A stretch of DNA of 64,000 nt from a virus (lineage: Duplodnaviria > Caudoviricetes): positions 64,001 through 128,000 of the IMG/VR virus record IMGVR_UViG_2912838376_000002, one strand, 5' to 3'. The translations under genes were made by a program, and so were the position numbers. The notes under the pieces were generated by a model, which was not told where the DNA came from, ran no database searches, and saw nothing but the letters and a program-made list of their open reading frames with translations. This document shows, piece by piece, positions 1 to 64,000 of the stretch. How positions within the stretch are numbered: the first letter of the stretch is position 1; each line of letters begins with the position of its first letter.

Positions 1-263
1 GTGAAAACATCGCTGCCCATACGTCGATCCATACGGCTATATGGCATATAGGTAATATCTAAAATCGTACCTTTGCTTGAAGACTCATCTAAGAATCGTT
101 TAAGCATCATTAATTTAAAGAAATCATCATCTGATTCATATTTGAACATGATGTAATTCTCAGTAAAAAAAGATAAGGCCTTTGTGATTTGTTCCCCATC
201 TATTTTCGTTTCTCCATTTGGAAACTTATTAAATTCAATTACTTTACCATTGAGTTTAATCAT
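1..263 (-). CDS. Ribose-phosphate pyrophosphokinase-like protein (PRS/Adps-like), 5' part, runs off the window edge
   Basis: Hand translation from ATG at 263 (RBS AAGGAG): MIKLNGKVIEFNKFPNGETKI...YMPYSRMDRRMGSDVF. FPNGE and PYSRxDR are PRS-family motifs. Confidence 0.8.
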   Translation of the reverse strand, partial: MIKLNGKVIEFNKFPNGETKIDGEQITKALSFFTENYIMFKYESDDDFFKLMMLKRFLDESSSKGTILDITYMPYSRMDRRMGSDVF

Positions 264-318
264 AGCTATCTCCTTTTGTATAAAGCCCAGCTAAATAGCC
301 GGGCCTCCCATTTTGTTT

Positions 319-753
319 TTATGCAAAGTGCTTCTTAATTACTTCTTGTGCAAATGAACCATCGACCTTACCTTTGTTGTCCTTCATAAGGATGCCAGTC
401 ACTTTACCAATGTGGTCACCTTTTTGAACACCTTTAGATGTTAGGAAAGAAACGATTTCTTCTTCCGTCATCATCTTTGGTAAGTAAGTTTCGATAATAA
501 CAATCTTTGCTTTTTCTGATTCAACAATATCCTCACGGTTTGCTTTTACAGCTTCAGCAAGAGCTTGTTTTGTTTGTTTAAGCTCACGTTGAACTACTCC
601 TACTTCTTCTACTTCAGTAAGAGGAGCACGCTTTTCTTTCTCTGCAGCAGCTAAACCTGCGCGAATTAAAGTGATGATGTTTTTCTTCATCACATATTTG
701 TTTCTCATTGCATCTTTTAATTCAGCCATTAAACGCTCATTTAAAGTTGTCAT
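319..753 (-). CDS. GatB/YqeY domain protein
   Basis: L.ERL..ELK.AMRNK, QRELKQ, IIETYLP..M and GKVDG motifs typical of YqeY. Confidence 0.85.
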   Translation of the reverse strand: MTTLNERLMAELKDAMRNKYVMKKNIITLIRAGLAAAEKEKRAPLTEVEEVGVVQRELKQTKQALAEAVKANREDIVESEKAKIVIIETYLPKMMTEEEIVSFLTSKGVQKGDHIGKVTGILMKDNKGKVDGSFAQEVIKKHFA

Positions 754-772
754 TGTATTTCCTCCTAGTTTA

Positions 773-1210
773 TTAATAACCTTGAGTTACATAATCCAAG
801 TTAACCTCGGCTGTAAAGTCATCAAGTGTTTTGATACGCACTTCTGGTCCATTGAATCCATAGGAATCCTCCCAATAATGTGCATATGTATCTCCTCGAT
901 GCACTAACACCACTCGGCCCTTAGCGAATGTTCCATTTTTCTTTCTAGGGATTTTGTCAAACAAGTCTTTCCAATCCCAAGGCATGTATCTTAAGATGGC
1001 ACGGAAACGATCTTCATCTTCTTGTCGTTCCTCTGCAGTCCATCTCTGATCACCCCAAGCATCTTTGTTAACATGGTTAATACCATATTCCTCATCATCA
1101 GGGTCTACATTGAATAATGGAGTCAACCTTTGAGTTAGGCGGTCAATATCACCAGACAAGGTGAACTCGCGCCCTTTTTCATCCTGTTCTCTATATAAAA
1201 TGTTTTCCAT
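773..1210 (-). CDS. Hypothetical phage protein
   Basis: 145-aa ORF with RBS, co-oriented in the operon. Confidence 0.6.
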   Translation of the reverse strand: MENILYREQDEKGREFTLSGDIDRLTQRLTPLFNVDPDDEEYGINHVNKDAWGDQRWTAEERQEDEDRFRAILRYMPWDWKDLFDKIPRKKNGTFAKGRVVLVHRGDTYAHYWEDSYGFNGPEVRIKTLDDFTAEVNLDYVTQGY

Positions 1211-1212
1211 AG

Positions 1213-1461
1213 TTACTCACTACTCCCTATCTCATTCTTCTCTCCAAAAGCTAATGGAAGAAGGAACATAATAATTGCAGCAATAATACGAATAAATACA
1301 TCGTAGGTATCTATCTCATCTAATTTGTAGGAATAGGCAGTAGCTATAACTCCACCTATTGCCCATCCATAAAAGAAATATCTCAATGTCCATAAAGGTT
1401 TCTTACAACACTCAAGAGTTTCTTTTATCTCTCTTTTAAACGATTCAACAAATTTCTTCAT
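1213..1461 (-). CDS. Small membrane protein (2 TM)
   Basis: Two hydrophobic segments; RBS present. Confidence 0.6.
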   Translation of the reverse strand: MKKFVESFKREIKETLECCKKPLWTLRYFFYGWAIGGVIATAYSYKLDEIDTYDVFIRIIAAIIMFLLPLAFGEKNEIGSSE

Positions 1462-1478
1462 GTTGTGATTCTTCCTCT

Positions 1479-2684
1479 CTATCCATTCACCATCTGAGCA
1501 TAACGCTGAGCCCCTGCTTCAGGAACTTCCCGTGAGTAAGCCATTTCAGGTATGAATTCAAAGAACAGTCTTCCCTTAAAACTACTAAACTTGTTTTTAC
1601 CAACTTGAACTTCATAAACTGGTTGTTTGTTAGGGTTGTCAGGTCTCATCCAATGAACCGTTGATTGTTGACCGCGAAGGGAAACCTCGTTGTAGCAAAG
1701 CATTACAGCTTTTGCTTCATATAGAATCTTAACTGAATCACGTAAGTCATCAGATGTTGGTCTTCTGTTACCGTTTAGCTTTCTAAACTCTGCTGTACAT
1801 ACAATAGGACAGTCATATTTAGTAGCAATTTTAGTTAGTAAATCGGCAATATGGTCATACTTTTCTCCACCGGATTTACTACGAAGCTTTTCATCACCAA
1901 TCGTAATATCATGGAAGTTATCTATGAATACAACTAATTGATAAGATGGATCTACTTTCTGTAGTTCGACATGATACGCTTCCATTGTTTCTTGAATGTA
2001 TTCGATATCAGAACCATTGTTTACGTCTTGCATGTTGATGTAATCTGCAGATTGTTTTAGAGCAATCACACCTTGAGCACGTTTTTCCATGTAGGTAGCA
2101 TTGTCTTGATACTTTTTAGGAAATCGAACAACGTTAATTGGAATACGTTGATCAATCGCAACTAAACGAGGTAATAACTCATTGTTGTTATCATCTAAAG
2201 AGAAATATAAGACAAACGCTTTTCTTGGTCTTTCTTTCGTAACTACTTGGTTTGATTGTGAAATCTGCCATGCTAATTGAAGCATGAATGATGATTTACC
2301 GATGTTGGATTGACCACCTATTAAATGAACTCCAGTATTCAATCCTTCAAAGGCTTTGTTTAAACTATCAAATCCCCAGTCTAATCCACCCATCTCACCA
2401 CGATTCCACGAGTATTCTTCTACTGCATCAATCGTATTAAGCATCTTGGTTCGGAAGAACGGGACTACATCGCCCGCTACTTCCCGAACAAGATCTGGTG
2501 TGATTTCATTTGGATTCATTTCAAAACCTGGTGGGTTTGCTACTACATTAAAAGGAACAACATTTTCTTTTGGCTTGTCCGCTTCAGCTAGGTCTTCTGC
2601 TGTTGGCCAAAATAGTTCTTGTCCAGCATTAGCGAACGGACTTGAAACAGTTTCTTGGTTTTCTGTTATTGGTTGTGCAAACAT
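1479..2684 (-). CDS. DnaB-like (SF4) replicative helicase
   Basis: Walker A GGQSNIGKS, VFIDN (Walker B), RRPTSDDLRDS and KNKF motifs. Confidence 0.9.
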   Translation of the reverse strand: MFAQPITENQETVSSPFANAGQELFWPTAEDLAEADKPKENVVPFNVVANPPGFEMNPNEITPDLVREVAGDVVPFFRTKMLNTIDAVEEYSWNRGEMGGLDWGFDSLNKAFEGLNTGVHLIGGQSNIGKSSFMLQLAWQISQSNQVVTKERPRKAFVLYFSLDDNNNELLPRLVAIDQRIPINVVRFPKKYQDNATYMEKRAQGVIALKQSADYINMQDVNNGSDIEYIQETMEAYHVELQKVDPSYQLVVFIDNFHDITIGDEKLRSKSGGEKYDHIADLLTKIATKYDCPIVCTAEFRKLNGNRRPTSDDLRDSVKILYEAKAVMLCYNEVSLRGQQSTVHWMRPDNPNKQPVYEVQVGKNKFSSFKGRLFFEFIPEMAYSREVPEAGAQRYAQMVNG

Positions 2685-2710
2685 TGATTACAACTCCTTA
2701 GTCATGATGT

Positions 2711-3826
2711 TTAATTACTCTTGTAGAATTTACAGTCTTCTCTGCACGTAGCAGGACAAGACGCATAGGTTTTAATCGTGTTACAACCATAAACATAGTG
2801 ACCTTTGAAATTGGATCTAAAGAGTGTTTGCAGTTCTCTTTCTGGCAGACTACCATTGTTCCATTCGACTAACATATCCCACGCTTCTTGTTCTGAGTAT
2901 CCTCTCTGTCTCCAAAAAGCAACTATCATACTAGCGATATGATTTCTAGCACCTTTAACGGGTCCGTTATCAATCATCTCTGCATAACACGGTGGGTCAA
3001 AATCAATCGTTTGTGCTTCACCTGTTTTGCTAAATGTTTTCTTAAATCGTTGAACAAACTTATGCTCAACTTCTTTAAAATAACGAGCTGCTTCCGGAAT
3101 TACTCTTGGTTTGTCATACTTAATCCAAGAGCCATAGTTTGGATCTTTACTTAATTGCTGAATGTCTGCTTCTGAACGAGCCAACAAATTCTTTAATTCC
3201 ATTGGTACTTTATAAGAACCTGTAGAAGGATGTTGGCTTCCTTTTAACCTGAACAAGCGACGACGTTCATACACTTTCATATCAAGTGTTTGGTTTGGTG
3301 CAAATGGCATTAATTCTTCTGCCATAATTCGATACATGCGGTCTAAATGAGGATGCCAGTCAACACCGAAACAATGATATGGAACGGTAACATGAATCCC
3401 CTTTTTGCCGCTAAAGAAAACCTTAATCATATTTGCAGGTATTCTATAATTCGGACTAATCGTAAGATGCTGAATGATACGAAGTGCATCTTCTTGAGCC
3501 TTCTTAATATCATCTTCATCATCGAAATCTAAATAAAAATCTCCACGAAGATCCGCTGTATAAGGGTCGCTTGTGCTATACTGAAAAGCTGTTGCATACA
3601 AACCCCATCCAGGATTCTTCTGTATATAATCAAAACAATGCTGATGATAGTTCATCCAGTTCACTTCACGATACTCGTTACGGATAAACATATTGCCTTC
3701 CTTTGTTGGCTTATTACGACCAAATTCCACATAGAATGGTTTTGGTTGTACCATTGATTCAGGCATAGTCGGTGTCTTAACCTCTGCTGCTGCAGGGTGA
3801 TTAGCTAATTGCCCTTGGTAGAACAC
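2711..3826 (-). CDS. Archaeo-eukaryotic primase (AEP/prim-pol) with PriCT-like and Cys-rich C-terminus
   Basis: DFYLDFD, FSGKKGIH and RRLFRL catalytic motifs; GARN PriCT motif; adjacent to the helicase. Confidence 0.85.
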   Translation of the reverse strand: MFYQGQLANHPAAAEVKTPTMPESMVQPKPFYVEFGRNKPTKEGNMFIRNEYREVNWMNYHQHCFDYIQKNPGWGLYATAFQYSTSDPYTADLRGDFYLDFDDEDDIKKAQEDALRIIQHLTISPNYRIPANMIKVFFSGKKGIHVTVPYHCFGVDWHPHLDRMYRIMAEELMPFAPNQTLDMKVYERRRLFRLKGSQHPSTGSYKVPMELKNLLARSEADIQQLSKDPNYGSWIKYDKPRVIPEAARYFKEVEHKFVQRFKKTFSKTGEAQTIDFDPPCYAEMIDNGPVKGARNHIASMIVAFWRQRGYSEQEAWDMLVEWNNGSLPERELQTLFRSNFKGHYVYGCNTIKTYASCPATCREDCKFYKSN

Positions 3827-4523
3827 GGTCTAAACCCTCCTCAAAACAAGTATTTTTTCTAGCTTCATGCACTAATAACGCTTCTGCTTCAAAGTGTTGA
3901 ATATCAAGCGGAGATTTAGGCATCGGCTTTCCGTTGTCTAAGGAACATGTAAATGCTTCATCTATTAAATAGAAGATAAAATCTACATCCCAAAAACGGA
4001 GCATATGATCAAAGGCACCTATATCCCTCGACAATGTAGCTTCTGGAGTTGGTGAATTCGTTTTAGAATAAAAATAATCAACAAGATCTTTTTTCGTAAT
4101 CTTATCGACTATCTCTAAATAAAACGGTTCATCATCATATGAAGCTTCAATTGTTCCATCATCCGAAATCTTTAGCATCGGAGGTGGTGGTGTTAATTGA
4201 AGCCTTGGGTGGAAATAAAATTGCCCAGGTACTAATAAGTTGTCAGGGTCCCTATACGGTTTCCTTACATATTGGATATTGTGAGCATCTAAGATACTAC
4301 TCGGTTTATAGAAAAGACCTTTTTGAGAATTATCCTTTTCCTTATCAAATAGTTCGTGGAATTGTTTAGCTGTAACAGATCCCCCTGCTAAGATTTCTCC
4401 AATATCATTAATAACTTCTTTTTTATAATTAGAGTCACAGTTAATTTTTCCGTGAGCATCTTTTTTAAAATCTTTAATCTCATCCATAAACCTTGAGGCA
4501 AGGACAATCATTTGATTATTCAA
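3801..4523 (-). CDS. Hypothetical replication-associated protein (possible initiator/loader)
   Basis: TTG start at 4523 behind RBS AAAGGGGAG; first gene of the primase-helicase operon and overlaps the primase start. Confidence 0.55.
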   Translation of the reverse strand: MNNQMIVLASRFMDEIKDFKKDAHGKINCDSNYKKEVINDIGEILAGGSVTAKQFHELFDKEKDNSQKGLFYKPSSILDAHNIQYVRKPYRDPDNLLVPGQFYFHPRLQLTPPPPMLKISDDGTIEASYDDEPFYLEIVDKITKKDLVDYFYSKTNSPTPEATLSRDIGAFDHMLRFWDVDFIFYLIDEAFTCSLDNGKPMPKSPLDIQHFEAEALLVHEARKNTCFEEGLDRVLPRAIS

Positions 4524-4644
4524 GTTGGTCTCCCCTTTCGTTTCTCTCACAGGAGCGTTTGTAACATAACCCCTTTTAGAAGAAAGTCAAGATAATAAAA
4601 AAACAAGCGGATAATTACCCGCTTGCTGTTTCGTAAATATAGAA

Positions 4645-5115
4645 TTATTCAGACTCAACTTCTTCTTGAATCTTTTCTTCTACTACTATCTCCTCTACCT
4701 TTTCTTCTACCGGTTCTTTAACAACTGGTACTAAGGTAGCGTTAGTTAAGATAGCTTTATACATTTCTAATTCTTCTTCATCGATATTGCGAAGCAAGTA
4801 ATCAAAAACATATACTTCTAGCTTTTTACCTTCTAACTTATCAGCAGCTTTAACAAAGCTAACATAGTTGCTTAAACGTTTCTGACTATCATTCTTAGCA
4901 ATTGATGCAGATAAAGTTAACTTAGGAAGATACAATGTTTTATTCTTTAAAAGAACTAACAGTTTATCCGCAATCTCGTTGTCTTGGTTTGCTCCAAGAA
5001 CAGTAGCTTTTGCTTTTTTAGTAGTCGCATTAGTTAAGTTTTTGAATAGCTCAATCGCTTCATCAATCTTCTTCATGTAATCCATTTTTAGCACCACCTT
5101 TCCGCAATAACTCAT
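4645..5115 (-). CDS. Hypothetical protein (true start probably about 5086 or 5077)
   Basis: ORF with acidic tail, followed by a terminator-like hairpin at about 4597-4625. Confidence 0.6.
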   Translation of the reverse strand: MSYCGKVVLKMDYMKKIDEAIELFKNLTNATTKKAKATVLGANQDNEIADKLLVLLKNKTLYLPKLTLSASIAKNDSQKRLSNYVSFVKAADKLEGKKLEVYVFDYLLRNIDEEELEMYKAILTNATLVPVVKEPVEEKVEEIVVEEKIQEEVESE

Positions 5116-5185
5116 TACAACCTTTCCATAATTAAAAAATCAATCCTAATCATGAACAACAGTTAGGAATTACCCAAACAAGAGT

Positions 5186-5419
5186 TTGACAATACCTACC
5201 ACTAAAGGTTGTTGTATATCTGTAAGAGAGGTGACAAAAAAAGTGACGAACCGAAGAAGAAAATACGAATTCGCGGAAAAGTGGGTAGAATGCCTTAACT
5301 GTTCCCAAGAATACGTGATTGAGTATGTAATTGACGAGCGAGATACAAAAGGTTGCCCGGTCTGCGGATCTCATGCTTATGAAGATCCCGCAAATGAATA
5401 TAGCGATTGGGGCGATTAA
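5186..5419 (+). CDS. Zinc-ribbon protein
   Basis: CLNC...CPVCGS. Confidence 0.6.
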   Translation: MTIPTTKGCCISVREVTKKVTNRRRKYEFAEKWVECLNCSQEYVIEYVIDERDTKGCPVCGSHAYEDPANEYSDWGD

Positions 5420-5422
5420 ACA

Positions 5423-5677
5423 ATGATCGACTACATTGAAAACGACAACTCAGATAAGCCACCAGTTAATGTATATATCGGAGAAGAAGAATGGGCTAAC
5501 TATTCTTTTCAAAACAAAGTTAGATTACTTTATCGACTAAGAAACTCCGACAATGTACTAGCTAAAGAATTGGTAAAATCTATTTCATTACTAGTAGAAG
5601 AAGAACAAAAGATGAGAGAGATTGATTACGAAGCAACATTAAAACAATGTGAGGATGTGAGTGAATGGCCGGAATAA
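5423..5677 (+). CDS. Hypothetical protein
   Basis: Tightly coupled ORF in the + strand block. Confidence 0.6.
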   Translation: MIDYIENDNSDKPPVNVYIGEEEWANYSFQNKVRLLYRLRNSDNVLAKELVKSISLLVEEEQKMREIDYEATLKQCEDVSEWPE

Positions 5678-5904
5678 AAAACATGTACCAGCTTTACGGT
5701 GCAACCCCATTCGACACGATTAAAGGCGATACAATTATGGACCGCCACATGCAATCACAACTTCGTCAATATACCCCATACTGTAAGTTCTGCGGACGAG
5801 AAATTATAAACTCTAAACAGGACGAGCATGGACACAACGTAGACCCTGAGTGGGAAATACATTACCAAATGCATTACCGCTGCTATAGGGAAAACGTTAG
5901 ATAA
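5665..5904 (+). CDS. Small putative Zn-binding protein
   Basis: CKFCG...HYRC; RBS GAGG. Confidence 0.6.
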   Translation: MAGIKNMYQLYGATPFDTIKGDTIMDRHMQSQLRQYTPYCKFCGREIINSKQDEHGHNVDPEWEIHYQMHYRCYRENVR

Positions 5905-5921
5905 AGAAGGAGTTAGATAAC

Positions 5922-6725
5922 ATGACAAAAATCGAATTAAGTATGGATGATATTTATACGTTTATGCAGTGTCCATTGAAGTACAAGCTGACTAAGATTC
6001 ATGAGATACCTTCTGAAGACGACTATAAAAGTGCAGTACTTTACTCAAAGGGCATTCATCAAACCATTTCCTACTTTTATTATGAAGTAATGCAAGGCAG
6101 ACTCCCTACTCTCCGACAAATGAGGGATAAGTGGGCTAACTATTATTACTCCATTTTTGAAGAGGATAAACGTACAAAGGATAACTTCCTACTTGCACGA
6201 ACAGGAACAGATCAACAACGAACGCAACAGATTTTAAACCGGGGCATGGAAGCTATCTACGCTTTCTATGCAGAGAACAAAGATAATCCCGGCACACCTA
6301 TTGCCGTCAATTACCCTTTCCGTATTGCTGTTCAAGACGACCTAATCCTTACAGGCGAATTTGAACTGATTCGAGAGTACACCGATTCAAACAATAAGCG
6401 CATGATTGAGATTGTTGATTTCAAAACCAGCAATAACAAGACTGACGCTTCCTCTGGATTTTTCCTCAGACATGACCTACGAGCAACTGCTATGTTTTAT
6501 GCCTTCCAGGAACTATTCCAATCTACACCAGACCGATTTGTATTTGATTACATCGGTACAGATAAACAATTGTCTTTATACAGAGATGAGAATGAAATTA
6601 AGCGCCTTAAAAGCGTACTAAAAGGAGTTCGTAACGGAATAAAGCAGGAGGATTTTTATCCGAGACAAAGCTTCATGTGCAAATCTTGCCCAATGATGAA
6701 CTACTGCGACAGATTACAATTTTAA
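5922..6725 (+). CDS. PD-(D/E)XK nuclease, Cas4/AddB/RecB-like with Fe-S cysteines
   Basis: N-terminal QCP, GIH, IVDFKTS, C-terminal CKSCPMMNYC. Confidence 0.8.
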   Translation: MTKIELSMDDIYTFMQCPLKYKLTKIHEIPSEDDYKSAVLYSKGIHQTISYFYYEVMQGRLPTLRQMRDKWANYYYSIFEEDKRTKDNFLLARTGTDQQRTQQILNRGMEAIYAFYAENKDNPGTPIAVNYPFRIAVQDDLILTGEFELIREYTDSNNKRMIEIVDFKTSNNKTDASSGFFLRHDLRATAMFYAFQELFQSTPDRFVFDYIGTDKQLSLYRDENEIKRLKSVLKGVRNGIKQEDFYPRQSFMCKSCPMMNYCDRLQF

Positions 6726-6750
6726 CTCCAGATAAGGAGGTAGTCGCTGT

Positions 6751-7188
6751 ATGACACCAAATGAAATCGGTATCGTTGAAAAAATACTTACTAGCATCAC
6801 TGAAGGTGATAAACCATTTATGGTTCTGTTTGCAATCATCATGCTGTTTGTTATTTTCATGTCCGTTAAGGTTATGGGATATGTTCGTAGTGTTAGTGAT
6901 AGTCACAAAGAACAAATCACTGCTATGAACGACAACATGAAAGAACAACGTGAAGACCACTATAAAATGATTGCTGAAGATCGTCTTCGTTCTGATAATC
7001 GCGAAAGAGAATTATTCGTAAACTTAGAGAAGAATACTCAGCAACTTGAGGGCATTGCAACAACACTTAAAGAAGTACAATTCAATTTCACCAGTCTAGA
7101 AAACAAAGTTACACAAAACTTTGATTATCTTGAGAAAGAGATTGAAAGTGTTAAAGAAAAAGTTAGTAAAAAAGAAGACCACGAGTAA
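6751..7188 (+). CDS. BhlA/UviB-like holin or single-TM coiled-coil protein
   Basis: One TM helix (FMVLFAIIMLFVIFM) followed by a long coiled coil. Confidence 0.55.
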   Translation: MTPNEIGIVEKILTSITEGDKPFMVLFAIIMLFVIFMSVKVMGYVRSVSDSHKEQITAMNDNMKEQREDHYKMIAEDRLRSDNRERELFVNLEKNTQQLEGIATTLKEVQFNFTSLENKVTQNFDYLEKEIESVKEKVSKKEDHE

Positions 7189-7204
7189 TCTCGTGGTTTT
7201 TCTT
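7175..7204. terminator. Bidirectional intrinsic terminator
   Basis: GACCACGAG-TAAT-CTCGTGGTT hairpin between convergent genes, with A/T tracts on both sides. Confidence 0.7.
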
Positions 7205-7213
7205 ATGTCTAAA

Positions 7214-7420
7214 TTATCCTATTCTTACTTTAATAACTGAGGATACTTCTTCTTTCCATTTGACCCATTCTTTATTATGCTCTCTGAATTTATCACCTAA
7301 TGGTTTATACCCTTTTTCAAATGCATATTTCAGCAACTTTAAATCTTCAATCGAGAACGCATTAGGATCTTCAAACCATAATACATTACATCCTCTTAAG
7401 TTCAATTTCCGACACCTCAA
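7214..7420 (-). CDS. Hypothetical protein
   Basis: Short ORF at the end of the operon; start uncertain. Confidence 0.45.
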   Translation of the reverse strand: MRCRKLNLRGCNVLWFEDPNAFSIEDLKLLKYAFEKGYKPLGDKFREHNKEWVKWKEEVSSVIKVRIG

Positions 7421-7421
7421 T

Positions 7422-7502
7422 TTAGACTTCCTTTTTGAAAAAGAAATCTTTTATTAATCGACAAGCAATAACAGTAGCAACAACAATCAAAATAGTTTTC
7501 AT
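7422..7502 (-). CDS. 26-aa hydrophobic peptide (MKTILIVVATVIACRLIKDFFFKKEV)
   Basis: Hand-translated; RBS GGGAGG upstream; absent from the ORF track. Confidence 0.5.
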   Translation of the reverse strand: MKTILIVVATVIACRLIKDFFFKKEV

Positions 7503-7515
7503 GAGCTAAACCTCC

Positions 7516-8352
7516 CTATATTTCAAATGTTTTAATACCAAAGGATTTATGTTCGTCTATATCCCCTTCTGGTACTACATTCTTTTTAGGGTAGTTAGAA
7601 TAATGATCTGGGTATCCAATTGCATTCATATGGAATTGAACTCCCGCCTTTTCAAACTCACCTTGAATATGGTCATGTCCACAAATCCAATGATCTGCAT
7701 TAATAAAAGGAACATCCGTCATATAACAAGTATTCGGTTCATATGGTGTAAACGGGTTATGTACTGGCGGAACATGAGAAACAAATACATTAACATGTGT
7801 CTCTTCTAATGTGTCATACCAGTCCATAGACTCCTTATGTAACTTTCTTGGTACATCGCTTCCTGCATACCCATTGATTGATATATATCTAGGATCATTG
7901 GATACATTGCGAAGAAACTCCCAATCAGCTTGTGATTTAGGAAGGTACCATAGTACATCTCCAGCAAATGCTTTTCCTTTATATGTATCTACATTTTTAA
8001 CAAGAGGTACTACATTAGGAATCTCAGAAGCTTTCTCTATTAAGTCATTAATTCGACCTATAGAATCTTTATACTTCTTCTTTTGACTTCCTGAGATAAG
8101 GTACATATCATGGTTTCCAACTGTGAAATATACTCTTTCATAATGCTTTGCTGCTTCATCTAATATCCATAAGGACTGTTGATTCCATTCACTAAAGTCA
8201 CCAGGTAATATCAGAACTTCTCCATTGCCATTTTCTATTAGCTTTCTTGTTAATTCTCTTGTTCTGCTTTCCCACTTCATTTGGTTATTTGTCCAAAGCA
8301 TCCAGTGGTTGGCGTGTAAATCTGAAGCATAATCAATTTTCATATGTGTCAC
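7516..8352 (-). CDS. Calcineurin-like metallophosphoesterase
   Basis: SDLH, GD, GNHD, HVPP and GHDH motifs. Confidence 0.9.
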
Positions 8353-8365
8353 TCCTATTGTCGCC

Positions 8366-8575
8366 TTAATAAGTTTGGAGTAGTTTTTCTGCTCTCTTTA
8401 TTAGGTCATCTGTATCTTTCATAGTTTTTTCAAATCTTTCAGCTGAAGGTAAATGTCTCTCTAGTAAAAGAAAAGCAACAGCAACAAAATCATGTGGCAA
8501 ATAACCTTCCTTGAATTTAAGCTTTTCTATTTTTTCAACCTCTTGCAAATACCCTTCTCTTTGATATTTGTCCAT
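8366..8575 (-). CDS. Hypothetical protein
   Basis: RBS GGAGGT; co-oriented. Confidence 0.55.
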
Positions 8576-8626
8576 ATTACACCTCCAAATTCAAAAAAGG
8601 AGGAGGCGTTAGCCTCCCCCATATTT

Positions 8627-9055
8627 TTATTTCACTGGTTTTAAATATGGCTTGATTGGTAGAGTAGTAAAATCATAGCGAGCTACTTCATTCATATCTT
8701 CAAAGTATGCATGTAAGCTGTCAGTAATCATAAGGTTAATAATTTCTCCCTTTGGATTAAATAACAGTACAGGTTTTCCTAGAATATAAGCTGCGCCTAA
8801 TTCCCAAGCAGTGCCAGTGTCATCATAGTTTTCACCAATAATACCGAATACCATGTCTGCCCATTTGATGTGTTCTAAATCATTTTTAAATACGAATGTA
8901 CGCCATTCAAAAGAACCGAATTCTAAGTCAGGTAATTGATTTTCTCTCGGTGAAAATACAGTGTGTCCTAATGCACGCAATACCTGCTCTGCTTTTTCTA
9001 CATGTTTTAATTCTTCTTCATTAAAGAAAGGTGAAGCTAAATAGATGTTTGCCAT
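8627..9055 (-). CDS. Nucleoside 2-deoxyribosyltransferase / nucleotide N-hydrolase family
   Basis: IYLASPFF, FKND, DTGTAWELG and NLMI motifs. Confidence 0.9.
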   Translation of the reverse strand: MANIYLASPFFNEEELKHVEKAEQVLRALGHTVFSPRENQLPDLEFGSFEWRTFVFKNDLEHIKWADMVFGIIGENYDDTGTAWELGAAYILGKPVLLFNPKGEIINLMITDSLHAYFEDMNEVARYDFTTLPIKPYLKPVK

Positions 9056-9119
9056 GTTGTTTCCTCCTGATGCTTAGGGGCTAACGCCCCATCCTAGTTT
9101 GTCTTGTTTATTAGGAAGA

Positions 9120-9422
9120 TTACCATGTTAACCATCCATATGTGTGATACTCATGTTTTGTTGGATGACATGCATCTTCTGATTTAATGTTGCGATATTT
9201 AGCACGAATGTGACGCTTCCATTCTTTTGCGGCGCTCCAATCTTCATTGTATCCACCGTACTTCATTGTGAAATATTTACGTGCTTTAAATAATCGTTCT
9301 TTCTTCGGATCGAACAAGCGAGTATTCTTAGTTGTACAATAACGACTGCTTTCTTTTTCTGCTTGTTCTTGCTCCCATAATTCGATTTCCTTTGGATTAA
9401 ACATAATGTCCCTAGGAACCAA
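9120..9422 (-). CDS. Small basic hypothetical protein (start may be ATG at 9404)
   Basis: K/R-rich ORF ending YGWLTW. Confidence 0.55.
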   Translation of the reverse strand: MVPRDIMFNPKEIELWEQEQAEKESSRYCTTKNTRLFDPKKERLFKARKYFTMKYGGYNEDWSAAKEWKRHIRAKYRNIKSEDACHPTKHEYHTYGWLTW

Positions 9423-9509
9423 CAGTAATATTTACGCTCGTCATATCGGCGCAGGCTGTCAGTTTCCCGAGTTCATTAGTTCCGATGGTTTCATATATCC
9501 AAAATACAT

Positions 9510-9758
9510 TTAACGTTCACACCTTTCTGCTCCACCCTTAATGGCTTTATCTGAGCAATTGTCACAGATAAGATGATTCTTTTCCCCCTTGATAAAAGCC
9601 AAATTAGTATTGCTTTCCTCTTCAAAATGAGTACGACATATTTCACATTTAGGTGTATCTTTACGATGCTTACTATAGCTTTTATAGCTCATAAAGTTTA
9701 CCCAAACTTTTACCACTTCAAAGGTTTCGGTGTATGTTTGCTTAAATAGATAACTCAT
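9510..9758 (-). CDS. Zinc-finger protein
   Basis: CEIC...CDNC; RBS AGGAGG. Confidence 0.65.
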   Translation of the reverse strand: MSYLFKQTYTETFEVVKVWVNFMSYKSYSKHRKDTPKCEICRTHFEEESNTNLAFIKGEKNHLICDNCSDKAIKGGAERCER

Positions 9759-9814
9759 TTAATAAACCTCCTTAAACAAGCCTATGAATTTCTACTTTTT
9801 CAAGAATGCTTAAG

Positions 9815-10249
9815 TTAAACACCCACAGCCGACAATCTTGTATCGACTCTGTATGAAACACGTATCTTTTCTACGGCTCTTTCGCGCTCAATAGTTAATT
9901 TCTTTCGTACAAGCTCCTCTTGTTCGAGTGAAACTTTTAATTCAAAACGTTGCTTGTCAGTGAGTTTATGCATATTTTCCATTATCCACATAGTTTGTTT
10001 ATTAGTTAAAGGATGAAATAAACTTTTAAAAACATGACAACCATTACATCCTTCTTTTCCAGTCCAAGGGTATGTGCCGAATTTTAAAAACTCCCCTTTG
10101 GTTGCCATTTCGTTATAATCCATTGTGTATTTTACCTGATACTTTTCAATAAGCTTTTCAGCTAGTTCCCCATGTTTTCCATAATCACATTCATAAAAAA
10201 TACCATCCGGTGCTAGATATCCAGATAAACCATAATTCATTTCTTCCAT
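9815..10249 (-). CDS. Hypothetical phage protein
   Basis: GYLAPDG..FY.C....H motif; RBS present. Confidence 0.65.
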   Translation of the reverse strand: MEEMNYGLSGYLAPDGIFYECDYGKHGELAEKLIEKYQVKYTMDYNEMATKGEFLKFGTYPWTGKEGCNGCHVFKSLFHPLTNKQTMWIMENMHKLTDKQRFELKVSLEQEELVRKKLTIERERAVEKIRVSYRVDTRLSAVGV

Positions 10250-10473
10250 CGGCTCATTCCCTCTTGTTCTGTTAATTTATAATTTTTCTCCATTATTTAC
10301 GAACGCATGTTCTTATTATATAAAAAATAATGGGAAAATCAACCTTAGTATGATATATTTTACCAACGAAACAATAAATTATGAATTATATTAATCTATA
10401 AATTAATAAATCTATAAATTTTTTCTCTAGATAACTGCAATGTATTCCAAAAAGTGGACATACTTCATATCTA

Positions 10474-10647
10474 TTAATCTCCAATATCGAAATCGAAATC
10501 AAATCCGGAACCGCTGCCACCTGATCCAAAACGAAGTATGAAGTACAGTGTAGTTAAAACAAGTACCACTAACCATCCCCAGTGATAATCAACAAACATC
10601 ATTACAAGGGATACTACCCATAAAACAAAACAAATAAAAGAAAACAT
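10474..10647 (-). CDS. 57-aa two-TM membrane protein with GSGGSGSGFDFDFDIGD tail
   Basis: Hand-translated; RBS AAGGAG; absent from the ORF track. Confidence 0.65.
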   Translation of the reverse strand: MFSFICFVLWVVSLVMMFVDYHWGWLVVLVLTTLYFILRFGSGGSGSGFDFDFDIGD

Positions 10648-10652
10648 TTTCT

Positions 10653-10880
10653 TTACTCCTTATTCATTAGCTTTAGTAATTCTGCAACTGATAAGTCACG
10701 AACCATTACATTAGACAAAGGCATTTCCCTTTTACTTGAGATACGAGAATATCTATCTCCTATTTCAAAATCAGAATCTTTTTCAGATAATGATGTTTCT
10801 AATGCTGATTCATCTTCTGTTAATACAACTGCAGAGGTTGACCTACCAGCCGTCTGGTAAAACACTCGAAATGCTTTCAT
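10653..10880 (-). CDS. Hypothetical protein
   Basis: RBS; operonic. Confidence 0.6.
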   Translation of the reverse strand: MKAFRVFYQTAGRSTSAVVLTEDESALETSLSEKDSDFEIGDRYSRISSKREMPLSNVMVRDLSVAELLKLMNKE

Positions 10881-11169
10881 TCTGACACGCCTCTCCTTCT
10901 TCTATACAATCAGCGAACATTACTGTATTAAATTTCTTAAGTGGATGTTCTACAAATTCAACTTTTGAATTACTTCTACCCACATATATCTCTTTGACAG
11001 TTAAAACTTGCCCTTCCTCAAAATAAGTTGCTGCATACTCTCTTTCACTGTCGTATCCATTTTTATTCAAAAAGTAAACTTTTCTTCCTGCTGGAAGTGG
11101 TCCATCATAACGATCTCCGAAGCTATACTCATCTATTCCACCTGCAAGACTCATTGGATCTACCCACAT
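10843..11169 (-). CDS. Hypothetical protein
   Basis: RBS GGGGGA; operonic. Confidence 0.6.
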   Translation of the reverse strand: MWVDPMSLAGGIDEYSFGDRYDGPLPAGRKVYFLNKNGYDSEREYAATYFEEGQVLTVKEIYVGRSNSKVEFVEHPLKKFNTVMFADCIEEGEACQNESISSVLPDGW

Positions 11170-11179
11170 ATTAATCCCC

Positions 11180-11812
11180 CTATACGTTCTCTTTATTTAG
11201 CTTTTCTTGACACTCTTCCTTGGTTTTAAAAAAGCCACCAAGATGCGCTTGCACACTACTAGAAGCTCTGTATGAAGTAGGTTCTATATACATCTTCACG
11301 CTAAGTTGCTTTCCTTGTGCCCATGTATGGATATCTATTTCTTTAACTAATCCTTTTTCTGCACTTTTTATTAGTTTTCTCCTGCATCCAAAACCATTAC
11401 ACTCCGGACACTTTATTTTTCTTTCCTCGCCCTGGATTTGGACAACAACCTTTTTATCGCCTGAGCAAACCAAACATGTTTCTGAGTTATATTGACTTCT
11501 AACAAACCAAACTTCATCACCTAGCTTAAAGCCTCCAAGCATCTCTCTTTTTGCTTGGTCTTCACCTTCTTTTTTGAAAGTATTTTCAGCATTCTTTAGT
11601 TCCATTTGTAATTTATGCATCTGATTTCTTAAATCACTAATTGTCTTTTGGGACTTTTCGTCTCGTTCTTTCGTTTTTTCATAATCACTAACCCTATTTA
11701 ACAAGCGTTTTTCAACTTCTTGTTCTAGTAAATTGTTAATACCTATATTGAAATTAAAGTTTTCATCTACACCAAAATAGTTTTCTTCAAACCCATGACA
11801 TTCCATATTCAT
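11180..11812 (-). CDS. Coiled-coil protein with DnaJ-type CxxCxG zinc motifs
   Basis: CLVCSG and CPECNGFG. Confidence 0.65.
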   Translation of the reverse strand: MNMECHGFEENYFGVDENFNFNIGINNLLEQEVEKRLLNRVSDYEKTKERDEKSQKTISDLRNQMHKLQMELKNAENTFKKEGEDQAKREMLGGFKLGDEVWFVRSQYNSETCLVCSGDKKVVVQIQGEERKIKCPECNGFGCRRKLIKSAEKGLVKEIDIHTWAQGKQLSVKMYIEPTSYRASSSVQAHLGGFFKTKEECQEKLNKENV

Positions 11813-11830
11813 TTTCCCTCTCTGTTTGAG

Positions 11831-12103
11831 TTATTCCCACCAAAAACGTTTCGTAAGTCGTTCCCAACCTTGTTTTTGTGAGTCCTTAATGTAGTCTTCC
11901 TCAAATAATTTAACAACTTCCATTTGAGCAGACCTGTAAGTTGTACACCATTCTTCCTTAAAGACTTCAGCAACCGCTGTTTTGTTGTGTTCTAAAATAG
12001 CTGCTTCGATTTCTTCTTCTGTTCCGGTGTACCCGTAATGCATTTCTAGCCATTGCTCAAAAGTTAAGTCTTTTGGTAATGTAGTAGTACTCATTTTTAT
12101 CAC
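11831..12103 (-). CDS. Hypothetical protein (start probably ATG about 12095)
   Basis: RBS AAGGAG. Confidence 0.6.
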   Translation of the reverse strand: MIKMSTTTLPKDLTFEQWLEMHYGYTGTEEEIEAAILEHNKTAVAEVFKEEWCTTYRSAQMEVVKLFEEDYIKDSQKQGWERLTKRFWWE

Positions 12104-12108
12104 TCCTT

Positions 12109-12252
12109 TTATGTTTTTTTACCCGTTCGGTAATCTAATAGCTCTTTGCAGATTTCTTTTAGTATAGCTTTGTTAATAATAACTGCTCCGCCACCATTCC
12201 AATCTAAACATTGTCGTGGTAGTTTCTTAAGTTGTTCATCTGTTAATTTCAT
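12109..12252 (-). CDS. 47-aa hypothetical protein (MKLTDEQLKKLPRQC...)
   Basis: Hand-translated; RBS AAGGTGAG. Confidence 0.55.
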   Translation of the reverse strand: MKLTDEQLKKLPRQCLDWNGGGAVIINKAILKEICKELLDYRTGKKT

Positions 12253-12346
12253 TTATCTCACCTTTTCAATAATTTCATTCAGTGCAAAAGTCTTACATGT
12301 AAAGAAAGGAGAAGCGCTACAAACATAGGCACTTCTCCCTCTCTTG

Positions 12347-12973
12347 TCAAATAGAATTTCCTGCAACAATGATAGGTTTTAATTCTTTAAGTCGTAAACG
12401 GTTTGTACCACTTGCTGTGATATATACCTCTGTCTCTATACGAATTGCGTTCTTATTAGAATCGACATAGATTCGTACTGGTTTCTCTTCAAAGTATCCT
12501 TTTGAGAATGAAGTAGAGTACGGCTTATAATCTTTCTTTAAAACCTTCTTTTCATGCAATAACTGCAGTAATGACTGAACAGGATTCGTTCTCATTTCTT
12601 CAGCTAATCCATCCCCATAGACAGCTACTAGGTCTTCTAAGAAACCTTTTAGTGTTGTTCGATTCTGTCTATAGATGCAGCGAACATAACGATTAGAGTC
12701 ATGGCCAGCTTCCACTAATACAACATCTTTCTCTAGTCGCACCTTTAACAAGTTCTCTACTTTTTTAATTAGTAACTCCCGTTCTTGTCCTTTTAGTTCA
12801 ATCTCTTCGGAGTTCTTAGTAAGACGTTCTGCTTTTTCTTCTTTCTCTTCCTTATGCTTTTGCATTACATTTGACTGCTTTTTCAGTAGTCGCTTCTGTT
12901 CTTTAAGAAAATCCGCTGCCATTAAAATATTTGTTCTTACATCATTTGTTGATTCCATTAATAGATTTTTCAT
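12347..12973 (-). CDS. Hypothetical coiled-coil protein
   Basis: RBS AAGGAG; 208 aa. Confidence 0.65.
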   Translation of the reverse strand: MKNLLMESTNDVRTNILMAADFLKEQKRLLKKQSNVMQKHKEEKEEKAERLTKNSEEIELKGQERELLIKKVENLLKVRLEKDVVLVEAGHDSNRYVRCIYRQNRTTLKGFLEDLVAVYGDGLAEEMRTNPVQSLLQLLHEKKVLKKDYKPYSTSFSKGYFEEKPVRIYVDSNKNAIRIETEVYITASGTNRLRLKELKPIIVAGNSI

Positions 12974-13033
12974 TAAATCCGCTCCTTTTATTAAATAGAA
13001 AAAGCAGAGGATATCTCCCCTGCTGGTTAGTTA

Positions 13034-13849
13034 TTAAAGATTAAAATGAGAGTCTAAAGAGTCACAAAGATAATCGAATCCTTGTTTTGTGATAAAGACT
13101 TGTCCTTTTAATAGCTTTAAGATATTTCGATTTACAAGTTGGCGGTGTGGCATATTACGATTACGTCCTTCTGAACCAATCATACGATTGTCACGCATGT
13201 ATTGGAACAGTTGGTTACGGCCTAAGCTATAACGCGGAAACATAATACGTGCAAAATCATCAATGGTCATCAGAGCATCTTCAGATAAGAACTCTTTATA
13301 TTTCTTGGCATATGGTTGAAGTGCTTTAATTTGATTATCAACCACGCGGATCTCTTCTTCTAGTAGTTCAGTTTGCTCGCCTAATGTCTCAATTTGAGAA
13401 TTAAGTTGAGCAAGTTCTGCTTCTTGTTGAATAAGTACTTCGTCTAGTTTACTTAATAAGACAACTGTTTGTTGTTGAAGTGTTAGATTCTGTCTCAGAG
13501 TTACGCCAGAAACACGTAGCTCTTTCATATGTGCCTTAACAACTTTCTTGCACTCTTTCGCTACAGGTTTACGAGATTGCAACAGTACTTCATACATACC
13601 TTGTTCTGTAAGCATCCAAGATTCTTGAGCACCACTTTGCGTCGGAACAATTTTCCGAACCTTTTCATCTTCATCTACATTTCTTAACATCTTATTAATT
13701 GATGAAACATCATACTCAATCCATTGAGCTACATCTTTAGCTAAGAACAATGGCTCCTCAAATGTTCCATAGATAGAAAAGGAACGTCCTTCAAAAACCA
13801 TCTCAGAGATAGGCACTAAAACCTCAACACTTACTACTTCGTTTGTCAT
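13034..13849 (-). CDS. BRO-N / KilAC (ANT) antirepressor-like DNA-binding protein
   Basis: PLFLAKDVA, LTEQGMYEVLLQSRKP (BRO-N); GRNQLFQYMR..., ITKQG (ANT). Confidence 0.9.
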   Translation of the reverse strand: MTNEVVSVEVLVPISEMVFEGRSFSIYGTFEEPLFLAKDVAQWIEYDVSSINKMLRNVDEDEKVRKIVPTQSGAQESWMLTEQGMYEVLLQSRKPVAKECKKVVKAHMKELRVSGVTLRQNLTLQQQTVVLLSKLDEVLIQQEAELAQLNSQIETLGEQTELLEEEIRVVDNQIKALQPYAKKYKEFLSEDALMTIDDFARIMFPRYSLGRNQLFQYMRDNRMIGSEGRNRNMPHRQLVNRNILKLLKGQVFITKQGFDYLCDSLDSHFNL

Positions 13850-14026
13850 GTATTTTCCTCCAAATAAAAAAGCGCCGCAAATAGATGCGACACTCTTGTT
13901 AAGTATAGTTTATTTAGAGTGGAGTACATATCAAGGAGAATGAATCTAAGACTCCTTATAACAAGACTCAGTAATACAGTGCTGGGACTTTTAAAGAGAA
14001 TCACTTGATAACCAAGACTTCTCTCC

Positions 14027-14362
14027 CTAATAAGTACCCCTACTCTCCAAAAAATTTTCTGATGGCGCGAATCTCGCTTCCAACAGTATGTCGTTAATAA
14101 CAAATCCTACATTGAATTTGTCTTCTTCTAAATCTAAATAGATGGGTTTAGCTTCTAACTCTTTTTTAATATATAGTTCATCCATATCTTTAACATTATC
14201 CTCTAAGAGTAAGTGTTTCCTATCTTTTTTAGGTTCTAAAATAGCTATACCTATAGACGGAAAATATAAAAGGATATCGATGGACCCCACTTTAACGTTC
14301 TCTTCAAACATTAAGTGATAAAAAGAATTCTTAATAATTTCTATTGCCTCTTGCTTATTCAT
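14027..14362 (-). CDS. Hypothetical protein, possible degenerate PD-(D/E)XK fold
   Basis: IDILLYFP..IAILE; RBS GGGAG. Confidence 0.5.
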   Translation of the reverse strand: MNKQEAIEIIKNSFYHLMFEENVKVGSIDILLYFPSIGIAILEPKKDRKHLLLEDNVKDMDELYIKKELEAKPIYLDLEEDKFNVGFVINDILLEARFAPSENFLESRGTY

Positions 14363-14549
14363 TATTAACTCCCTTCACAAGCAATCCTACCTACCTTTAT
14401 ACCATATTTACGAAAAAGCTAAAAGACACCTTTTTCTTACAGTTATTAAGTTAAGCTAACCCATCTGTAAATATTCGAGATAATTCTTTACAAGTAAAGA
14501 TCTAATGGTTCAAATACTTACAGACAAGTTAGTTCAAGGAGGAATTAAT

Positions 14550-14696
14550 GTGCTTAAATTTATTAACAATCAAGGTAAAAAAGTCATGGAGATGACAGAT
14601 AACGGCGATGTAACTATCTTAAATGAAGAACTTAAAAAGTCTTTCTCTGAAAACTCTCTACAAGAAACTAAGAAAGAGGAGAAAGAAAATGAATAA
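14550..14696 (+). CDS. Small hypothetical protein
   Basis: GTG start after AAGGAGG. Confidence 0.6.
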   Translation: MLKFINNQGKKVMEMTDNGDVTILNEELKKSFSENSLQETKKEEKENE

Positions 14697-15255
14697 ACCA
14701 ACTGAACAAAAAGAAGTGTTAGGTATTTTCATTACTAAAAATGAAGTAGCTAACTTAAATATGGAACACATTCATGTAAGTGATTTTGCTATTCAAACGA
14801 TCTTAAAAACAATTCGTCTTACTCCTGAAGTTCAGGCAGAAGTTATTGATAAGATGGTTGAACGTACTCCAGGTTACTTCCAACTAGATCCAGAAGAACA
14901 AGTAAATAAAATCAAAACAACTCTAACTATCGAAACAGTTGTTGAGTACCTTCGTCTACATGAGTATATCCGTGAAGGTATTGACATGATTGAAGTTGGT
15001 ATCGACCAAGAAGGTTCTATTATTGTTTCTGCTTTCTACGTAGAGCAAAATGAAACACTTGATAAGGTCTTCCGAAAAGAGTTAACTCCAGAAGAAATTG
15101 ACCAGTTGGAAAAAGAAGTAAATATCTTAGATGGTCAGGTAAATATCTATGAAGAAGCTAAAAAGCGTTTAGATCAGATGAAAAAGGATAACGTTATTCC
15201 TTTTCAAAACCGTGCAGCTCGACGTCAAGCGAAAGCGAGGTTATCACACAAATGA
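14689..15255 (+). CDS. Hypothetical protein with NRAARR C-terminal motif
   Basis: ATG at 14689 after GAGGAG. Confidence 0.65.
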   Translation: MNKPTEQKEVLGIFITKNEVANLNMEHIHVSDFAIQTILKTIRLTPEVQAEVIDKMVERTPGYFQLDPEEQVNKIKTTLTIETVVEYLRLHEYIREGIDMIEVGIDQEGSIIVSAFYVEQNETLDKVFRKELTPEEIDQLEKEVNILDGQVNIYEEAKKRLDQMKKDNVIPFQNRAARRQAKARLSHK

Positions 15256-15791
15256 GTGAAGAACAAGTAAAAGACAATCCAGTATACGTAGTTGAAGAAG
15301 AAGAGGAAGAAACTATTACAGTTGACCTCGAAAATCAAACTATCTATCAAAAAGAAGAAGGACTAATTATGAGTCAGGACGGTATCATCGACCCTAACAT
15401 GTACAAGATGTCAAAAACATTTGGTGACTTTGATGGAGACATGAGAGCTATTGAGATAACTCCCCCAAAACCAACCTTCCAAAATGAACTTCAAGATTTA
15501 CTACTAAATACAGTAACTTCAAAAGCGGTTGCTTCCCTACTATCAAAACATTCAGCTCTTGATACAGAGCTTGATATTTTAATGGAAAACAAACGAATGG
15601 GACAACTTGGTTCTATTCTAGATAAAGAAATTGACGACATGATGACTAAGCGCCGTATGGAATTACGTTCTTGCTTCATAGGAGAACAAGTTCGCTATGA
15701 AAAGGTTCCAGACTGGGCAAAGAGTTATGTAAAAGAATACATCAAAAACATGATTCATGGTTTATCAATTTTAGTAGAAGACGGGGAATAA
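15252..15791 (+). CDS. Hypothetical acidic protein
   Basis: Start overlaps the upstream stop (ATGA). Confidence 0.65.
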   Translation: MSEEQVKDNPVYVVEEEEEETITVDLENQTIYQKEEGLIMSQDGIIDPNMYKMSKTFGDFDGDMRAIEITPPKPTFQNELQDLLLNTVTSKAVASLLSKHSALDTELDILMENKRMGQLGSILDKEIDDMMTKRRMELRSCFIGEQVRYEKVPDWAKSYVKEYIKNMIHGLSILVEDGE

Positions 15792-15841
15792 TTTTCTAGG
15801 TTATTCCCCTAGATTCTGTTACAATATAGGAGAGGATACAT

Positions 15842-16324
15842 ATGTACTACTTAGGATTAGACCCCTCAACTAAATGCACAGGATACTGTGTAATGGACGA
15901 AAAGCATGATATTATCGAAGCTGGCAAAATCGATATCCCTTCTAAGGGTGATGAAGGAGATAAAATCATTTATCAAATCGAACGTATTGAAGCCCTTTTC
16001 GAAAAATATGATATTACTAAAATCCTTTGTGAAGACCAATTTAGCAAATTAAACATCGATACATTAAAGAAATTAACTCGAGTATCGGGCACAATTCTTT
16101 ATCTTGCAAAGAAACACAAGCTAGAGATTGAACTTATCTACCCTACTAGCTGGCGTAAAATCTTCCACGGTTCAGGTAAAGCCAAGAAAGAAGATACCTT
16201 CCATAAAGTTGTTGCTATCTATGAATTTGATAATCTAGAATTCAAGAAGGACAATGACTTAACAGATGCTATTGGCATTGCCTGGGCATGTGTAGACTTA
16301 CATAAAGAAGGTGTAGCTGCTTGA
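15842..16324 (+). CDS. ruvC: RuvC-like Holliday junction resolvase
   Basis: LGLDPSTKCTGY, ILCED, KAKK and NDLTDAIGIA RNase H-fold catalytic motifs. Confidence 0.85.
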   Translation: MYYLGLDPSTKCTGYCVMDEKHDIIEAGKIDIPSKGDEGDKIIYQIERIEALFEKYDITKILCEDQFSKLNIDTLKKLTRVSGTILYLAKKHKLEIELIYPTSWRKIFHGSGKAKKEDTFHKVVAIYEFDNLEFKKDNDLTDAIGIAWACVDLHKEGVAA

Positions 16325-16590
16325 AAATCTACCGTGGCAATATAGGTGTAGACTTGTCTCTTGAAGAGTTTTCTCAAATCATAGAAGATGAAGATAAAAT
16401 TGATGACCTACTCAACATCATTTACGAATTGGAGATGGATGAAGTCATGAATTATAATAAAGAAGACATCTTAGCTTTTGAAGCAAACCTTTTTCAAGAG
16501 GTTGCAGAATACCAACGTAAACAAAATGCAAATGACGACACTGTAAAAATGGAACGTATCCTAGCCCACTTAGAAAAGTATGGACGATAA
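16321..16590 (+). CDS. Hypothetical acidic protein
   Basis: Coupled TTG start. Confidence 0.55.
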   Translation: MKIYRGNIGVDLSLEEFSQIIEDEDKIDDLLNIIYELEMDEVMNYNKEDILAFEANLFQEVAEYQRKQNANDDTVKMERILAHLEKYGR

Positions 16591-17389
16591 GACTCAACAA
16601 TATGAACACATTGAGTCTTTAGTGTTCGAATATCAAGCAGGTTCCGAGAAGGCTGGGTTAGAAATAATCCAGTCTTTTGGTTATGATCCGGAAACGAAAG
16701 AACTATCTAAGTACCTCAACAAATACTTTGCTCTCTTACGCTTTGGCGTGATTAAATTTAACGACAGAGATACTAGGCAATTCCTCAGACAGTTTACCTC
16801 AGACGAAACCTTGCATAAGGCTCTTATCCCCAACTATCAATATGCTCATACAAAAAAAGCTACACGGAAGCTTGTTCAAATGATTAATTATCGAATGAGA
16901 CATATTACAGATGAAGATTTAATAAATGATCTTTGCTTACTCTTATTAACTCAGGCTAGGAAGTATAAGAAACAAGGAAAGAAAAAGAACTTTTGTGGAT
17001 ACCTATTTAATAGTTATCGATACAAAGTTTATGCTCATTACAAATATCTCTTCAAAGACCTACTCTATTCACATCGTATAGAAATGCTAGAAGATTATAG
17101 AGACGAGAACAGTGAGATTGTTATAGAAGAAACCCTCCGTTCTGACCTTTACTTTCAAAATGAAAAAGAACAAATAGGACTTAATTGGATACTAGGCAAA
17201 GCAGCTGATTATCCTTTTAACCAATTAAATAATTTTGAAAGAACTCTAATCTCCCTTTATGACTATAAAGGAATGACTTATGAAGAAGTTGGCGCCCAAA
17301 TGGGATATCACCGTGATACTATTTGGAATAAGCGTAAACAAATTAAGAAAAAACTAAAAGAACTAATGAAGAATCCTCCCTGCGATTAA
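16580..17389 (+). CDS. Phage sigma-70-like factor / HTH transcription factor
   Basis: Region-2-like KNFCGYL and region-4 HTH (LNNFERTLISLYDYKGMTYEEVGAQMGYHRDTI). Confidence 0.75.
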   Translation: MDDKTQQYEHIESLVFEYQAGSEKAGLEIIQSFGYDPETKELSKYLNKYFALLRFGVIKFNDRDTRQFLRQFTSDETLHKALIPNYQYAHTKKATRKLVQMINYRMRHITDEDLINDLCLLLLTQARKYKKQGKKKNFCGYLFNSYRYKVYAHYKYLFKDLLYSHRIEMLEDYRDENSEIVIEETLRSDLYFQNEKEQIGLNWILGKAADYPFNQLNNFERTLISLYDYKGMTYEEVGAQMGYHRDTIWNKRKQIKKKLKELMKNPPCD

Positions 17390-17404
17390 CAAGGAGGATC
17401 TTTT

Positions 17405-18079
17405 TTATGCTGCAGCAGATTTATTTAATTGAGCTTCCAACTCTGCAATTCGAGCATTCAAAGCATTTACTTCTTCATAGTGCTCTAATATCTCCATAAG
17501 ATGGGGCTTAATAGCAGTCTTAGCAGATAGAAAATAGGCAGCGTATCTTGGATAGCGTCTCATAGCTTCTTTAAAGAATGGAAAGAAGAACTTCTCTGTC
17601 TCGATTGCTTGTCTTACTTTCTTTTCCGGAGTGGCATCACGTAATGTGCTAAAGTTATGCTTTCTATCAGAAGCTTTAAGCAGGCATGCACCCGGATCTC
17701 TTAGCATTGGTTCCAGATATAATACCTTAATAAGATCACCCTGTTTATAATTAACAGACTTTTCTTTCGTAACGAGATCCACCATTTTAGCTACCCTTTT
17801 GTTAAATTTGTCTTCAATCATTCTTAAAGTGATTCCCTCAACATCTTCAATAATATCGTGAAGCAGAGCTGCTGTTAAGATATCTTCATCTCTTATACCA
17901 TGATTGAATAAATCCTGAGCTACATCTACACAATGATTGTAATAGTTTGTCCCATCATGACGTGCAAAACCTTTCGCAGCACACATCTCTTCTTTAACCA
18001 TATCTAATGCACGAAGAGTCATCTCCTGTCCCGCATCTGCCATGCGTTGCTCAAATAACCTTACTCTGCTTTCACTCAT
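17405..18079 (-). CDS. HD-domain hydrolase of the RelA/SpoT (Mesh1/small alarmone hydrolase) type
   Basis: RHDGTNYYNH, AALLHDIIED, LVTK and LKASDRKHN motifs; no synthetase domain. Confidence 0.85.
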   Translation of the reverse strand: MSESRVRLFEQRMADAGQEMTLRALDMVKEEMCAAKGFARHDGTNYYNHCVDVAQDLFNHGIRDEDILTAALLHDIIEDVEGITLRMIEDKFNKRVAKMVDLVTKEKSVNYKQGDLIKVLYLEPMLRDPGACLLKASDRKHNFSTLRDATPEKKVRQAIETEKFFFPFFKEAMRRYPRYAAYFLSAKTAIKPHLMEILEHYEEVNALNARIAELEAQLNKSAAA

Positions 18080-18097
18080 ATATATTCCTCCCTAATT

Positions 18098-18829
18098 TTA
18101 CGTTGTAATAGAAACTACATTGAATCCTAATTCTTTTGCTTTTTGCTCATCGAACTTTTCATCTAAATGCATACAAAAGACTTTATTTCTTACCTCAGGT
18201 TTTATCTGTTCTTCTAATTCTCTTAATGATAAATGCACATTACCTTCGTAATCTGCAATACAGGTATCTTGATAAAAATAATCAATTTGTCCGTAATGTA
18301 GCATGTTTAAAATGTATAATGGAATTTGATTTGAATCCCCGCTATAATAAATCGTTGTATTTTTTTCATCAATACGAGCATTGATAATGTATCCAAAACA
18401 AGACAATTCAGCTACATGATCGGTATAAATAGGCGTGAAGCTGAGTGTGAAGTCTTCGTGATAAAATCCAACGTTTCTGCCGAACTGTACTATTTTGTAT
18501 GTTTCTTCTTGTACACCCATCATCTTTAAAAGATTCTTAATCCTTAAATCAAATGGAGCATATACAGTCACATTCGGCGTCATTAGTTCACCCATAGAAT
18601 AATAACCATAAAAGATTAAATCCCCTAGTGATCCTACATGGTCGGGATGTAAATGAGTAACCAATACAACAATTTCTTTTACATCGTTTAATAGATTGCT
18701 TTCCTTTAAACGACCAAATGTGGAACTTCCACAGTCAATTAAAAACAAATGATCATTCTTTTTAATGTAAGCACAGTTGTTTCCTTCTTTTGTATTAAAG
18801 GCACTACCTCTTCCAATAAAACTAAGCAT
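18098..18829 (-). CDS. MBL-fold metallohydrolase (RNase Z-like / Apyc1-like)
   Basis: GRGSAF, NN, LIDCG, THLHPDHVG, YSGD, VHLSL and MHL motifs. Confidence 0.85.
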   Translation of the reverse strand: MLSFIGRGSAFNTKEGNNCAYIKKNDHLFLIDCGSSTFGRLKESNLLNDVKEIVVLVTHLHPDHVGSLGDLIFYGYYSMGELMTPNVTVYAPFDLRIKNLLKMMGVQEETYKIVQFGRNVGFYHEDFTLSFTPIYTDHVAELSCFGYIINARIDEKNTTIYYSGDSNQIPLYILNMLHYGQIDYFYQDTCIADYEGNVHLSLRELEEQIKPEVRNKVFCMHLDEKFDEQKAKELGFNVVSITT

Positions 18830-18861
18830 TATTTTCTCCTTTTTGTAAAAAGCCCCCGTGT

Positions 18862-19770
18862 TTAGGAGGCTTCTTTTTCATCTTTGAAATATAGTTCCAA
18901 CCATTCTTCTTCAGAGATTGGTACATGACATAAGTTACGGAAATCGCAATAACGACACATAATGTCTAGTGCATTCCCTTCTTTCTCAGGCAGCTCTCGA
19001 CGATCTACATAATCAAGAATTTCTTTAATGTCTGCTTTAACCTGTTCAACCAATTCCTCATTATAAGAAACATGGAAAGACTTAGATTCTTGTGTATCTT
19101 TGTTTTCGTAGTATACCATACCTCTTCTAATACCAGTTAAATAGAAATACAATTGTAACTGCATTTCATGTTTCTTATCCGGCTTAGATTTTGGTAACTT
19201 AGCATAGTTCTTATTCTTAATTGACTTGAATTCGACAATAAGGATATGATTAGCTGGACCACGATAGACTTCTTTGTCTACCATCTTTGTCTTTTCTACG
19301 CCTTTCTGATCTTTGTATTTCTCAGGAACCTTGGCTGTTAAGACGATATCCTCCGCATCCTCTTCGTCATCTGGCTTTAGATAGTTCCAGATGATAGCAT
19401 CTGAACGCCCACTAATGCGTAATTCCTCATCTTTCAATGAGAGTTCGGGAGCAATTAGAATTCCCATCTTTTCAAAGATATCTTCCATGCGATTATGAAA
19501 GCTCGTTCCATTCTCCATAATTAAAAGGTTTTGTCCTGGTATTGGTTTAGTTGGATAACCCAACATCTGATAAACCACAGCACGTTTACACCTTCCAATT
19601 GAAGACGGATAAAACTTACCTAGTCGTCCTTGATCGATACGCTTTTGTTGGTTAGCAGCGTTCTCTGTAGTGAGAAACTGATGAACCATATCTATGATGT
19701 CTAATTCCCCATATCGCGCTTTAATTTGTTTTATTTTTGACTCTTCAACTTCTAGTTGAGCTGTTGACAC
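18862..19770 (-). CDS. Cas4-like PD-(D/E)XK exonuclease
   Basis: PSSIGRC, GTSFH, GRSDA, VEFKS, QLQLY and CRYCDFRNLC; GTG start at 19770 after AGGTGA. Confidence 0.85.
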   Translation of the reverse strand: MSTAQLEVEESKIKQIKARYGELDIIDMVHQFLTTENAANQQKRIDQGRLGKFYPSSIGRCKRAVVYQMLGYPTKPIPGQNLLIMENGTSFHNRMEDIFEKMGILIAPELSLKDEELRISGRSDAIIWNYLKPDDEEDAEDIVLTAKVPEKYKDQKGVEKTKMVDKEVYRGPANHILIVEFKSIKNKNYAKLPKSKPDKKHEMQLQLYFYLTGIRRGMVYYENKDTQESKSFHVSYNEELVEQVKADIKEILDYVDRRELPEKEGNALDIMCRYCDFRNLCHVPISEEEWLELYFKDEKEAS

Positions 19771-19800
19771 TTTATCACCTCTTTTGAAAGGAGTTTTACA

Positions 19801-20244
19801 ATGGAAAAAAAATATGAATTTATGGACACTGACAATCTTTACGGACAACGTAAAGACGATGAAAAGAACTGGGAGGAGTTTGGAGAACTCGCCCAAGAGA
19901 CCTTTAAGAACTGGATCAAATACAATGATGGAACTTCCGGTGTAAAAGCTAAGACATGGCAAGATTCTGGTCGTGGTTGTGTAAGATGCGGTGGTTCACT
20001 AATGGTCTTTGAAGAAGCTGAAAACGGAAATATTCTCTTAGAATGTAAAAGCTGTGGTTATCATCAATGGAATGCTGACATTGCACCGTACAGTCAAAAA
20101 GAACTGAAACAGATGAACAAAGAAGCTAAACAAGCTGGAGCCACTGGTGCCCGTCATCTTCCTGATGAATTATACAGAACTATACCGGACTCTCTTATAC
20201 TGCAGTATGTAGAGATGAGAGAGAAAAGAGCGCAGGGGTATTAA
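19801..20244 (+). CDS. Zinc-ribbon protein, lone + strand gene
   Basis: CVRCGG...CKSCG; RBS AAGGAG. Confidence 0.7.
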   Translation: MEKKYEFMDTDNLYGQRKDDEKNWEEFGELAQETFKNWIKYNDGTSGVKAKTWQDSGRGCVRCGGSLMVFEEAENGNILLECKSCGYHQWNADIAPYSQKELKQMNKEAKQAGATGARHLPDELYRTIPDSLILQYVEMREKRAQGY

Positions 20245-20900
20245 ACCCCTGCTTTTTCTTTGTTTGTATAGCCAATCTTTTCTAACGCTTCGCCAACTAA
20301 TGCAAGTACAGACTCTTTATCTTCTTCGTTGTTTGCAAAATCCAAATTATCTACATTGATTAAGATTTTTGGAGAATGATCATAGTCTTGGTACCATACG
20401 TCATACTTGTCATTTAGTCGTTCCCAATAAGCCATTTCCACTTCGCTTTCAATACCACGGCCACGATTATCAATTCGCTGCTTTGCTACTTCAGCACTAC
20501 ATTGCAGGTAGACTAATAGTTCAGGTGGTTGAGAATGTTCTAGAATTTGGTCTAGTAACTTCTTGTATGTACGATATTCTTCCCATGTCATACCTTCTCC
20601 GCCATCCTCAAGATCTTCAGCTAACATACTTGCAAAGATGTTGTCACCGAAAATTGAGCGGTCTAAAATCCCGTGACCTTCTTCATGAACTTTCTTAATC
20701 ATTTCCCATCGTTCGTTTGCAAAGAAGATTTGTGTTGTAAATGCCCAACGAGTTTTCTTCGCATAGAATCGATTTAATAATCGTTCTGCATCAGGGTTTC
20801 CTAGTTCTTCAAAAATAGGAATGTTAAATCTTTCACTTATTAAATGCGCTAGAGTTGTTTTGCCAGCCCCAACGACTCCATCTACCAATAGAATGGTCAT
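20241..20900 (-). CDS. Deoxynucleoside kinase (dNK)
   Basis: DGVVGAGKTT, DRSIFGD, RIDNRGR and YWERL motifs. Confidence 0.9.
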   Translation of the reverse strand: MTILLVDGVVGAGKTTLAHLISERFNIPIFEELGNPDAERLLNRFYAKKTRWAFTTQIFFANERWEMIKKVHEEGHGILDRSIFGDNIFASMLAEDLEDGGEGMTWEEYRTYKKLLDQILEHSQPPELLVYLQCSAEVAKQRIDNRGRGIESEVEMAYWERLNDKYDVWYQDYDHSPKILINVDNLDFANNEEDKESVLALVGEALEKIGYTNKEKAGV

Positions 20901-21247
20901 CGCCCCATCTCTCTTTTCTTAATTGTTCTTTTTCTTTTCGATATGGAAAAAATATAGTATGGCCAAAGAACAAAACCAAAAAGAAACGTTAGGAATTGAT
21001 ACTTACCTTCATTTGCTTTAAATAGTTTGTACTCGGCCAGTAATTCTCCTTTTTCTACGTACAGATTTTGTAGCTGTGCATAATACTCAGCTCCTTGAGG
21101 AGTTAGCTCATACATAGACACCATCTCACGTAAAAACGTTTCCTTATCCCCTGCTTCTCTAAGCATGGCATAAATACTAATCATATGTTGAAAACCATAA
21201 ACAATACCGACAACAACATACAAGGATATAAGCAATACAGTCCACAT
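20897..21247 (-). CDS. Membrane protein (2 TM)
   Basis: Terminal hydrophobic helices. Confidence 0.6.
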   Translation of the reverse strand: MWTVLLISLYVVVGIVYGFQHMISIYAMLREAGDKETFLREMVSMYELTPQGAEYYAQLQNLYVEKGELLAEYKLFKANEGKYQFLTFLFGFVLWPYYIFSISKRKRTIKKREMGR

Positions 21248-21249
21248 AC

Positions 21250-21624
21250 TTATCTATACCCCTTTTCTTTGCAATATTCGATAAGGTCAGCTTCATCGCC
21301 CATTACAAACATTTCAACGTTGTCTTCAGTTTCCGTATGGATTTCAACTTTATAAACAAACACAACTTGAAAAGGGTTGTCTTCATTCATCCATGCCCCA
21401 ACAGACACAGCAACAAAAGTTCCCGGGGTGTCGTAAGCATCGATAAACTCATCTACCATTGCATTATTGATTTCATGTCCAAATAGATCCGCTAATAGTT
21501 GCTGCGACATTGGAATACCATGATTTAATTTTTCGTTCCAACTATCAAGAATGCAAAGTAATGCTCCATAATTCTTGTTTATATAGCTGAACATTTTCTT
21601 TCGCAAATGAAACTCAGAAATCAA
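21250..21624 (-). CDS. Hypothetical protein
   Basis: Coupled ORF. Confidence 0.6.
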   Translation of the reverse strand: MISEFHLRKKMFSYINKNYGALLCILDSWNEKLNHGIPMSQQLLADLFGHEINNAMVDEFIDAYDTPGTFVAVSVGAWMNEDNPFQVVFVYKVEIHTETEDNVEMFVMGDEADLIEYCKEKGYR

Positions 21625-21917
21625 TACACCACCTCCAATACTCGGTCAGACTGTTCTTTCTCGTAATGCATAATCTCTTCATCAGAAATGCATTCGATTT
21701 CAACTTTAGTAGTTCGGTATCCGTATCCTGGCACATCTTTTATTACGGCATACACTTCATATACCCCGTTACCCAATCCTGGGATAAACGAAACCATTTC
21801 ATGTAACCTTTCTTGAGAACCAAATAAAAACATACGTCCCATTTCTACTTTTACAGCACCTAAGCATATTCGCCCAGGTGTTAAGTCTTCTTCTTTAATA
21901 TCGAAAGAGCAATTCAA
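21621..21917 (-). CDS. Hypothetical protein (G.G.G.Y.V motif)
   Basis: RBS GGGGAG; PGLGNGVYEVY. Confidence 0.55.
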   Translation of the reverse strand: MNCSFDIKEEDLTPGRICLGAVKVEMGRMFLFGSQERLHEMVSFIPGLGNGVYEVYAVIKDVPGYGYRTTKVEIECISDEEIMHYEKEQSDRVLEVVY

Positions 21918-21996
21918 TGTGGTTACTCCCCTTTCATTCTCAGAATGTATCCATTTGATTTTTACTTTGCAACATAAAAATAAAAAAGACCCAGGA

Positions 21997-23523
21997 TTAT
22001 TCTCCTGAATCTTCTATTCGTACAGCTTTTGGGAAACTTAATACAAAAGCCGTTTTACCGTCTGATGTACTTTGAGCAGTTATTTTACCGTTATATATAT
22101 TCATTACTTCTTTAGCGATTGTTAATCCTAATCCAGAACCTTGCTTAGTGTAATCTAAATTCTTACCACGATAATACCTGTCAAAAAGGAAAGGAATTTC
22201 TTTCGGATCAAGAGCAATCCCCTTGTTAATAACCGAAATACAAACCGTATTATCATTAGTTTTAGAAATTACGTTTATCTCAACAGAATTTGAATCAACA
22301 GAGTACTTAACTGCATTGTCGAGGATTGGGTTTATCATTAGGAAGAAATGATTTCGATCTACAAATATCTCGACACCATCTACATCATAACAAATATCAA
22401 AAATAAATTCTGGATATGATTCCGCTTTAAATCTTAACAAGTAATTAATTAAGTCTTTTACTTTATAATAATTTGCACTATCAATATTCGATATTTGTTT
22501 TAATCGAGCCAGTTCCAAGATGGTTGACATAATTGATGTAACCCTAGCGATGTTGTCTTCTATAGCAAGTAATTTCTCATCAACTAAATCTTTATCCTCT
22601 CTACCATAAAACTTAATCATATCTACAGACTGTTTTATTGCAGTAAGGTATGTTTTTACCTCATGTGATACATCTTGCATGGAGTTTAAATTGTTCTGTA
22701 CAAGTTCATTCATTCTATCTAAAACAGCATTAAAACGATTAACAATTTTAGATATTTCTTCTCCATACAAAGGGTCCTCGATTTTTGTTTGATAATTATT
22801 AACTATTACATCGTCAAAACTATTATCAATTGCCTTTTGTAGTGGTCGAAATATAAATTTTAAACCCGCCAATGCTGATATAACTGCAAAGAAAAGAAAC
22901 CAAATAAACATGTACAGAGCACTCTCTAAGCCTGTCATTATTTGCATTTTCAAATTCGTCGTTATATCTCTTTTTATAGTTACCACATCAACATGATTTT
23001 CATGCTTGAAGGAATAAGAGACAATGCCGTATGCCTTGTTTTGTTCGTCAAGATAAAAATTGTACTGAGCATTTTCTGCAGCAGAGTCCATTTTTTTCAT
23101 ATGTGTTTTAATGGAATCAAAAAAAGTTGGAACAAATAAAGTTAAGAGTTGAGACCCAAACATATCAAAAGTATTATTTTGATCTGCAGGAGAGTAATAA
23201 TTATATTCTCCAATTCCAGTTTGACCAATTTTAACTTTTATTGCTTCGCCTGGGTAACTCAAATACCGAAAGAAATTGTCATCAACTTGTTGTTTTCCTC
23301 CACCATCTTGTATCGATTCTAGCTTTTGTTGTATTTTCTCGACCCTAGAAAACATTGCCTCATATTCTCTTTGAGTTGTTAATTGTAATTCGTTGTACAT
23401 AGAAAATAAATTAACTGGTACTGCTGAAATAAAAATAAGTGCGATAGTGAATGAAACAACTTGAACACGTAATTTGTCGCGCTTTACAAAATTTCTGAGG
23501 AATTTCCTAATCCTGCTTCTCAT
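21997..23523 (-). CDS. Membrane sensor histidine kinase 2 (HAMP-HisKA-HATPase)
   Basis: 2 TM; H-box DVSHEVKT, N-box LDNAVKY, F-box FDRYYR, G2 GSGLGL. Confidence 0.92.
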   Translation of the reverse strand: MRSRIRKFLRNFVKRDKLRVQVVSFTIALIFISAVPVNLFSMYNELQLTTQREYEAMFSRVEKIQQKLESIQDGGGKQQVDDNFFRYLSYPGEAIKVKIGQTGIGEYNYYSPADQNNTFDMFGSQLLTLFVPTFFDSIKTHMKKMDSAAENAQYNFYLDEQNKAYGIVSYSFKHENHVDVVTIKRDITTNLKMQIMTGLESALYMFIWFLFFAVISALAGLKFIFRPLQKAIDNSFDDVIVNNYQTKIEDPLYGEEISKIVNRFNAVLDRMNELVQNNLNSMQDVSHEVKTYLTAIKQSVDMIKFYGREDKDLVDEKLLAIEDNIARVTSIMSTILELARLKQISNIDSANYYKVKDLINYLLRFKAESYPEFIFDICYDVDGVEIFVDRNHFFLMINPILDNAVKYSVDSNSVEINVISKTNDNTVCISVINKGIALDPKEIPFLFDRYYRGKNLDYTKQGSGLGLTIAKEVMNIYNGKITAQSTSDGKTAFVLSFPKAVRIEDSGE

Positions 23524-25016
23524 TAGGCATCCCCCTCTCCTGATACAATAGGTATAACTAATGTGAATACAGTTTTTCCATCTGTGTTGCTTTCTACATT
23601 TATTGCACCATTGTATATATCCATCACTTTTTTAGATATGGTTAAACCTAGTCCAGATCCTTTTATTGAGCTATCAAAATTTCTTCCTCTGTAATACCTA
23701 TTAAATAAAAATGGGATTTCTTCTTCTTTAATTTGGAATCCCCAACTAATCACATCCACGTATAAACAGCTTGGACATCCGACATCCTTAATATGAACAA
23801 TAACTTCATTGCTATGCACTGAATACCTAACTGCATTCTCAATAATAGGATTTAAAGCTAATAAAAAATGTTGCTTGTTGATACTTATAATAGGTTCTTC
23901 TACGTCACACTTACTAACAAAATCAAATTCCGGAAAAATCTTTCTCGTATATTCAAGGTATTCATCAATTAATTCTTTTACATTTTCTGTTTCTGTAGAA
24001 GAGAATTGGGCTCCGCGATCTAACTTTGCCAAATCAAGAATTGTAGACATAACTTTTGTAATTTGATCAATGTTATCATCTATCGATTTCAGTTTTTTCT
24101 CCACAGTTTGCTTGTCATCTGTTCCAAAAAATCTTAGTACATCAACAGACTGTTTGATTGATGTTAATTTATTGTTTACCTCATGAGAAACATCCTGCAT
24201 TGATTCTATATTAACTTCAATAATCTTTTGCATTCGCTCTAAAATGTCGTTTATTTTATGTTTAACACCACTAATTTCTTTTCCATATACGCCCGTTATT
24301 TCTATCCTAGTTTTATAATCTGTTTCTTCCAGCTCAGAAAACGTCTTATCAAGAGCATTTCCAAGTAGACGAAATACTAAGCCAAGACCAAAATAAGAAA
24401 ATATACTTGAACAGATAACAATGTATAACAAGCTCACACAAAAAATTTGTTGATATTTCTCTAAAGGCTTCACAACGGTTGGTGTAATATTTCGTTTTAC
24501 CAAAATTGAATCCGTATGATTAAAATGTTTAAAAGAATATTTATAATTCATATAATGAAGGCCACTTGTTTCGTCTTTGTGAACTGATATATTGCCTACT
24601 TTTTTTATATCATCTTTATATCTGCCAGCTAAAAACTCTATTAGAGAAGATGCAATTTTAGCATTTGTATCATTCACTAAATCCTTTTCCTCGTTTTCTT
24701 TACCATAGAAAACACGCTTGGTGCGGTCATCTGTAGATGAAACTGTTATTTCTTCACCTTTAGCTGTAATGCCCTCGAAAAATTCAGGAGAAATCTTACT
24801 GACTCCTCCAACCTCCCATACCTCATTTTCAATTTGAACAGCACGATACTTCATTCGATTGTAAACCTCTTCCCCATCATTTAGAATATCAAAAATGAGG
24901 AACCATAGTAAAATAGGCATTGTAACAAAGGTGACAGCAAGTACTGCTATTGCCGTCAACTTTGTACGTAACCTATTCTCTTTTACTCTTCTAAGAATTA
25001 AAGATTTCAAGGACAT
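23523..25016 (-). CDS. Membrane sensor histidine kinase 1
   Basis: 2 TM; DVSHEVNN, IENAVRY, FNRYYR, GSGLGL. Confidence 0.92.
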   Translation of the reverse strand: MSLKSLILRRVKENRLRTKLTAIAVLAVTFVTMPILLWFLIFDILNDGEEVYNRMKYRAVQIENEVWEVGGVSKISPEFFEGITAKGEEITVSSTDDRTKRVFYGKENEEKDLVNDTNAKIASSLIEFLAGRYKDDIKKVGNISVHKDETSGLHYMNYKYSFKHFNHTDSILVKRNITPTVVKPLEKYQQIFCVSLLYIVICSSIFSYFGLGLVFRLLGNALDKTFSELEETDYKTRIEITGVYGKEISGVKHKINDILERMQKIIEVNIESMQDVSHEVNNKLTSIKQSVDVLRFFGTDDKQTVEKKLKSIDDNIDQITKVMSTILDLAKLDRGAQFSSTETENVKELIDEYLEYTRKIFPEFDFVSKCDVEEPIISINKQHFLLALNPIIENAVRYSVHSNEVIVHIKDVGCPSCLYVDVISWGFQIKEEEIPFLFNRYYRGRNFDSSIKGSGLGLTISKKVMDIYNGAINVESNTDGKTVFTLVIPIVSGEGDA

Positions 25017-25698
25017 AACCTTTACCTCGAACTGTTTTGATTATGTCGATACCGATTGAGTTTCTCAATCTTCGAATATTTACTTCTAAGGTGTTTGTTT
25101 CTTGTAATTCTGAAGGATCATATCCCCAGATATTCTTGTACAATTCTTCCTTAGAAATAATTTTACCTTTGTGAGTAATAAAGTATTGCAGTAGCTCAAA
25201 AAGTTGATTTGTTAAATGAACTTGTTTACCATCAACAGTTACCTTATGCGTTAATAAATTAATTTCAATATTTCCGCATTGTGTAACTCCACCATTTGAA
25301 GATTCCTTGATACTAGTTCGTCGTAAGACTGTTCGAATTCTTGCTAAAAGAACCGTTAAATCATATGGTTTTGTAATATAATCTTCCGCTCCCATATCTA
25401 AACCTTGCATAATGTCTAGTGGTTCGTTTCTTGACGTTAGAAGAAGGTATGGGACGGTTTTGTTTTGATTTACCAACCTTGCAACCTCAAGACCATTTGA
25501 AATACGAGAATTTAATCCGGCTACAGTTTGTTTTAACATGACATCTAATATCATTAAATGATAGTTATTTGACAGTGCAGCATTAACAGCTTCAACACCC
25601 GTAGTAAACCAATCCACATCGTAATTTTCGCTTTTTAAAATCATTTCAAGTGTGCTACCAATTTCATATTCATCTTCCAGTAATAATATTTTATACAA
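24991..25698 (-). CDS. OmpR/PhoB-family response regulator
   Basis: LLEDE, ILDVM (phospho-Asp), DYITKPY, winged helix TVRGKGY. Confidence 0.93.
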   Translation of the reverse strand: MYKILLLEDEYEIGSTLEMILKSENYDVDWFTTGVEAVNAALSNNYHLMILDVMLKQTVAGLNSRISNGLEVARLVNQNKTVPYLLLTSRNEPLDIMQGLDMGAEDYITKPYDLTVLLARIRTVLRRTSIKESSNGGVTQCGNIEINLLTHKVTVDGKQVHLTNQLFELLQYFITHKGKIISKEELYKNIWGYDPSELQETNTLEVNIRRLRNSIGIDIIKTVRGKGYVLEIFNS

Positions 25699-25773
25699 AT
25701 TTATTACCTCCTACAGGATTTTCGTGTGCAAAGTATTTTAGCGCAACATGAATAATCCTGCAAGAAGAATAAA

Positions 25774-26721
25774 CTAAATGGTAGTCGAATCTAATTTTCC
25801 ATAAGTTTTCTTTTTATATGTAATGCAATCAATCTCTGTAAAAGATACTTCGTTATCATATCGTCCAACCTTGTATGTACTATCCCAAAGTCTAACGTTG
25901 TTTTCAACTCTTATAGTTGTCCCATCTTTTTTAGTAACATTTACAGTAACCGCACTAGATAAATCTTCTTTTAGAATACGGAATAGTTCTATGTTTCGCT
26001 TCATATCTTCGCTTTTGTCGTACTCGTCAAATTTCTGTTCAACAAACTCAAGAACCTCTGCGTATTTGTCTATATTTATATTCTGCAAACCATCTTTTAT
26101 AATATCTTCTCCACGGATATATTTAATCATGTATTTCAATTTTCCATTGTTATTGAAAGTTTTAACTAGTTCTGTATTCCTACTAATGAAATCAATAGGT
26201 TTCTTTCCATTCACATACCAATCGAAAACTGAACTTTCATAATCATACCCCTCGCCAGGTTCAATACCTATCATTCTCTTCATTGCAACTGCTTCTTTTA
26301 ACGCTTTCTGAAGATGCTCCTCCATCTCCATAACTAATTCTTCTGCAATATATATCTTCATATCTTCAACCAATGGACTAAGTTCTTTTGAACGATAATC
26401 AGAAGAAAATATAATAACATCCTTATCTACCAGGTAAACACCATCAACTTCTAAATGATTATTAAATCTGCCAAAGCTATTAGCTGTGTAAATATCCTTA
26501 TTGTATCTGATGATAACAAACGGAATTACTTTAGCATCTTTTACAGCTAGCTTTAAGATTGCCACTTCCTCAAACCTATCAGATGAGTATGTTGATGCAA
26601 CCTGACATTCCCATACAGACTCTTTATCTTTTGTAACAAAGGCCCTGAAATTTTGTTCAGTAAATATAGGATACAATGATTTCTCTTTTAATGCCTTACT
26701 CATTTTTTCCACCTCATCCAT
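25774..26721 (-). CDS. Hypothetical protein
   Basis: 315-aa ORF (start may be ATG at 26703). Confidence 0.65.
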   Translation of the reverse strand: MDEVEKMSKALKEKSLYPIFTEQNFRAFVTKDKESVWECQVASTYSSDRFEEVAILKLAVKDAKVIPFVIIRYNKDIYTANSFGRFNNHLEVDGVYLVDKDVIIFSSDYRSKELSPLVEDMKIYIAEELVMEMEEHLQKALKEAVAMKRMIGIEPGEGYDYESSVFDWYVNGKKPIDFISRNTELVKTFNNNGKLKYMIKYIRGEDIIKDGLQNINIDKYAEVLEFVEQKFDEYDKSEDMKRNIELFRILKEDLSSAVTVNVTKKDGTTIRVENNVRLWDSTYKVGRYDNEVSFTEIDCITYKKKTYGKLDSTTI

Positions 26722-26764
26722 AATTTTTATAATACAAAAAAAGAGAGGGTGTTAACCCTCTCCT

Positions 26765-27313
26765 TTACTTAGCGATGAATCGCTGAACTTTAATTACGTT
26801 TTTCATTTCAATACGTGGCGTTACGCCTTGAATATAATCCGGATTAAATCCGATCCAATCTTGATCTGCTTTTTTTAACCAATCAAAATCAAAGATATTA
26901 GACCATGTAGCTATCATTTGTTCTTCAGAATAACCTTCTTCCTCTAATCGGTTATCCTCTTCTTCTGTTTGAGTTAAGATCCATTTATTTAAAACATAAT
27001 GCCAAGAATCGAAACACGACCAAAGGATATATTTCTCTGGTATATCCATTGTAAGAATAACACCCTTTTGACCAGTAGGTAATAAAGCAGGTCTGTTTCT
27101 GTCAGGCATCTTATTCCATAACCAAACAGGATAAGTAGAACCATCACAATCAGGAATTCTTTCCTTCATTTGCTCCATCATCCATGCATATGCAGATTTG
27201 AATTCTGGCCATACATGTTCTTCACTTCCAGAATAAAAACCATCTTTTCTCATTTGTTGATAAATGTGCAGCGGTTGCACTGTATATACTATCAAATAAG
27301 CACTTCCAATCAT
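26765..27313 (-). CDS. DUF3841-like protein
   Basis: AYAWMMEQM..RI, YPVWLW, FDSWHYVLN and IQG motifs. Confidence 0.65.
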   Translation of the reverse strand: MIGSAYLIVYTVQPLHIYQQMRKDGFYSGSEEHVWPEFKSAYAWMMEQMKERIPDCDGSTYPVWLWNKMPDRNRPALLPTGQKGVILTMDIPEKYILWSCFDSWHYVLNKWILTQTEEEDNRLEEEGYSEEQMIATWSNIFDFDWLKKADQDWIGFNPDYIQGVTPRIEMKNVIKVQRFIAK

Positions 27314-27378
27314 GAAAAATTATCTTCCTATTATAATATAGGAAAAAACAAAAGCCCATCTTTTTGGATGGGCCATTT

Positions 27379-29166
27379 TTATGCAGCTTTTGAAACAGGT
27401 TTCTTTTTAATAGAAGCAATCAATCCGTTCATCATACTTCGTTCAGATTGATTTCGTTCAATAACTGCTACACCAAGCTTACGTTTTTCCTCTAATGTAT
27501 CTTGGATTTTTTCATCAATTGTGCCTAGTGTTACTAAACTAATAATATCAACTACATTATGTGTAGAACCAATACGGTGTACACGCCCCGCTCTTTGTTC
27601 AAAGGTAGCTGGATTCCAAGGAGAATCATAGTTGACAAGCGTGTTAGCGAATTGGATATTCAAACCGTAGTTCCCCGCATCTGTTAACACAAAGAATTTG
27701 TACTCAGGATTTGTCCTAAACGTTTCTAGCTGTTCTTGTCGTTGAGCAGAGGACATTGATCCATTTAGTAACGCTACTTTGCCTAAGTTACTCAGCTCTT
27801 GCTCTATAAGGGTTTGCATTTTAGCAAATTGAGTAAAGATGACAATTTTATTTATGCCTGCTTCCATACGTTCTTTACATATATCCACAAGCTCAGTTAG
27901 TTTTGGAGACTTAACGTTTTCCGGAATATATTCTAGATAATGCTTAGACATACCACTCTGCCCCATTAGTAATAAAGCAGGATGATCTGATGAAGCAACC
28001 ATCATATATAAGTACCCTAATACTTGATCTTCCTTCTTGCGTTTCTCTTCAACCCAATTGCCTTCTTGGTCATATTGGCCATCCACTTGCTGGGAAGACA
28101 ACTCTTCTAATAGAGTTAGAAAATCTTCCTGAATCTTGTTGTATAGATTAGCTTGAGCGTTATTCATTTCAACATCTCGACGATGGAAAATCATTGGTGG
28201 TAAATCTTTTGCAACGTCTTTCTTTAATCGACGTAACATGTAAGGAGAAATAATACGACGAAGTTCACCCAATCGCTTGTTTCCAATCGGAACAAAACGA
28301 CGACCAAACTTAGAAGCATAAACAATGTATTTCTTTCTGAATTCGGTAACCTTACCTAATAACCCTGGCTGCACCCATTCAACTAAAGCATATAGTTCTT
28401 CTACATTATTCTGAAGTGGTGTACCAGTACTTGCGAATCGGTATGTAGAAGGTAATGAATTAACAGCTTTATAGGTAATTGAGCCTCTATTTTTTAATCG
28501 ATGCGCTTCATCAGCAATAATTACATCATAATGGAATTCCTTCATCATATCGCTCATGCTACGGACTAATTCATAATTGACGATACCGAATAAGTAGTCA
28601 CCATTAATGAATTTAAGAAAGGCTTTGTTCTTCTCTTTTGTATTTTTCCCATCAATAACAATGTTGGTATGTCCAAGAAACTTTTCAATTTCTGAAGACC
28701 ACTGATACTTCAATGAAGACGGACAAATAACGAGAACCTTTTTTACTTTCCCTTGCTTCCACAACATGTGAGCAGCACCCATTGTTTGCACCGTTTTCCC
28801 TAATCCCATATCATCTCCTATAATACCGCTTTTGACATGAGTTAAGAATGAGATACCTTGCTGCTGAAACTCATAGGGTTGTAATTTAAAATCTGAGAAA
28901 TCATCTAACATAGGGAACTCAGGAAGTAAAACTTCTTGAATCCCCTTAATACTTTCAATAGTTGTGTGCCAAGCGGTTATATCCTCGTAGCGTTCAACAA
29001 AGGCGTCTACATGACGTTTTGGAACCATCCACTTATAATCCTGCTCAATATAATATGCACCCGGTAGTGACCTCATGAAGTCCGTATATTCGCGGAACAT
29101 TTGAGTAGATAGTTTCGTTTCAATACGAATGTCTAATTGGTCACCCTGTAAACGGAGTGAAAACAA
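27379..29166 (-). CDS. SNF2-family (SF2) helicase/ATPase
   Basis: DDMGLGKT, DEAH, TGTPLQN, RRLK, GLN and QRAGRVHRIG. Confidence 0.93.
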   Translation of the reverse strand: MFSLRLQGDQLDIRIETKLSTQMFREYTDFMRSLPGAYYIEQDYKWMVPKRHVDAFVERYEDITAWHTTIESIKGIQEVLLPEFPMLDDFSDFKLQPYEFQQQGISFLTHVKSGIIGDDMGLGKTVQTMGAAHMLWKQGKVKKVLVICPSSLKYQWSSEIEKFLGHTNIVIDGKNTKEKNKAFLKFINGDYLFGIVNYELVRSMSDMMKEFHYDVIIADEAHRLKNRGSITYKAVNSLPSTYRFASTGTPLQNNVEELYALVEWVQPGLLGKVTEFRKKYIVYASKFGRRFVPIGNKRLGELRRIISPYMLRRLKKDVAKDLPPMIFHRRDVEMNNAQANLYNKIQEDFLTLLEELSSQQVDGQYDQEGNWVEEKRKKEDQVLGYLYMMVASSDHPALLLMGQSGMSKHYLEYIPENVKSPKLTELVDICKERMEAGINKIVIFTQFAKMQTLIEQELSNLGKVALLNGSMSSAQRQEQLETFRTNPEYKFFVLTDAGNYGLNIQFANTLVNYDSPWNPATFEQRAGRVHRIGSTHNVVDIISLVTLGTIDEKIQDTLEEKRKLGVAVIERNQSERSMMNGLIASIKKKPVSKAA

Positions 29167-29190
29167 TAGCGGGACCCTCCTATTCGATTG

Positions 29191-29982
29191 TTAGTTAAGA
29201 AACTCTATCTTTATATCTCTTCTTCCGAAGTCATACATTCGGTCTGCATCTGTCATGTAAATATCCACTATGTTGCCTTTGATAGCCCCACCACGGTCTT
29301 CTACTGTGTAGATACCGTTGATAGATGGATAAGATTCACACGTGATTCTTACTTTTGTACCAAATGGAACTGAACGGTCCATAGCGATCATACCCGGTTG
29401 TACTTTTTTACCTGAAGCAGTAAGACCTGTTACTCCTGGTTCATTTATCATATAAGCAGTACCAACACCCATAATTGTTTTAGAAACACCAGCATTATCA
29501 CCAGTATCCTTTGCAGGAGCTGGGGTTGGAGCAGCGCTAGGAGTTGGATTAGAAACCGAAGTAGGTTTCACGTTGTCTGATTTTGGCTTATCAGACTTTA
29601 CTGGCCTGGCAGACTCCTTCGCTTCGCGTACTTGCTTAGCTAGTTCTGCATTCTCTGCTTGAAGTTTTTGATTATCTTCTAGAGACTTTTGCTTTTCTTG
29701 CTCAATAGCTTCCTTGCTATGTTTTAGTTCTTCCAGTTCAACTGAAAGCTGTTCTGTAGCAGATTGAATTTGCTTCTTCTGCTCTTCTAGCGTTTTGTTG
29801 TTTTCTTTAGCGGTTTTCAATTCTTGGACAGTTTGGTTGTGATTTTTTTCTAAGGCTGTTACTTCTTTGTTTAGTTCTTGAATCTCGTGAAATTGAAATC
29901 CTACGCCGCTAGCCACTACGATCGCTGCTGTTGCTTTCAAACAGTTTTGTATTACTTTGCCCTTTGTGATTTTTTGTTTCAT
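29191..29982 (-). CDS. Exported coiled-coil protein with 3D (MltA-like) peptidoglycan domain
   Basis: Signal/anchor, coiled coil, TAY..TASG, IAMD, EDRGGAIKGNIVDIY. Confidence 0.88.
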   Translation of the reverse strand: MKQKITKGKVIQNCLKATAAIVVASGVGFQFHEIQELNKEVTALEKNHNQTVQELKTAKENNKTLEEQKKQIQSATEQLSVELEELKHSKEAIEQEKQKSLEDNQKLQAENAELAKQVREAKESARPVKSDKPKSDNVKPTSVSNPTPSAAPTPAPAKDTGDNAGVSKTIMGVGTAYMINEPGVTGLTASGKKVQPGMIAMDRSVPFGTKVRITCESYPSINGIYTVEDRGGAIKGNIVDIYMTDADRMYDFGRRDIKIEFLN

Positions 29983-30110
29983 GTTGAATCAAATCCTCTC
30001 ATCGTTGTATTTCTGCTGTAACATGAGTGAGAAGATTACTAGTTTATTGGTATGGAGAAATAAAAAAAGAGCCCTCTAAAAAAGATTGGACTCTTTATAT
30101 ATTGGCTTTC

Positions 30111-30365
30111 TTATTCTTTTACTTCAGGAAATTCTTTTTTTTCGAACCATTGGTGACGACAAGCACGCTTTAAGCATGTGTACTTAATTCTTGTCTTCCA
30201 CTCATCTTTATAAGCACGAGGGTTTTGGCACTCAGGGCATGTATTCTCGACGTAACGATCTTTGTATGTATTACCCTTGGTCTTGTGTCCTCTTGATTGT
30301 GCATTGTATGATACGATTTGTTTGTTCTCCATATAAACTACCTCACCTCTACGCAATGTTTGCAA
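30111..30365 (-). CDS. Small zinc-ribbon protein (start probably ATG about 30332)
   Basis: CPEC...CLKRAC. Confidence 0.6.
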   Translation of the reverse strand: MQTLRRGEVVYMENKQIVSYNAQSRGHKTKGNTYKDRYVENTCPECQNPRAYKDEWKTRIKYTCLKRACRHQWFEKKEFPEVKE

Positions 30366-30470
30366 CAGTTGTTTCTACCTTAAAAACCATTTAAATTACA
30401 ATATAAAATGTCCAAGTAGAAACATAAGCACTTACACATCGATTTGGCAAGTGCTTATTGTTATCTATTT

Positions 30471-31064
30471 TTATTTTTTCTTGTTGTAGTGTTCTAAAAG
30501 GTCGTAGAGAAGTGACAAACGCTTTTCTTCGAAGATTTGCGTGAGTTTGAAGTCGTTCTTAACTGCTTCTACATGGTCGATGTCTCCAGCAACTAAGTGC
30601 TCGATATCTTCCATAATTGTAACTAGTTCTTTGTGAGCAGTCCCAAATTTCTCTTCAAAATCTTTTGCAAAAAGAATAGGGAATGAAGCATAGATACGAT
30701 TAAATTCATTTATCATATGACGATGAATATATAACATATACTCCTTCATTTTTCGAATCTCTTGTAAGCCGATAGATACGGCTCTGGATTCTTGTTCTCT
30801 ATTAATAGGAGGTAAAGGCACTCTTCCTGCAAATTGCTCCCACTGTTCATCCCCAATAGAAAGAGGAATATAGTTCTCAGCTGCTTTCTCCGCTTCTTCA
30901 TGAGAAAGTGTGTTGTTCTCTTCTTCCCCGAATAGAACATCTTCTAATTTATTTTCTGGTTGATGGACTACAGCATCAGGCTCTTTCTTGTTACCGTCTA
31001 ATAGTCCACCAAAAGTTTCTTGAAATACATCTAATTTTTTTTCTGATTTTTCATTGTTTGACAT
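30471..31064 (-). CDS. Hypothetical protein
   Basis: RBS; 197 aa. Confidence 0.65.
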   Translation of the reverse strand: MSNNEKSEKKLDVFQETFGGLLDGNKKEPDAVVHQPENKLEDVLFGEEENNTLSHEEAEKAAENYIPLSIGDEQWEQFAGRVPLPPINREQESRAVSIGLQEIRKMKEYMLYIHRHMINEFNRIYASFPILFAKDFEEKFGTAHKELVTIMEDIEHLVAGDIDHVEAVKNDFKLTQIFEEKRLSLLYDLLEHYNKKK

Positions 31065-31069
31065 TGTGT

Positions 31070-31261
31070 TTACTCCCTTATTATATGAATGAGTTTATTG
31101 CAATTTGAACATGTATAACGGATCTCGTTTTTTTCAGGGAGCTCATTAAAACCTACTACTTTTTTAGCCGAATCTTTTTCATAGTTTGCAAGAACGTAAA
31201 TCTCTTTTTTTAGATACGCACTATCACATTCGCACCTTGTAAATTCTTCGTGAAATCTCAT
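31070..31261 (-). CDS. Small zinc-ribbon protein
   Basis: CEC...CSNC. Confidence 0.6.
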   Translation of the reverse strand: MRFHEEFTRCECDSAYLKKEIYVLANYEKDSAKKVVGFNELPEKNEIRYTCSNCNKLIHIIRE

Positions 31262-31450
31262 TTTAAAACCCTTCCTTGCATATCTTTGCTGACTGATGTT
31301 AATTCTGACATATTCATCAATAATATACCAATTAAAATAGAATTAACGTTGGATGACATTTTATTTATTTACATATAAGTCTGATTATTCACTCATATAT
31401 AAACAAAAAAAGAAAGCTGAAATCATATAGATTAGAGCTTTCTTAATTAA

Positions 31451-31612
31451 TTACTCCCACCACCAAGAGATACCGCTTGTAAGTGCTTCTGCTTCTTGTG
31501 TGTAAGTAGTAGTATCTGTCTTCACAACTGACTCATTAAAATCGGCCGTAAATGTAAGGATCATCGCTAAAGCTGCAGTTGTTGAAAGACATACAATTAT
31601 TTTCTTAAGCAT
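31451..31612 (-). CDS. 53-aa secreted peptide precursor (MLKKIIVCLSTTAALAMILTFTADFNESVVKTDTTTYTQEAEALTSGISWWWE)
   Basis: Hand-translated; RBS GGAGGT; Sec-type signal peptide; overlaps the stop of the upstream membrane gene. Confidence 0.75.
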   Translation of the reverse strand: MLKKIIVCLSTTAALAMILTFTADFNESVVKTDTTTYTQEAEALTSGISWWWE

Positions 31613-32327
31613 CGGTTTTTACCTCCGTAATTTTTTTGGTATATTTTATTTCTGTCTCTGTTTTTTCTTTTCTTATCGCAAATACTAGAAGGATCATAAA
31701 TAATAGAGAAGAGCTAATAGCTAAAAATGTTAGATTTAAATCAAGACCTCTTACATGCGACATGAAAAATGACGCGGGCAAATAGACTGCTCCAAAAAGA
31801 GAAATTGCTATTACGAAATGCTTTTCTCGTTTAAAACGTATTTTTTCAAAATCAAAGTTGAAAGTCCAATCTTGAGAATAAAGAATGAATGCCATTACAC
31901 CATAGGTAAAACCAGAGATGATATCCATTGCGTAATTTCTCCAAATATGAGCCTTTAACTCAAGAGGGCTGAAGAATCCAAATGAGCAATATATAATTGC
32001 AATTTGAATGATCAGCGGAATAATCACACCTCCTGCAACTGTCACTACAAGTGACCAAATTACAGGAACCTTCTCTACAGCTGCTAAATAAAGAAAAGAT
32101 ATAACCATCCCTATAATCGGTACTAAATAACCAAGTCCATCATGCTGCTTATTAAAGTAGATTGAGTAATTGATTATACTAGTTAAAAATGAAATTACCG
32201 AAATTATAGTAATGTTTCGATGGAATCTTAAACGGAATATGGCACACATAATTGCATAGTTACCAATCCCTAAAATAGTCTGAGATAAAACAAACCATCC
32301 TAAGTTTGCAGAATTCAAGTACTTCAC
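31605..32327 (-). CDS. Polytopic (about 7 TM) membrane protein resembling a stand-alone AgrC-type sensor domain
   Basis: Nearly all hydrophobic helices; no kinase domain. Confidence 0.7.
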   Translation of the reverse strand: MKYLNSANLGWFVLSQTILGIGNYAIMCAIFRLRFHRNITIISVISFLTSIINYSIYFNKQHDGLGYLVPIIGMVISFLYLAAVEKVPVIWSLVVTVAGGVIIPLIIQIAIIYCSFGFFSPLELKAHIWRNYAMDIISGFTYGVMAFILYSQDWTFNFDFEKIRFKREKHFVIAISLFGAVYLPASFFMSHVRGLDLNLTFLAISSSLLFMILLVFAIRKEKTETEIKYTKKITEVKTDA

Positions 32328-32440
32328 CCCTAAACCCTTTGAATAAGTATAAGTTCTATTACTTTATTTATTCTGCCATACTCCGCATTAATATACCAAT
32401 TAACTTTACATAAACGTTCTATGACATCTTTGTCATTTTT

Positions 32441-33193
32441 CTAAGTATTCTTTTCAATCTGCCTTTTAAGTTTTTCATTTTCTTCTCTTAGGCTTCTCAT
32501 TTGTTGGTACATCTCGATCTCTTGATCAAATGACTTTACTAAATAAATAGAGTCATCATTCTTGTATCGAAATGGAATCACCCAGTAAGGGCGATTCTCT
32601 TGAAAAGCTTCGAGCTCTTGCTTTAAAAGCCAGTCTTTTGGAATACTTATCGTTTTTTCTCCTCGTGCGTTGATAGTACCTCGTTCTTTGCATTCCATTA
32701 AGTAGTCTTGGGTTTTAATGTCTCCTTTTGCATACCACAAAGCTCCGCTGTTCGCTTGACGTCTTGCGTCTACGATTGGTTTGTTCTTCATTGTTGGTGT
32801 GGCACCCATTGACGATAATATAATAGAAGGAACTGGTTTTTCTATCGGCTTAGGAGGTTCTTCCTTTACCGGTTCATCAACTTGTATACGAGGCTTTTGA
32901 ATCTTTGTTTTTTTAGTACCCTGCTTAAACAAATCAGTTTGTTTATTTGTTTTATTAAAAGCAGCGTTCCACTTCTTCGTTACATCTTTTTCAAAAGCCA
33001 TGCCCTCTTTCTTCTCACTCTTATAAGTTCGGAAAGCAGCATTACGCTCAGCTTGTTTATTCGCTTCTCTCGCTTCTAGTTTTCGTGCTCTCTCCTCTTT
33101 ACTATTCTTGTAAAGACGTACTCCATCACATAAATGACAGAGAGCTGAGTTTTCACACTTGTTATGCGTTTCTTCATTGCACTTATGCAACAA
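32441..33193 (-). CDS. PD-(D/E)XK nuclease (Hjc-like resolvase) with N-terminal Cys cluster
   Basis: GMAFEK...SGA..YAKGDI....LMECK. Confidence 0.7.
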   Translation of the reverse strand: MLHKCNEETHNKCENSALCHLCDGVRLYKNSKEERARKLEAREANKQAERNAAFRTYKSEKKEGMAFEKDVTKKWNAAFNKTNKQTDLFKQGTKKTKIQKPRIQVDEPVKEEPPKPIEKPVPSIILSSMGATPTMKNKPIVDARRQANSGALWYAKGDIKTQDYLMECKERGTINARGEKTISIPKDWLLKQELEAFQENRPYWVIPFRYKNDDSIYLVKSFDQEIEMYQQMRSLREENEKLKRQIEKNT

Positions 33194-33461
33194 GACTCAA
33201 CTCCTCATCGCAACTAGATGTTTGCTTGAAATTAGAAGCATCTTCATTTAAGCCTGTGATAGTAACTACTCTGTGTTTATAACAAACAGCTTGATATCTA
33301 GATGTGACTAGAATGTAATGATCTTTAACTTTAGATTTCTTTTTGTATTTCACATCACGAGTAAGATCTCGATTAATTTGCATCACAACACGTTTTTTAG
33401 AAGCTGTTCTTTTCCCTACACGTTGCTTATACCTCCTGACAGCGTGTTCCGTAATCGTCAT
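33183..33461 (-). CDS. Small basic protein (ITEHAVRRY motif, possible RelE-like fold)
   Basis: RBS AAGGAG; motif by eye. Confidence 0.55.
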   Translation of the reverse strand: MTITEHAVRRYKQRVGKRTASKKRVVMQINRDLTRDVKYKKKSKVKDHYILVTSRYQAVCYKHRVVTITGLNEDASNFKQTSSCDEELSLVA

Positions 33462-33485
33462 CGTAAGTTTCTCCTTTCCTTAGTT

Positions 33486-33965
33486 TTATGACGCTCTACC
33501 TAAAGAAGAGAAAGATTCTTGTGAAACCACTAAATCCTTATCTAATTTAAGTAAGCCATTAATTGTTATTAGACGATTTTGCTTGTTAATAAGAACATCT
33601 AAAATTCCTTTAATAAACATGTATCGTTCTGTTGATTCTCGCTGCATATCATACAAAGTTAATCCTTCTTGCGTGGTAACTTTTCTTACTTCCATAACAG
33701 CGTTACGCTTTCTTTCATCTTCATTTTTCCCAGTCAAACCTACACGTTCAATTTCTTTTACCATTAAGTCGATTCTCTCTTTAGATGATTCTAAATCCGA
33801 GAATTGAATGCGAAGGGTTGAGTAGATATTGTCTATTCTTGAAAGGATGCTAATAGCCATCGCTGGGTTTACATCCGTCGGGATATGAATAGACTGTGTA
33901 TTTTGATTTAACTCTCTACGATAAGCTGCCCATTGCTCTGCGGTCATGTCTACGATTGGGTTCAT
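33486..33965 (-). CDS. Hypothetical helical protein
   Basis: Operonic ORF. Confidence 0.6.
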   Translation of the reverse strand: MNPIVDMTAEQWAAYRRELNQNTQSIHIPTDVNPAMAISILSRIDNIYSTLRIQFSDLESSKERIDLMVKEIERVGLTGKNEDERKRNAVMEVRKVTTQEGLTLYDMQRESTERYMFIKGILDVLINKQNRLITINGLLKLDKDLVVSQESFSSLGRAS

Positions 33966-33968
33966 ACA

Positions 33969-34583
33969 TTACTCCTCCTTACTTTCTTCTAATAGAGATA
34001 ATGTACGCTCTAAGATTTGCTTGTGTAGTTCTTCGACAGATAATGTACCGTCTAAAATGATCGCATTACCATCTTCCTCTTCTAACTTCATATAACGAAG
34101 ATAAAGATCACGAGCTCTTGTTAACAATTCCTTATCGCTTTCGTACTTATCGTTTTCGCCATGCTTTCCTTTTCTTTTCATTGATTCTTCTGGTTCAATA
34201 TCCAAAAAGATTTGGAAGTTAGGCTCCGGCATACGGTCCAATAAACTTGCTGTAAAATCAATATCGACACCATTCGCTGTACTGTAAACAAGTTGACTTA
34301 CTAAGTATCGATCTAAGATAAGAACATCTAACTTCTCAGCTAATTCTTCAAACCAGTTAAGCTGAGCATACTTATCCGCTGCCATAATACATTCGATTGC
34401 AAGTTGCCCTGGGTTATATTCTCCATCAAGAAACTGACGGATTAATCCACCCGTTGGTGTATCATAACGATGAAATTCAGATTGTTCTACATTGTAGCCA
34501 CGTTCATATAAGGCTTCGTGTAGTTTATCTGCTTGAGATTTCTTACCCGACTTATCTAAACCTTCTAGTGCTATAATAATCAT
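33969..34583 (-). CDS. tmk: Thymidylate kinase
   Basis: IALEGLDKSGK, ILDRY..SQLVY. Confidence 0.92.
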   Translation of the reverse strand: MIIIALEGLDKSGKKSQADKLHEALYERGYNVEQSEFHRYDTPTGGLIRQFLDGEYNPGQLAIECIMAADKYAQLNWFEELAEKLDVLILDRYLVSQLVYSTANGVDIDFTASLLDRMPEPNFQIFLDIEPEESMKRKGKHGENDKYESDKELLTRARDLYLRYMKLEEEDGNAIILDGTLSVEELHKQILERTLSLLEESKEE

Positions 34584-35062
34584 GCTGCTTTCACTCCTCC
34601 TGTGCTACCAAAACCGCCAGTACGAAGATCTGAAGCGTAATCATCATCAGCTGTAAGATAAGGAAGGAAAATGCCTTGAGCGATACGATCCCCATGATTC
34701 ACAACAAATGGTTCTGTTCCTTCATTACGAAGTAGGATGCGAATATGATTACCATAGAAATCAGAATCAATAACGCCAGTTGCATTTTGTAAGGTTAAGT
34801 CCTTCCCATATGCTAAGCCGCTTCTTACAAATAAAGCTAACCACTCATCTTCTTTCATATAAGCAGTTAAACCTGTATTAATAATCGCTTTTGAATTCGG
34901 TAGAATAACATAATCACCAATTGCAGCAATGTCATAACCTGCTGCGTTAAGTGTCTTACGAGTCGGTTTTAAAACCGAAAAGTTTTCGAAGTGCTCTTTA
35001 AAGTCCTCTAACACTTCAAAACCTCTAACCTTTTTGAATTTAAATAGATTTAAAATATTCAT
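34580..35062 (-). CDS. dut: Trimeric dUTPase
   Basis: AAGYDI, RSG, GVIDSDF, DRIAQGI, RTGGFGSTG. Confidence 0.95.
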   Translation of the reverse strand: MNILNLFKFKKVRGFEVLEDFKEHFENFSVLKPTRKTLNAAGYDIAAIGDYVILPNSKAIINTGLTAYMKEDEWLALFVRSGLAYGKDLTLQNATGVIDSDFYGNHIRILLRNEGTEPFVVNHGDRIAQGIFLPYLTADDDYASDLRTGGFGSTGGVKAA

Positions 35063-35092
35063 GTTGGATGTTACCTCCTGGAGAATAACGAC

Positions 35093-37054
35093 TTAAGCCG
35101 TTTGTATCATGACCGTTTTATAATCGTCTGGAATCTCTCCCAAGAACGGACTAGGTTTTTGTCTAATCGGTTTCTGGGAACCATACTCATACTTAAAGGC
35201 AGAATGAGTTAGGTACAGTCGTTTTCCAGCTCTGGTCATAGCTACATACATTAAGCGTCGCTCTTCTTCCAAGTCTGAGAGTTTTTGCTTAGAACGATAA
35301 TGTGGGAACACATCATCTTCCGATCCAATCACGAATGTTTCAGGCCATTCTAAACCTTTAGCAGAGTGAACAGATGTTAAAGTTACAAAATCGTCCTCAT
35401 CTTCATCTGAATCCCCATCTAAAGTAATTTCGGAAACAAATTGAGCCAAGCTATTTATTTCTTTTTCTTGAGCATCCCAATGACGAGCATAATCACGTAA
35501 ATGAGTTACGTTTTCGATTCTAGCTTCATCTTCTTCTTTTTCCTTATCAAATTGACCCATAAAATCAGTCCTCTTAATAAGTGTTTGCATAAATTTAGTA
35601 GCAGAAAATTCACCGACTAATGCTAATTGACTAAGCTCTTGCATTAACGTCGCAAAGTCTTTAATCTTTGCAACTGTCGATTTATTAATCTTTGATTGTG
35701 CTGCTACTTCATCAATGTTTTGTAAAGCAACAAAGAACGGGATTCTTCTTTCATGAGCAAACGCATAGATTTTCTCAATTGTTGTTTTACCAATCTTACG
35801 ACTAGGTACATTGATAACTCTTTCAAGTGCATAATCATCTGTTAAGTTATGACTTGCACGAATATACGAAACAAGATCTTTGATTTCTTTTCTATCATAG
35901 AAAGAAGTCGTTCCTACAATCTTGTATGGAATATTCTCATCACGTAAAGCGAGTTCTAAATGCTTAGATTGGAAGTTCATTCGATAAAGAACAGCAAAGT
36001 CTTTCCAATCACATTGAGTCGCTTTTCTCATATTCACAATCATCCGAGCAACAAAATCTGCTTCCCTCGATGCATCATTGAATCGGAACACATGAATGTC
36101 ATCCCCTACTCCACTTACAGAGAATGCTTCTCTTTCTAATCTCATCTTGTTGTTACCAACTAATGAGTTGGAAGCATTAACGATTTTTTGAGTAGAACGA
36201 TAATTTTCTTGTAACAATATCAGCTGAGTCTCCGGATGGATCTTCTGATAGTTTAAGATGTTTTCAATTTTCGCTGCACGGAATGAATAAATAGATTGAT
36301 CCGCATCACCAACTAAGAAAATGTTTCCGTGTTTTTGAGATAACATTTCAATCAAATCAAATTGAATTTTGTTGGTGTCCTGAAATTCATCTATAAGTAT
36401 GTAGCGAAATGTGTTTTGATATCTTCCTAATAACTCTGGATTATTTTGAAATAAATGAACCGTTTTAAGAAGTAAGTCATCAAAATCAAAATAATTATGA
36501 ATCGCTTTTAAGTCTTCATATCGTTGATAAATATGAGAAACAGCAAGCTTCTCTTTATCTCCAGTATTTTCGGTTTGTGCTTGGCCAGGACTTATTCCGG
36601 CATTTTTCCATGTGGAAACTTGAGACATCAGATTGTAAACAATTGTCTTGTCCGCTTCTAGTCCTAATTGAACAGCTGCAGTCTTCATAATTGCCTTTTG
36701 GTCTGTATCATCCATTAGTGTAAACATATCTATTCCTAGATGATGAATGTTAGTAGATAGGATACGGTTACAGATACTATGGAATGTACCAATCCAGCTT
36801 TTAGAAGCCCGACTATCCATACCAGCTACTCGTTCCTTCATTTCTTTAGCAGATTTATTTGTAAATGTAATGGCAAGAATACGCCAAGGATCTACACCCT
36901 GCTCCAGTAAATAAGCAATACGAGTAGTTAAAACTTTTGTTTTTCCAGAACCAGCTCCAGCCAACACAAGGACTCGTCCTTCTGTTGTTAAAACTGCTCT
37001 TTGTTGGCTACTATTTAATGTACCCATCAAAGGATTCTCTACTGTAGCTAACAC
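35093..37054 (-). CDS. pcrA: PcrA/UvrD SF1 helicase
   Basis: AGAGSGKT, DEFQDTN, VGDADQSIY, NYRS, HSAKGLEW, EERRLMYVAMTRA. Confidence 0.95.
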   Translation of the reverse strand: MLATVENPLMGTLNSSQQRAVLTTEGRVLVLAGAGSGKTKVLTTRIAYLLEQGVDPWRILAITFTNKSAKEMKERVAGMDSRASKSWIGTFHSICNRILSTNIHHLGIDMFTLMDDTDQKAIMKTAAVQLGLEADKTIVYNLMSQVSTWKNAGISPGQAQTENTGDKEKLAVSHIYQRYEDLKAIHNYFDFDDLLLKTVHLFQNNPELLGRYQNTFRYILIDEFQDTNKIQFDLIEMLSQKHGNIFLVGDADQSIYSFRAAKIENILNYQKIHPETQLILLQENYRSTQKIVNASNSLVGNNKMRLEREAFSVSGVGDDIHVFRFNDASREADFVARMIVNMRKATQCDWKDFAVLYRMNFQSKHLELALRDENIPYKIVGTTSFYDRKEIKDLVSYIRASHNLTDDYALERVINVPSRKIGKTTIEKIYAFAHERRIPFFVALQNIDEVAAQSKINKSTVAKIKDFATLMQELSQLALVGEFSATKFMQTLIKRTDFMGQFDKEKEEDEARIENVTHLRDYARHWDAQEKEINSLAQFVSEITLDGDSDEDEDDFVTLTSVHSAKGLEWPETFVIGSEDDVFPHYRSKQKLSDLEEERRLMYVAMTRAGKRLYLTHSAFKYEYGSQKPIRQKPSPFLGEIPDDYKTVMIQTA

Positions 37055-37069
37055 GCTATCTCCCCCTAT

Positions 37070-37299
37070 CTACAGTTTTGCTAATTGATAAGCAGCAAGA
37101 ACTTCTGTTGATAGTTCCCATTCGATACTGGCAGCTTCAATCGCTTCGTGATCTTCTTCGGCATAATAAAGGCCAATAACAACTTCTTTTGAACTTTTAA
37201 ACTCTATCCAGTCTTTTCCCCTGGCTCTCCATTTGGATGAGTTAATACACCTGTTGGATCAGTGTAACTTGCTATTGTAACAACTAAAAATGGAATCAT
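37070..37299 (-). pseudogene. Frameshifted ~76-codon ORF
   Basis: RBS AAGGAG + ATG at 37299; stops after 31 codons at CCA GGG GAA AAG ACT GGA TAG; the -1 frame stays open to TAG at 37070. Confidence 0.55.
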
Positions 37300-37480
37300 A
37301 TAAAGTCTCCTTTCAGTTCTGCATAGATATTAAAATGTCTATGTAATTAACTACCTATCAAACTTCCATCACAACTATCCACTTCAACTTCTTATGGAAA
37401 CGTAAGCAGTTAAATCGGATTCGTCAATAAGTCAGCAAAAAAAATAAGACGAGTATTTAAACTCGTCTTACAAGGTGGCA

Positions 37481-37699
37481 CTATTGCTTGGAATCTTTCG
37501 TCTTAGGCGCTACTTTATTATCTTTTACCAGTGTCATTACTGACGCTACAAAAGTAAGAACAGCCGCAATCTCCGTTTCACCTACAACAGGTAACGGTTG
37601 TTGACCTTTGGCAACCAAGTACTGGTTCAGCCAAGCTAACGCAAAGACAATAATACGAATTAATGCCCCTTTGTTATCCATAATAAATTCTTTGGACAT
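37481..37699 (-). CDS. SPP1-family holin
   Basis: DNKGALIRIIVFALAWLNQYL..G..PLP...KDN motif. Confidence 0.85.
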   Translation of the reverse strand: MSKEFIMDNKGALIRIIVFALAWLNQYLVAKGQQPLPVVGETEIAAVLTFVASVMTLVKDNKVAPKTKDSKQ

Positions 37700-37810
37700 A
37701 TGCAACACCTCGAAAAAGAAAATATGGTACTTAGCTACCATAACGATTTACGGAAGCAAGAACCATATCATACTTTTTCTATTCCTAACTTAAACCACAT
37801 GAAACAAGTC

Positions 37811-38662
37811 TTATTGAGCCTGTGGCATGTTGAATAAGTTACCTGATTGTGGTTGCTGTGCTACTTGAGCTTGTTGCATCATACGATTATCGTGAATCGC
37901 TTTAACAGCCGCTCCAATTTCGTTAATTTTTACATTTGCAATTTCTTGTGTAAGATTAGCAGTAATCTTGAATTGCTCATAAATCTCTTTCATTTTAGCT
38001 ACTACAGCATCTTGTGAAGCCCCTGCACCTAATGATAATGTTGCCATTTGTGTTGCTAAATCACGTATTACAATCTTCTGTTGATCTGTAGCTGCATAAG
38101 GGTTCTGTTGCTGTGGTGGATTCTGATACTGCTGTTGTTGCTGATAATTCTGGTGTTGATAGTTTTGAGGAGCCTGATTAGGCCCCTTATCATCAGAATC
38201 AACTGGTAAATCTTCACCAGCGTATACATATAGTCCAAGTCCATGACCTGCAATAGCTTTCACCTTTGCACGTTGGATACTGTTATTGATGTCAAATGTT
38301 GTAGGTTTAGCGATTGGTTTATTACGGAAGTCTAATACTGGGAAAGGTTCAGAGACAGAAACACCATTTACGATAACTTCTACTTCTACAAAGTAGCCAA
38401 GAGCGGTTCTTATATATGGTACTAAAAGACCACCTGTTTCAGGCTCAGGGAAACGTTTTACATTAATCTTTGCATCAGGATGTTTTCGTTTAAGTTGTTC
38501 AACTGCATGAGCCCAACTCATATAAGAGAATCCATTTTTCTTTTCTAGGTATTTCGTTACATCCATACCTGCCATTTCCGCAAAATAGTTCTTTTCTAAT
38601 TTAACGGGTTCTTCTACAACGTCTTGCTCTACTGGTGGAGCTTCTGTAGTTACTGCTGTCAT
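37811..38662 (-). CDS. Sak-type (DUF1071, Rad52-like) single-strand annealing protein
   Basis: EKKNGFSYMSWA, FDINNSIQR.KVKAIA.HGLGLYVYAGEDLP; ATG at 38662 after AGGAGG. Confidence 0.9.
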   Translation of the reverse strand: MTAVTTEAPPVEQDVVEEPVKLEKNYFAEMAGMDVTKYLEKKNGFSYMSWAHAVEQLKRKHPDAKINVKRFPEPETGGLLVPYIRTALGYFVEVEVIVNGVSVSEPFPVLDFRNKPIAKPTTFDINNSIQRAKVKAIAGHGLGLYVYAGEDLPVDSDDKGPNQAPQNYQHQNYQQQQQYQNPPQQQNPYAATDQQKIVIRDLATQMATLSLGAGASQDAVVAKMKEIYEQFKITANLTQEIANVKINEIGAAVKAIHDNRMMQQAQVAQQPQSGNLFNMPQAQ

Positions 38663-38785
38663 TTGTTTTCCTCCTTGATTACTCTGGAACATATAAGTCC
38701 CTCCCCACATTAATTGTTGAGGGTATTCACTTTTTAAGAAAGGAAGCCCCTTTTTCAAGGAGCCTTTGCTCTAGTTGGGTAAGTC

Positions 38786-38995
38786 TTAACAATCATTCAT
38801 GATGTTCGAAAACTGCTCCGGAGTTGTATGTTTAGAAATAGAACGAATAAGACAAGCTACATTAGGTTGCTTTTTTGAAGAAGTTTCTACTTGTTTAAGT
38901 ACTTCCACATGTCCTTTTCCTTTGCACATACTACAAAAGCCACTCTTCACAATACCGGTGCCATCACACCATGAACATGAACGATCTATTAACAT
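38786..38995 (-). CDS. Small DnaJ-type zinc-finger protein
   Basis: CSWCDGTG, CSMCKGKG. Confidence 0.65.
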   Translation of the reverse strand: MLIDRSCSWCDGTGIVKSGFCSMCKGKGHVEVLKQVETSSKKQPNVACLIRSISKHTTPEQFSNIMNDC

Positions 38996-38997
38996 AT

Positions 38998-39516
38998 TTA
39001 ACCCTTCCTTTCAAAAGTATATATACTGAACGGATGATCATTGTCCTCACTTTCTGCATGTCTTGCGTCTAGTTTAGCCGACCATTCCGAACTGTCTAAC
39101 ATAGGAAAGTATGAATCTGCTTCAGGGAACGAATGATGAATACGAGTAAAATAAACACGAGAAGCCATCGGTAGGAACAATTCATAAGTTTGTTGACCAC
39201 CAATAACAACGACCTCTTTATCTTTCGATTGTTCAATCATGAATTGAATGTACTCTAGGCTTTCAAAAACAAGATTCTCATCTACTAAATGAAGATGGTC
39301 CATTGTTAAGGCCATTGGGCTTCTAGTAAGTACAATATTGAATCGATCCTTTAATGGTTTATGACCAAGTGAAGCAAAGGTTTTATAACCCATAATGATG
39401 GGTTTGCCTTTTGTCTTTTTTATGAAATGCTTCATATCGTCCTTCAATCGGCAAAGTAGTTTATTTTCAAATCCAATTGCATTGTTTTCATCTGCAGCTA
39501 CAATAAGGCTAATCAT
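38998..39516 (-). CDS. folA: Dihydrofolate reductase
   Basis: ISLIVA..EN.AIG, DMKHF, IMG.KT, VIGG, ADSYFP. Confidence 0.95.
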   Translation of the reverse strand: MISLIVAADENNAIGFENKLLCRLKDDMKHFIKKTKGKPIIMGYKTFASLGHKPLKDRFNIVLTRSPMALTMDHLHLVDENLVFESLEYIQFMIEQSKDKEVVVIGGQQTYELFLPMASRVYFTRIHHSFPEADSYFPMLDSSEWSAKLDARHAESEDNDHPFSIYTFERKG

Positions 39517-40373
39517 ACTGCAACCTCAATTTTCATTTGTGGGTGTTTCTCATAGTTTTCTAAGCGGAAATCATCTGCTGTAAAACTATAAAAATCTGTT
39601 TTTTCGGGATTAATCCATAAAGTAGGAGCGGCATAAGGCTCTCTTTTAACAAGCTCTTCTGCCAATTCAAGGTGTTTGTTGTAGATATGGCAATCTCCGA
39701 TAACATGTAACAATTCTCCTGCTTCTTGCCCAATATGACGAGCAACCATATGCAGAAGTATTGCGTATTCACATACATTAAAAGCATTTGCTGTAATAAA
39801 GTCCTGAGATCTTTGTTTTAAAATCAGATTCGTTTTCTTTCCATCTGACCAAAATTGCAAGTGATGAGCACATGGAGGTAAATTCATTCTTCCTGTATCA
39901 TCTACGTTCCACATTTCAATTATTGCTCTACGAGTAAATGGGTCTCGTTTCAATTCTCCCAAGACATAATCCATTTGGTTGTCGTAACCGAATATAGGTT
40001 TAGATACCTGATATCCGTATGCCTCACCAATTGACCCCTTTTTCTCTAATCGAACAAAAGGAAATGTTTTTAAGAATCTAAGTCTTGTTTTTTTGAATGC
40101 CCATTGGTTCCAAATCTTTGCTCTCATATCATTTACGTTGTTAGAACGTTTGCGATAAATCCAATCTACTTCATCAAAGATAGTTTTTAATGGTAGTGGA
40201 CGAGTTGTTGGTGCTGGGAATTCTTTTGATAAATCATAACGATTAACAACACCGAAAATTCGTTTTGTTGCAATTGGTGATCCATCTTCCCATACCGCAC
40301 GATTATCTGGAGTCCATTCTTGAGCCAATATACGTTTTAAAGTATCCTTCTGATAATCATCTATTAAAGCCAA
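39513..40373 (-). CDS. thyA: Thymidylate synthase ThyA
   Basis: RR, LPPC, QRSQD, AFNV, DCHIY; TTG start at 40373 after GGGAGG. Confidence 0.93.
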   Translation of the reverse strand: MALIDDYQKDTLKRILAQEWTPDNRAVWEDGSPIATKRIFGVVNRYDLSKEFPAPTTRPLPLKTIFDEVDWIYRKRSNNVNDMRAKIWNQWAFKKTRLRFLKTFPFVRLEKKGSIGEAYGYQVSKPIFGYDNQMDYVLGELKRDPFTRRAIIEMWNVDDTGRMNLPPCAHHLQFWSDGKKTNLILKQRSQDFITANAFNVCEYAILLHMVARHIGQEAGELLHVIGDCHIYNKHLELAEELVKREPYAAPTLWINPEKTDFYSFTADDFRLENYEKHPQMKIEVAV

Positions 40374-40441
40374 TTTCCATCCTCCCTTTTCTTTTCTTGC
40401 TATAACGTAAGGATTTAGAAATAGGAAAGTCAACCCGCGAA

Positions 40442-40861
40442 TTAGAGTAATTTCACTCGCTGAACATTCTCTTTTTCTACGTAGGAATCCAATAGAGAAA
40501 GTAAATAATCTTGAGAAGCTTTATTGATTTTTACTTCGTCATAGAATTTAACTTCTCCACCAACAAAGCTTTTTGATTGAGGAGCACGTAGGAAAAGTTC
40601 GCCTGAATTTTCTTTAGAGTTAAACACCACAATACGTGTTTCTCCAATCCCTGCATCAACTAACATCGTTGTGACAATACCAATCCCTTGTTGTTTGGTT
40701 GTAGGTTTAAATAGCTTCACCTTACGAATACCTAGTTCTGCATTTAAATAACCCGACTTGTTTTCTATGGTGAAACGTACTTCTGAATCTTTTGTGATAG
40801 TAGCAGTTGTTGACAATGTAATTCCCTCCAAATAAAAAGGCCCTCCACTAGGGAGAGCCAT
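40442..40861 (-). CDS. Hypothetical protein
   Basis: 139-aa ORF. Confidence 0.55.
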   Translation of the reverse strand: MALPSGGPFYLEGITLSTTATITKDSEVRFTIENKSGYLNAELGIRKVKLFKPTTKQQGIGIVTTMLVDAGIGETRIVVFNSKENSGELFLRAPQSKSFVGGEVKFYDEVKINKASQDYLLSLLDSYVEKENVQRVKLL

Positions 40862-40879
40862 GTTTGTTTTATTTATAAA

Positions 40880-41959
40880 TTAGCTAGCAAATTTGTAGTT
40901 AACACCAGCTTCAGCTGTATGTGTAATGATGACAGACTCCACTTTGATTCCTTTTAATGGCTCATCGTCTTCATCTTGGAATTTCGCTTTTACAAATTCT
41001 CCATCAACAAGCATTTTATGTGCTTCTTCAACGATATTTGCTGGGTTGAAACTCATAGAGAAGTAATCTCCGCCTTGCATATAACCACTAAGTTGAATCG
41101 TTTCACTGAACAGATTGATGCTCTTACTTCTTAATTCGATAGTCTTACCGTTATCAAGAATCACTTTAACGTCATAACGTTGTGAATCTGTTGTTAAGAT
41201 ATTTAAATCACCAATAGCAGAACGGAACGTATAACCCTCATTTAATTCAAATGCAATCGCGCGCAAGCTGTCGTAATTTAACTTTACGCGATTAGCAAAT
41301 GCTACAACATGTTTGATTTCACCGTGATACTGTTCATCAATTTTGTCTTGTAGGTAGATTTCAATTTCAGAAGCAGTTGGGTAATCAAATCGAATATGGT
41401 AATGGAATCGACCAGGACGGCTTAACATAAACTCATTTACCTTATTAAGGTCGTTTACCGTAATCGCATAGATACGTTTCTTCTGAGAAGTACCATCGAA
41501 TAATCCTAGTAAGTTTTCCTGTTTTTCTGCTTCTTCATTGCGAGGATTGAACATCTTTTCAAACTCATCCAAGATAATTAATGCTTCTTGTTCAATTTGT
41601 TCAATGAAGTCAGCAATCCCTGGGAATGCCTTTGTAACCATAATAACTGGGATGCCCTTTTTAACAACTGCTTCTGCAATAAGTTGAACAAACATGGATT
41701 TACCCATCCCTTTGTTACCACTTAAGATAATACCTAAGCTGCGTTCAAACTTATCATATGATTTTAATACTTTACTAATCTTTTCTGGATGACTTCCATA
41801 AATCTTTGATTCTGTTGATTCAAAGTTATCAATCTTCTCTAAAGAGAAACCTGCTCTTGGATTGAATTCTACTTTGTATGTAGCAGCTGGTAGTTTGTCA
41901 TAAATTTTTAAGTCATCACCGTAGATTTTATATGTACTTCCAAAGTTAATAATTTTCAT
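40880..41959 (-). CDS. AAA+ ATPase
   Basis: GNKGMGKS, ILDEFEK, SRPGRFHY; ATG at 41959 after AAGGAG. Confidence 0.9.
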   Translation of the reverse strand: MKIINFGSTYKIYGDDLKIYDKLPAATYKVEFNPRAGFSLEKIDNFESTESKIYGSHPEKISKVLKSYDKFERSLGIILSGNKGMGKSMFVQLIAEAVVKKGIPVIMVTKAFPGIADFIEQIEQEALIILDEFEKMFNPRNEEAEKQENLLGLFDGTSQKKRIYAITVNDLNKVNEFMLSRPGRFHYHIRFDYPTASEIEIYLQDKIDEQYHGEIKHVVAFANRVKLNYDSLRAIAFELNEGYTFRSAIGDLNILTTDSQRYDVKVILDNGKTIELRSKSINLFSETIQLSGYMQGGDYFSMSFNPANIVEEAHKMLVDGEFVKAKFQDEDDEPLKGIKVESVIITHTAEAGVNYKFAS

Positions 41960-42073
41960 TGTATATTGCTCCTTTTTCTCTCGTTGTTTTTTGTTTTTTA
42001 TTTTTGTCGTTGTTGAAAAAAGAGTCTCAAGCAACCGAAATTACCCGAGACATATTTGAAGATGTTGAGATTA

Positions 42074-43699
42074 TCAGTCCCAACGATCAAGCTTGTAAAC
42101 TGCTGTTCCTGTTTTTGTTGTTACACGAACCATTGCGTTCCAAGTTGCACCGTATTGTAATCGAACACCACAAGCAGAAGCTTCGTCGTACTCTTCAATA
42201 GTTGCACCCTTAGAATAAGCTTCAAGAGTTGAGCGAATTTCACGTAACTCTGATTTAAGGATTTCTGGGAACAATGCATTACCAGCACTATTGAATCGAT
42301 TATCTTTTGCTCCATCTAGAATAAGGAATACTGCTTTTCCTTGATGAGTATTTTCGTCATACCACATAGACGGCTGGAATGTAATTGCAGTTACTTTTTG
42401 GTAGCCTGTAGATACATTCCACTTGCTAGCATTTGAACCACCACTGTACACATACCAAGAGAAAGGATTACGTTGCTCTTCTTTATCCCATTGTAAAATA
42501 GGTGGCGCATCTTCATATGAAGCTGTAAGAATAGCTGAGAAGTTATCAACGCTCTTAACTTGGTATTCAATTTCTTCTGCTAATGGAAGAACTGTTTCCA
42601 TGAACTTTCTCCATGTCATAGTGACAGGTGGTACATTCATTTTAGGCAACTCTTTCTTATCTTTTGATTGAAGATGTGAGAAGACTCCTCCACTGCTTTT
42701 CGCAGTTTCTGTTTTACCTTTAGGAGTCCATTCTGTTTTTAATTCTTCTACTCGTGCAAATCGACGACTTAAAGATTTTTGAATTCCTAATTTCTCAACA
42801 ATCTTTTCTGCTTGAGCAATGTTACCTGCTGAAGGAGCTGCTTGTGGACGTTGGTATTGTAATGGATGCATCTTTTCAGCAAATCGACGACTAACTGTAT
42901 CGAATGACATACCAGAAGCGATATCATCAAGAAGCGTTCCAATCATTGAACTTCTAACATGACAGAAACCTGTCGGTGCCGTAGCAACAGCTAACCAAAC
43001 AATGTTTTCTTTATGGCGAGAGTTTTTAACACTATCGCGTTTTGCATGTACTTCTCTAAACCATTCAGCAGTACCTAAGCATTTCTCTGAACGATAAAGA
43101 GATTCTGTTTTTAATAGTCCTACCGCTTGATCCACAACATCAACTGAATACTCCATTAATGCTCTGATAAGCATTTTAAAGTCTTCTAATTTCTCAGCCG
43201 TAACTTGATATGCAGTACGAATTATAGAACGATTTACTAATGTTTGAGGTAATGCGACAGATAAATGAGTCCATTCGCCAGTACGAGGAATACCTAATAC
43301 TCGTGCATCTGGAATGAATACGCCATTCACTCTTGCATTTAGTACAGCTTTTTTCATTGCAGAAACTGCTGGTGCGAAGAAACTTGGTGTAATATCTTCG
43401 TTCCACATTGCAGAATTCATAGTTCCATCTTCATCGATAGTAACAAGACCACCGAAACGATTAATGAAAGTACGACAAGCGTTACAAGTGTAATGCTGAC
43501 GAGCTTCTGCAGGTAGATTATTTAAATAGATTTCATACAATTCACCAACATTTGTAGTGAACAGTTTCTTACCTGATTCAATTGCCATATCAAAGAAGTT
43601 CTTTACGCTTTGTTCAAATTGAGGATACTGATCGTTATTGCTATCCTCTTTGTTATAACCATACCCATTTAAGCTCATTTCTTTATTCATCTTTAACAC
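42074..43699 (-). CDS. Conserved hypothetical protein (541 aa)
   Basis: HYTCNACRTF, CHVRSSMIGTLL; long ORF. Confidence 0.75.
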   Translation of the reverse strand: MLKMNKEMSLNGYGYNKEDSNNDQYPQFEQSVKNFFDMAIESGKKLFTTNVGELYEIYLNNLPAEARQHYTCNACRTFINRFGGLVTIDEDGTMNSAMWNEDITPSFFAPAVSAMKKAVLNARVNGVFIPDARVLGIPRTGEWTHLSVALPQTLVNRSIIRTAYQVTAEKLEDFKMLIRALMEYSVDVVDQAVGLLKTESLYRSEKCLGTAEWFREVHAKRDSVKNSRHKENIVWLAVATAPTGFCHVRSSMIGTLLDDIASGMSFDTVSRRFAEKMHPLQYQRPQAAPSAGNIAQAEKIVEKLGIQKSLSRRFARVEELKTEWTPKGKTETAKSSGGVFSHLQSKDKKELPKMNVPPVTMTWRKFMETVLPLAEEIEYQVKSVDNFSAILTASYEDAPPILQWDKEEQRNPFSWYVYSGGSNASKWNVSTGYQKVTAITFQPSMWYDENTHQGKAVFLILDGAKDNRFNSAGNALFPEILKSELREIRSTLEAYSKGATIEEYDEASACGVRLQYGATWNAMVRVTTKTGTAVYKLDRWD

Positions 43700-43752
43700 T
43701 CTCCTGTTTTTGTTAGTTTTTGGTTTTATATATAATAGTGAATGATTCTATA

Positions 43753-43908
43753 TCACCCAACTGAAATTCCTTCAATAGCTTTATGTACTTCACTTGTAAC
43801 ATCATGTCTTGAGTCACATAGGAAGGTTCCATTTTGATAAGTGGTGACTACACAAACCAGTCTCCCATCTACCATGAAATGATTTACTTCTGTAGTAATA
43901 TTACTCAT
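43753..43908 (-). CDS. Small hypothetical protein
   Basis: ATG at 43908 after GGAGG. Confidence 0.55.
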   Translation of the reverse strand: MSNITTEVNHFMVDGRLVCVVTTYQNGTFLCDSRHDVTSEVHKAIEGISVG

Positions 43909-43956
43909 AACTTTTCCTCCCATATTAAAAAAGGTAAGGGCGTTAGCCCTCACCTA

Positions 43957-45063
43957 TTAAGCTGCTTGTTGGTCAATTAATTCTTTTACATCCATTAATA
44001 CGCCGAATAATCCATCTGCAGATGTTGATTTGCATGGAACAAAGAATTCATTACAAACTTTAGCAACGTACTTACTTGCATCATGACTATTTTCTTGTGT
44101 GCTAATAATTACATAGTCAGACTTAAGAATTTGAGAACGGATTCTTTGCTTATGTTCATCCCCTGTAAGATGAGTAAGTTGAATCTCTTCTACTCCATTT
44201 AATGAGTCTTTGAAGTCATTCATACGTCCTTCTAACCCTACTAACAGGATTTTTTTGTTCAGAAAAGGTGTTTTATCAAGTCGATCTATCATGGAGAAGC
44301 CCGATTCTGATTCAGTTGCATTGTTTTGACGATATGTTAATCGTTTTGACTCAACAGAAGTTGTTTGTTCAATTTCATCTGTGTTGTATTTATATGTGGC
44401 ACGGAAACTATTTGTAATGTTATTTGTGTAGAAACGGCCATCAATAATGTCGTCTTTACTAATTTTGAAACGTTGTGCATCTTTTTCATTAATATATAAA
44501 CATGCAGGTGATTCATTTACAAAAATTGCTCCGTTGTTTGTGCTTGTAACTACTAATCGTCCACTAATTTCCTCAACGATACCCATCTTAATTTCTGCTA
44601 AGCTAGGGTTCGGAACATTTTTCCGATCCACGATACGGAATTCATAAATTGGTGAACCATCTTGAAATTGACCTTTAATACCTGTTACTTCAACTTTATT
44701 TTCATTTTCCATAGAAAGCTTACGAACTAGTTCTTCTGGAATTGGATATTTTAATTCTTCAATTACACCGCCAAATGCTTTCTTAAGAAACGTAAATACG
44801 TGTCCAACTGGATATGTATCTACCACTTCTACTGGTTCAACAACAATTGCTTCCGGTGCTAATACTTCTGTTGGCTCTAAAACAACATCTGCTTCGACAC
44901 TGCCGCCTTCATAACTCATTTTGCTTAATTCTACAAGTTGTTCAATTATTCTATAATGAGGTTTAGCCCATTCTTCATATCTGTTAAAGTTTGATAATGT
45001 AACCTGTTGTAATTCATGAACCATTTTTGCTTTTAATTCTTCAAACATTTTATCTATATACAT
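43957..45063 (-). CDS. Protein with C-terminal DUF2325-like domain
   Basis: ILLVG...SDYVII.T..NSH.AS....K.C. Confidence 0.7.
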   Translation of the reverse strand: MYIDKMFEELKAKMVHELQQVTLSNFNRYEEWAKPHYRIIEQLVELSKMSYEGGSVEADVVLEPTEVLAPEAIVVEPVEVVDTYPVGHVFTFLKKAFGGVIEELKYPIPEELVRKLSMENENKVEVTGIKGQFQDGSPIYEFRIVDRKNVPNPSLAEIKMGIVEEISGRLVVTSTNNGAIFVNESPACLYINEKDAQRFKISKDDIIDGRFYTNNITNSFRATYKYNTDEIEQTTSVESKRLTYRQNNATESESGFSMIDRLDKTPFLNKKILLVGLEGRMNDFKDSLNGVEEIQLTHLTGDEHKQRIRSQILKSDYVIISTQENSHDASKYVAKVCNEFFVPCKSTSADGLFGVLMDVKELIDQQAA

Positions 45064-45248
45064 TTTAATTAGTCCTCCAATTTATCTAGCAACTTATGAT
45101 GCTATTATACTTTTATTTAAAATCGAATTGTCTTGAATGACATAGATGTCATTTAAGATTCATTTAAGTTAGTTTTCATGTAATTGTTTTATAAATTCAG
45201 ACAAAAGAAGAACCGCCCACTTTTCTAGTGAACGGCCTTACCTTTTGA

Positions 45249-45494
45249 CTATAGAGCAACGGGCTCTGTTTGTTCATACATATTGTATGTTGTTACTTTG
45301 CTAGACATAGCTTCGCAGTAATCATCAAATGCTTTCTTACCCTCTTTATCGCTGCTAAATTTATCAGTAGAGAATGAAACTCCACGATTAATTTTCACAC
45401 CGCGACGGATAATGAAATCATCTCGCATATCAGCATCTTGAACGATACCAGATCCTGCGAAGTGTCCACCAAAGCTTGAACGTAACATATTCAT
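45249..45494 (-). CDS. Hypothetical protein
   Basis: RBS GAGG. Confidence 0.55.
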   Translation of the reverse strand: MNMLRSSFGGHFAGSGIVQDADMRDDFIIRRGVKINRGVSFSTDKFSSDKEGKKAFDDYCEAMSSKVTTYNMYEQTEPVAL

Positions 45495-45575
45495 ATTCGA
45501 TACCTCTCAAGATATTACAGAATGTAGCCTAATCGAGTAGGAAAATATCATGTAGGGACTAATTCTGTTTTATTT

Positions 45576-46664
45576 TTATGCCGCAGCTTGTAATTCAGGT
45601 TTTGATGCTTCTTCCGTATCACCATAACCATCTTCATCTACACGTTCACCATCTGGAAGTTCAACTTCTACTCCACGGATTTTCGCTTCAAGTTCAGCAG
45701 CTAAATCTTTGTTTTCATGTAAGAAAGCAACAAGTCTTGCTTGTCCATTGAACTTAAGTTCTACACCATTATGTTGTCGAATTTCTCCAGTTTCTTCATC
45801 AATAATACGGTACCATCCACCATTTTTATGAATGATTTCCGCAAGAATAGCTACCTGAGCTACTTCGTCAATACGGTCTACACCATGTCCATAGATAAGT
45901 GGGAACGAAGCTTCCTTGAATGGAACTGCAATTTTATTTTTTACAACTTTAATTTTTACAATGTGACCAATAATCTCATTGCCGTTCTTAATGTATTCGC
46001 CCATCGTAACTCGAATACGTTGAGAAGCATAGAATGGTAATGCACGACCACCAGAAGTTGTTGTAGGTGTACCAGCTGGGCTGAATTTACCAATAGCTTC
46101 ACGGATTTGGTTAATGAATCCTACTGTACAATTGTGCTCATAAGCAATACCTGTTAACTTCTGCATTGTTGTACTCATAAAACGAGCTAGTAGACCCATA
46201 GTTTGTTGTTCAGCAGAAGATTCTACAATTTTAGTTGGAACCATTGCAGATACAGAGTCAATTGCAATCAAACGAACTTCACCTGAGCGGATAAGACTAT
46301 CAGCAATATCTACAGCATTTTCTGCAGTTTTTGGGTTTACATAGATTAATTTATCTAAGTCTACTCCGTATTGTTGTGCTAGTTCTTTGTTCATAGCATG
46401 CTCCATATCAATGAAAGCCACATAACCTTCATTTTTACGTTGAACTTCAGCTATATGAAGAAACATCAGTGTTGTTTTTCCAGCCATTGAGTTACCAAAG
46501 TACTCAATAATACGACCATTTGCTACTCCTCCACCTAAAGCTAAGTCCATTGTTAATGAACCGCTTGAGAAAAGTTTAATAGTTGGACCTGTATTAACCG
46601 AATAACCGATTGTATCTTCTCCAAGTTGTTTGTTGATTGTAGACATTAATTTTTCAATGCTCAT
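45576..46664 (-). CDS. recA: RecA recombinase
   Basis: SGSLTMDLALG, GKTT, IDSVSAM, ARFMS, INQIR, GGRALPFYAS.R, VVKNK. Confidence 0.96.
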   Translation of the reverse strand: MSIEKLMSTINKQLGEDTIGYSVNTGPTIKLFSSGSLTMDLALGGGVANGRIIEYFGNSMAGKTTLMFLHIAEVQRKNEGYVAFIDMEHAMNKELAQQYGVDLDKLIYVNPKTAENAVDIADSLIRSGEVRLIAIDSVSAMVPTKIVESSAEQQTMGLLARFMSTTMQKLTGIAYEHNCTVGFINQIREAIGKFSPAGTPTTTSGGRALPFYASQRIRVTMGEYIKNGNEIIGHIVKIKVVKNKIAVPFKEASFPLIYGHGVDRIDEVAQVAILAEIIHKNGGWYRIIDEETGEIRQHNGVELKFNGQARLVAFLHENKDLAAELEAKIRGVEVELPDGERVDEDGYGDTEEASKPELQAAA

Positions 46665-46993
46665 TTATTGTCCTCCGTCGTGTTGTATTTTGTGAGAATC
46701 TCCTGTGCACGCACTAGGACTTCCACATCTTCATACAACCCGAACTGCTTTGCAGAGTCCCTTTCACTCCTAGCACGCTTTTCTACCTTATTAATAAGGC
46801 TTCCAAGATCAAGAGATTCTTCTTGTTTCATAGCTTGTTTAGTAAAGTATTCAAACTCCTCACTTAAACAAATAGAAATTTGTTCTACTGCTTCTTCATG
46901 CGGTAACGTTTGTAAATAAGAGTTATAAAGGCCCATCAGGAATTGATGAAGCCCTTGTTTTAACTCTGATCGTAATCGTCGTTGAGTACTCAT
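46661..46993 (-). CDS. Hypothetical protein
   Basis: Between ssb and recA, coupled. Confidence 0.6.
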   Translation of the reverse strand: MSTQRRLRSELKQGLHQFLMGLYNSYLQTLPHEEAVEQISICLSEEFEYFTKQAMKQEESLDLGSLINKVEKRARSERDSAKQFGLYEDVEVLVRAQEILTKYNTTEDNK

Positions 46994-47023
46994 ATAATCA
47001 CCTCAAGAAACGAATACCCTACC

Positions 47024-47584
47024 CTAGAATGGTAGAGCATCGTCACTAATATTCACGCCACCAGCGAACATCTCAGGGTTGTATTGCCCTTGTTGTCCTT
47101 GTGGTTGGTATGGAGGTTGTTGGAATTGTTGCTGACCTTGTTGACCGTAAGGGTTTTGACCTTGGAACTGCTGTTGCTGTCCTGGTGGTTGGTATGGGTT
47201 TTGTCCCTGGAATTGTTGTTGCTGTTGGAACTGTTGTTGACCTTGTTGTTGGAATTGCTGTTGTTGGCCGCCATTACCTTGTCCACCGTCATTATTAGAA
47301 GAAAGGAATTTGATTTGGTCTGCACGAAGCTCCCAATATGTTGTTTTATCCTTTTTAGAAGACTTCATCTTACCTTCTACTAATACTAAAGAACCCTTTT
47401 TAGTGTACTGTTGTACGTTTTCACCTAATTTACCCCAAGCTGATACATTAAAGAAATCGGTAGTTTTCTTATCTCCGAATCCGTCATCTACTGCGATAGC
47501 AAAACGACAAACTTTGTTTTCACCATATGTTTCACTCTCAGGATCACGAGTTAAACGACCTACTGCTACTTGTTTTTGATACAT
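47024..47584 (-). CDS. ssb: Single-stranded DNA-binding protein
   Basis: VGRLTRDPE, KGSLVLVEG, C-terminal DDALPF; Q-rich linker. Confidence 0.95.
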   Translation of the reverse strand: MYQKQVAVGRLTRDPESETYGENKVCRFAIAVDDGFGDKKTTDFFNVSAWGKLGENVQQYTKKGSLVLVEGKMKSSKKDKTTYWELRADQIKFLSSNNDGGQGNGGQQQQFQQQGQQQFQQQQQFQGQNPYQPPGQQQQFQGQNPYGQQGQQQFQQPPYQPQGQQGQYNPEMFAGGVNISDDALPF

Positions 47585-47605
47585 AATAAATTACCTCCGG
47601 ATTTT

Positions 47606-48106
47606 TTAATTTGATATATATGTTTCATTCGCTACATAGTCATGAAGCGGTTTTAACAACGAAAATACAGCGTCTTTGTTAGACATCTTCTTCTCTTTAA
47701 AATCTTGAACAAACTCTACTTCGATTAAAGAGACTCCTTCATTACATGCAGTCGCTGCGCTTAACTCATTTGCGAGTTTTTCTTGAGCGAATTTAATTTG
47801 TTCCACTGAAGGGTAAGGCATTGCTGAAGAACATCTGCTATAGATGTAGTTCCTGCACCCAACAGCACAAACATAATCTCGATCGTAATGATTTTCTTCA
47901 TATTTAATACCTAACTTCTCAAGCGTAGGAATTAATGATTTTGGTACATTCGCCCCAGTCGTTCTTTCACGCCGGTTATGAATGTATAAAGCTTTGAATT
48001 CAATAATGTACTTATCACGACCATAACGATGATTCGAATAGTCATAACGTGGTTCATGATAAGTAAACAAGATGCTTCCAACGCTCAATTTCTTATGCAT
48101 TGCCAT
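47606..48106 (-). CDS. Hypothetical protein
   Basis: RBS; operonic. Confidence 0.6.
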   Translation of the reverse strand: MAMHKKLSVGSILFTYHEPRYDYSNHRYGRDKYIIEFKALYIHNRRERTTGANVPKSLIPTLEKLGIKYEENHYDRDYVCAVGCRNYIYSRCSSAMPYPSVEQIKFAQEKLANELSAATACNEGVSLIEVEFVQDFKEKKMSNKDAVFSLLKPLHDYVANETYISN

Positions 48107-48119
48107 CGCTATATCACCC

Positions 48120-48704
48120 CTATTGTTTCTGAGTAGATTTAGATTCTCTTCTTATTTTGTTGTAGCAGCGGCGACAAACACTTGAGTATGACTCATTGCC
48201 ACCTACCTGTACGACTTCTCCCTCAAAGACAGGAATGCTGTTTATTAAACGCACATTTCGATTTGCTTTGTTCTCACAATGAATGCATTGGTTCTTAATT
48301 TCACGAATACTATCTGCTGATTCCACTAATCGTTTACTTCCTTCGAATAGCTGACCTTGGAAATCTGTCATTAACCCATAAGCAATAACGTTAATCCCAA
48401 AATCATCTGCTAAATGTGAAAGTGTATCGATCATATCCTTGTCCATGAATTGAACTTCATCTACAAATAACCAGTCAGGTTTTTTCAGCATTGCTATCTG
48501 AATTAACTCCGTGAAATGAGTAATTGGTGTACAATCCATCTCAATACTTAGGGCACGAGACTTAATCTTTGTATCCCTTGTATCCTGAGAACTCTTGACG
48601 ATCTCGAAGTTCTTTCCTTGTTGTTCGAAATTAAATGCGGTCATAATCAACTGTGCTGACTTTGAGCTGTTCATGCTTCCGTAATAAAAAACTACCTTGG
48701 CCAT
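48120..48704 (-). CDS. tdk: Thymidine kinase
   Basis: YGSMNSSKS, VDEVQF, YGLMTDF, VGGNESYSSVCR. Confidence 0.95.
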   Translation of the reverse strand: MAKVVFYYGSMNSSKSAQLIMTAFNFEQQGKNFEIVKSSQDTRDTKIKSRALSIEMDCTPITHFTELIQIAMLKKPDWLFVDEVQFMDKDMIDTLSHLADDFGINVIAYGLMTDFQGQLFEGSKRLVESADSIREIKNQCIHCENKANRNVRLINSIPVFEGEVVQVGGNESYSSVCRRCYNKIRRESKSTQKQ

Positions 48705-48729
48705 TTAGACCCTCTCCCTCTTACTAAAA

Positions 48730-49170
48730 TCAATGTTGTTTTGTTGATCCAATCTTATTTAGGCGTTGCTCTTCAGCAATCAGAATGTGTGTCCAATTCT
48801 TTTCATACGTTTTTAAGAAGTCAAAATACGCTTTCTGTTCATCGGAGGTTGGAGTAAGTTCAAAGATATGAACTAAAGCATTAATCACATCAAGAGACTC
48901 TTCTTTATTGTCATCATTGAAGACAAATAAAAAGTGCGTTTCTCCCTGCTCTATCTTCATCTGCAATGCTGTTAAAAGCAGACTAGCGACAGTTTTTTCA
49001 CTAGCATTCGGGAAGAGACGCCTACATGTTTCGATTGAAATATGATTATCGTTAGTAAAGTCATCGTCTTTGAAAATAGAAGTATCTTTTAAGTCTGTTA
49101 CCGCTAAAATAAAATGATTTCGATGAAATGCAGTTAAGTTGCTTTCATGAATTGTTGATAAATTGATCAA
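48730..49170 (-). CDS. Hypothetical protein
   Basis: TTG start after GAGGAG; promoter motif upstream. Confidence 0.6.
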   Translation of the reverse strand: MINLSTIHESNLTAFHRNHFILAVTDLKDTSIFKDDDFTNDNHISIETCRRLFPNASEKTVASLLLTALQMKIEQGETHFLFVFNDDNKEESLDVINALVHIFELTPTSDEQKAYFDFLKTYEKNWTHILIAEEQRLNKIGSTKQH

Positions 49171-49383
49171 TTAAATAACTCCTCTCAGAACGTAAGCACT
49201 TAAAAATTAAAAATCAAGACAAAAAGAGCCTTCTCAAGTAGTTTTTTCTACAAGAAAAGGCTCCTTATATAAAACAAAAAAACCGCTACATTTAGCGGTT
49301 CTCCGTATCCCTTTTTAAGTGTAGAGATAAACACGTTTCGTAACAAATTTAAATGTAATTTGAGGGAGAGAATTATTATTATA

Positions 49384-49472
49384 TGGCAGAGAGGACGAGA
49401 TTCGAACTCGCGCACGTTTTACCGCCTACTCCCTTAGCAGGGGAGCCCCTTAAGCCACTTGGGTACCTCTCT
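49384..49472 (-). tRNA. tRNA-Ser(GCT)
   Basis: Cloverleaf with long variable arm, anticodon loop CTGCTAA, CCA encoded. Confidence 0.9.
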
Positions 49473-49482
49473 GTAGTATTAT

Positions 49483-49599
49483 GGTTGCATTAGTTACCTA
49501 GAACTAGTTCATATCCTAACCAGTAAATAGTTGTTGTATTTCTAGTCTTATAAACTCTAGGGATTAAGTTGTTAAAGAATGACTTCAACTAATATCACC
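49483..49599 (-). ncRNA. Putative structured RNA in a tRNA spacer
   Basis: Ends pair (GGT..TATTAGTTG / TAACTAATG..ACC); inner CCTAGAG/TTCTAGG stem. Confidence 0.4.
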
Positions 49600-49612
49600 T
49601 CTAATATAATTC

Positions 49613-49687
49613 TGGTGAAGGTGGTGGGGAATTGACCCCACGGTCTCTGCTCTTTACCAGTCAGTCTCCAATTTCCGGTTCACCTTC
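49613..49687 (-). pseudogene. tRNA-like element with non-canonical arms
   Basis: Acceptor GAAGGTG/CACCTTC + ACCA; altered T loop; anticodon stem does not pair. Confidence 0.6.
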
Positions 49688-49696
49688 ATATATAAT

Positions 49697-49770
49697 TGGC
49701 AGGAGCAGTAGGAATCGAACCCACAACGGAGGTTTTGGAGACCTCTGTTTTACCTTTAAACTATACTCCT
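49697..49770 (-). tRNA. tRNA-Trp(CCA)
   Basis: Anticodon loop CTCCAAA; CCA end. Confidence 0.92.
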
Positions 49771-49773
49771 ATG

Positions 49774-49860
49774 TGGTGGGAAAGGCAGGACTTGAACCTG
49801 CAATGTATCTTACGTCACGGTTTTACAGACCGCTTGCTTCACCAATTTGCATACTCGCCC
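49774..49860 (-). tRNA. tRNA-Tyr(GTA)
   Basis: Loop CTGTAAA, long variable arm, CCA end. Confidence 0.9.
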
Positions 49861-49874
49861 ATATATAATATGAG

Positions 49875-50004
49875 TAGAACAATCAACAACTCACAGCTTA
49901 TCTTTCAGCGTAGTTTGTAGCAGACTGATCACCTACGCTTATTCAATACCCTAATTTATTCATACAAAGTCTGCACCACGAGGTCCTCGTATGAATTTGT
50001 TCTA
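49875..50004 (-). ncRNA. Putative kissing-loop structured RNA
   Basis: Closing stem TAGAACAA/TTGTTCTA; two hairpins whose loops contain complementary GCAGACT/AGTCTGC. Confidence 0.6.
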
Positions 50005-50179
50005 AAAAGGTTGAGGGCGTTAGCCCTCGTTGGTGTCATACATGTGTGTGTGAAAAATAATGTGAGTAGAGCATCGGAATACTTCTACTCTGTTCGCTAA
50101 GGAACGTAAAAACAATGTGTGTCCTGTTAACTGTACGCCTCCGAAGGGACACTTCTTTTAAGGGGAGACGCACAGCAGA

Positions 50180-50253
50180 TGCCGATGATAGGACTCGAAC
50201 CTACAACCTCCTGATTACAAGTCAGGCGCACTAGCCAATTGTGCTACACCGGC
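50180..50253 (-). tRNA. tRNA-Thr(TGT)
   Basis: Loop CTTGTAA; no encoded CCA. Confidence 0.92.
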
Positions 50254-50262
50254 ATATAAAAA

Positions 50263-50339
50263 TGGCGAGGGTGACGGGACTCGAACCCGCGACCTCTTGC
50301 GTGACAGGCAAGCGAACACTCCAACTGTTCTACACCCCC
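50263..50339 (-). tRNA. tRNA-Asp(GTC)
   Basis: Loop CTGTCAC; CCA end. Confidence 0.92.
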
Positions 50340-50370
50340 ATAATAGAGGGGCCTAAGCCCCTGTTTGATA

Positions 50371-50916
50371 TTAGTGATACAATGATTTGTGTACAGACAA
50401 GATATTAATCTTATCTTCTTCTGTGATAAGACCTTTTGCAAATGCATCTTCTACATGTTGATCTGTAGCATGCCAGTAGAATCGTGCGCTCGCTAAGTAG
50501 CGTACAATATCAAATGAAGTTCCAGTTACTCCATGCAAAGTTGCTTGCGTTTTGTCTATGTCGTAATGTTGAGAACGAGGACCAGATGCACCAACTAAGT
50601 AATGTCCATCTAGCATTTCTTGTGTAATTAAGTCGCCTACTTTGATCGTAGACAGGTCTCCTTGATAAGTCCCTCGCTGCAATTTATTCCCCGAAAGGTT
50701 TGTATAACTTGCACCTAGTCGCACATGAGGTACGAATTGATTAGCATATTCATCATAAACTTGTTCAGGGTATGAAGGCATCTGCCAATCTTGCACCATA
50801 GGATTTTGATTAAAATCATACTCATAGCGCCAAGGAATCTCAATTCGCTTTGTAATTACTTTCGTTTCTCGATCATACTCTAGCACTAAATCATAAAGGT
50901 TTGTCAATAATATCAA
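50371..50916 (-). CDS. Hypothetical protein inside the tRNA array
   Basis: 181 aa; TTG start after AGGAG; followed by a hairpin. Confidence 0.7.
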   Translation of the reverse strand: MILLTNLYDLVLEYDRETKVITKRIEIPWRYEYDFNQNPMVQDWQMPSYPEQVYDEYANQFVPHVRLGASYTNLSGNKLQRGTYQGDLSTIKVGDLITQEMLDGHYLVGASGPRSQHYDIDKTQATLHGVTGTSFDIVRYLASARFYWHATDQHVEDAFAKGLITEEDKINILSVHKSLYH

Positions 50917-50955
50917 ACTCCTTCTAGTTGTATTAGAAACTTATAAAAGTTCTAA

Positions 50956-51028
50956 CGCCCCTACCAGGATTCGAACCTGGACTCTAAGCTTAGAAGGTTC
51001 ATGTGCTATCCTATTACACCATAGGGGC
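50956..51028 (-). tRNA. tRNA-Arg(TCT)
   Basis: Loop CTTCTAA; imperfect anticodon stem; no CCA. Confidence 0.8.
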
Positions 51029-51057
51029 AAAGTGAAACACCTAAACATAAACAAAAG

Positions 51058-51131
51058 TCCGGATGACACGATTCGAACATGCGACCCCTTGCTCCCAAAG
51101 CAAGTGCTCTACCAAGCTGAGCTACATCCGG
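51058..51131 (-). tRNA. tRNA-Pro(TGG)
   Basis: Loop TTTGGGA; no CCA. Confidence 0.9.
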
Positions 51132-51135
51132 ATGA

Positions 51136-51211
51136 TGGTGGAACTGACAGGACTTGAACCTGCGACATCCTGCGTGCAAGGCAGGCGCTCTCCCAGCTGA
51201 GCTACAATCCC
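51136..51211 (-). tRNA. tRNA-Ala(TGC)
   Basis: Loop CTTGCAC, G3:U70 pair, CCA end. Confidence 0.92.
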
Positions 51212-51215
51212 AAGA

Positions 51216-51289
51216 CGGGTTTTACTAGGATTCGAACCTAGGAATTCTGTGGCCATTCAGTGCACCAACCTCTTCTTGCTTTAAAACCC
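51216..51289 (-). pseudogene. tRNA-like element (intact acceptor and T arm, aberrant D/anticodon arms)
   Basis: GGGTTTT/AAAACCC; CTAGG-TTCGAAT-CCTAG. Confidence 0.65.
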
Positions 51290-51299
51290 ATAATATAAT

Positions 51300-51374
51300 T
51301 GGCTGGGAATGATAGATTCGAACTACCGCATCAGAGAGTCAAAGTCCCTTGCCTTACCGCTTGGCTAATTCCCA
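51300..51374 (-). tRNA. tRNA-Gln(TTG)
   Basis: Loop CTTTGAC; CCA end. Confidence 0.92.
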
Positions 51375-51384
51375 ATATAATAAA

Positions 51385-51458
51385 TGGCTCTTGATTGACT
51401 CGAACAATCGACTTCTACCTTATGAGGGTAGCGCTCTAACCAACTGAGCTAAAGAGCC
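51385..51458 (-). tRNA. tRNA with CAT anticodon (Met elongator or Ile2)
   Basis: Loop CTCATAA; no CCA. Confidence 0.85.
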
Positions 51459-51461
51459 AGG

Positions 51462-51536
51462 CACCGAAGGCAGGAGTCGAACCTACACGCCACCGATTGT
51501 TACATCGTTGAGTCTGCCTGTTGAACTTACTTCGGT
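51462..51536 (-). pseudogene. tRNA-like element with ambiguous anticodon
   Basis: ACCGAAG/CTTCGGT; T arm GTAGG-TTCGACT-CCTGC; anticodon loop is not 7 nt. Confidence 0.65.
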
Positions 51537-51537
51537 A

Positions 51538-51611
51538 TGGTGCTAGAAAGAAAAATCAGAAGAACAACTTCCTCTGAACCAAGAGACGGCTTGGACCCTC
51601 CCGAATCTAGC
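51538..51611 (-). ncRNA. CCA-terminated small RNA with acceptor-like stem but no T loop
   Basis: GCTAGA/TCTAGC + ACCA; inner hairpins CCAAG/CTTGG and TCAGAGGAA/TTCTTCTGA. Confidence 0.55.
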
Positions 51612-51622
51612 ATAATATGAGA

Positions 51623-51696
51623 TGACGTATGCCGGATTCGAACCGGCGAATATCGGATAGAAAGTCCGATGACTTAGGCCTCTTGTCGAATACGCC
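51623..51696 (-). tRNA. tRNA-Glu(TTC), atypical U37
   Basis: Stem TCGGA/TCCGA, loop CTTTCTA; no CCA. Confidence 0.85.
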
Positions 51697-51713
51697 ATGA
51701 AAGATATAATCAC

Positions 51714-51811
51714 AATCCGACACCCATTAGCGAAAGAAAATACCGAATGGGGATTCAGTAACACAAAATATAAAATAAAGGAGTGATTGAATGAGACATG
51801 GATGCCGGATT
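51714..51811 (-). ncRNA. Putative sRNA with anti-Shine-Dalgarno-like segment and CCCC loop
   Basis: 14-bp closing helix with two G-U pairs on the minus strand; CATTCAATCACTCCTTT; hairpin TACTGAAT-CCCC-ATTCGGTA. Confidence 0.55.
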
Positions 51812-51818
51812 CTAATTA

Positions 51819-51896
51819 CGGTTGCTAACGCTCTGGAATCGAACCAGATTTGCAAGGGTTATGAGCCCAAGTGAGATTGCCAACCTCCCGCCAGCT
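51819..51896 (-). tRNA. Atypical initiator-like tRNA-Met(CAT)
   Basis: GGG-CTCATAA-CCC anticodon stem, unpaired position 1, irregular acceptor junction, CCG end. Confidence 0.65.
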
Positions 51897-51909
51897 ATAA
51901 TATATAAGA

Positions 51910-51983
51910 TGGAACTTGTAGGACTCGAACCTACGACCGGACGGTTATGAGCCGTCTGCTCTGACCAACTGAGCTAAAGATCC
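51910..51983 (-). tRNA. tRNA-Ile2(CAT), lysidine type
   Basis: GACGG-CTCATAA-CCGTC, close to Bacillus tRNA-Ile2 as recalled. Confidence 0.8.
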
Positions 51984-51990
51984 ATAAATA

Positions 51991-52062
51991 AGCACCTTAC
52001 GGGAATCGAACCCGTACCGTCTGATTGGAAGTCAGAAATCATAGCCATTAGACCAAAAGTGC
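51991..52062 (-). tRNA. tRNA-Gly(TCC)
   Basis: Loop CTTCCAA; U73. Confidence 0.88.
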
Positions 52063-52068
52063 ATGATA

Positions 52069-52143
52069 AGCAGAAGACAGGATTTGAACCTGCGAGATAA
52101 TTGGGTTGCAGCCAATCGCGTTAAGCCACTTCGCCACATCTGC
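52069..52143 (-). tRNA. tRNA-Cys(GCA)
   Basis: Loop CTGCAAC; U73. Confidence 0.88.
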
Positions 52144-52152
52144 ATAATAAAA

Positions 52153-52334
52153 TGGCGTGCATGGTCGGAATCGAACCGCCCTTCTGGACTATGACCTCCT
52201 GCTCTGATACAGTGGCTTACCATAGTCAATCTCCTCACCAATCTAACCGTAACGACTTATCGTTCATCTATGTTTCAGAATACATAGGGCCCCAATAAGC
52301 TTTCGAGAAAGATTCGTTTCTACCTGAGCTGCAC
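52153..52334 (-). ncRNA. ~182-nt tRNA-like RNA with a large structured insertion
   Basis: 5' GTGCA-GCTCAG-GTAGA; 3' GGCGG-TTCGATT-CCGAC-CATGCAC-G-CCA; several inner hairpins. Confidence 0.65.
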
Positions 52335-52340
52335 ATAATA

Positions 52341-52428
52341 TGGCGGAGGGTGAGGGACTCGAACCCCCATCGGTTTTACCCTACGACAGTTTTCAAGACT
52401 GTTCTCTTACCAATTAGAGTAACCCTCC
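52341..52428 (-). tRNA. tRNA-Ser(TGA)
   Basis: Loop CTTGAAA, long variable arm, CCA end. Confidence 0.9.
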
Positions 52429-52436
52429 ACATTAGA

Positions 52437-52516
52437 TACGGACGGAGAGACTCGAACTCTCACGCCGAAGCACTAGATCCTAAGTCTAGCGTGTCTGCCA
52501 ATTCCACCACGTCCGC
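52437..52516 (-). tRNA. tRNA-Leu(TAG)
   Basis: Loop CTTAGGA, variable arm. Confidence 0.92.
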
Positions 52517-52522
52517 ATAATT

Positions 52523-52597
52523 TGGCTCTGACGGTAGGATTCGAACCTACGACCTTTCGGTTAACAGCCGAGCGCACTACCACTGTGCTACGCCAGA
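52523..52597 (-). tRNA. tRNA-Asn(GTT)
   Basis: Loop CTGTTAA; CCA end. Confidence 0.92.
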
Positions 52598-52646
52598 ATA
52601 ATAATATTTAACAACATAAGTACTTATACTGTGATTTTGTTTTCAT

Positions 52647-52675
52647 AACATAAGCACTTCTTTTTTATTTGTCAA
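52647..52675 (-). promoter_or_regulatory. Promoter for the tRNA array (TTGACA-17-TATGTT)
   Basis: Perfect -35, 17-nt spacer, recurring AAGTGCT-TAYGTT -10 region. Confidence 0.65.
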
Positions 52676-52690
52676 CATTTACTTTAATTA

Positions 52691-53011
52691 ATTGCTACCT
52701 ACACAGCCTAGCAGTGATTGAAGGTGTGCATAAAGACCATTTTACTGTTATCTAGGGTTTTTATAATCGTTTATCTTTGTGTTTTAAACTTTATAAAATA
52801 AGAACTTTGAACCCTAATCCTTACACTTTAAACCTTGAACTTTGAGCTTTTCTCACCTGTTTTGATTATTTCTTAATCAAATTTTAATTCGTCCTATACG
52901 AATATTCTCTTTGTAAGTACGCCCATGTATTGGTCATAAATGTTGGAGCTGGGAATTTAACGTCCCCCGGCAAGACGTATACACGTTTTAACGTTCCGTG
53001 TAAGTAGCAAT
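52691..53011 (-). ncRNA. ~320-nt structured RNA with 7-nt periodic repeats
   Basis: 16-bp terminal helix with two G-U wobbles specific to the minus strand; inner hairpins; 7+4 heptamer repeats. Confidence 0.7.
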
Positions 53012-53023
53012 ATTAGTTATAGA

Positions 53024-53650
53024 TTAAGCAGAAATCTCAATGAAAGTAGTGGCATTCGCCTCTGACTTAACTGAGTCTACTTCAATCAAGAATGCATTAA
53101 TTTCTGTTTCAAGCTTCTCAATCTCTTTACGGATTTCGATTGGATCAACCACTTTTGGATTGTAACGTTTTAAGAAGTTTTCCGTAATTTCTTCAACTTC
53201 TGCAGCATGATTCTTACGATCTTTAGAACCAAGGTCTGCTTCTAAACGCTTATCTAAGCGATTCTCCATTTGTTGCTTCTCAATCTCCATCTTTTGATTG
53301 ACTACAGCTAATTGACGTTTTAATTCATTAAGAAGTGATTGCTTGTATTCGATGAATTCTTGTTGATCAATCGCTTCTGCAATTGTCATTTCAACACCAG
53401 CAATATTCACTTTCGTCGTTGCGTTCGCCAAGATTAGCTTTGATTTGATTTCGTTGCGGCGCTTAATTAAGTCCGTTACAGACTGATAACCAGCTGCAGC
53501 AAGTTCTTCAAATTCTTTTGTTGATTGATACCCTTTTGGTTTTTCTTCACCAATTTGGTATGTTACGTATTGCTTGTCATTAATAGAAGAAAGAATACGT
53601 TTATTTAACATTTTTAACTCTGCTAATGCACGATGTAATGATAATTTCAT
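53024..53650 (-). CDS. Coiled-coil protein (DIP1984-like motifs) upstream of the structured RNA
   Basis: HRALAELKML..RI, ANATTKV, MTIAEAI, VVDPI, SEANATTFIEI; RBS GGGAGG. Confidence 0.8.
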   Translation of the reverse strand: MKLSLHRALAELKMLNKRILSSINDKQYVTYQIGEEKPKGYQSTKEFEELAAAGYQSVTDLIKRRNEIKSKLILANATTKVNIAGVEMTIAEAIDQQEFIEYKQSLLNELKRQLAVVNQKMEIEKQQMENRLDKRLEADLGSKDRKNHAAEVEEITENFLKRYNPKVVDPIEIRKEIEKLETEINAFLIEVDSVKSEANATTFIEISA

Positions 53651-53904
53651 ATATATTGCCTCCCTTTATTCTCATAGGTAAATTAAGGGCTCCTACCACT
53701 CCCTTAATACTAGTGAACTATCACTAGGGTCTTCCTCCTCACAGCGAAAACCATCCTAATATCTATTGAAAAAAACGTTGAATGCAATTACTAGATTACT
53801 AATTCAACCCTATGAGTAAAGAAAGTCAATACCTTTTTTAAAATTTTTAAAAGTTTTTTTGCAAATAAAAAAGCAGACACAAAATGTGCCTACCTTTTCG
53901 AGAA

Positions 53905-54888
53905 TTAATATCTTGTTAGATTCGCATAAGATAGAGAAACCCAACCATCATGCACTCTCGCCCATCCACCGCTAATATCGTAGATGTTCCATGTGTCTCC
54001 ACTTGAGATAGTACGAATAATATCTCCGTCTGTCGAAGGTTTAGTGCGGACGTTTAAGTTTGCAGTAGTTGTGATTTTTCCGATTGGATTACGTTTTCCT
54101 GCTAAGTCTTCAGGTGTTCCATTAGAAGAACCTCCTGCAGGTGTAAACTTAACATAAGCAGGTCCTGCTGATACCCACTGGTTTCCTCCAACGTTGTACA
54201 TGCCGTTAGATAATCCCCAAGTCTGGTATGTTTCGCCTTTCTTCACAGTTTTAACAACTCTTGAATCAAAGCTAGCAGATTCACGAACGTTTAATTCTGC
54301 AACAAGAATCTCAACAACACCAATACCATCTGTAGAAGGTGGTGGTGTTACTGGCGGCGCTACAGTTGAACCATTAAGTTCAGCTTGTACTGCTGCTAAG
54401 AAACTATTCCATCGTCCTTCATCTAGGATACGGTGCGGACAATTCTTAACTGTTCTAGAATTACCGTTTTTAACACCAATCTCTGTCCAACTCTTATGAG
54501 TACGAACACGATCAATTCCCCATCCGCGCTCTCTTAGTAATTGAGCAACGAATTTAATAGCTAATGCTTCAGCTTTTGTATATCTTGAACCGCCAGATAA
54601 TGAGTAACAGATTTCAACACCGATAGATTTTCGGTTTCCGTTACCACCACCATCACCACAATGCCAAGCATTACGATCAACCGGAATACCTTGAATAACT
54701 TCGATATCATCTACTGCGAAGTGGAATGAAACCTCGTTATTGTTTCCGATCATGTAGTTTACCTCGTTCTTAGCAGGCGCATCATTATAAGTGTTATGCA
54801 CTGTAATGTACTCTGCTTTCATAGAATAAGGACACTTGATTGGGTATTTGCTTGTAGCCACAAGATTTTGTTTAACTGAAATGGCCAT
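53905..54888 (-). CDS. Endolysin: N-acetylmuramoyl-L-alanine amidase (Amidase_2) + two SH3b domains
   Basis: ITVHNT, SFHFAVDD, AWHCGDG, SIGVEIC, KNCPH; two LNVR repeats. Confidence 0.95.
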   Translation of the reverse strand: MAISVKQNLVATSKYPIKCPYSMKAEYITVHNTYNDAPAKNEVNYMIGNNNEVSFHFAVDDIEVIQGIPVDRNAWHCGDGGGNGNRKSIGVEICYSLSGGSRYTKAEALAIKFVAQLLRERGWGIDRVRTHKSWTEIGVKNGNSRTVKNCPHRILDEGRWNSFLAAVQAELNGSTVAPPVTPPPSTDGIGVVEILVAELNVRESASFDSRVVKTVKKGETYQTWGLSNGMYNVGGNQWVSAGPAYVKFTPAGGSSNGTPEDLAGKRNPIGKITTTANLNVRTKPSTDGDIIRTISSGDTWNIYDISGGWARVHDGWVSLSYANLTRY

Positions 54889-54961
54889 AGTCGTACACCT
54901 CCGTATAGATTGGAATGCACGACTAAATTAACCACTTCCTAAATTTGGCTCAAGGTTAAAC

Positions 54962-57526
54962 TTAAGCTACTTTATTGAACTCTCCTAAACGAAGAGAGAT
55001 AACATATCCATGTTGCTCTTGTGTTGCTCCTTCAATGCCTAATAGAGTTGCTGAATGTTGGTTGCCGTCCAACAATAGAGCTTCAGTCATAGGCACTTGC
55101 CCTTGTGCTACAACTGCTCCGTTTTTACCTACCATTGTTACTAGTTTATTTGTTACAGGGCCGTTTCCTAATTGTAACTCACTCTTTAGGTCAATTCGTT
55201 TGCCGACGGATTGTGCCCAAGATTGCGGTGAGTAGCCCGTCGCAAATCGAATAACTGTTTCAGTCTGAGTTAAATTGCCTGCACCGTCTTGTAAATTGCC
55301 CATTACTTGAACGGTTTGTTTTTGCTCAGTTTGTGTATGGATCCCTGTTTCTTTTAGTGTTTGATTAATAACACCTGCAACTAATCCATTTGCCGCTTCT
55401 GTCAACTCTTGACGAGAAGTTGGTAATACTTGCGTTTGATTACGAATTTCTTGAACAGCTCCACCCATATCTTTTGCTTGAGAATGAACTAGTTCTTGAT
55501 ATCCTTGTGTGTAGTTAGTACCTGCAGTAGGATTGATTAATTGTTTCGCTTCTACAGGATTGTATTCTTTATTCATTAACGCTTCCGCAGATACCGTTTC
55601 TTGTGGAGCGTTTACTACTGGTGCATTTTCAACTACTGGAGTTGTTTGAGTTTCTACAGGAGTAGCTTCTGTCTTAACAGCTGCATGTGCATTAGCTAAT
55701 TCTTGTTGTCTCTCAGCATATACTTCTTCATTAATTGGTAAGAAACTTGTTACTTCACGAGCTTCCCCTTCTTTTTCATAAGGGAATAATGCTACTTCTT
55801 CTAATCGATCAAAGACTAAGAATAGTGATTTACGTTGAGTTCCTTGGTCAACTAATAAGTTAACGTCTGTAATACGAGCTAACCATTTAGAATTACGCAT
55901 TGTTTCTTTTGTTAGTGTGTTTGATGCTGTTGCCATTTCAAATACATCATACATTAATGAAACACGTTTCAGTTGTTCTTCTGGACGAGTGAATAATCCT
56001 AAGTGAACAACTTGTCCAACCATTGCTTTAGCAGCTTCTAAGCTAAACATAGATTCTGCCATTGGGTGTAATGGTAATGCAATTTCATTAGTTAAAGGGA
56101 AATCAGATGGGACTTCACCTTTAGTTACTACTTCTACTGATGTTTGTTCAGTTTGTGTTTCTGCTGCAGGTGTTTGAGAAACTGGCGCCGGCTGCACAGT
56201 TTGTTCAATAACACTAGCATCTAATTTAAATTGAGCGTATGTTTTTCCATCTTGCTCTTTCATCGTGTAATCAAGAATAGTAGCCATGTAGTTGTTTGGT
56301 TTAAGAGCTGTTTTCTCGTCAACACCAACTACAACTGTACCGTTAGCATTCTGCGTAAATAATCGAGCTATTCCATCTGCAGAACTAATTCCGTATTTTT
56401 GAGCCATTACAGCTTCTTTTTGATTTGCGAATGTACCAACAAAGCTTGGATGAAGCATGAAACTAGATACGATAAATGGTTTCTCTTCCACTTCTTCTTG
56501 TGTTGTTGGTTCTACTACTTGAACAGGTTTCTCTTTAGCTACAACCTCTTTAGATTCAGCTTCTTTAACGTGTTCTGGAACTTCACCTTTTTCTAAAAGA
56601 TTTGTAACGTTCTTTACAACCCAGTGATCCTTCTCTAATAATTGAAGGTTTTTATATGTAACATTTGTGTAACGAGCACGAGAACGCTTAGTTACTTCTC
56701 CAAATGAAACTACATCACAAGTAATGAATCCATCGTTCTTAAGATGTTTCTGTACATGCTCTGGGAATTGCTCTAACTTAATTGTCTTAGCAATAGCAAC
56801 TACTTCATCATCTAAGCAAAGCATTAACATGAATGAACGCTTCTCGCGGAAGATAACACCACCACGCTCAATGATTTGATTCATGTGTTCTTCTTCTTTA
56901 GCTGTAGAAATAAGACCAAACTCTTCTACATACTCAGTTTCATCTACTGGTGCTTCTACTGTTTTTACTGTTTCTTCCGTTACCGGTTCTACTTTTACTG
57001 TTGGTTCTTCAATTGGTGTGTCGATTGGTAATTCTACTTGCTCAGCTTCTTCTAATTCTGTTTTAGTTTCGCCTTCCATATCTTCAACAGTTTGAATCTC
57101 TTCAGTATTCATGTCAGCTGCTTCGTATTTTACAGCCGCTTCATCTTCTTTAACTTTAAGAAGTTCTTCTGCTAATTTAGATTCTTCTTCTTTAGCTTCT
57201 TGTTCCATTTGTTGATTGTATAGAGCAGCTGCGTTGTTTTGGTCTAGTTCTGCTCCTAATACTGTTTCCTCTGTTACAGGAAGAACAACATCCTCTGTAA
57301 CTGTTTCAACTGGTGCTACTGTTTTTTCTACATCTGGCACTACTACAGTGTTAGATGATAATGCACTTAGGTATTGTTCAATAACTGTTAACATGCGTTG
57401 CTTAACAGCATTGTCCTCTTCGATGTTTACTCGTTTTAATAAGTGATCAAATTCTTGTACGTTCATTAATATTCTCTCCTTTTCATATGAATCGATTTGT
57501 TTTTGAATTGAATTTACTGTTTTCAT
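54962..57526 (-). CDS. Large acidic E/V/T/Q-rich multidomain protein (854 aa)
   Basis: Long ORF with own promoter motif and RBS GAGGAG. Confidence 0.8.
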   Translation of the reverse strand: MKTVNSIQKQIDSYEKERILMNVQEFDHLLKRVNIEEDNAVKQRMLTVIEQYLSALSSNTVVVPDVEKTVAPVETVTEDVVLPVTEETVLGAELDQNNAAALYNQQMEQEAKEEESKLAEELLKVKEDEAAVKYEAADMNTEEIQTVEDMEGETKTELEEAEQVELPIDTPIEEPTVKVEPVTEETVKTVEAPVDETEYVEEFGLISTAKEEEHMNQIIERGGVIFREKRSFMLMLCLDDEVVAIAKTIKLEQFPEHVQKHLKNDGFITCDVVSFGEVTKRSRARYTNVTYKNLQLLEKDHWVVKNVTNLLEKGEVPEHVKEAESKEVVAKEKPVQVVEPTTQEEVEEKPFIVSSFMLHPSFVGTFANQKEAVMAQKYGISSADGIARLFTQNANGTVVVGVDEKTALKPNNYMATILDYTMKEQDGKTYAQFKLDASVIEQTVQPAPVSQTPAAETQTEQTSVEVVTKGEVPSDFPLTNEIALPLHPMAESMFSLEAAKAMVGQVVHLGLFTRPEEQLKRVSLMYDVFEMATASNTLTKETMRNSKWLARITDVNLLVDQGTQRKSLFLVFDRLEEVALFPYEKEGEAREVTSFLPINEEVYAERQQELANAHAAVKTEATPVETQTTPVVENAPVVNAPQETVSAEALMNKEYNPVEAKQLINPTAGTNYTQGYQELVHSQAKDMGGAVQEIRNQTQVLPTSRQELTEAANGLVAGVINQTLKETGIHTQTEQKQTVQVMGNLQDGAGNLTQTETVIRFATGYSPQSWAQSVGKRIDLKSELQLGNGPVTNKLVTMVGKNGAVVAQGQVPMTEALLLDGNQHSATLLGIEGATQEQHGYVISLRLGEFNKVA

Positions 57527-57706
57527 AATCTACTTACTCCTCTCACGATCTGATTGACTTAGATGAACGTAAGCAGTTGTTTCTAAAAATGCAATAACAT
57601 GGGCAATAGTTTTTTTGGCAATAAATTAGGCAAAAGAAAAAGCCCTTCGGCAAAAGGACTCTTTCGTTTAACTAATTAAAAAAAGAGAGGGCGTTAGCCC
57701 TCCCTC

Positions 57707-57817
57707 TTAAGAATGGTTTCTTACTTTTCTTTTACAGGTAATACATACATCAGAATAATAATCTACTTTGTGCTTTTTTCTAAGCTTGCAAATAACTGAC
57801 GTTACCTTTTTACACAT
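57707..57817 (-). CDS. 36-aa basic Cys/His peptide (MCKKVTSVICKLRKKHKVDYYSDVCITCKRKVRNHS)
   Basis: Hand-translated; RBS GGAGG; overlaps the ThiF gene end; followed by a terminator. Confidence 0.55.
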   Translation of the reverse strand: MCKKVTSVICKLRKKHKVDYYSDVCITCKRKVRNHS

Positions 57818-58652
57818 TTTTGGCACCTCCTTCCGTTACTGGTCTAACTGGTAATAATGTAGCTCTTGATGAATGAGTAAGAGCGTTAAAATTTGTATAG
57901 TGATGATATAGTCTTCTTTCTGCAAAGATCTGATTTAGGTATCCCATCGTAATCAATGCAGCCATTTCATTTGATTGCATTCTTTGTGGTTGAGAAACAA
58001 TATTCTGCCCACAACTTTGTGAAGGTAAGAGACTTTCATTGTCTTCTAATATGTCTGGATAAACTCCGGCAACCGGTGCAAGCATCGTATCGTTATGATG
58101 TAATCCAACTACACAATGACCTGCGTATCCTGAACGGATTTTTTCTTCATCTGTTCCTTCAAGTAATACACCGTCAACTCCACAATCTATGTAGATGATG
58201 TTATGGTCTTTCAAAAAGTATTCGTGCATAATTTTTCTCGAAGCATGATTATCAACTGCGCCAATTAATACACGGAACAAAACACGAGAAGAATCAAGAA
58301 CATATGTCTCCTGGTTAGAACGGAAACAATTCGATAATTCTTCAACAGACTCTACATATTCTTCACGATGATAGATAGGAAACTGATAAGACATTCCATA
58401 TCTCTCTGCTAATACCTTCGCTTTATTCTTATCTAAATCTCTAGGTAAGAATGGTTGTCTTTGTAAGTTTTTTTCTTCAACTCTATCTAAATCAACTAAC
58501 GTATAATCAAATGTTGTATGACTTGAATTTTTAGTCAAAGAGGATATTAACTTAGCTAATCGCTGAGTTATATATCCCCCATTTCCTCCACAACCAACTT
58601 GTACAATATCAAAATGCATTGTTCTACTTGGATAAAATTCTAGCGCTCTCAT
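57810..58652 (-). CDS. ThiF/E1-like adenylyltransferase (PRTRC-type)
   Basis: VGCGGNGG, DLDRVEEKNLQRQ, NKAKVLAERY, GAVDN..SR, SQSCG (putative catalytic Cys). Confidence 0.9.
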   Translation of the reverse strand: MRALEFYPSRTMHFDIVQVGCGGNGGYITQRLAKLISSLTKNSSHTTFDYTLVDLDRVEEKNLQRQPFLPRDLDKNKAKVLAERYGMSYQFPIYHREEYVESVEELSNCFRSNQETYVLDSSRVLFRVLIGAVDNHASRKIMHEYFLKDHNIIYIDCGVDGVLLEGTDEEKIRSGYAGHCVVGLHHNDTMLAPVAGVYPDILEDNESLLPSQSCGQNIVSQPQRMQSNEMAALITMGYLNQIFAERRLYHHYTNFNALTHSSRATLLPVRPVTEGGAKNV

Positions 58653-58656
58653 TTAA

Positions 58657-59151
58657 TCACCCATTCTTTGCGCCTTTTACGATAGGCACAATTAGTTTTT
58701 TATCTGCATCAACATCCATATGGCAACGTTCTTTAGAAAGTTCAGGGTAATCTAATTCCAACCATTCACGAACTTGTTCTAAAGTCATATCGTTTTCTGG
58801 TGGATTATATTGCTGTGCAGCATAGGCGATATTCCAAGTTGTATCTACTTTTATATTCTTTTTATCTACTGGCTTAGTAGTCTTCTTATCTTTCCCCTTT
58901 GCCTTGCCTGCTGCTGGTTTCTTTTCTTCCTTATTAACTTGAACTACAGGTGGCTTTTCTTCTTTCACTTGAACGACTACAGGTTGTTCAGTCTGTGCTA
59001 CATTATCAAAAGGGTTGTTACTACTAGGGTTATCAAATAAATTTGTACCTGCTGTTGTTTGAAATAGCCCATCAAATTTTTTAGATTCTGTTGGATCTAA
59101 GAAGTCGTTCTGTGATAAATCAATCTTGAATAAGTCGTTTTTCTCTGTCAT
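58657..59151 (-). CDS. Ubiquitin-like (Prok_Ub / PRTRC protein C-like) domain with disordered N-terminal extension
   Basis: MTLEQVREWL...YPEL and C-terminal KGAKNG. Confidence 0.7.
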   Translation of the reverse strand: MTEKNDLFKIDLSQNDFLDPTESKKFDGLFQTTAGTNLFDNPSSNNPFDNVAQTEQPVVVQVKEEKPPVVQVNKEEKKPAAGKAKGKDKKTTKPVDKKNIKVDTTWNIAYAAQQYNPPENDMTLEQVREWLELDYPELSKERCHMDVDADKKLIVPIVKGAKNG

Positions 59152-59188
59152 ATAAATACCCTCTTCCTATTGAATTAATATTGGCGAT

Positions 59189-59893
59189 CTATTTTACTGG
59201 GAAATACACATTAACGAATCTTTGAACTAAGTCCACTGATGTATAATCTTCTTCGATTAATTTGTCATAATTAAAATGGGGTTGTCCCTGCGTCTCACTA
59301 AAGATTTGTCGCAAAGGCCAACCCCATTTATTTTTATTCTCTAAATTGTAGTAGTGATCTGTGAATGCTGCAGAAAGCCAGTTATGAATAAACGATGACA
59401 TCTGAGCTAAATCCTGCATTTCTGTTAAAAAGAAGAAACACATTTCTCCGTCCTTTTGTACATGCGAGAAAGGAAAACGATACAACTTAGTTGTGTCACG
59501 AAATACTTTATCTCGGAACGCATAACATCTTTTATTCTCAAGAAGATATTTATCTCCATTCGGTCTAAATACAAAAACAAACAATAAGTTTGGAAATGGA
59601 ATTTGCTTATACTTTGTTGAATGATATGTTAAGTTATGTTTGAATTCTTTCTTCTCCATGAATAAAACAATCTTTCCATCTGGTAAAGCCATGTATTTTA
59701 CAGTGCCAGGTGGTAGTGCTGGTGTTTCAAAAACAGGTATATCCAACTTCTTTGTATTTGTTTTTGTTTCATAGCAGTTCTTCTGTACAAATTCAAATAG
59801 TGTGTTGTGGTCTATATGGAATGAGCGCTGTGCTCCGTTCTTCTCGTATTCGACAAGTGGTAATTTTTCGTCTCCAATTGTAATTTTAATCAT
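59189..59893 (-). CDS. Prokaryotic E2 family D-like protein (PRTRC protein B-like)
   Basis: PALPPG, PFPNLLFVF, TKLYRFPFSHVQKDGEMC. Confidence 0.75.
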   Translation of the reverse strand: MIKITIGDEKLPLVEYEKNGAQRSFHIDHNTLFEFVQKNCYETKTNTKKLDIPVFETPALPPGTVKYMALPDGKIVLFMEKKEFKHNLTYHSTKYKQIPFPNLLFVFVFRPNGDKYLLENKRCYAFRDKVFRDTTKLYRFPFSHVQKDGEMCFFFLTEMQDLAQMSSFIHNWLSAAFTDHYYNLENKNKWGWPLRQIFSETQGQPHFNYDKLIEEDYTSVDLVQRFVNVYFPVK

Positions 59894-60449
59894 TTTGTAA
59901 TTCTCTCCCTTCAACTAATGAGTTAATAGAATCGTTGACATCCCTAAGTTCTATTAGGAATTCAATCGTATCGTTTATATCAAGACCTCCATTGTCTTGC
60001 ATGCCTATCATGAAAGTACCAGGTTGGTTTGCGAAAGTAGAATGAACAGGGTCATCGCTACATGCAATTTTAGAATCTGGTAAGTAAACAAACTCAACTA
60101 AATTTCCGCAACTTGTATTTGTAAGTACTTCAATATTTCTTGTGAATTCAATAAAAGTTGGTTGATTCGCATAAGGTAATAATGAAGGAACACGTATAGC
60201 CCCAGCTATATAGTAATTCCATCCGTCTGCAAGCTCTTCAGAAACTTCATGAGGTACATCAATCCAATCAAAATCAAAATCGAATAGGTAAGGTAATGCC
60301 TCTTGCAATTCGTGTATGTATAAATCGCATTCCTCTGAAGTGCATTGTTTTAAGAACTCAATTAATCCATCATCTGTAATGTCATACGCTTTAATTAGAG
60401 TTTGAACGAACAGGTTTCGTTTAGCTTCTAATACGGGAAACTTTAACAT
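59886..60449 (-). CDS. Hypothetical acidic protein in the Ubl operon
   Basis: Overlapping, coupled ORF. Confidence 0.65.
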   Translation of the reverse strand: MLKFPVLEAKRNLFVQTLIKAYDITDDGLIEFLKQCTSEECDLYIHELQEALPYLFDFDFDWIDVPHEVSEELADGWNYYIAGAIRVPSLLPYANQPTFIEFTRNIEVLTNTSCGNLVEFVYLPDSKIACSDDPVHSTFANQPGTFMIGMQDNGGLDINDTIEFLIELRDVNDSINSLVEGRELQND

Positions 60450-61090
60450 GCGTCCACCTGCTTTCTCCTTTGTATTTCATCTACTAATTCTTTATAGAAT
60501 TCATAATATTCTTCAGCAAATTTTGAATAAGCGCCCATAAATCTAGGTCCGAATTCCTCAGTGGTATGGAATTCAAAATCGCACCAAAGTATATACGTAT
60601 ACTCCATATGTTTTTCAAATTGTGTATACCTAGATGAATATCCTCCGAAAAACTGACTTGCAAAATACGTTTCGTAAAATTCTTTAAAACTCATACATAC
60701 GTCACCTAAATTATGAAACATATCATCTATTCGAACCTTTAGTTCAGTTTCCTCAGCTTCTGTAAATAAATGAAGATGATCTAACAATAAACCGAAATGA
60801 AAAATACCAGCTACCTCAATCGGACAATGATCTTGAACATTTCCTTGAATGTTTCCAATACAACGGCCGAAAGCTTCATTGGGATAATCTAAACACGTTG
60901 AACTCGTTAGATTCTCTAATACTTCGGGTATATAATTACAAAAAGACATCTGCTCACCCAAACTAATATAAGTGGGCTCTACAATGTCTCTTGGGTATTC
61001 AACAAAATTATTTATATGTGTTTGAGTTTTAACATAGGAATAATAACGAAGTGTATCTCTGTAGTATCCTGCTTCAAGATTATTAATCAT
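60443..61090 (-). CDS. Hypothetical protein in the Ubl operon
   Basis: Overlapping, coupled ORF. Confidence 0.65.
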   Translation of the reverse strand: MINNLEAGYYRDTLRYYSYVKTQTHINNFVEYPRDIVEPTYISLGEQMSFCNYIPEVLENLTSSTCLDYPNEAFGRCIGNIQGNVQDHCPIEVAGIFHFGLLLDHLHLFTEAEETELKVRIDDMFHNLGDVCMSFKEFYETYFASQFFGGYSSRYTQFEKHMEYTYILWCDFEFHTTEEFGPRFMGAYSKFAEEYYEFYKELVDEIQRRKQVDAC

Positions 61091-61491
61091 ATAAAATCAC
61101 AATCCTCAGCTAAATGTTCTTTTAATTTCGAAGCTTGTTCCTCCACTCCTAAACTCCTACCGAATTCATAATAGTAATCACGGCCATTGCTAGTAGTTGG
61201 TTCTTCAATGAGTTCTTCGAGGTCATGAGAAATGTGCTCACAAGCCATCTCTAATACTTCATGAGATGTTTTGTCTATCATTTCTTGTGGAAGTTCCCCT
61301 TCTGTAAATAAGATCTTATATATAGAAGAAATTTCATCGTATTGCTGTAGCCATTCCGTAGGAGCAGCTTTATCCTGATTACTTTCAAACGTTTCGATAA
61401 GAGCATTTACATTAATTTTATCCGAAGGAATCCTAGTTACAATAACATTGCTTAACTGATTTATTCCATGCAAAGTCGGTTTCATAAACAA
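61087..61491 (-). CDS. Hypothetical protein in the Ubl operon
   Basis: RBS GGAGGG; coupled. Confidence 0.6.
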   Translation of the reverse strand: MFMKPTLHGINQLSNVIVTRIPSDKINVNALIETFESNQDKAAPTEWLQQYDEISSIYKILFTEGELPQEMIDKTSHEVLEMACEHISHDLEELIEEPTTSNGRDYYYEFGRSLGVEEQASKLKEHLAEDCDFI

Positions 61492-61525
61492 CCCTCCAAT
61501 AAAAAATTATTTCTTCCTACTTGTA

Positions 61526-61801
61526 TCAATCTAGTTTTTCTAGATATTCTTTGATCTCTTTTATTAATTGATTCACTTCCTTGGGATGTACTTGTATTTT
61601 TCCATTTACCAATGAAATATTACGTCTTGATATTTTCCCAGTTATAATACAAGCCTCACTATACCGTTGTAGAACAAGCATTTCATTTACTACAGTAAAT
61701 TCTACAGGCACTGCTTGAATTTCCCATACGTTTGCTAATTCTCTAGGAATACCTATACGTCCTTTATTGTCTACATATTGAATAATGCCTGTGAATTTCA
61801 T
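61526..61801 (-). CDS. AbrB-family transition-state regulator
   Basis: MKFTGII..VDNKGRIGIP.EL and C-terminal ACIITG; ATG after GGAGG. Confidence 0.85.
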   Translation of the reverse strand: MKFTGIIQYVDNKGRIGIPRELANVWEIQAVPVEFTVVNEMLVLQRYSEACIITGKISRRNISLVNGKIQVHPKEVNQLIKEIKEYLEKLD

Positions 61802-61820
61802 ACTTCCTCCCGTTAACAAC

Positions 61821-61967
61821 CTAATGTCTTTCTTTATAAATCAATTTTTGAGCAAAGTGCAGTAATTCAATTTCAATATTTTGAGGTCGAACACCCTGGT
61901 CCAACAGCTGGTTTACATGAGTCTCCATTTGTTTTTTTAATGACTCCATTATCTCTTCTGCCTTCAT
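61821..61967 (-). CDS. 48-aa hypothetical protein
   Basis: Hand-translated MKAEEIMESLKKQ...; RBS GGAGG. Confidence 0.55.
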   Translation of the reverse strand: MKAEEIMESLKKQMETHVNQLLDQGVRPQNIEIELLHFAQKLIYKERH

Positions 61968-62063
61968 GATTATTCCTCCTAATTAGAATTCATATCATAT
62001 TAAGCATTTGAAATGAAATTATTCAATTTTATACTTACAAAAAAGAAGACCCTTAGAGTCTTC

Positions 62064-62486
62064 TTAGTGTTCAAGATTTACGATACCTACATAAGATCTA
62101 TCAGCTATAGTTGGTATTACTTTAAGCCCTTGGAAGGTTTCTTCGACTCCGTTGTATTGGATATCGTTATATCTTCTTACATGATGATGGTCGTCACGAT
62201 TAAGAAATATAGCATTCGGATGCATTCGGTGACTACGAACAAAATCATGATACAATCCTGATAGTCTGTTCATAGTATCTCTGCTACGTTCATTTTCTCT
62301 TTCCATAATCATGTACTCCATTATGTTGTCTGGTTCTCTCATGTAAGGAGAACGCAAACTATGATTCACATACGTTGTTTCAAACGGTTGATATGGCTCA
62401 GACAGATACTCCATCTCAAAATATCTCGGTCCTGTATTTACATAAAGTCCCGGAGGAGTAATTTTTAATTCACTAAGCGAAACCAT
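62064..62486 (-). CDS. Hypothetical protein
   Basis: RBS AAGGGTGA; terminator downstream. Confidence 0.6.
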   Translation of the reverse strand: MVSLSELKITPPGLYVNTGPRYFEMEYLSEPYQPFETTYVNHSLRSPYMREPDNIMEYMIMERENERSRDTMNRLSGLYHDFVRSHRMHPNAIFLNRDDHHHVRRYNDIQYNGVEETFQGLKVIPTIADRSYVGIVNLEH

Positions 62487-62847
62487 TTTAAATCACCCTT
62501 TTTAAAATGAGAAGGGGCGTTAGCCCCATCCATTGTTTTGAGAAGAACAATACAAATCTAGTTGAAGATAAATCATATATATATGTTCTTCTATACTCTA
62601 CTCACTCTTTGTTGCTTGATTTGATCTTTGTTGTAAAATAAGCAATTATCTATATAAATTCAAGGGTAATTTCTGGAATTAATATTTTTTTCTAAAAGCG
62701 AACACAAACAAAAAAGCGACCCTATTAACGGATCGCTTGATAATTCATTTACTCGTAGACTTATTATATGTTAAAGAAATTACTCTTGAAGTATTTTAAA
62801 TTAGATTCCCCTAGAATTCAGTTTATTCCACTAAACGTTAAACAGAA

Positions 62848-62997
62848 TTACCAAGTGTCTCCTCTGTTCATATACTGAACATATTCATAAGATTTCTCTT
62901 CAGACAGGTTATTGTTTTCAGTATGCAGTAGACTTAATCCAAATGCGAATGTACCAGTTAATGCAATACTCAATACCAATATTTTTAGTTTTTTCAT
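62848..62997 (-). CDS. phr: Phr-type secreted signalling pre-peptide (…YVQYMNRGDTW)
   Basis: Hand-translated 49 aa with signal peptide; TAATG overlap with the rap stop. Confidence 0.85.
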   Translation of the reverse strand: MKKLKILVLSIALTGTFAFGLSLLHTENNNLSEEKSYEYVQYMNRGDTW

Positions 62998-64000
62998 TAT
63001 TTTAACGCTCCTTTTTCAAAGTATTGTTTTTTAACATTAATACTGCGATGATAATACTCACTTGCTTTAACTGTATTATTTTCGTCATAGTATTTTGTAG
63101 CTAGTTTTTCGGTATATTCTTGCATGCACTCCAATAGGTTTTCTTTCTCAAAATAAGAAAGTCCTTCTTGAACGACTACCTCTAATTCGGCAGCAGGTAC
63201 ATTTTCATTTAACTTCTGTAGGATTCTAAATCTATGTAGATATTCTGCATTGTTTATTTTATGGCAAACATCTAGCCCTCTTTCAATTAATTCTTTAGAT
63301 TGCTCATTATTACCTAACTTATAATTCTCTTCTGCTTCTGAAAATAAAGCTTTGAAATGGTTAGGAATATTAAGAGTAACCTCCGAAAGATGTCTAATTG
63401 CTAAAGCAGACAAGTTTTGGCTCGCATATAACCAGCCTAGATTGCTTCTTACTCGTAGGATTAATTTCTTCTCGTCCATTTTATTTAAAATATTAATAGA
63501 TGAGTTAAAACTTTCTTCGGCTAGTTCGTATTGTTTTAAATCTACACAAGCTAGACCATACACATTTTCACAAGATGCAACATTTATATCATATCCTTTA
63601 TGTTTAGAAAAAATTTCTTTAGCTTTATCTGCATATTTAATGGCTACTAAAGGCTGATACGTCTGATAATTAAAAGTTGAAAATCTATAATAAAACTCTG
63701 CACGTTCTAATATGTCTGGGATATTATCTAACATCTCTTCAGCTTTTAAATAATGCTCTTTTGCTTCAGAAAAATTTGTGAGGACAGTTGAATGTATTGC
63801 TTTGAAGAAATGATAATAGTAATTTAACATTTGATCACTTGGAGCATTTAGCTCTTCAATTCGGTCGAAACTGTCTTTCCCGATTCCAAAATCATCAGTT
63901 AGTAATTTATATCTAAAATCCAATAAAGAATAGTATAGCAATAGATTCTGATCCTGTTCAGCTAAAGCATTAATTTGAGTATCTATCTCTTTTTTTAACT
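62997..64000 (-). CDS. rap: Rap-family TPR regulator/aspartate phosphatase (5' end outside the window)
   Basis: DQNLLLYYSLLDFRY, YYYHFFKA, ERAEFYY, NLGWLYASQNLS; frame open to the window edge. Confidence 0.9.
   Translation of the reverse strand, partial: LKKEIDTQINALAEQDQNLLLYYSLLDFRYKLLTDDFGIGKDSFDRIEELNAPSDQMLNYYYHFFKAIHSTVLTNFSEAKEHYLKAEEMLDNIPDILERAEFYYRFSTFNYQTYQPLVAIKYADKAKEIFSKHKGYDINVASCENVYGLACVDLKQYELAEESFNSSINILNKMDEKKLILRVRSNLGWLYASQNLSALAIRHLSEVTLNIPNHFKALFSEAEENYKLGNNEQSKELIERGLDVCHKINNAEYLHRFRILQKLNENVPAAELEVVVQEGLSYFEKENLLECMQEYTEKLATKYYDENNTVKASEYYHRSINVKKQYFEKGALK

Follow-up and report, generated by a model that had tools for sequence, protein, structure and literature searches.

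The window analysed here is a 64-kb stretch of a 244.8-kb phage genome. Its minus strand carries a gene for a 208-aa protein (53024..53650), a structured RNA element (52691..53011) that begins 12 nt after the stop codon of this gene and measures 321 nt between the outer ends of its closing stem, and, starting 93 nt after the RNA, an array of 18 tRNA genes (49384..52597). The RNA was delimited from sequence, fold and homologues and is single-copy both in the window and in the genome. A sigma-70-like promoter (TTGACA, 17 nt, TATGTT; 52647..52675, minus strand), assigned by consensus match only, heads the tRNA array. It is the only promoter-like site within 52450-54000, none lying between the gene and the RNA, and no terminator-like sites were found in the same interval.

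The RNA is closed by a 16-bp stem, P1, whose 5′ strand (52996..53011) pairs with a 3′ strand (52691..52706) preceded by a conserved GGCUG junction motif; just two of its positions, 9 and 15, form G-U pairs when read on the minus strand, where the plus strand would have A-C. The 5′ domain holds a probable H-type pseudoknot (52951..52978), seen by eye, in which ACGUC/GACGU is interleaved with GGG/CCC. Further along the same strand lie seven heptamer units in register (52802..52850; AAAGCUC ... AAAGUUC), a 9-nt spacer (52793-52801) and four more units in register (52765..52792), both blocks being defined by the sequence and by the periodicity of the family. Inner helix P2 joins CCUAG (52752..52756), located inside a conserved AAAAUCC-type motif, with CUAGG (52707..52711). 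P3 joins CAGU (52744-52747) with ACUG (52712-52715) around a short P4 hairpin, so that both fall within 52712..52747; this helix was recognised by eye and in a model-fitted alignment. Rereading of the sequence bore out the original prediction in its 12-nt gap, its closing helix and its strict 7-nt register, and the inner hairpins that it listed, AUUCGU/ACGAAU and UUUGAUUA/UAAUCAAA, are present in the minimum-free-energy fold. The minus-strand fold has an energy of -76.7 kcal/mol (z = -4.1), matched by none of 100 shuffles. The plus strand folds nearly as stably (z = -3.85), so folding energy alone gives no choice of strand.

Covariation was assessed for P1 and P2 in 39 non-redundant members of the family. 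Paired cells make up 97.0%, a figure reached partly by construction because the 5′ partner of P1 was chosen by complementarity search, versus 59.6% in shuffles, none of 500 shuffles reaching 97.0%. Both-side changes are found in 244 cells versus 70 in shuffles, and sliding the partner strand lowers pairing to only 30-48%. Such changes affect 11 of the 12 P1 pairs and four of the five pairs of P2, which is 95-97% paired. The 5′ partner of P1 always has G-A-A-A directly behind it (39/39 members with G in column 13), a motif that the search did not use, and the RNA starts 5-84 nt after the stop codon in 37/39 members (median 17 nt); together these two regularities provide independent support for the partner. 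G-U pairs occupy 64 of 662 cells, against 20 cells that are unpaired. Since each would be A-C on the other strand, only the strand of the gene fits, in agreement with the minus-strand RNA that had been proposed from the two G-U positions of the window.

RNAalifold applied to a MAFFT alignment recovered P1 and P2 and nothing further. Pairing in the model-fitted alignment amounts to 72% for P3 and 75% for P4, each with both-side changes, which gives moderate support to these two predicted helices. A constrained search placed a compact pseudoknot at the 5′-domain site above the 95th percentile of shuffles in 16/39 members; an unconstrained search did no better than shuffles in most members. For the window itself, the constrained search picked GGGA/UCCC with UAAAU/AUUUA instead, with a score below the shuffle threshold.

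The repeat unit is recognisable across the family, with A at position 1 in 99% of cases, A at position 2 in 81%, U at position 6 in 87% and a pyrimidine at position 7 in 86%. Autocorrelation of A in the repeat region reaches 0.30 at lag 7 and 0.24 at lag 14, compared with a lag-7 value of about 0.03 in the 5′ part, and lag 7 is the maximum in 26/39 members. The layout of seven units, a 9-nt spacer and four units recurs as a "7 then 4" pattern in several lineages, and the repeat region is exactly 106 nt long in 15/39 members; RNAalifold predicts no pair within it. Some lineages carry variant G/U-rich heptamers (L030-32 and L047/51/57/79), and in their proteins V replaces R66, a residue otherwise 87% conserved. 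L047/51/57/79 additionally show T80N and T202H, one in each of the two SNAxT motifs found inside the partner protein. This hints that heptamer type may co-vary with protein residues, the variants representing a single clade and one evolutionary event.

A single 208-aa sequence, used as query for related loci, gave no confirmed relative, and megablast of the region against phage records produced no match; related loci were instead gathered with a homologue alignment (A1) as query. The RNA lies directly downstream, on the strand of the gene, in at least 76 of 85 homologous loci according to nhmmer. Five of the nine nhmmer-negative loci (L030, L047, L051, L072 and L079) contain divergent versions recognisable by eye, as does L057, whose nhmmer match is weak. 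A covariance model of the 3′ domain finds matches in 66/85 sources and none elsewhere, the window being matched at 52693-52767 (E 6.6e-5). Among the 39 non-redundant members the RNA is 264-429 nt long (median 327). It can also lie far from the gene: 1346 nt in L002, with other ORFs between, and about 2 kb in L115. Distant phages share with the window the stem, the junction motifs and the 7-nt register, which is more than chance would produce, and the window element belongs to a conserved family of structured RNAs.

The linkage was also examined from the RNA side by a sequence-pattern search blind to the protein. It returned 37 matches, 25 of them with the gene upstream on the same strand; the other 12 comprise seven with too little upstream DNA, four chance matches without the RNA and one gene-less 3′ fragment. 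Of the 26 true matches open to testing, 25 thus have the gene upstream. No other protein neighbour is conserved across the 85 loci, the best family occurring in 12/85. The gene and the RNA are thus genetically tied in both directions. The original prediction had connected the element with the upstream helical protein and expected homologous genes to be followed by a covarying stem with 7-nt periodicity; each of these proved to be a property of the family.

The partner protein belongs to phrog_1491 (E 4e-61; residues 2-207 aligned to profile positions 4-210 of 211) and is a homologue of T5.085, which adjoins the tRNA region of phage T5. The phrog_1491 label "tail fiber protein" has no backing from any domain, and the T5 record contains no note supporting it. 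No Pfam or PADLOC family was found for the 208-aa protein, and its NCBIfam matches are at chance level only. Homologues are present in 746 phage records and 2215 representative clusters, and the module is found in phages infecting Bacillus, Clostridioides, Lactococcus, Escherichia, Salmonella, Vibrio, Pseudomonas, Xanthomonas and others. A search for longer, fused relatives of the 208-aa protein scored none; in P0128 two copies of the partner protein are naturally fused in tandem, hinting that the protein may be a multimer. Relatives in the ESM Atlas fall into unnamed viral clusters only, one of which carries DUF6847 in 16% of its members. With a pI of 5.7 in the window and a family median of 5.9, the protein is mildly acidic, unlike most RNA-coating proteins, which counts against a role in coating the repeats.

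An AlphaFold2 model of the protein (pLDDT 96.9) is a confident all-helical bundle with small strands. Its best structural match is 3kdq_A, an uncharacterised protein of C. diphtheriae, with an rmsd of 6.9 Å, 20% identity, 151 of 152 residues aligned and a VIA Z of 11.6, a value common among helical bundles and 3.8 above the next-ranked match. Foldseek compares the model with 3KDQ at a probability of 1.00 and E 4.4e-3. The protein family gives a weak profile match to 3kdq_A (E 0.025, below the family threshold), and PF20935 (DUF6847) matches weakly in 14/100 family members (best E 0.0013, all below family thresholds), the window's protein showing no match to PF20935; a PDB sequence search with this single protein as query returned nothing. 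The phage protein is about 55 residues longer than 3KDQ. It had been called DIP1984-like by eye: the likeness has some backing from the best fold match, 3KDQ, which we take to be the DIP1984 protein, at an rmsd of 6.9 Å, and from the scattered sub-threshold PF20935 matches.

The tRNA setting is shared by much of the family. At least one tRNA is found in 56/85 loci, and 259/259 tRNAs lie on the strand of the RNA; a tRNA starts within 20 nt of the RNA 3′ end in 7/39 members. In five loci, representing three distinct cases (L040, L066/L070 and L082/L083), tRNAs are located inside the variable region of the RNA itself. Neither the tRNA-island setting nor the likeness in niche to GOLLD and ROOL RNAs figured in the original prediction. 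Bastille-like phages have an intrinsic terminator behind the RNA instead of behind the gene. An expression hint comes from assembled contigs of two RNA studies, in which the RNA 5′ half has about 3-fold (X4) and about 20-fold (X2) the summed depth of the ORF; contig depth being a poor measure of RNA level, this is a weak hint that the RNA may be more abundant than the ORF transcript. Depth in X4 drops to about 0 within some 80 nt past the RNA 3′ end; the parts of X4 without cover beyond about 3575 are likewise a weak hint only. X5 and X9 each contain the whole stretch in one long contig and are uninformative on transcript ends.

No Rfam family, GenBank RNA feature or paper was found for the element. 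As the original prediction had supposed, it matches no known RNA family: cmscan against Rfam 15 detected only the neighbouring tRNA in 52550-53100 of the window at E<=10, and at six other member loci (E<=1) all matches lay outside the RNA and were tRNAs or overlapped tRNAs. Several identities were considered and dropped: RNase P RNA, tmRNA, 6S and Y-RNA, with no support from Rfam or ARAGORN; a Shine-Dalgarno mimic, the T5 units being without GG; Hfq ARN repeats, the period not being 3; and a T-loop or anticodon-loop mimic array, the resemblance being only partial. The T5 element behind T5.085, about 357 nt long, carries no RNA feature. Among the matches listed (60 of 440 T5-like records), 52 have no feature at the element, five are unannotated records and three show a hypothetical protein or promoter, none having an RNA feature there. 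No paper was found on T5.085, and searches for DUF6847, DIP1984 and PF20935 brought nothing relevant. The element does not appear in titles or abstracts of the literature on T5 noncoding RNA, the T5 transcriptome, RNA-motif discovery or ROOL/GOLLD. A survey reports 10,006 candidate viral RNAs (PMC10690425); the available part of that source holds no mention of the element, which its supplementary tables could list.

We hypothesize that the gene and the RNA of about 320 nt form a two-part module whose halves would pass jointly between large phages carrying tRNA islands. The RNA would be transcribed together with the protein gene or just behind it and then freed as a stable trans-acting RNA, the cuts made in processing neighbouring tRNAs perhaps often aiding its release. 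Support for a trans-acting stable RNA comes from the nearby and embedded tRNAs and from the loci where the RNA lies 1.3-2.3 kb off the gene. The long P1 would join the 5′ domain, with its probable pseudoknot, to the 3′ domain (P2-P4) and so keep the stretch of about 100 nt between them as a single-stranded loop, displaying eleven A-A-r-n-n-U-Y units at exact 7-nt spacing. We infer that the partner protein may bind this loop directly, so that each heptamer would be taken up by a single subunit or by one of the subunit's two SNAxT motifs, by analogy with TRAP and HutP on repeat RNAs or with nucleoproteins of helical-bundle type, in which every subunit covers a constant number of nucleotides. That the RNA acts in trans and presents its predicted single-stranded loop as a putative platform on which a partner-protein oligomer would dock at regular intervals is our tentative best explanation, with a little less than an even chance of being right. 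The odd number of units, set against two motifs per protein, counts against it, as does the uncharacterised state of 3KDQ, the sole structural relative. The genomic setting suggests a role of the module in tRNA or translation biology during infection. A bolder version, which we consider doubtful, sees a new class of phage ribonucleoprotein, overlooked in T5 and more than 700 phages, in which eleven phased UYAA heptamers, displayed by a closed-loop RNA, would wind around or along an oligomer of a DUF6847-like helical-bundle protein and which, made early from the tRNA island, would target host translation or tRNA-directed defence. An assembly template, one of the roles first suggested for the RNA, gained no support.

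Alternatively, the RNA could work on its own. In such an RNA-centred scheme, as proposed for GOLLD and ROOL, the RNA would self-assemble, or its UYAA repeats would bind the host ribosome, tRNAs or an RNase, and the protein would serve the same pathway with no coating of the repeats or be a mere operon-mate. The matching genomic niche agrees with this, as do the acidic partner protein and a repeat unit conserved in phages as far apart as those of Bacillus and those of Escherichia, Vibrio and Pseudomonas, which a universal host target would lead one to expect. However, the linkage to one protein family is two-way and near-exclusive, while ROOL has no protein partner identified so far in the available text of PMC12286853; lineages with variant repeats are also altered at otherwise conserved protein residues, and no Rfam model, those of GOLLD and ROOL included, matches the element. 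We regard the RNA-centred scheme as unlikely, if still a serious contender. The gene might alternatively own the RNA as a cis-acting 3′ UTR, either an mRNA stabiliser or an operator for autorepression. The short distance from the stop codon, the window's lack of a promoter-like site between gene and RNA and the Bastille-like terminator placed after the RNA all fit a 3′ UTR. Such a role is nevertheless improbable, because the RNA is sometimes about 1.3-2.3 kb away with other genes between, excision of embedded tRNAs would sever it from the mRNA, and the element, with its length of about 330 nt, its several covarying helices and its eleven repeats, far exceeds the needs of known stabilisers or operators; contig depth, too, gives a weak hint of RNA in excess over the ORF.

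The original prediction also considered an RNA antitoxin or inhibitor, that is, a type III-like pair whose repeat RNA would neutralise a protein harmful by itself, and this found no support. Repeat RNA and protein gene do adjoin and are always co-inherited. In the type III system ToxIN, however, the repeats precede the toxin gene and have units of about 36 nt, the reverse of the order seen here and far from 7 nt; moreover, the protein has no nuclease-like fold or family and no PADLOC match, and the module is carried by virulent phages, T5 among them. We consider a toxin-antitoxin pair very improbable. Inverted ends around short direct repeats, and a plus strand that folds nearly as well, could equally recall a DNA-level element such as origin iterons, a packaging site or a MITE with P1 as terminal inverted repeats. 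This reading is already contradicted and hardly credible: the 64 G-U cells become A-C mismatches on the other strand or in a cruciform, the helices covary though the sequences have fully diverged, and each genome has one copy, whose position and direction with respect to one gene are constant.

Despite decades of work on T5, its copy of the element is unannotated. The family would be the third of large RNAs in phage tRNA islands, after GOLLD and ROOL, and the first of them with a linked protein gene. A tractable model for such RNAs would be at hand in T5 on E. coli K-12, with one small protein and one RNA, and the strict 7-nt phasing yields a sharp prediction on stoichiometric protein-RNA recognition.

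Among known systems, TRAP reads 11 triplets with a (G/U)AG core in the trp leader through a beta-rich ring, and HutP binds hut mRNA at NAG motifs with a 4-nt spacer, a 7-nt period. The present RNA resembles their targets in repeating a short 3-4-nt core at fixed spacing in predicted single-stranded RNA. It differs in that the core is U-Y-A-A, the candidate protein is an all-helical bundle, and the RNA is putatively a separate stable molecule with its own folded domains and not an mRNA leader. TRAP and HutP are absent among the listed structural matches of the protein model, an absence that amounts to no exclusion. With ToxIN the module shares a protein gene adjoining a repeat RNA; unlike ToxIN, it has the RNA downstream of the gene in all loci, 7-nt units, a different fold and virulent-phage hosts.

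Closer in setting are eight RNAs of the T5 tRNA region that are annotated as "stable RNAs with unknown functions" (RNAI, RNAIII, RNA1, RNA2H, RNAIV, RNA2, RNA3 and RNAX), which belong to the same phage, strand and tRNA/stable-RNA neighbourhood. Unlike these, the T5 copy (about 43140-43496, NC_005859) is separate and carries no feature, and the family profiles found no second site over the 19-kb tRNA region of T5. As far as the available text of PMC12286853 goes, GOLLD and ROOL are phage-encoded RNAs near tRNA islands, sometimes with tRNA genes within the linker, and contain pseudoknots and a conserved 3′ region next to a more variable 5′ or linker region. On that basis the likeness is one of niche, not of homology: phages, tRNA islands and tRNAs tolerated in a variable region; a probable pseudoknot and a conserved 3′ region beside a more variable part are further points in common. 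Unlike GOLLD and ROOL, the RNA described here is smaller, carries eleven phased 7-nt units and matches no Rfam model, and, unlike ROOL as portrayed in the same text, it is tied to one dedicated protein gene.

The flagged stretch lies in a minus-strand segment of the window in which an endolysin gene with Amidase_2 and SH3 domain matches (53905-54888) is followed by the 208-aa partner ORF (53024-53650), a 12-nt gap, the 321-nt RNA stretch (53011-52691), a gap of 16 nt, a promoter-like site identified by consensus match (52675-52647) and an array of 18 tRNA genes found by tRNA search (52597-49384). The RNA stretch is single-copy in the 244,829-base virus record containing the window. The features described in the original prediction are present in its sequence: a 16-bp stem with two G-U pairs (A-C on the opposite strand), inner hairpins, and a strict register of 7-nt units (heptamers), seven (52850-52802) and then four (52792-52765). 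The tRNA array is broken by ORFs and gaps (50371-50916 and 51543-51764, both minus strand, and 52152-52340), for example a 181-aa ORF that separates tRNA-Asp from tRNA-Arg; homing endonucleases occupy comparable positions in the tRNA region of phage T5. An 854-aa ORF (54962-57526, minus strand) has no PHROG or Pfam match, and upstream of it lies a gene for a 280-aa ThiF-family protein (PF00899, E 5.7e-9; 57810-58652, minus strand).

The partner protein is assigned to phrog_1491 by a profile match (E 4e-61) and has homologues in 746 phage records (Salmonella 284, Escherichia 140, Pseudomonas 58, Vibrio 55, Bacillus 33, others); the phage T5 homologue is T5.085. It matched 2215 representative clusters, and nearly all proteins among the matches listed measure 195-232 aa. 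Across 85 loci (80 from IMG/VR, four named phage records and the window), a first profile built on six downstream regions detects the element in 45, and a second-round nhmmer profile of the 3′ half in 76, in every case immediately downstream of the gene and in its orientation. A 3′-domain covariance model recovers it in 66 of the 85 sources, with no other match in 526 kb. Among the nine loci lacking an nhmmer match, L069 has no downstream DNA present, and L047, L051, L079, L072 and L030 contain, by eye, divergent versions in which the closing stem and both junctions (GAAA and GCUG) persist and the 7-nt repeats are built from another unit; the heptamer-unit result for L031 and L032 is identical to that for L030. 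In a search for other conserved protein neighbours, even the most widespread family occurred in just 12 of the 85 loci: the only constant neighbours of the partner gene are the RNA and tRNAs.

The linkage was also approached from the RNA, by scanning IMG/VR with a protein-blind 3′-domain pattern that covers only the sub-lineages fitting it (8/85 loci). The partner gene lies upstream on the same strand in 25 of the 37 matches; upstream DNA is too short to judge in seven, and four are chance matches rejected by the RNA profile. Another match is an isolated ~100-nt 3′ fragment (L121:1150-1290, minus strand) that lacks heptamers, a 5′ domain and the partner gene. Its motif is nearly identical to that of locus L019, its neighbours in a different phage are ORFs resembling small and large terminases, and it is probably a recombination remnant.

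The element is almost certainly a real, conserved, structured RNA of the sense strand. Shuffled versions of the window stretch fold less stably than either its minus strand (z -4.1) or its plus strand (z -3.85), so the strand cannot be read from energy alone. From an alignment of 39 non-redundant members, RNAalifold derives two helices, the closing stem (P1) and an inner one (P2). Standard pairs fill 97.0% of their 662 cells; shuffling lowers this to 59.6% (0/500 shuffles equal), and sliding the partner column lowers it to 30-48%. The covariation proposed as a check on homologues is evident, since 11 of 12 P1 pairs and 4 of 5 P2 pairs change on both sides; the P1 sequence itself is unrelated from lineage to lineage. 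These helix cells include 64 that are G-U and only 20 that are unpaired, so the helices form on the gene's strand, which upholds the minus-strand assignment made from the window; the G-U evidence identifies the element as RNA rather than DNA. P1 pairing is partly by construction because its 5′ strand was located by complementarity search. Independent support comes from the G-A-A-A that always trails this strand and was unused in the search (column 13 is G in 39/39), from the position of the strand 5-84 nt past the stop codon in 37/39, and from P2, which emerged directly from the sequence alignment. A model-fitted alignment adds helix P3 (72% paired) and helix P4 (75% paired), each with two-sided changes. 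In a separate search, a compact H-type pseudoknot at about nt 28-73 exceeds the 95th shuffle percentile in 16/39 members; P3, P4 and this 5′ pseudoknot are probable rather than settled. The length between P1 ends is 264-429 nt (median 327).

The 7-nt periodicity noticed in the window recurs in the homologues. Autocorrelation of A in the repeat region reaches 0.30 at a lag of 7 nt and 0.24 at a lag of 14 nt, versus ~0.03 in the 5′ part, and lag 7 is the maximum in 26/39 members. A unit logo stacked from 15 members with a repeat region of exactly 106 nt (A1 99%, A2 81%, A3 53%, G4 42%, U6 87%, Y7 86%) gives a conserved U-Y-A-A core with a 7-nt period. Several lineages share the arrangement in which a 9-nt spacer divides seven units from the four that follow; in L030-L032 (3380-3460) and L047/L051/L057/L079 (~3380-3500), the G/U-rich units UGAGUAn and UAAUGAn replace AAAGnUY. 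RNAalifold placed no pairs in the heptamer region of the 39-member alignment, and because P1 joins two folded domains, the array would be held out as a closed single-stranded loop.

At least one tRNA lies within ~2.5 kb in 56/85 loci, and 259/259 tRNAs near these loci share the orientation of the gene. In 7/39 members the RNA 3′ end is followed by a tRNA start within 20 nt, and in 15/39 within 120 nt. Five loci, representing three distinct cases, have a tRNA embedded in the variable region that separates the RNA's 5′ domain from its heptamer array (L040:3213-3287; L066 and L070:3287-3358; L082 and L083:3191-3264); tRNA-like stretches are seen there by eye in L072 and L073 too. The distance between RNA and gene may reach 1.3-2.3 kb. 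Together, the tRNA proximity, the embedded tRNAs and the distant RNAs favour a released, stable RNA with a trans-acting role; an obligate 3′ UTR element would not fit these observations. After tRNA processing, an RNA with an embedded tRNA would consist of two pieces joined through P1. Bastille-like Bacillus phages have a G+C-rich hairpin without a U tail between stop codon and RNA (L001:3120-3140, L003:3120-3145), which might serve as a processing site; their RNA is followed by a strong intrinsic terminator (L001:3510-3540, L003:3525-3560).

The T5 element (~43140-43496) heads the region of tRNA and stable-RNA genes and is absent from the eight "stable RNAs with unknown functions" annotated in that record. 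One of these, the 719-nt RNAX (L085:5569-6287, T5 record 40848-41566), contains a tRNA-like Rfam match (L085 5632-5703, 38.3 bits) and an ARAGORN tRNA-Ser at 5631, and may be a large GOLLD/ROOL-type RNA with an embedded tRNA. T5-like sequence is present as assembled contigs in RNA libraries of four studies. Summed contig depth in study X4 is 230,000-480,000 on the ORF versus ~1.1 million on the RNA 5′ half, dropping to ~0 by ~80 nt past the RNA 3′ end; in study X2 it is ~2,100 at the ORF end versus 17,000-49,000 on the RNA 5′ half. These depths are a weak hint of RNA accumulation, not proof.

The partner protein is confidently modelled by AlphaFold2 (pLDDT 96.9) as a predicted antiparallel helical bundle with a small sheet. 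It is mildly acidic and has two copies of a SNAxT-strand motif in conserved alignment columns. Among its structural matches the C. diphtheriae protein 3kdq_A, itself uncharacterised, ranks first (VIA Z 11.6, runner-up 7.8; Foldseek probability 1.00), in agreement with weak sequence links. PHROG and Pfam searches yielded no domain supporting the label "tail fiber protein", and the T5 record, where the gene adjoins the tRNA region, has no note supporting it. A natural tandem fusion (P0128, 474 aa) has two partner-protein domains separated by a basic low-complexity linker, which hints at domains working side by side. In lineages with G/U-rich heptamers, V replaces the otherwise conserved R66, and the L047/L051/L057/L079 lineage additionally has T80N and T202H, one in each SNAxT motif. 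This apparent co-variation of protein residues with heptamer type is suggestive, but it represents a single evolutionary event. We consider it quite likely that RNA and protein form a functional unit; that the protein binds the heptamers directly and periodically is a more tentative proposal, to which we give somewhat less than even chances.

No Rfam 15 model matches the window RNA or six other members, consistent with the initial failure to place it in a known family, and of 440 T5-like records, the 60 rows listed include none with an RNA annotated at the element. We found no description of it in the literature; a catalogue of 10,006 candidates (PMC10690425) might list it in its supplements. 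We rate the element as one of the large phage RNAs of tRNA islands, resembling GOLLD and ROOL in niche without being a member of either. TRAP and HutP are repeat-reading ribonucleoproteins, whose logic the element resembles, again without membership. What distinguishes it from the other large tRNA-island phage RNAs is its phased repeat array, together with a protein gene dedicated to it.

What the first reader, a model, noticed from the sequence alone, without database searches (positions are those of the whole stretch)
57707..61491. Phage-borne ubiquitin-like conjugation operon (E2-D, Ubl, E1) with no JAB peptidase in view
Seen: an overlapping or closely spaced run of three unknown ORFs, a Prok-E2_D-like protein (FSHVQKDGEMC), a protein ending in a Prok_Ub-like domain with terminal KGAKNG, a ThiF/E1 with putative catalytic Cys (SQSCG) and a 36-aa Cys peptide, closed by a terminator. 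Established: this resembles the PRTRC modules of mobile elements, whose substrates are unknown; other bacterial E1/E2/Ubl systems (CBASS Cap2, Bil) act in phage conflict. Unusual here: the Ubl carries a ~100-aa disordered N-terminal extension (F/D/N-rich then K-rich) and already ends in Gly, so it needs no JAB processing, and no JAB motif is visible in the operon. Inference: a phage tagging system that attaches a disordered tail to host or phage proteins, with the three upstream ORFs as adaptors or substrates.
Basis: partly seen in the sequence, partly recalled or inferred. Interest (0 to 1): 0.78.

Follow-up and report, generated by a model that had tools for sequence, protein, structure and literature searches.

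The report
Phage ubiquitin-like tagging operon without peptidase
A large temperate Bacillus phage carries a six-gene operon that looks able to attach a small ubiquitin-like protein with a long floppy tail to other proteins, and that tail bears a short motif resembling the one replication proteins use to grip the DNA sliding clamp.

Summary
On the minus strand of 57707-61491 lie three unknown ORFs, a Prok-E2_D-type E2 (invariant Cys159/His187), a 164-aa protein whose last 65 residues fold as a beta-grasp and end in an invariant Gly, and a ThiF-type E1 (invariant Cys214), closed by two terminators. The 39-aa Cys ORF is not conserved and is probably not a gene. The window is part of a 245-kb virus record, 94% identical to the B. 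thuringiensis plasmid-prophage pBtic235. The operon has no JAB. The same genome carries a second, paralogous module 30 kb away (poly-Ubl, E2, JAB, E1), and a complete related phage carries only the JAB-less type. The disordered N-terminal extension is a family trait, not an oddity. Of the 150 best relatives, 62 are extension-plus-Ubl ending at the C-terminus, and 49 continue past the Ubl domain (21 of 27 longer relatives scanned have a Prok-JAB domain). The extensions carry a strongly enriched [DS]LF / QL[DS]LF motif, the consensus of bacterial sliding-clamp-binding motifs. Best reading: a divergent, JAB-less PRTRC-like conjugation module. Targets are unknown and conjugation is untested. I rate it a new variant of a known kind.

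The parts
61821..61967 (-). 48-aa ORF, probable first gene of the transcription unit
   Evidence: ORF. Annotated in pBtic235. A terminator-like hairpin at 62065-62043 precedes it and none lies between it and orfA. In pBtic235 it is induced by mitomycin C, log2FC +3.8.
61526..61819 (-). AbrB-like regulator immediately upstream of orfA (34-nt gap)
   Evidence: Pfam AbrB_C 39.6 bits, cut-off 22.8. PHROG 4681. log2FC +4.1 in pBtic235.
61087..61491 (-). orfA, 134 aa, acidic, unknown family; conserved system component
   Evidence: No family hit. Syntenic in pAD3 and the Cytobacillus plasmid, with 53 of 134 columns invariant including a C-terminal ED[CS]DFI tail.
60443..61090 (-). orfB, 215 aa, unknown family; conserved system component
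   Evidence: No Pfam, NCBIfam or PHROG hit; no usable Atlas hit. Homologues at 42% and 32% identity in the same gene order in two other plasmid-prophages.
59886..60449 (-). orfC, 187 aa, acidic, unknown family with strongly conserved EFTR / YLPDS / QDNG motifs
   Evidence: 11 homologues at 41-91% identity, on contigs of about 233-238 kb, with locus tags adjacent to the E2 gene. Alignment. Unrelated to the small ORFs of the distant L008/L009 loci (hhalign probability below 1%).
59189..59893 (-). E2-like protein (Prok-E2_D); the ORF can be read from TTG 59914 but the start is probably Met8
   Evidence: Pfam PF14460 25.2 bits, cut-off 25. TIGR03737 E = 0.005. Cys159 (59438-59440), His98 and Asp186-His187 invariant in 17 of 17. 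AF2 pLDDT 80. The top 26 VIA-align rows are all UBC/E2 enzymes, Z 4.2-5.5.
58855..59151 (-). Disordered N-terminal extension of the Ubl (residues 1-99): acidic Phe-motif half (NDLF, DGLF, TNLF, NPF; pI 4.1), then Lys-rich half (13 Lys in 47 residues; pI 9.8)
   Evidence: pLDDT 38-57. Variable in alignment A1 apart from the motifs. Composition. Motif enrichment across the family.
58660..58854 (-). Ubiquitin-like beta-grasp domain (residues 100-164) ending in Gly164, followed by the stop codon 58657-58659
   Evidence: pLDDT about 87, beta-beta-alpha-beta-beta. The 50 best VIA-align rows are nearly all ubiquitin, SUMO, ISG15, MoaD and other beta-grasp domains, Z 4.5-6.1 over 50-61 residues. Gly160, Lys162 and Gly164 invariant. 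hhalign to the poly-Ubl repeats gives probability 86%.
57810..58652 (-). E1-like ThiF-family adenylyltransferase
   Evidence: Pfam ThiF 35.9 bits. TIGR03736 PRTRC_ThiF 75.9 bits, below the cut-off of 144.75. The GxGGxGGY, RQ, VDN and Cys214 (58011-58013) positions are invariant in 6 of 6 E1s.
57707..57826 (-). 39-aa Cys-rich ORF; probably not a gene
   Evidence: Frame broken by 1-nt and 4-nt indels in close relatives. Not annotated in pBtic235. No family hit.
57636..57708 (-). Two tandem intrinsic-terminator-like hairpins closing the operon
   Evidence: 12-bp and 13-bp stems followed by T runs. RNA-library contigs of 2 of 4 runs end here.

Best explanation
This is a JAB-less, divergent PRTRC-like (Iyer 2006 operon type 6d) ubiquitin-like conjugation module of a temperate jumbo Bacillus phage of the pBtic235 family.

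Proposed mechanism:
1. The Ubl is translated in mature form, with Gly164 as its last residue.
2. The E1 adenylates Gly164 and takes it as a thioester on Cys214.
3. The Ubl passes to Cys159 of the E2.
4. It is then joined by an isopeptide bond to lysines of target proteins, or to the Ubl's own Lys-rich linker.

The tag carries about 100 disordered residues: an acidic part with conserved [DS]LF-type docking motifs and a basic Lys-rich part. Whatever is tagged therefore acquires a docking handle, most plausibly for the host beta sliding clamp (see the section on the most novel reading). orfA, orfB and orfC are co-translated, conserved accessory components, perhaps for specificity or ligase-like functions.

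Shown here: the identities and folds of E1, E2 and Ubl, the invariant catalytic-type residues, the exposed Gly, the operon structure, and conservation across phage-plasmids.

Inferred: every chemical step, the targets, and the role of the extension and of orfA-C.
For: - E1: ThiF over the Pfam cut-off and best NCBIfam hit PRTRC_ThiF, with the nucleotide-binding and Cys positions invariant.
- E2: Prok-E2_D at the cut-off. It has an invariant Cys with a downstream invariant His, as Iyer et al. describe for type 6d (PMC1779556, passages read). The UBC fold fills the top 26 structural rows.
- Ubl: confident beta-grasp model with ubiquitin-family structural matches. The terminal Gly is invariant in 20 of 20. 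Sub-threshold ThiS hits occur in 15 of 20 members and Prok_Ub hits in 8 of 20. It is homologous to the poly-Ubl repeats of the second module.
- Operon: overlapping or closely spaced genes with ribosome-binding sites. Terminators lie only at the end.
- Conservation: the gene order orfA-orfB-orfC-E2-Ubl-E1 is kept in B. velezensis pAD3 and a Cytobacillus oceanisediminis plasmid at 32-42% orfB identity.
- The core E1/E2/extension-Ubl set is kept in distant loci L008 and L009. L008 lies in a complete phage (G001) that has one PRTRC-type E1 and, as its only JAB-like hit, a RadC-like protein.
- In the wider family the same Ubl domain is fused to Prok-JAB in 21 of 27 longer proteins scanned. This ties the family to conjugation and deconjugation chemistry.
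Against: - No biochemical datum exists for this or any PRTRC-like system. Literature searches found no functional study.
- Family scores are marginal or sub-threshold: E2 25.2 against 25; PRTRC_ThiF 75.9 against 144.75; PRTRC_B 16.3 against 131; Prok_Ub 12.6 against 25.
- Structural Z-scores are modest (at most 6.1) and Foldseek gave nothing significant.
- In the pBtic235 RNA-seq tables, orfA-C are induced by mitomycin C (+3.8, +2.0, +3.1, with large errors). The E2, Ubl and E1 genes appear in none of the lists of significantly changed genes.
- No E3, no target and no deconjugating enzyme is evident in the operon.
Confidence: 0.6

Rival explanations
1. A prophage-carried anti-phage defence or superinfection-exclusion system that works like Bil. 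It would be expressed in the lysogen and conjugate the Ubl to structural proteins of incoming phages.
For: - The E1 gives weak PADLOC hits to CBASS-type E1-E2 models, best E = 3e-6.
- The neighbourhood is rich in lysogeny and accessory genes: Rap/Phr, an AbrB paralogue, a two-component system and an Apyc1-like gene.
- In relatives an AIPR-family gene lies upstream.
- E2, Ubl and E1 are not among the mitomycin-induced genes, although the paper reports 240 pBtic235 genes changed. This would fit constitutive lysogenic expression.
- From my own recall, not from a call: the Bil and Cap2 systems act in defence.
Against: - No PADLOC model matches the E2, the Ubl or orfA-C.
- The PADLOC hits cover only the Rossmann part of the E1.
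- The upstream genes of the same operon are induced together with the lytic genes.
- Absence from a list of significant genes may simply mean low counts.
Confidence: 0.15
2. A sulfur-carrier pathway of the ThiS/MoaD/TtuB type. The E1 would adenylate the Gly, the Ubl would become a thiocarboxylate, and it would donate sulfur to a nucleotide, tRNA or DNA modification.
For: - One source names a homologue a MoaD/ThiS family protein.
- ThiS is the commonest weak Pfam hit, 15 of 20 members.
- In the Cytobacillus plasmid a PAPS-reductase-family gene follows the E1.
Against: - An E2-like protein with an invariant Cys is part of every locus.
- The E1 has no rhodanese or other sulfurtransferase domain.
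- There is no PAPS-reductase-family gene anywhere in this 245-kb genome.
- The closest wider relatives are Ubl-JAB fusions and poly-Ubls, architectures typical of conjugation systems.
Confidence: 0.07
3. A decaying duplicate of the phage's complete poly-Ubl/E2/JAB/E1 module that no longer does anything.
For: - A full paralogous module lies in the same genome.
- E2, Ubl and E1 are not significantly regulated in the RNA-seq tables.
Against: - All frames are intact.
- Catalytic-type residues and the terminal Gly are invariant over homologues down to 33-35% identity.
- A complete phage, G001, has this module only.
- The two modules are only 26-29% identical, so they are ancient paralogues rather than a recent copy.
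Confidence: 0.04

Closest known systems
PRTRC system (NCBIfam TIGR03735-TIGR03742), which is operon type 6d of Iyer, Burroughs and Aravind 2006 (PMC1779556)
   Same: - ThiF-type E1 whose best family hit is PRTRC_ThiF.
- E2-like protein of Pfam family Prok-E2_D with a catalytic-type Cys and a downstream conserved His.
- Small beta-grasp protein ending in Gly.
- Carried on mobile elements.
- No known function.
   Different: - All curated NCBIfam cut-offs are missed.
- The operon has no JAB (protein A), no ParB-like gene and no protein E or F. Three unrelated acidic proteins, orfA-C, stand in their place.
- The Ubl carries a 100-residue disordered extension.
- The host element is a tailed phage of Bacillota.
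The second module of the same phage (G000 about 154-160 kb), shared with the Bacillus jumbo phages vB_BceM_WH1 and vB_BauM_KLEB27-3
   Same: - Paralogous E1 (29% identity).
- Paralogous E2 (26% identity over 58 residues).
- Homologous Ubl domain with the YPEL and G-x-K-G end motifs.
   Different: - Its Ubl is a poly-protein of 4-5 head-to-tail repeats with a C-terminal cap, so it must be cut after each Gly.
- It has a 396-aa JAB protein with an intact HxH...S..D motif.
- Its accessory proteins (115 and 526 aa) are unrelated to orfA-C.
Ubl-JAB fusion proteins of Bacillota plasmids, named PRTRC protein A or Mov34/MPN/PAD-1 by sources (for example in Alicyclobacillus)
   Same: - The same Ubl domain, E down to 1e-17.
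- The same kind of N-terminal extension, with the LF motif and a Lys-rich linker.
   Different: There the reading frame continues into a Prok-JAB domain after the Gly. Here the gene stops at the Gly and no JAB is present in the operon.
Bil, Bub and CBASS Cap2/Cap3 bacterial E1/E2/Ubl pathways
   Same: - E1-E2-Ubl logic.
- The legend to Figure 1 of PMC11601603 notes that some single-domain Ubls of Bub/Bil operons also have disordered N-terminal regions (passage read).
   Different: - A different E2 family.
- No CD-NTase.
- No Bil or Bub protein models matched beyond a partial E1 Rossmann hit.
- The Bub E2 and the CdnG-E2 appear only at Z 3.4-3.5 in the fold list.
- This system is phage-encoded, not host-encoded.

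Membership tests
PRTRC system (TIGR03735-03742; Iyer 2006 type 6d) | E1 scoring as PRTRC_ThiF (TIGR03736) above its curated cut-off | tested here: not met
   It is the best NCBIfam hit, but at 75.9 bits against a cut-off of 144.75.
PRTRC system (TIGR03735-03742; Iyer 2006 type 6d) | E2-like protein B (Prok-E2_D) with a conserved Cys and a conserved His downstream of it | tested here: met
   Pfam PF14460 25.2 bits against 25. Cys159 and His187 invariant in 17 of 17. TIGR03737 itself reaches only 16.3 bits against 131.
PRTRC system (TIGR03735-03742; Iyer 2006 type 6d) | Small Ubl (protein C / Prok_Ub) with a conserved C-terminal Gly | tested here: inconclusive
   The beta-grasp fold and invariant terminal Gly are met. 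Prok_Ub reaches only 12.6 bits against 25 for this protein, and 8 of 20 homologues give weak hits. The protein is 164 aa, not about 70.
PRTRC system (TIGR03735-03742; Iyer 2006 type 6d) | JAB peptidase (protein A) encoded in the cassette | tested here: not met
   No JAB hit in any ORF of 57707-61967. The only Prok-JAB gene of the genome is about 30 kb away in the paralogous module.
PRTRC system (TIGR03735-03742; Iyer 2006 type 6d) | ParB-related protein and proteins E and F in the cassette | tested here: not met
   Pfam and NCBIfam scans of all operon ORFs gave no such hit at E <= 0.1.
Ubiquitin-like protein modifiers | Beta-grasp fold with a flexible tail ending in an exposed Gly, encoded next to its E1 | tested here: met
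   A 4-nt gap separates it from the E1 gene.
Ubiquitin-like protein modifiers | Forms a thioester with E1 and E2 and an isopeptide bond with targets | not testable with these tools
   This needs biochemistry.
E2/UBC superfamily | UBC fold with a catalytic Cys | tested here: met
   Model pLDDT 80. The top 26 VIA-align rows are all E2 enzymes, Z 4.2-5.5, with 105-131 residues aligned. Cys159 is invariant. Whether Cys159 superposes on the UBC catalytic Cys was not checked.
CBASS Cap2 / Bil / Bub defence-type Ubl pathways | Match to the systems' own protein models and partner genes (CD-NTase, Bil or Bub components) | tested here: not met
   PADLOC gives only partial E1-E2 model hits on E1 residues 15-109 (best E = 3e-6) and nothing for E2, Ubl or orfA-C.
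ThiS/MoaD sulfur carriers | Partner sulfurtransferase or biosynthetic enzymes, and no E2 | tested here: not met
   An E2 is present in every locus. No rhodanese domain. No PAPS-reductase-family gene in the genome.
Beta-sliding-clamp-binding proteins | Clamp-binding motif QL[S/D]LF or QxxLF in a disordered or terminal segment (consensus quoted from PMC12309361) | tested here: inconclusive
   The window protein has KNDLF at residues 3-7, so positions 4 and 5 are met and Gln1 is not. The positionally homologous motif is QLDLF in the Cytobacillus operon. Across the family, Q..[LIM]F occurs in 30 of 90 extensions against 0.88 expected. Binding could not be modelled.

The most novel reading that the evidence does not exclude
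The extension-Ubl is a covalently attachable sliding-clamp handle. Its N-terminal QL[DS]LF-type motif (degenerate KNDLF in this phage) docks in the hydrophobic pocket of the host DnaN clamp. The Lys-rich linker lies along DNA. The E1/E2 pair then ligates the C-terminal Gly either to clamp-associated replisome proteins or the clamp itself, or to phage proteins that thereby gain clamp access. That would be a bacterial and phage counterpart of PCNA-centred ubiquitin/SUMO signalling. It would also give PRTRC-like cassettes, which sit beside ParB and replication genes on plasmids, their first proposed function: control of replication of the mobile element or of the host. The phage encodes DnaB-like helicase, RecA and SSB in this window, and a DnaE is annotated in pBtic235. 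No clamp gene was found in its 245 kb.
Probability: 0.25. Interest if true: 0.9.

Novelty: new variant of a known kind. Interest (0 to 1): 0.7.

Why it matters
PRTRC-type E1/E2/Ubl cassettes were predicted in 2006 and still have no known substrate or role. Here a compact, JAB-less version sits in a phage family whose member pBtic235 is inducible, forms plaques, and already has RNA-seq data and mutants in a laboratory B. thuringiensis strain (PMC9700832). The question is therefore directly testable.

The same phage carries two paralogous Ubl systems. One needs a peptidase (poly-Ubl) and one does not (pre-matured Ubl), which gives a natural experiment on what the JAB is for.

The conserved clamp-binding-like motif gives a concrete first hypothesis for targets. 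If it holds, Ubl conjugation would be linked to the replisome in bacteria and their viruses.

Tried and rejected
- **Foldseek against PDB:** no match at E <= 0.001 for either model. Only the wide VIA-align search was informative.
- **Sequence search of PDB:** E1 alone and the E2 profile gave 0 hits.
- **ESM Atlas:** no usable hit for orfB or orfC.
- **PHROGs:** nothing for the operon except one weak unknown-function hit for orfC.
- **Megablast of the operon against phage records:** no match.
- **Collection scans with the E2 profile:**
  - Genome contigs returned only one unrelated short match, L010.
  - Metagenome contigs returned 2 loci: one fragment of the same phage type, and L025.
- **orfA, orfB and orfC against the two small ORFs between E1 and E2 in L008/L009:** hhalign probabilities of 0.2-0.4%, so the accessory genes of the two clades are not detectably related.
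- **The 39-aa Cys ORF as a zinc-ribbon partner:** rejected because frameshifting indels break it in close relatives.
- **Clamp-docking prediction:** The clamp idea therefore has no modelling test.
- **RNA-library contigs:** 4 runs from one study cover every bin of 54800-62600. Contigs cannot show transcription or level, so this is not used as evidence of expression.
- **RadC-like JAB of G001:** the 154-aa protein was considered as a trans-acting peptidase. It lies far from the module and belongs to a different JAB subgroup by its motif. Not pursued.
- **Literature:** no paper in the held library links PRTRC, Prok-E2, pBtic235 or DnaN to a phage Ubl system. No paper was found on phages WH1 or KLEB27-3.

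Full report
**What is there**

Seven ORFs run head to tail on the minus strand between 61491 and 57707.

| ORF | Coordinates | Size |
|---|---|---|
| orfA | 61491-61087 | 134 aa |
| orfB | 61090-60443 | 215 aa |
| orfC | 60449-59886 | 187 aa |
| E2-like | 59914-59189 | 241 aa |
| Ubl-like | 59151-58657 | 164 aa |
| E1-like | 58652-57810 | 280 aa |
| Cys-rich ORF | 57826-57707 | 39 aa |

- orfA/orfB and orfB/orfC overlap by 4 and 7 nt. The Ubl-to-E1 gap is 4 nt.
- Homologues of the E2 start at its Met8, which has a good ribosome-binding site, so the E2 gene is probably 59893-59189.
- Two terminator-like hairpins (57708-57681 and 57665-57636) close the unit.
- The nearest upstream terminator-like site is at 62065-62043. 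A 48-aa ORF and an AbrB paralogue (61967-61526) probably belong to the same transcript.

**The replicon**

- The window is bases 64001-128000 of a 244,829-bp IMG/VR virus record that CheckV rates complete.
- The rest of the window encodes DnaB-like helicase, RecA, SSB, UvrD, SNF2, thymidylate synthase, DHFR, dUTPase, kinases, an endolysin and 18 tRNAs.
- The operon region is 93.8% identical over its full length to eight 235-kb plasmids of B. thuringiensis, among them NC_018509.1 and NZ_CP051859.1. NZ_CP051859.1 is the record listed as pBtic235 in the RNA-seq tables.
- In PMC9700832 (passages read), pBtic235 is a mitomycin-inducible, plaque-forming tailed jumbo phage kept as a circular plasmid.
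- In RefSeq the operon genes are "hypothetical" apart from the ThiF gene, and the 39-aa ORF is not annotated.

**E1**

- Pfam ThiF scores 35.9 bits (cut-off 28.1).
- The best NCBIfam hit is PRTRC_ThiF, at 75.9 bits and E = 3e-21, below the cut-off of 144.75.
- I aligned it with two distant module-1 E1s and three module-2 E1s. The GxGGxGGY loop, the RQ and VDN motifs, and the cysteine of SQSCG (Cys214) are invariant in 6 of 6.
- No solved structure is related by sequence.

**E2**

- Pfam Prok-E2_D scores 25.2 bits against a cut-off of 25. PRTRC_B gives E = 0.005.
- 26 homologues at 35-99% identity were found, several on contigs of 186-247 kb from Bacillus, Cytobacillus and Priestia.
- In 17 aligned sequences, Cys159, His98 and Asp186-His187 are invariant.
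- Iyer et al. describe the E2 of their operon type 6d as lacking the classical His but having an absolutely conserved His downstream of the Cys (PMC1779556, passages read). This protein fits that description.
- The AlphaFold2 model has mean pLDDT 80.
- Foldseek found nothing significant.
- The alignment against 48,161 PDB representatives put E2/UBC enzymes in all of the top 26 rows: Z 4.2-5.5, 105-131 residues aligned, model residues about 64-226.
- The Z values are modest. The uniformity of the list is what supports the fold.

**Ubl**

- No family passes any threshold for this protein. ThiS and Prok_Ub both give E = 0.12.
- Among 20 homologues scanned singly, 15 hit ThiS (best E = 4.4e-4) and 8 hit Prok_Ub (best E = 0.0059). 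All are below the cut-offs.
- The alignment of 20 homologues at 33-98% identity shows a variable N-terminal 90-130 residues and a conserved last 65 residues. Gly160, Lys162 and the terminal Gly164 are invariant.
- In the AlphaFold2 model, residues 100-164 have pLDDT about 87 with beta-beta-alpha-beta-beta order. Residues 1-99 score 38-57.
- The wide structural search aligned residues 103-164. Its 50 best rows are nearly all ubiquitin, SUMO, ISG15, FUBI, UBX, PB1, MoaD and similar beta-grasp domains, with Z 4.5-6.1.

**The Cys ORF**

Over the 300 bases around the E1 stop, pBtic235 and two IMG/VR relatives are 91% identical to the window. They carry a 1-nt and a 4-nt deletion inside this ORF, and an earlier E1 stop. 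The ORF is not conserved as a reading frame and I do not count it as a gene.

**A JAB after all, in a second module**

A scan of the whole genome for Prok-JAB found one match (29.3 bits), about 30 kb from the operon. It belongs to a second cluster on the same strand:

- A 249-aa protein made of four 55-residue Ubl repeats. Each repeat ends A-G-T-K-G, and a 17-residue cap follows the last.
- Two unknown proteins of 115 and 526 aa.
- A Prok-E2_D protein (29.0 bits).
- A 396-aa JAB protein (Prok-JAB 26.9 bits; PRTRC_A E = 5e-7) with an intact HxH...S..D motif.
- A PRTRC_ThiF-like E1 (92.8 bits).

This is the arrangement found in the Bacillus jumbo phages vB_BceM_WH1 and vB_BauM_KLEB27-3, which have five and four repeats.

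The two modules are old paralogues:
- The E1s are 29% identical.
- The E2s are 26% identical over 58 residues.
- The Ubl domain of the finding matches the repeat profile with hhalign probability 86%, E = 4.9e-6 over 34 columns.

The logic is coherent. The poly-Ubl must be cut after each Gly and comes with a peptidase. The Ubl of the finding is made with its Gly free and comes without one.

**The JAB-less module stands alone elsewhere**

- Locus L008 lies in a 215,870-bp virus record with terminal repeats that is rated complete (G001). The order there is E1, two small ORFs, E2, extension-Ubl.
- That record has one PRTRC_ThiF-like E1. Its only JAB-like hit (15.8 bits) is a 154-aa RadC-type protein far from the module.
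- L009 has the same order.
- Phage WH1 has only the poly-Ubl module. pBtic235 has both.

**orfA-C**

- None has a family hit or an Atlas neighbour.
- They are nonetheless conserved. orfC has 11 homologues at 41-91% identity whose locus tags adjoin the E2 gene.
- The order orfA-orfB-orfC-E2-Ubl-E1 recurs in B. velezensis plasmid pAD3 (220 kb) and a Cytobacillus oceanisediminis plasmid (240 kb). orfB identities there are 42% and 32%.
- Invariant columns are 53 of 134 for orfA, 47 of 222 for orfB and 39 of 210 for orfC.
- They are not detectably related to the two small ORFs of L008/L009.
- I take them as clade-specific components of unknown role.

**How unusual is the extension?**

A profile of the 65-residue domain (window, L008, L009) was run against 1.84 billion representatives. 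It found 205 proteins at E <= 1e-3 and 79 at E <= 1e-10. I sorted the 150 listed by the position of the match:

| Class | Count |
|---|---|
| N-extension of 30 residues or more, Ubl within 3 residues of the C-terminus | 62 (45 end exactly in Gly) |
| Continue for more than 100 residues after the domain | 49 |
| Continue for 4-100 residues after the domain | 16 |
| Three or more matched stretches (poly-Ubl-like) | 8 |
| Short fragments | 5 |
| Partial matches | 10 |

- I scanned 27 of the longer ones against Pfam. Of these, 24 have more than 100 residues after the domain and 3 have long N-extensions. 21 have Prok-JAB at E <= 1e-3, and 14 of those exceed the cut-off.
- One such cluster is named PRTRC system protein A or Mov34/MPN/PAD-1 in Alicyclobacillus plasmids.
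- A metagenome locus shows E2, then one 553-aa protein (extension, three Ubl-like units, JAB), then E1.

The extension is therefore the rule in this family. What distinguishes the finding is that the frame stops at the Gly and the cassette has no JAB. Single-domain Ubls with disordered N-termini are also mentioned for Bub/Bil operons (figure legend of PMC11601603).

**A motif in the extension**

- The window protein has NDLF at residues 5-8, then DGLF, TNLF and NPF in an acidic stretch (pI 4.1). A Lys-rich stretch follows (13 Lys in 47 residues, pI 9.8).
- In the distant clade, the only invariant residues inside the extension besides two Glu are the L-F of QLDLF or QLALF.
- For a family-wide count I took 91 of the 150 hits: single-stretch matches beginning within about the first 10 profile positions. 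I dropped 59 (partial, multi-stretch or fragmentary). Of the 91, 90 had extensions of 30 residues or more.

| Motif | Observed (of 90) | Composition-preserving shuffles |
|---|---|---|
| [DNSGAE][LM]F | 66 | 5.3 expected |
| Same motif within the first 30 residues | 41 | 2.0 expected |
| Q[LIMV].[LIM]F | 20 | mean 0.13, maximum 2 |
| Q..[LIM]F | 30 | mean 0.88 |
| Exact QL[SD]LF | 9 | mean 0.00 |

- PMC12309361 (introduction read) gives QL[S/D]LF, more generally QxxLF, as the commonest bacterial clamp-binding motif. Positions 1, 4 and 5 are the most important. B. subtilis PolC has QLSLF and DnaE has QMGLF.
- In the six-gene operon of the Cytobacillus plasmid, the Ubl begins with QLDLF exactly where this phage has KNDLF. 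The window's motif is thus a Gln-less variant of the same element.
- The sequences are homologous, so the counts show conservation of a short motif inside otherwise unalignable sequence. They are not independent events.
- The genome has no DnaN-family hit.
- I could not model the complex.
- The motif could instead dock on the system's own enzymes.

**Expression**

In supplementary file 1 of PMC9700832 (part 17 read), 30 minutes after mitomycin C:

| pBtic235 gene | log2 fold change |
|---|---|
| Homologue of the 48-aa ORF | +3.8 |
| AbrB paralogue | +4.1 |
| orfA | +3.8 |
| orfB | +2.0 (standard errors for orfA-C 0.5-1.0) |
| orfC | +3.1 |
| 854-aa downstream gene | +4.6 |
| Module-2 E1 | +4.0 |

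- The locus tags of the module-1 E2, Ubl and E1 occur in none of the six supplementary files. Those files list only significant genes. Either the three genes are weakly expressed at these times or they are not DNA-damage-responsive.
- RNA-library contigs of four runs from one study cover the whole operon. In two runs the contigs break at the terminators. Contigs do not show transcription.

**Reading**

- Best reading: a real, JAB-less, PRTRC-like E1-E2-Ubl conjugation module of a temperate jumbo phage. Its tag brings a disordered docking handle (confidence 0.6).
- Rivals: a Bil-like prophage defence (0.15), a sulfur-carrier pathway (0.07), and a decaying duplicate (0.04).
- Most novel reading not excluded: the tag is a covalently attachable sliding-clamp handle (0.25).
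- No paper in the held library describes any of this.
- I file it as a new variant of a known kind, because four of the defining PRTRC features were tested and not met.

Noticed in passing
G000 contig about 154,000-160,000 (outside the window; L005:8063-13958, minus strand): A second, paralogous Ubl module in the same phage. It comprises a poly-Ubl of four repeats each ending AGTKG plus a 17-residue cap, proteins of 115 and 526 aa, a Prok-E2_D protein, a 396-aa JAB and an E1, followed by an RNase H-like gene. The Bacillus jumbo phages WH1 and KLEB27-3 share this module. In WH1 the poly-Ubl is annotated as a virion structural protein.
   Followed up: yes
window 61087-61491 (orfA C-terminus): orfA ends in an invariant acidic-hydrophobic tail, ED[CS]DFI, in all three aligned homologues. 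From my own recall it resembles the acidic C-terminal tip of bacterial SSB. Not tested.
   Followed up: no
window 54962-57526: An 854-aa, very acidic protein with no family hit lies directly after the operon. It keeps this position in pAD3 and the Cytobacillus plasmid. It is strongly mitomycin-induced in pBtic235, log2FC +4.6. It is a candidate substrate or simply a backbone gene.
   Followed up: partly
window 49384-52597: A cluster of 18 tRNA genes on the minus strand, including three tRNA-Met. This explains the local G+C peak of 0.44.
   Followed up: no
window 18098-18829: A metallo-beta-lactamase-fold protein matches Pfam Anti-Pycsar Apyc1 just over the cut-off, 51.8 against 50 bits. It is a possible counter-defence nuclease for cyclic nucleotides.
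   Followed up: no
window 21997-25698: Two histidine-kinase genes and an OmpR-type response regulator lie in a row inside the phage genome.
   Followed up: no
window 62848-63998: A Rap-like TPR protein is followed by a 49-aa ORF. pBtic235 annotation calls that ORF a Phr-family secreted Rap-phosphatase inhibitor. The Rap homologue is slightly repressed by mitomycin C, log2FC -0.63.
   Followed up: partly
L025:5737-8952 (metagenome contig): A compact relative: E2, then a single 553-aa protein (N-terminal NLF motif, Lys-rich linker, three Ubl-like units and a JAB), then E1.
   Followed up: partly
L027:8363-9286 (Cytobacillus oceanisediminis plasmid): A PAPS-reductase-family gene directly follows the E1 in this relative only. 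No such gene exists in the window's genome.
   Followed up: partly
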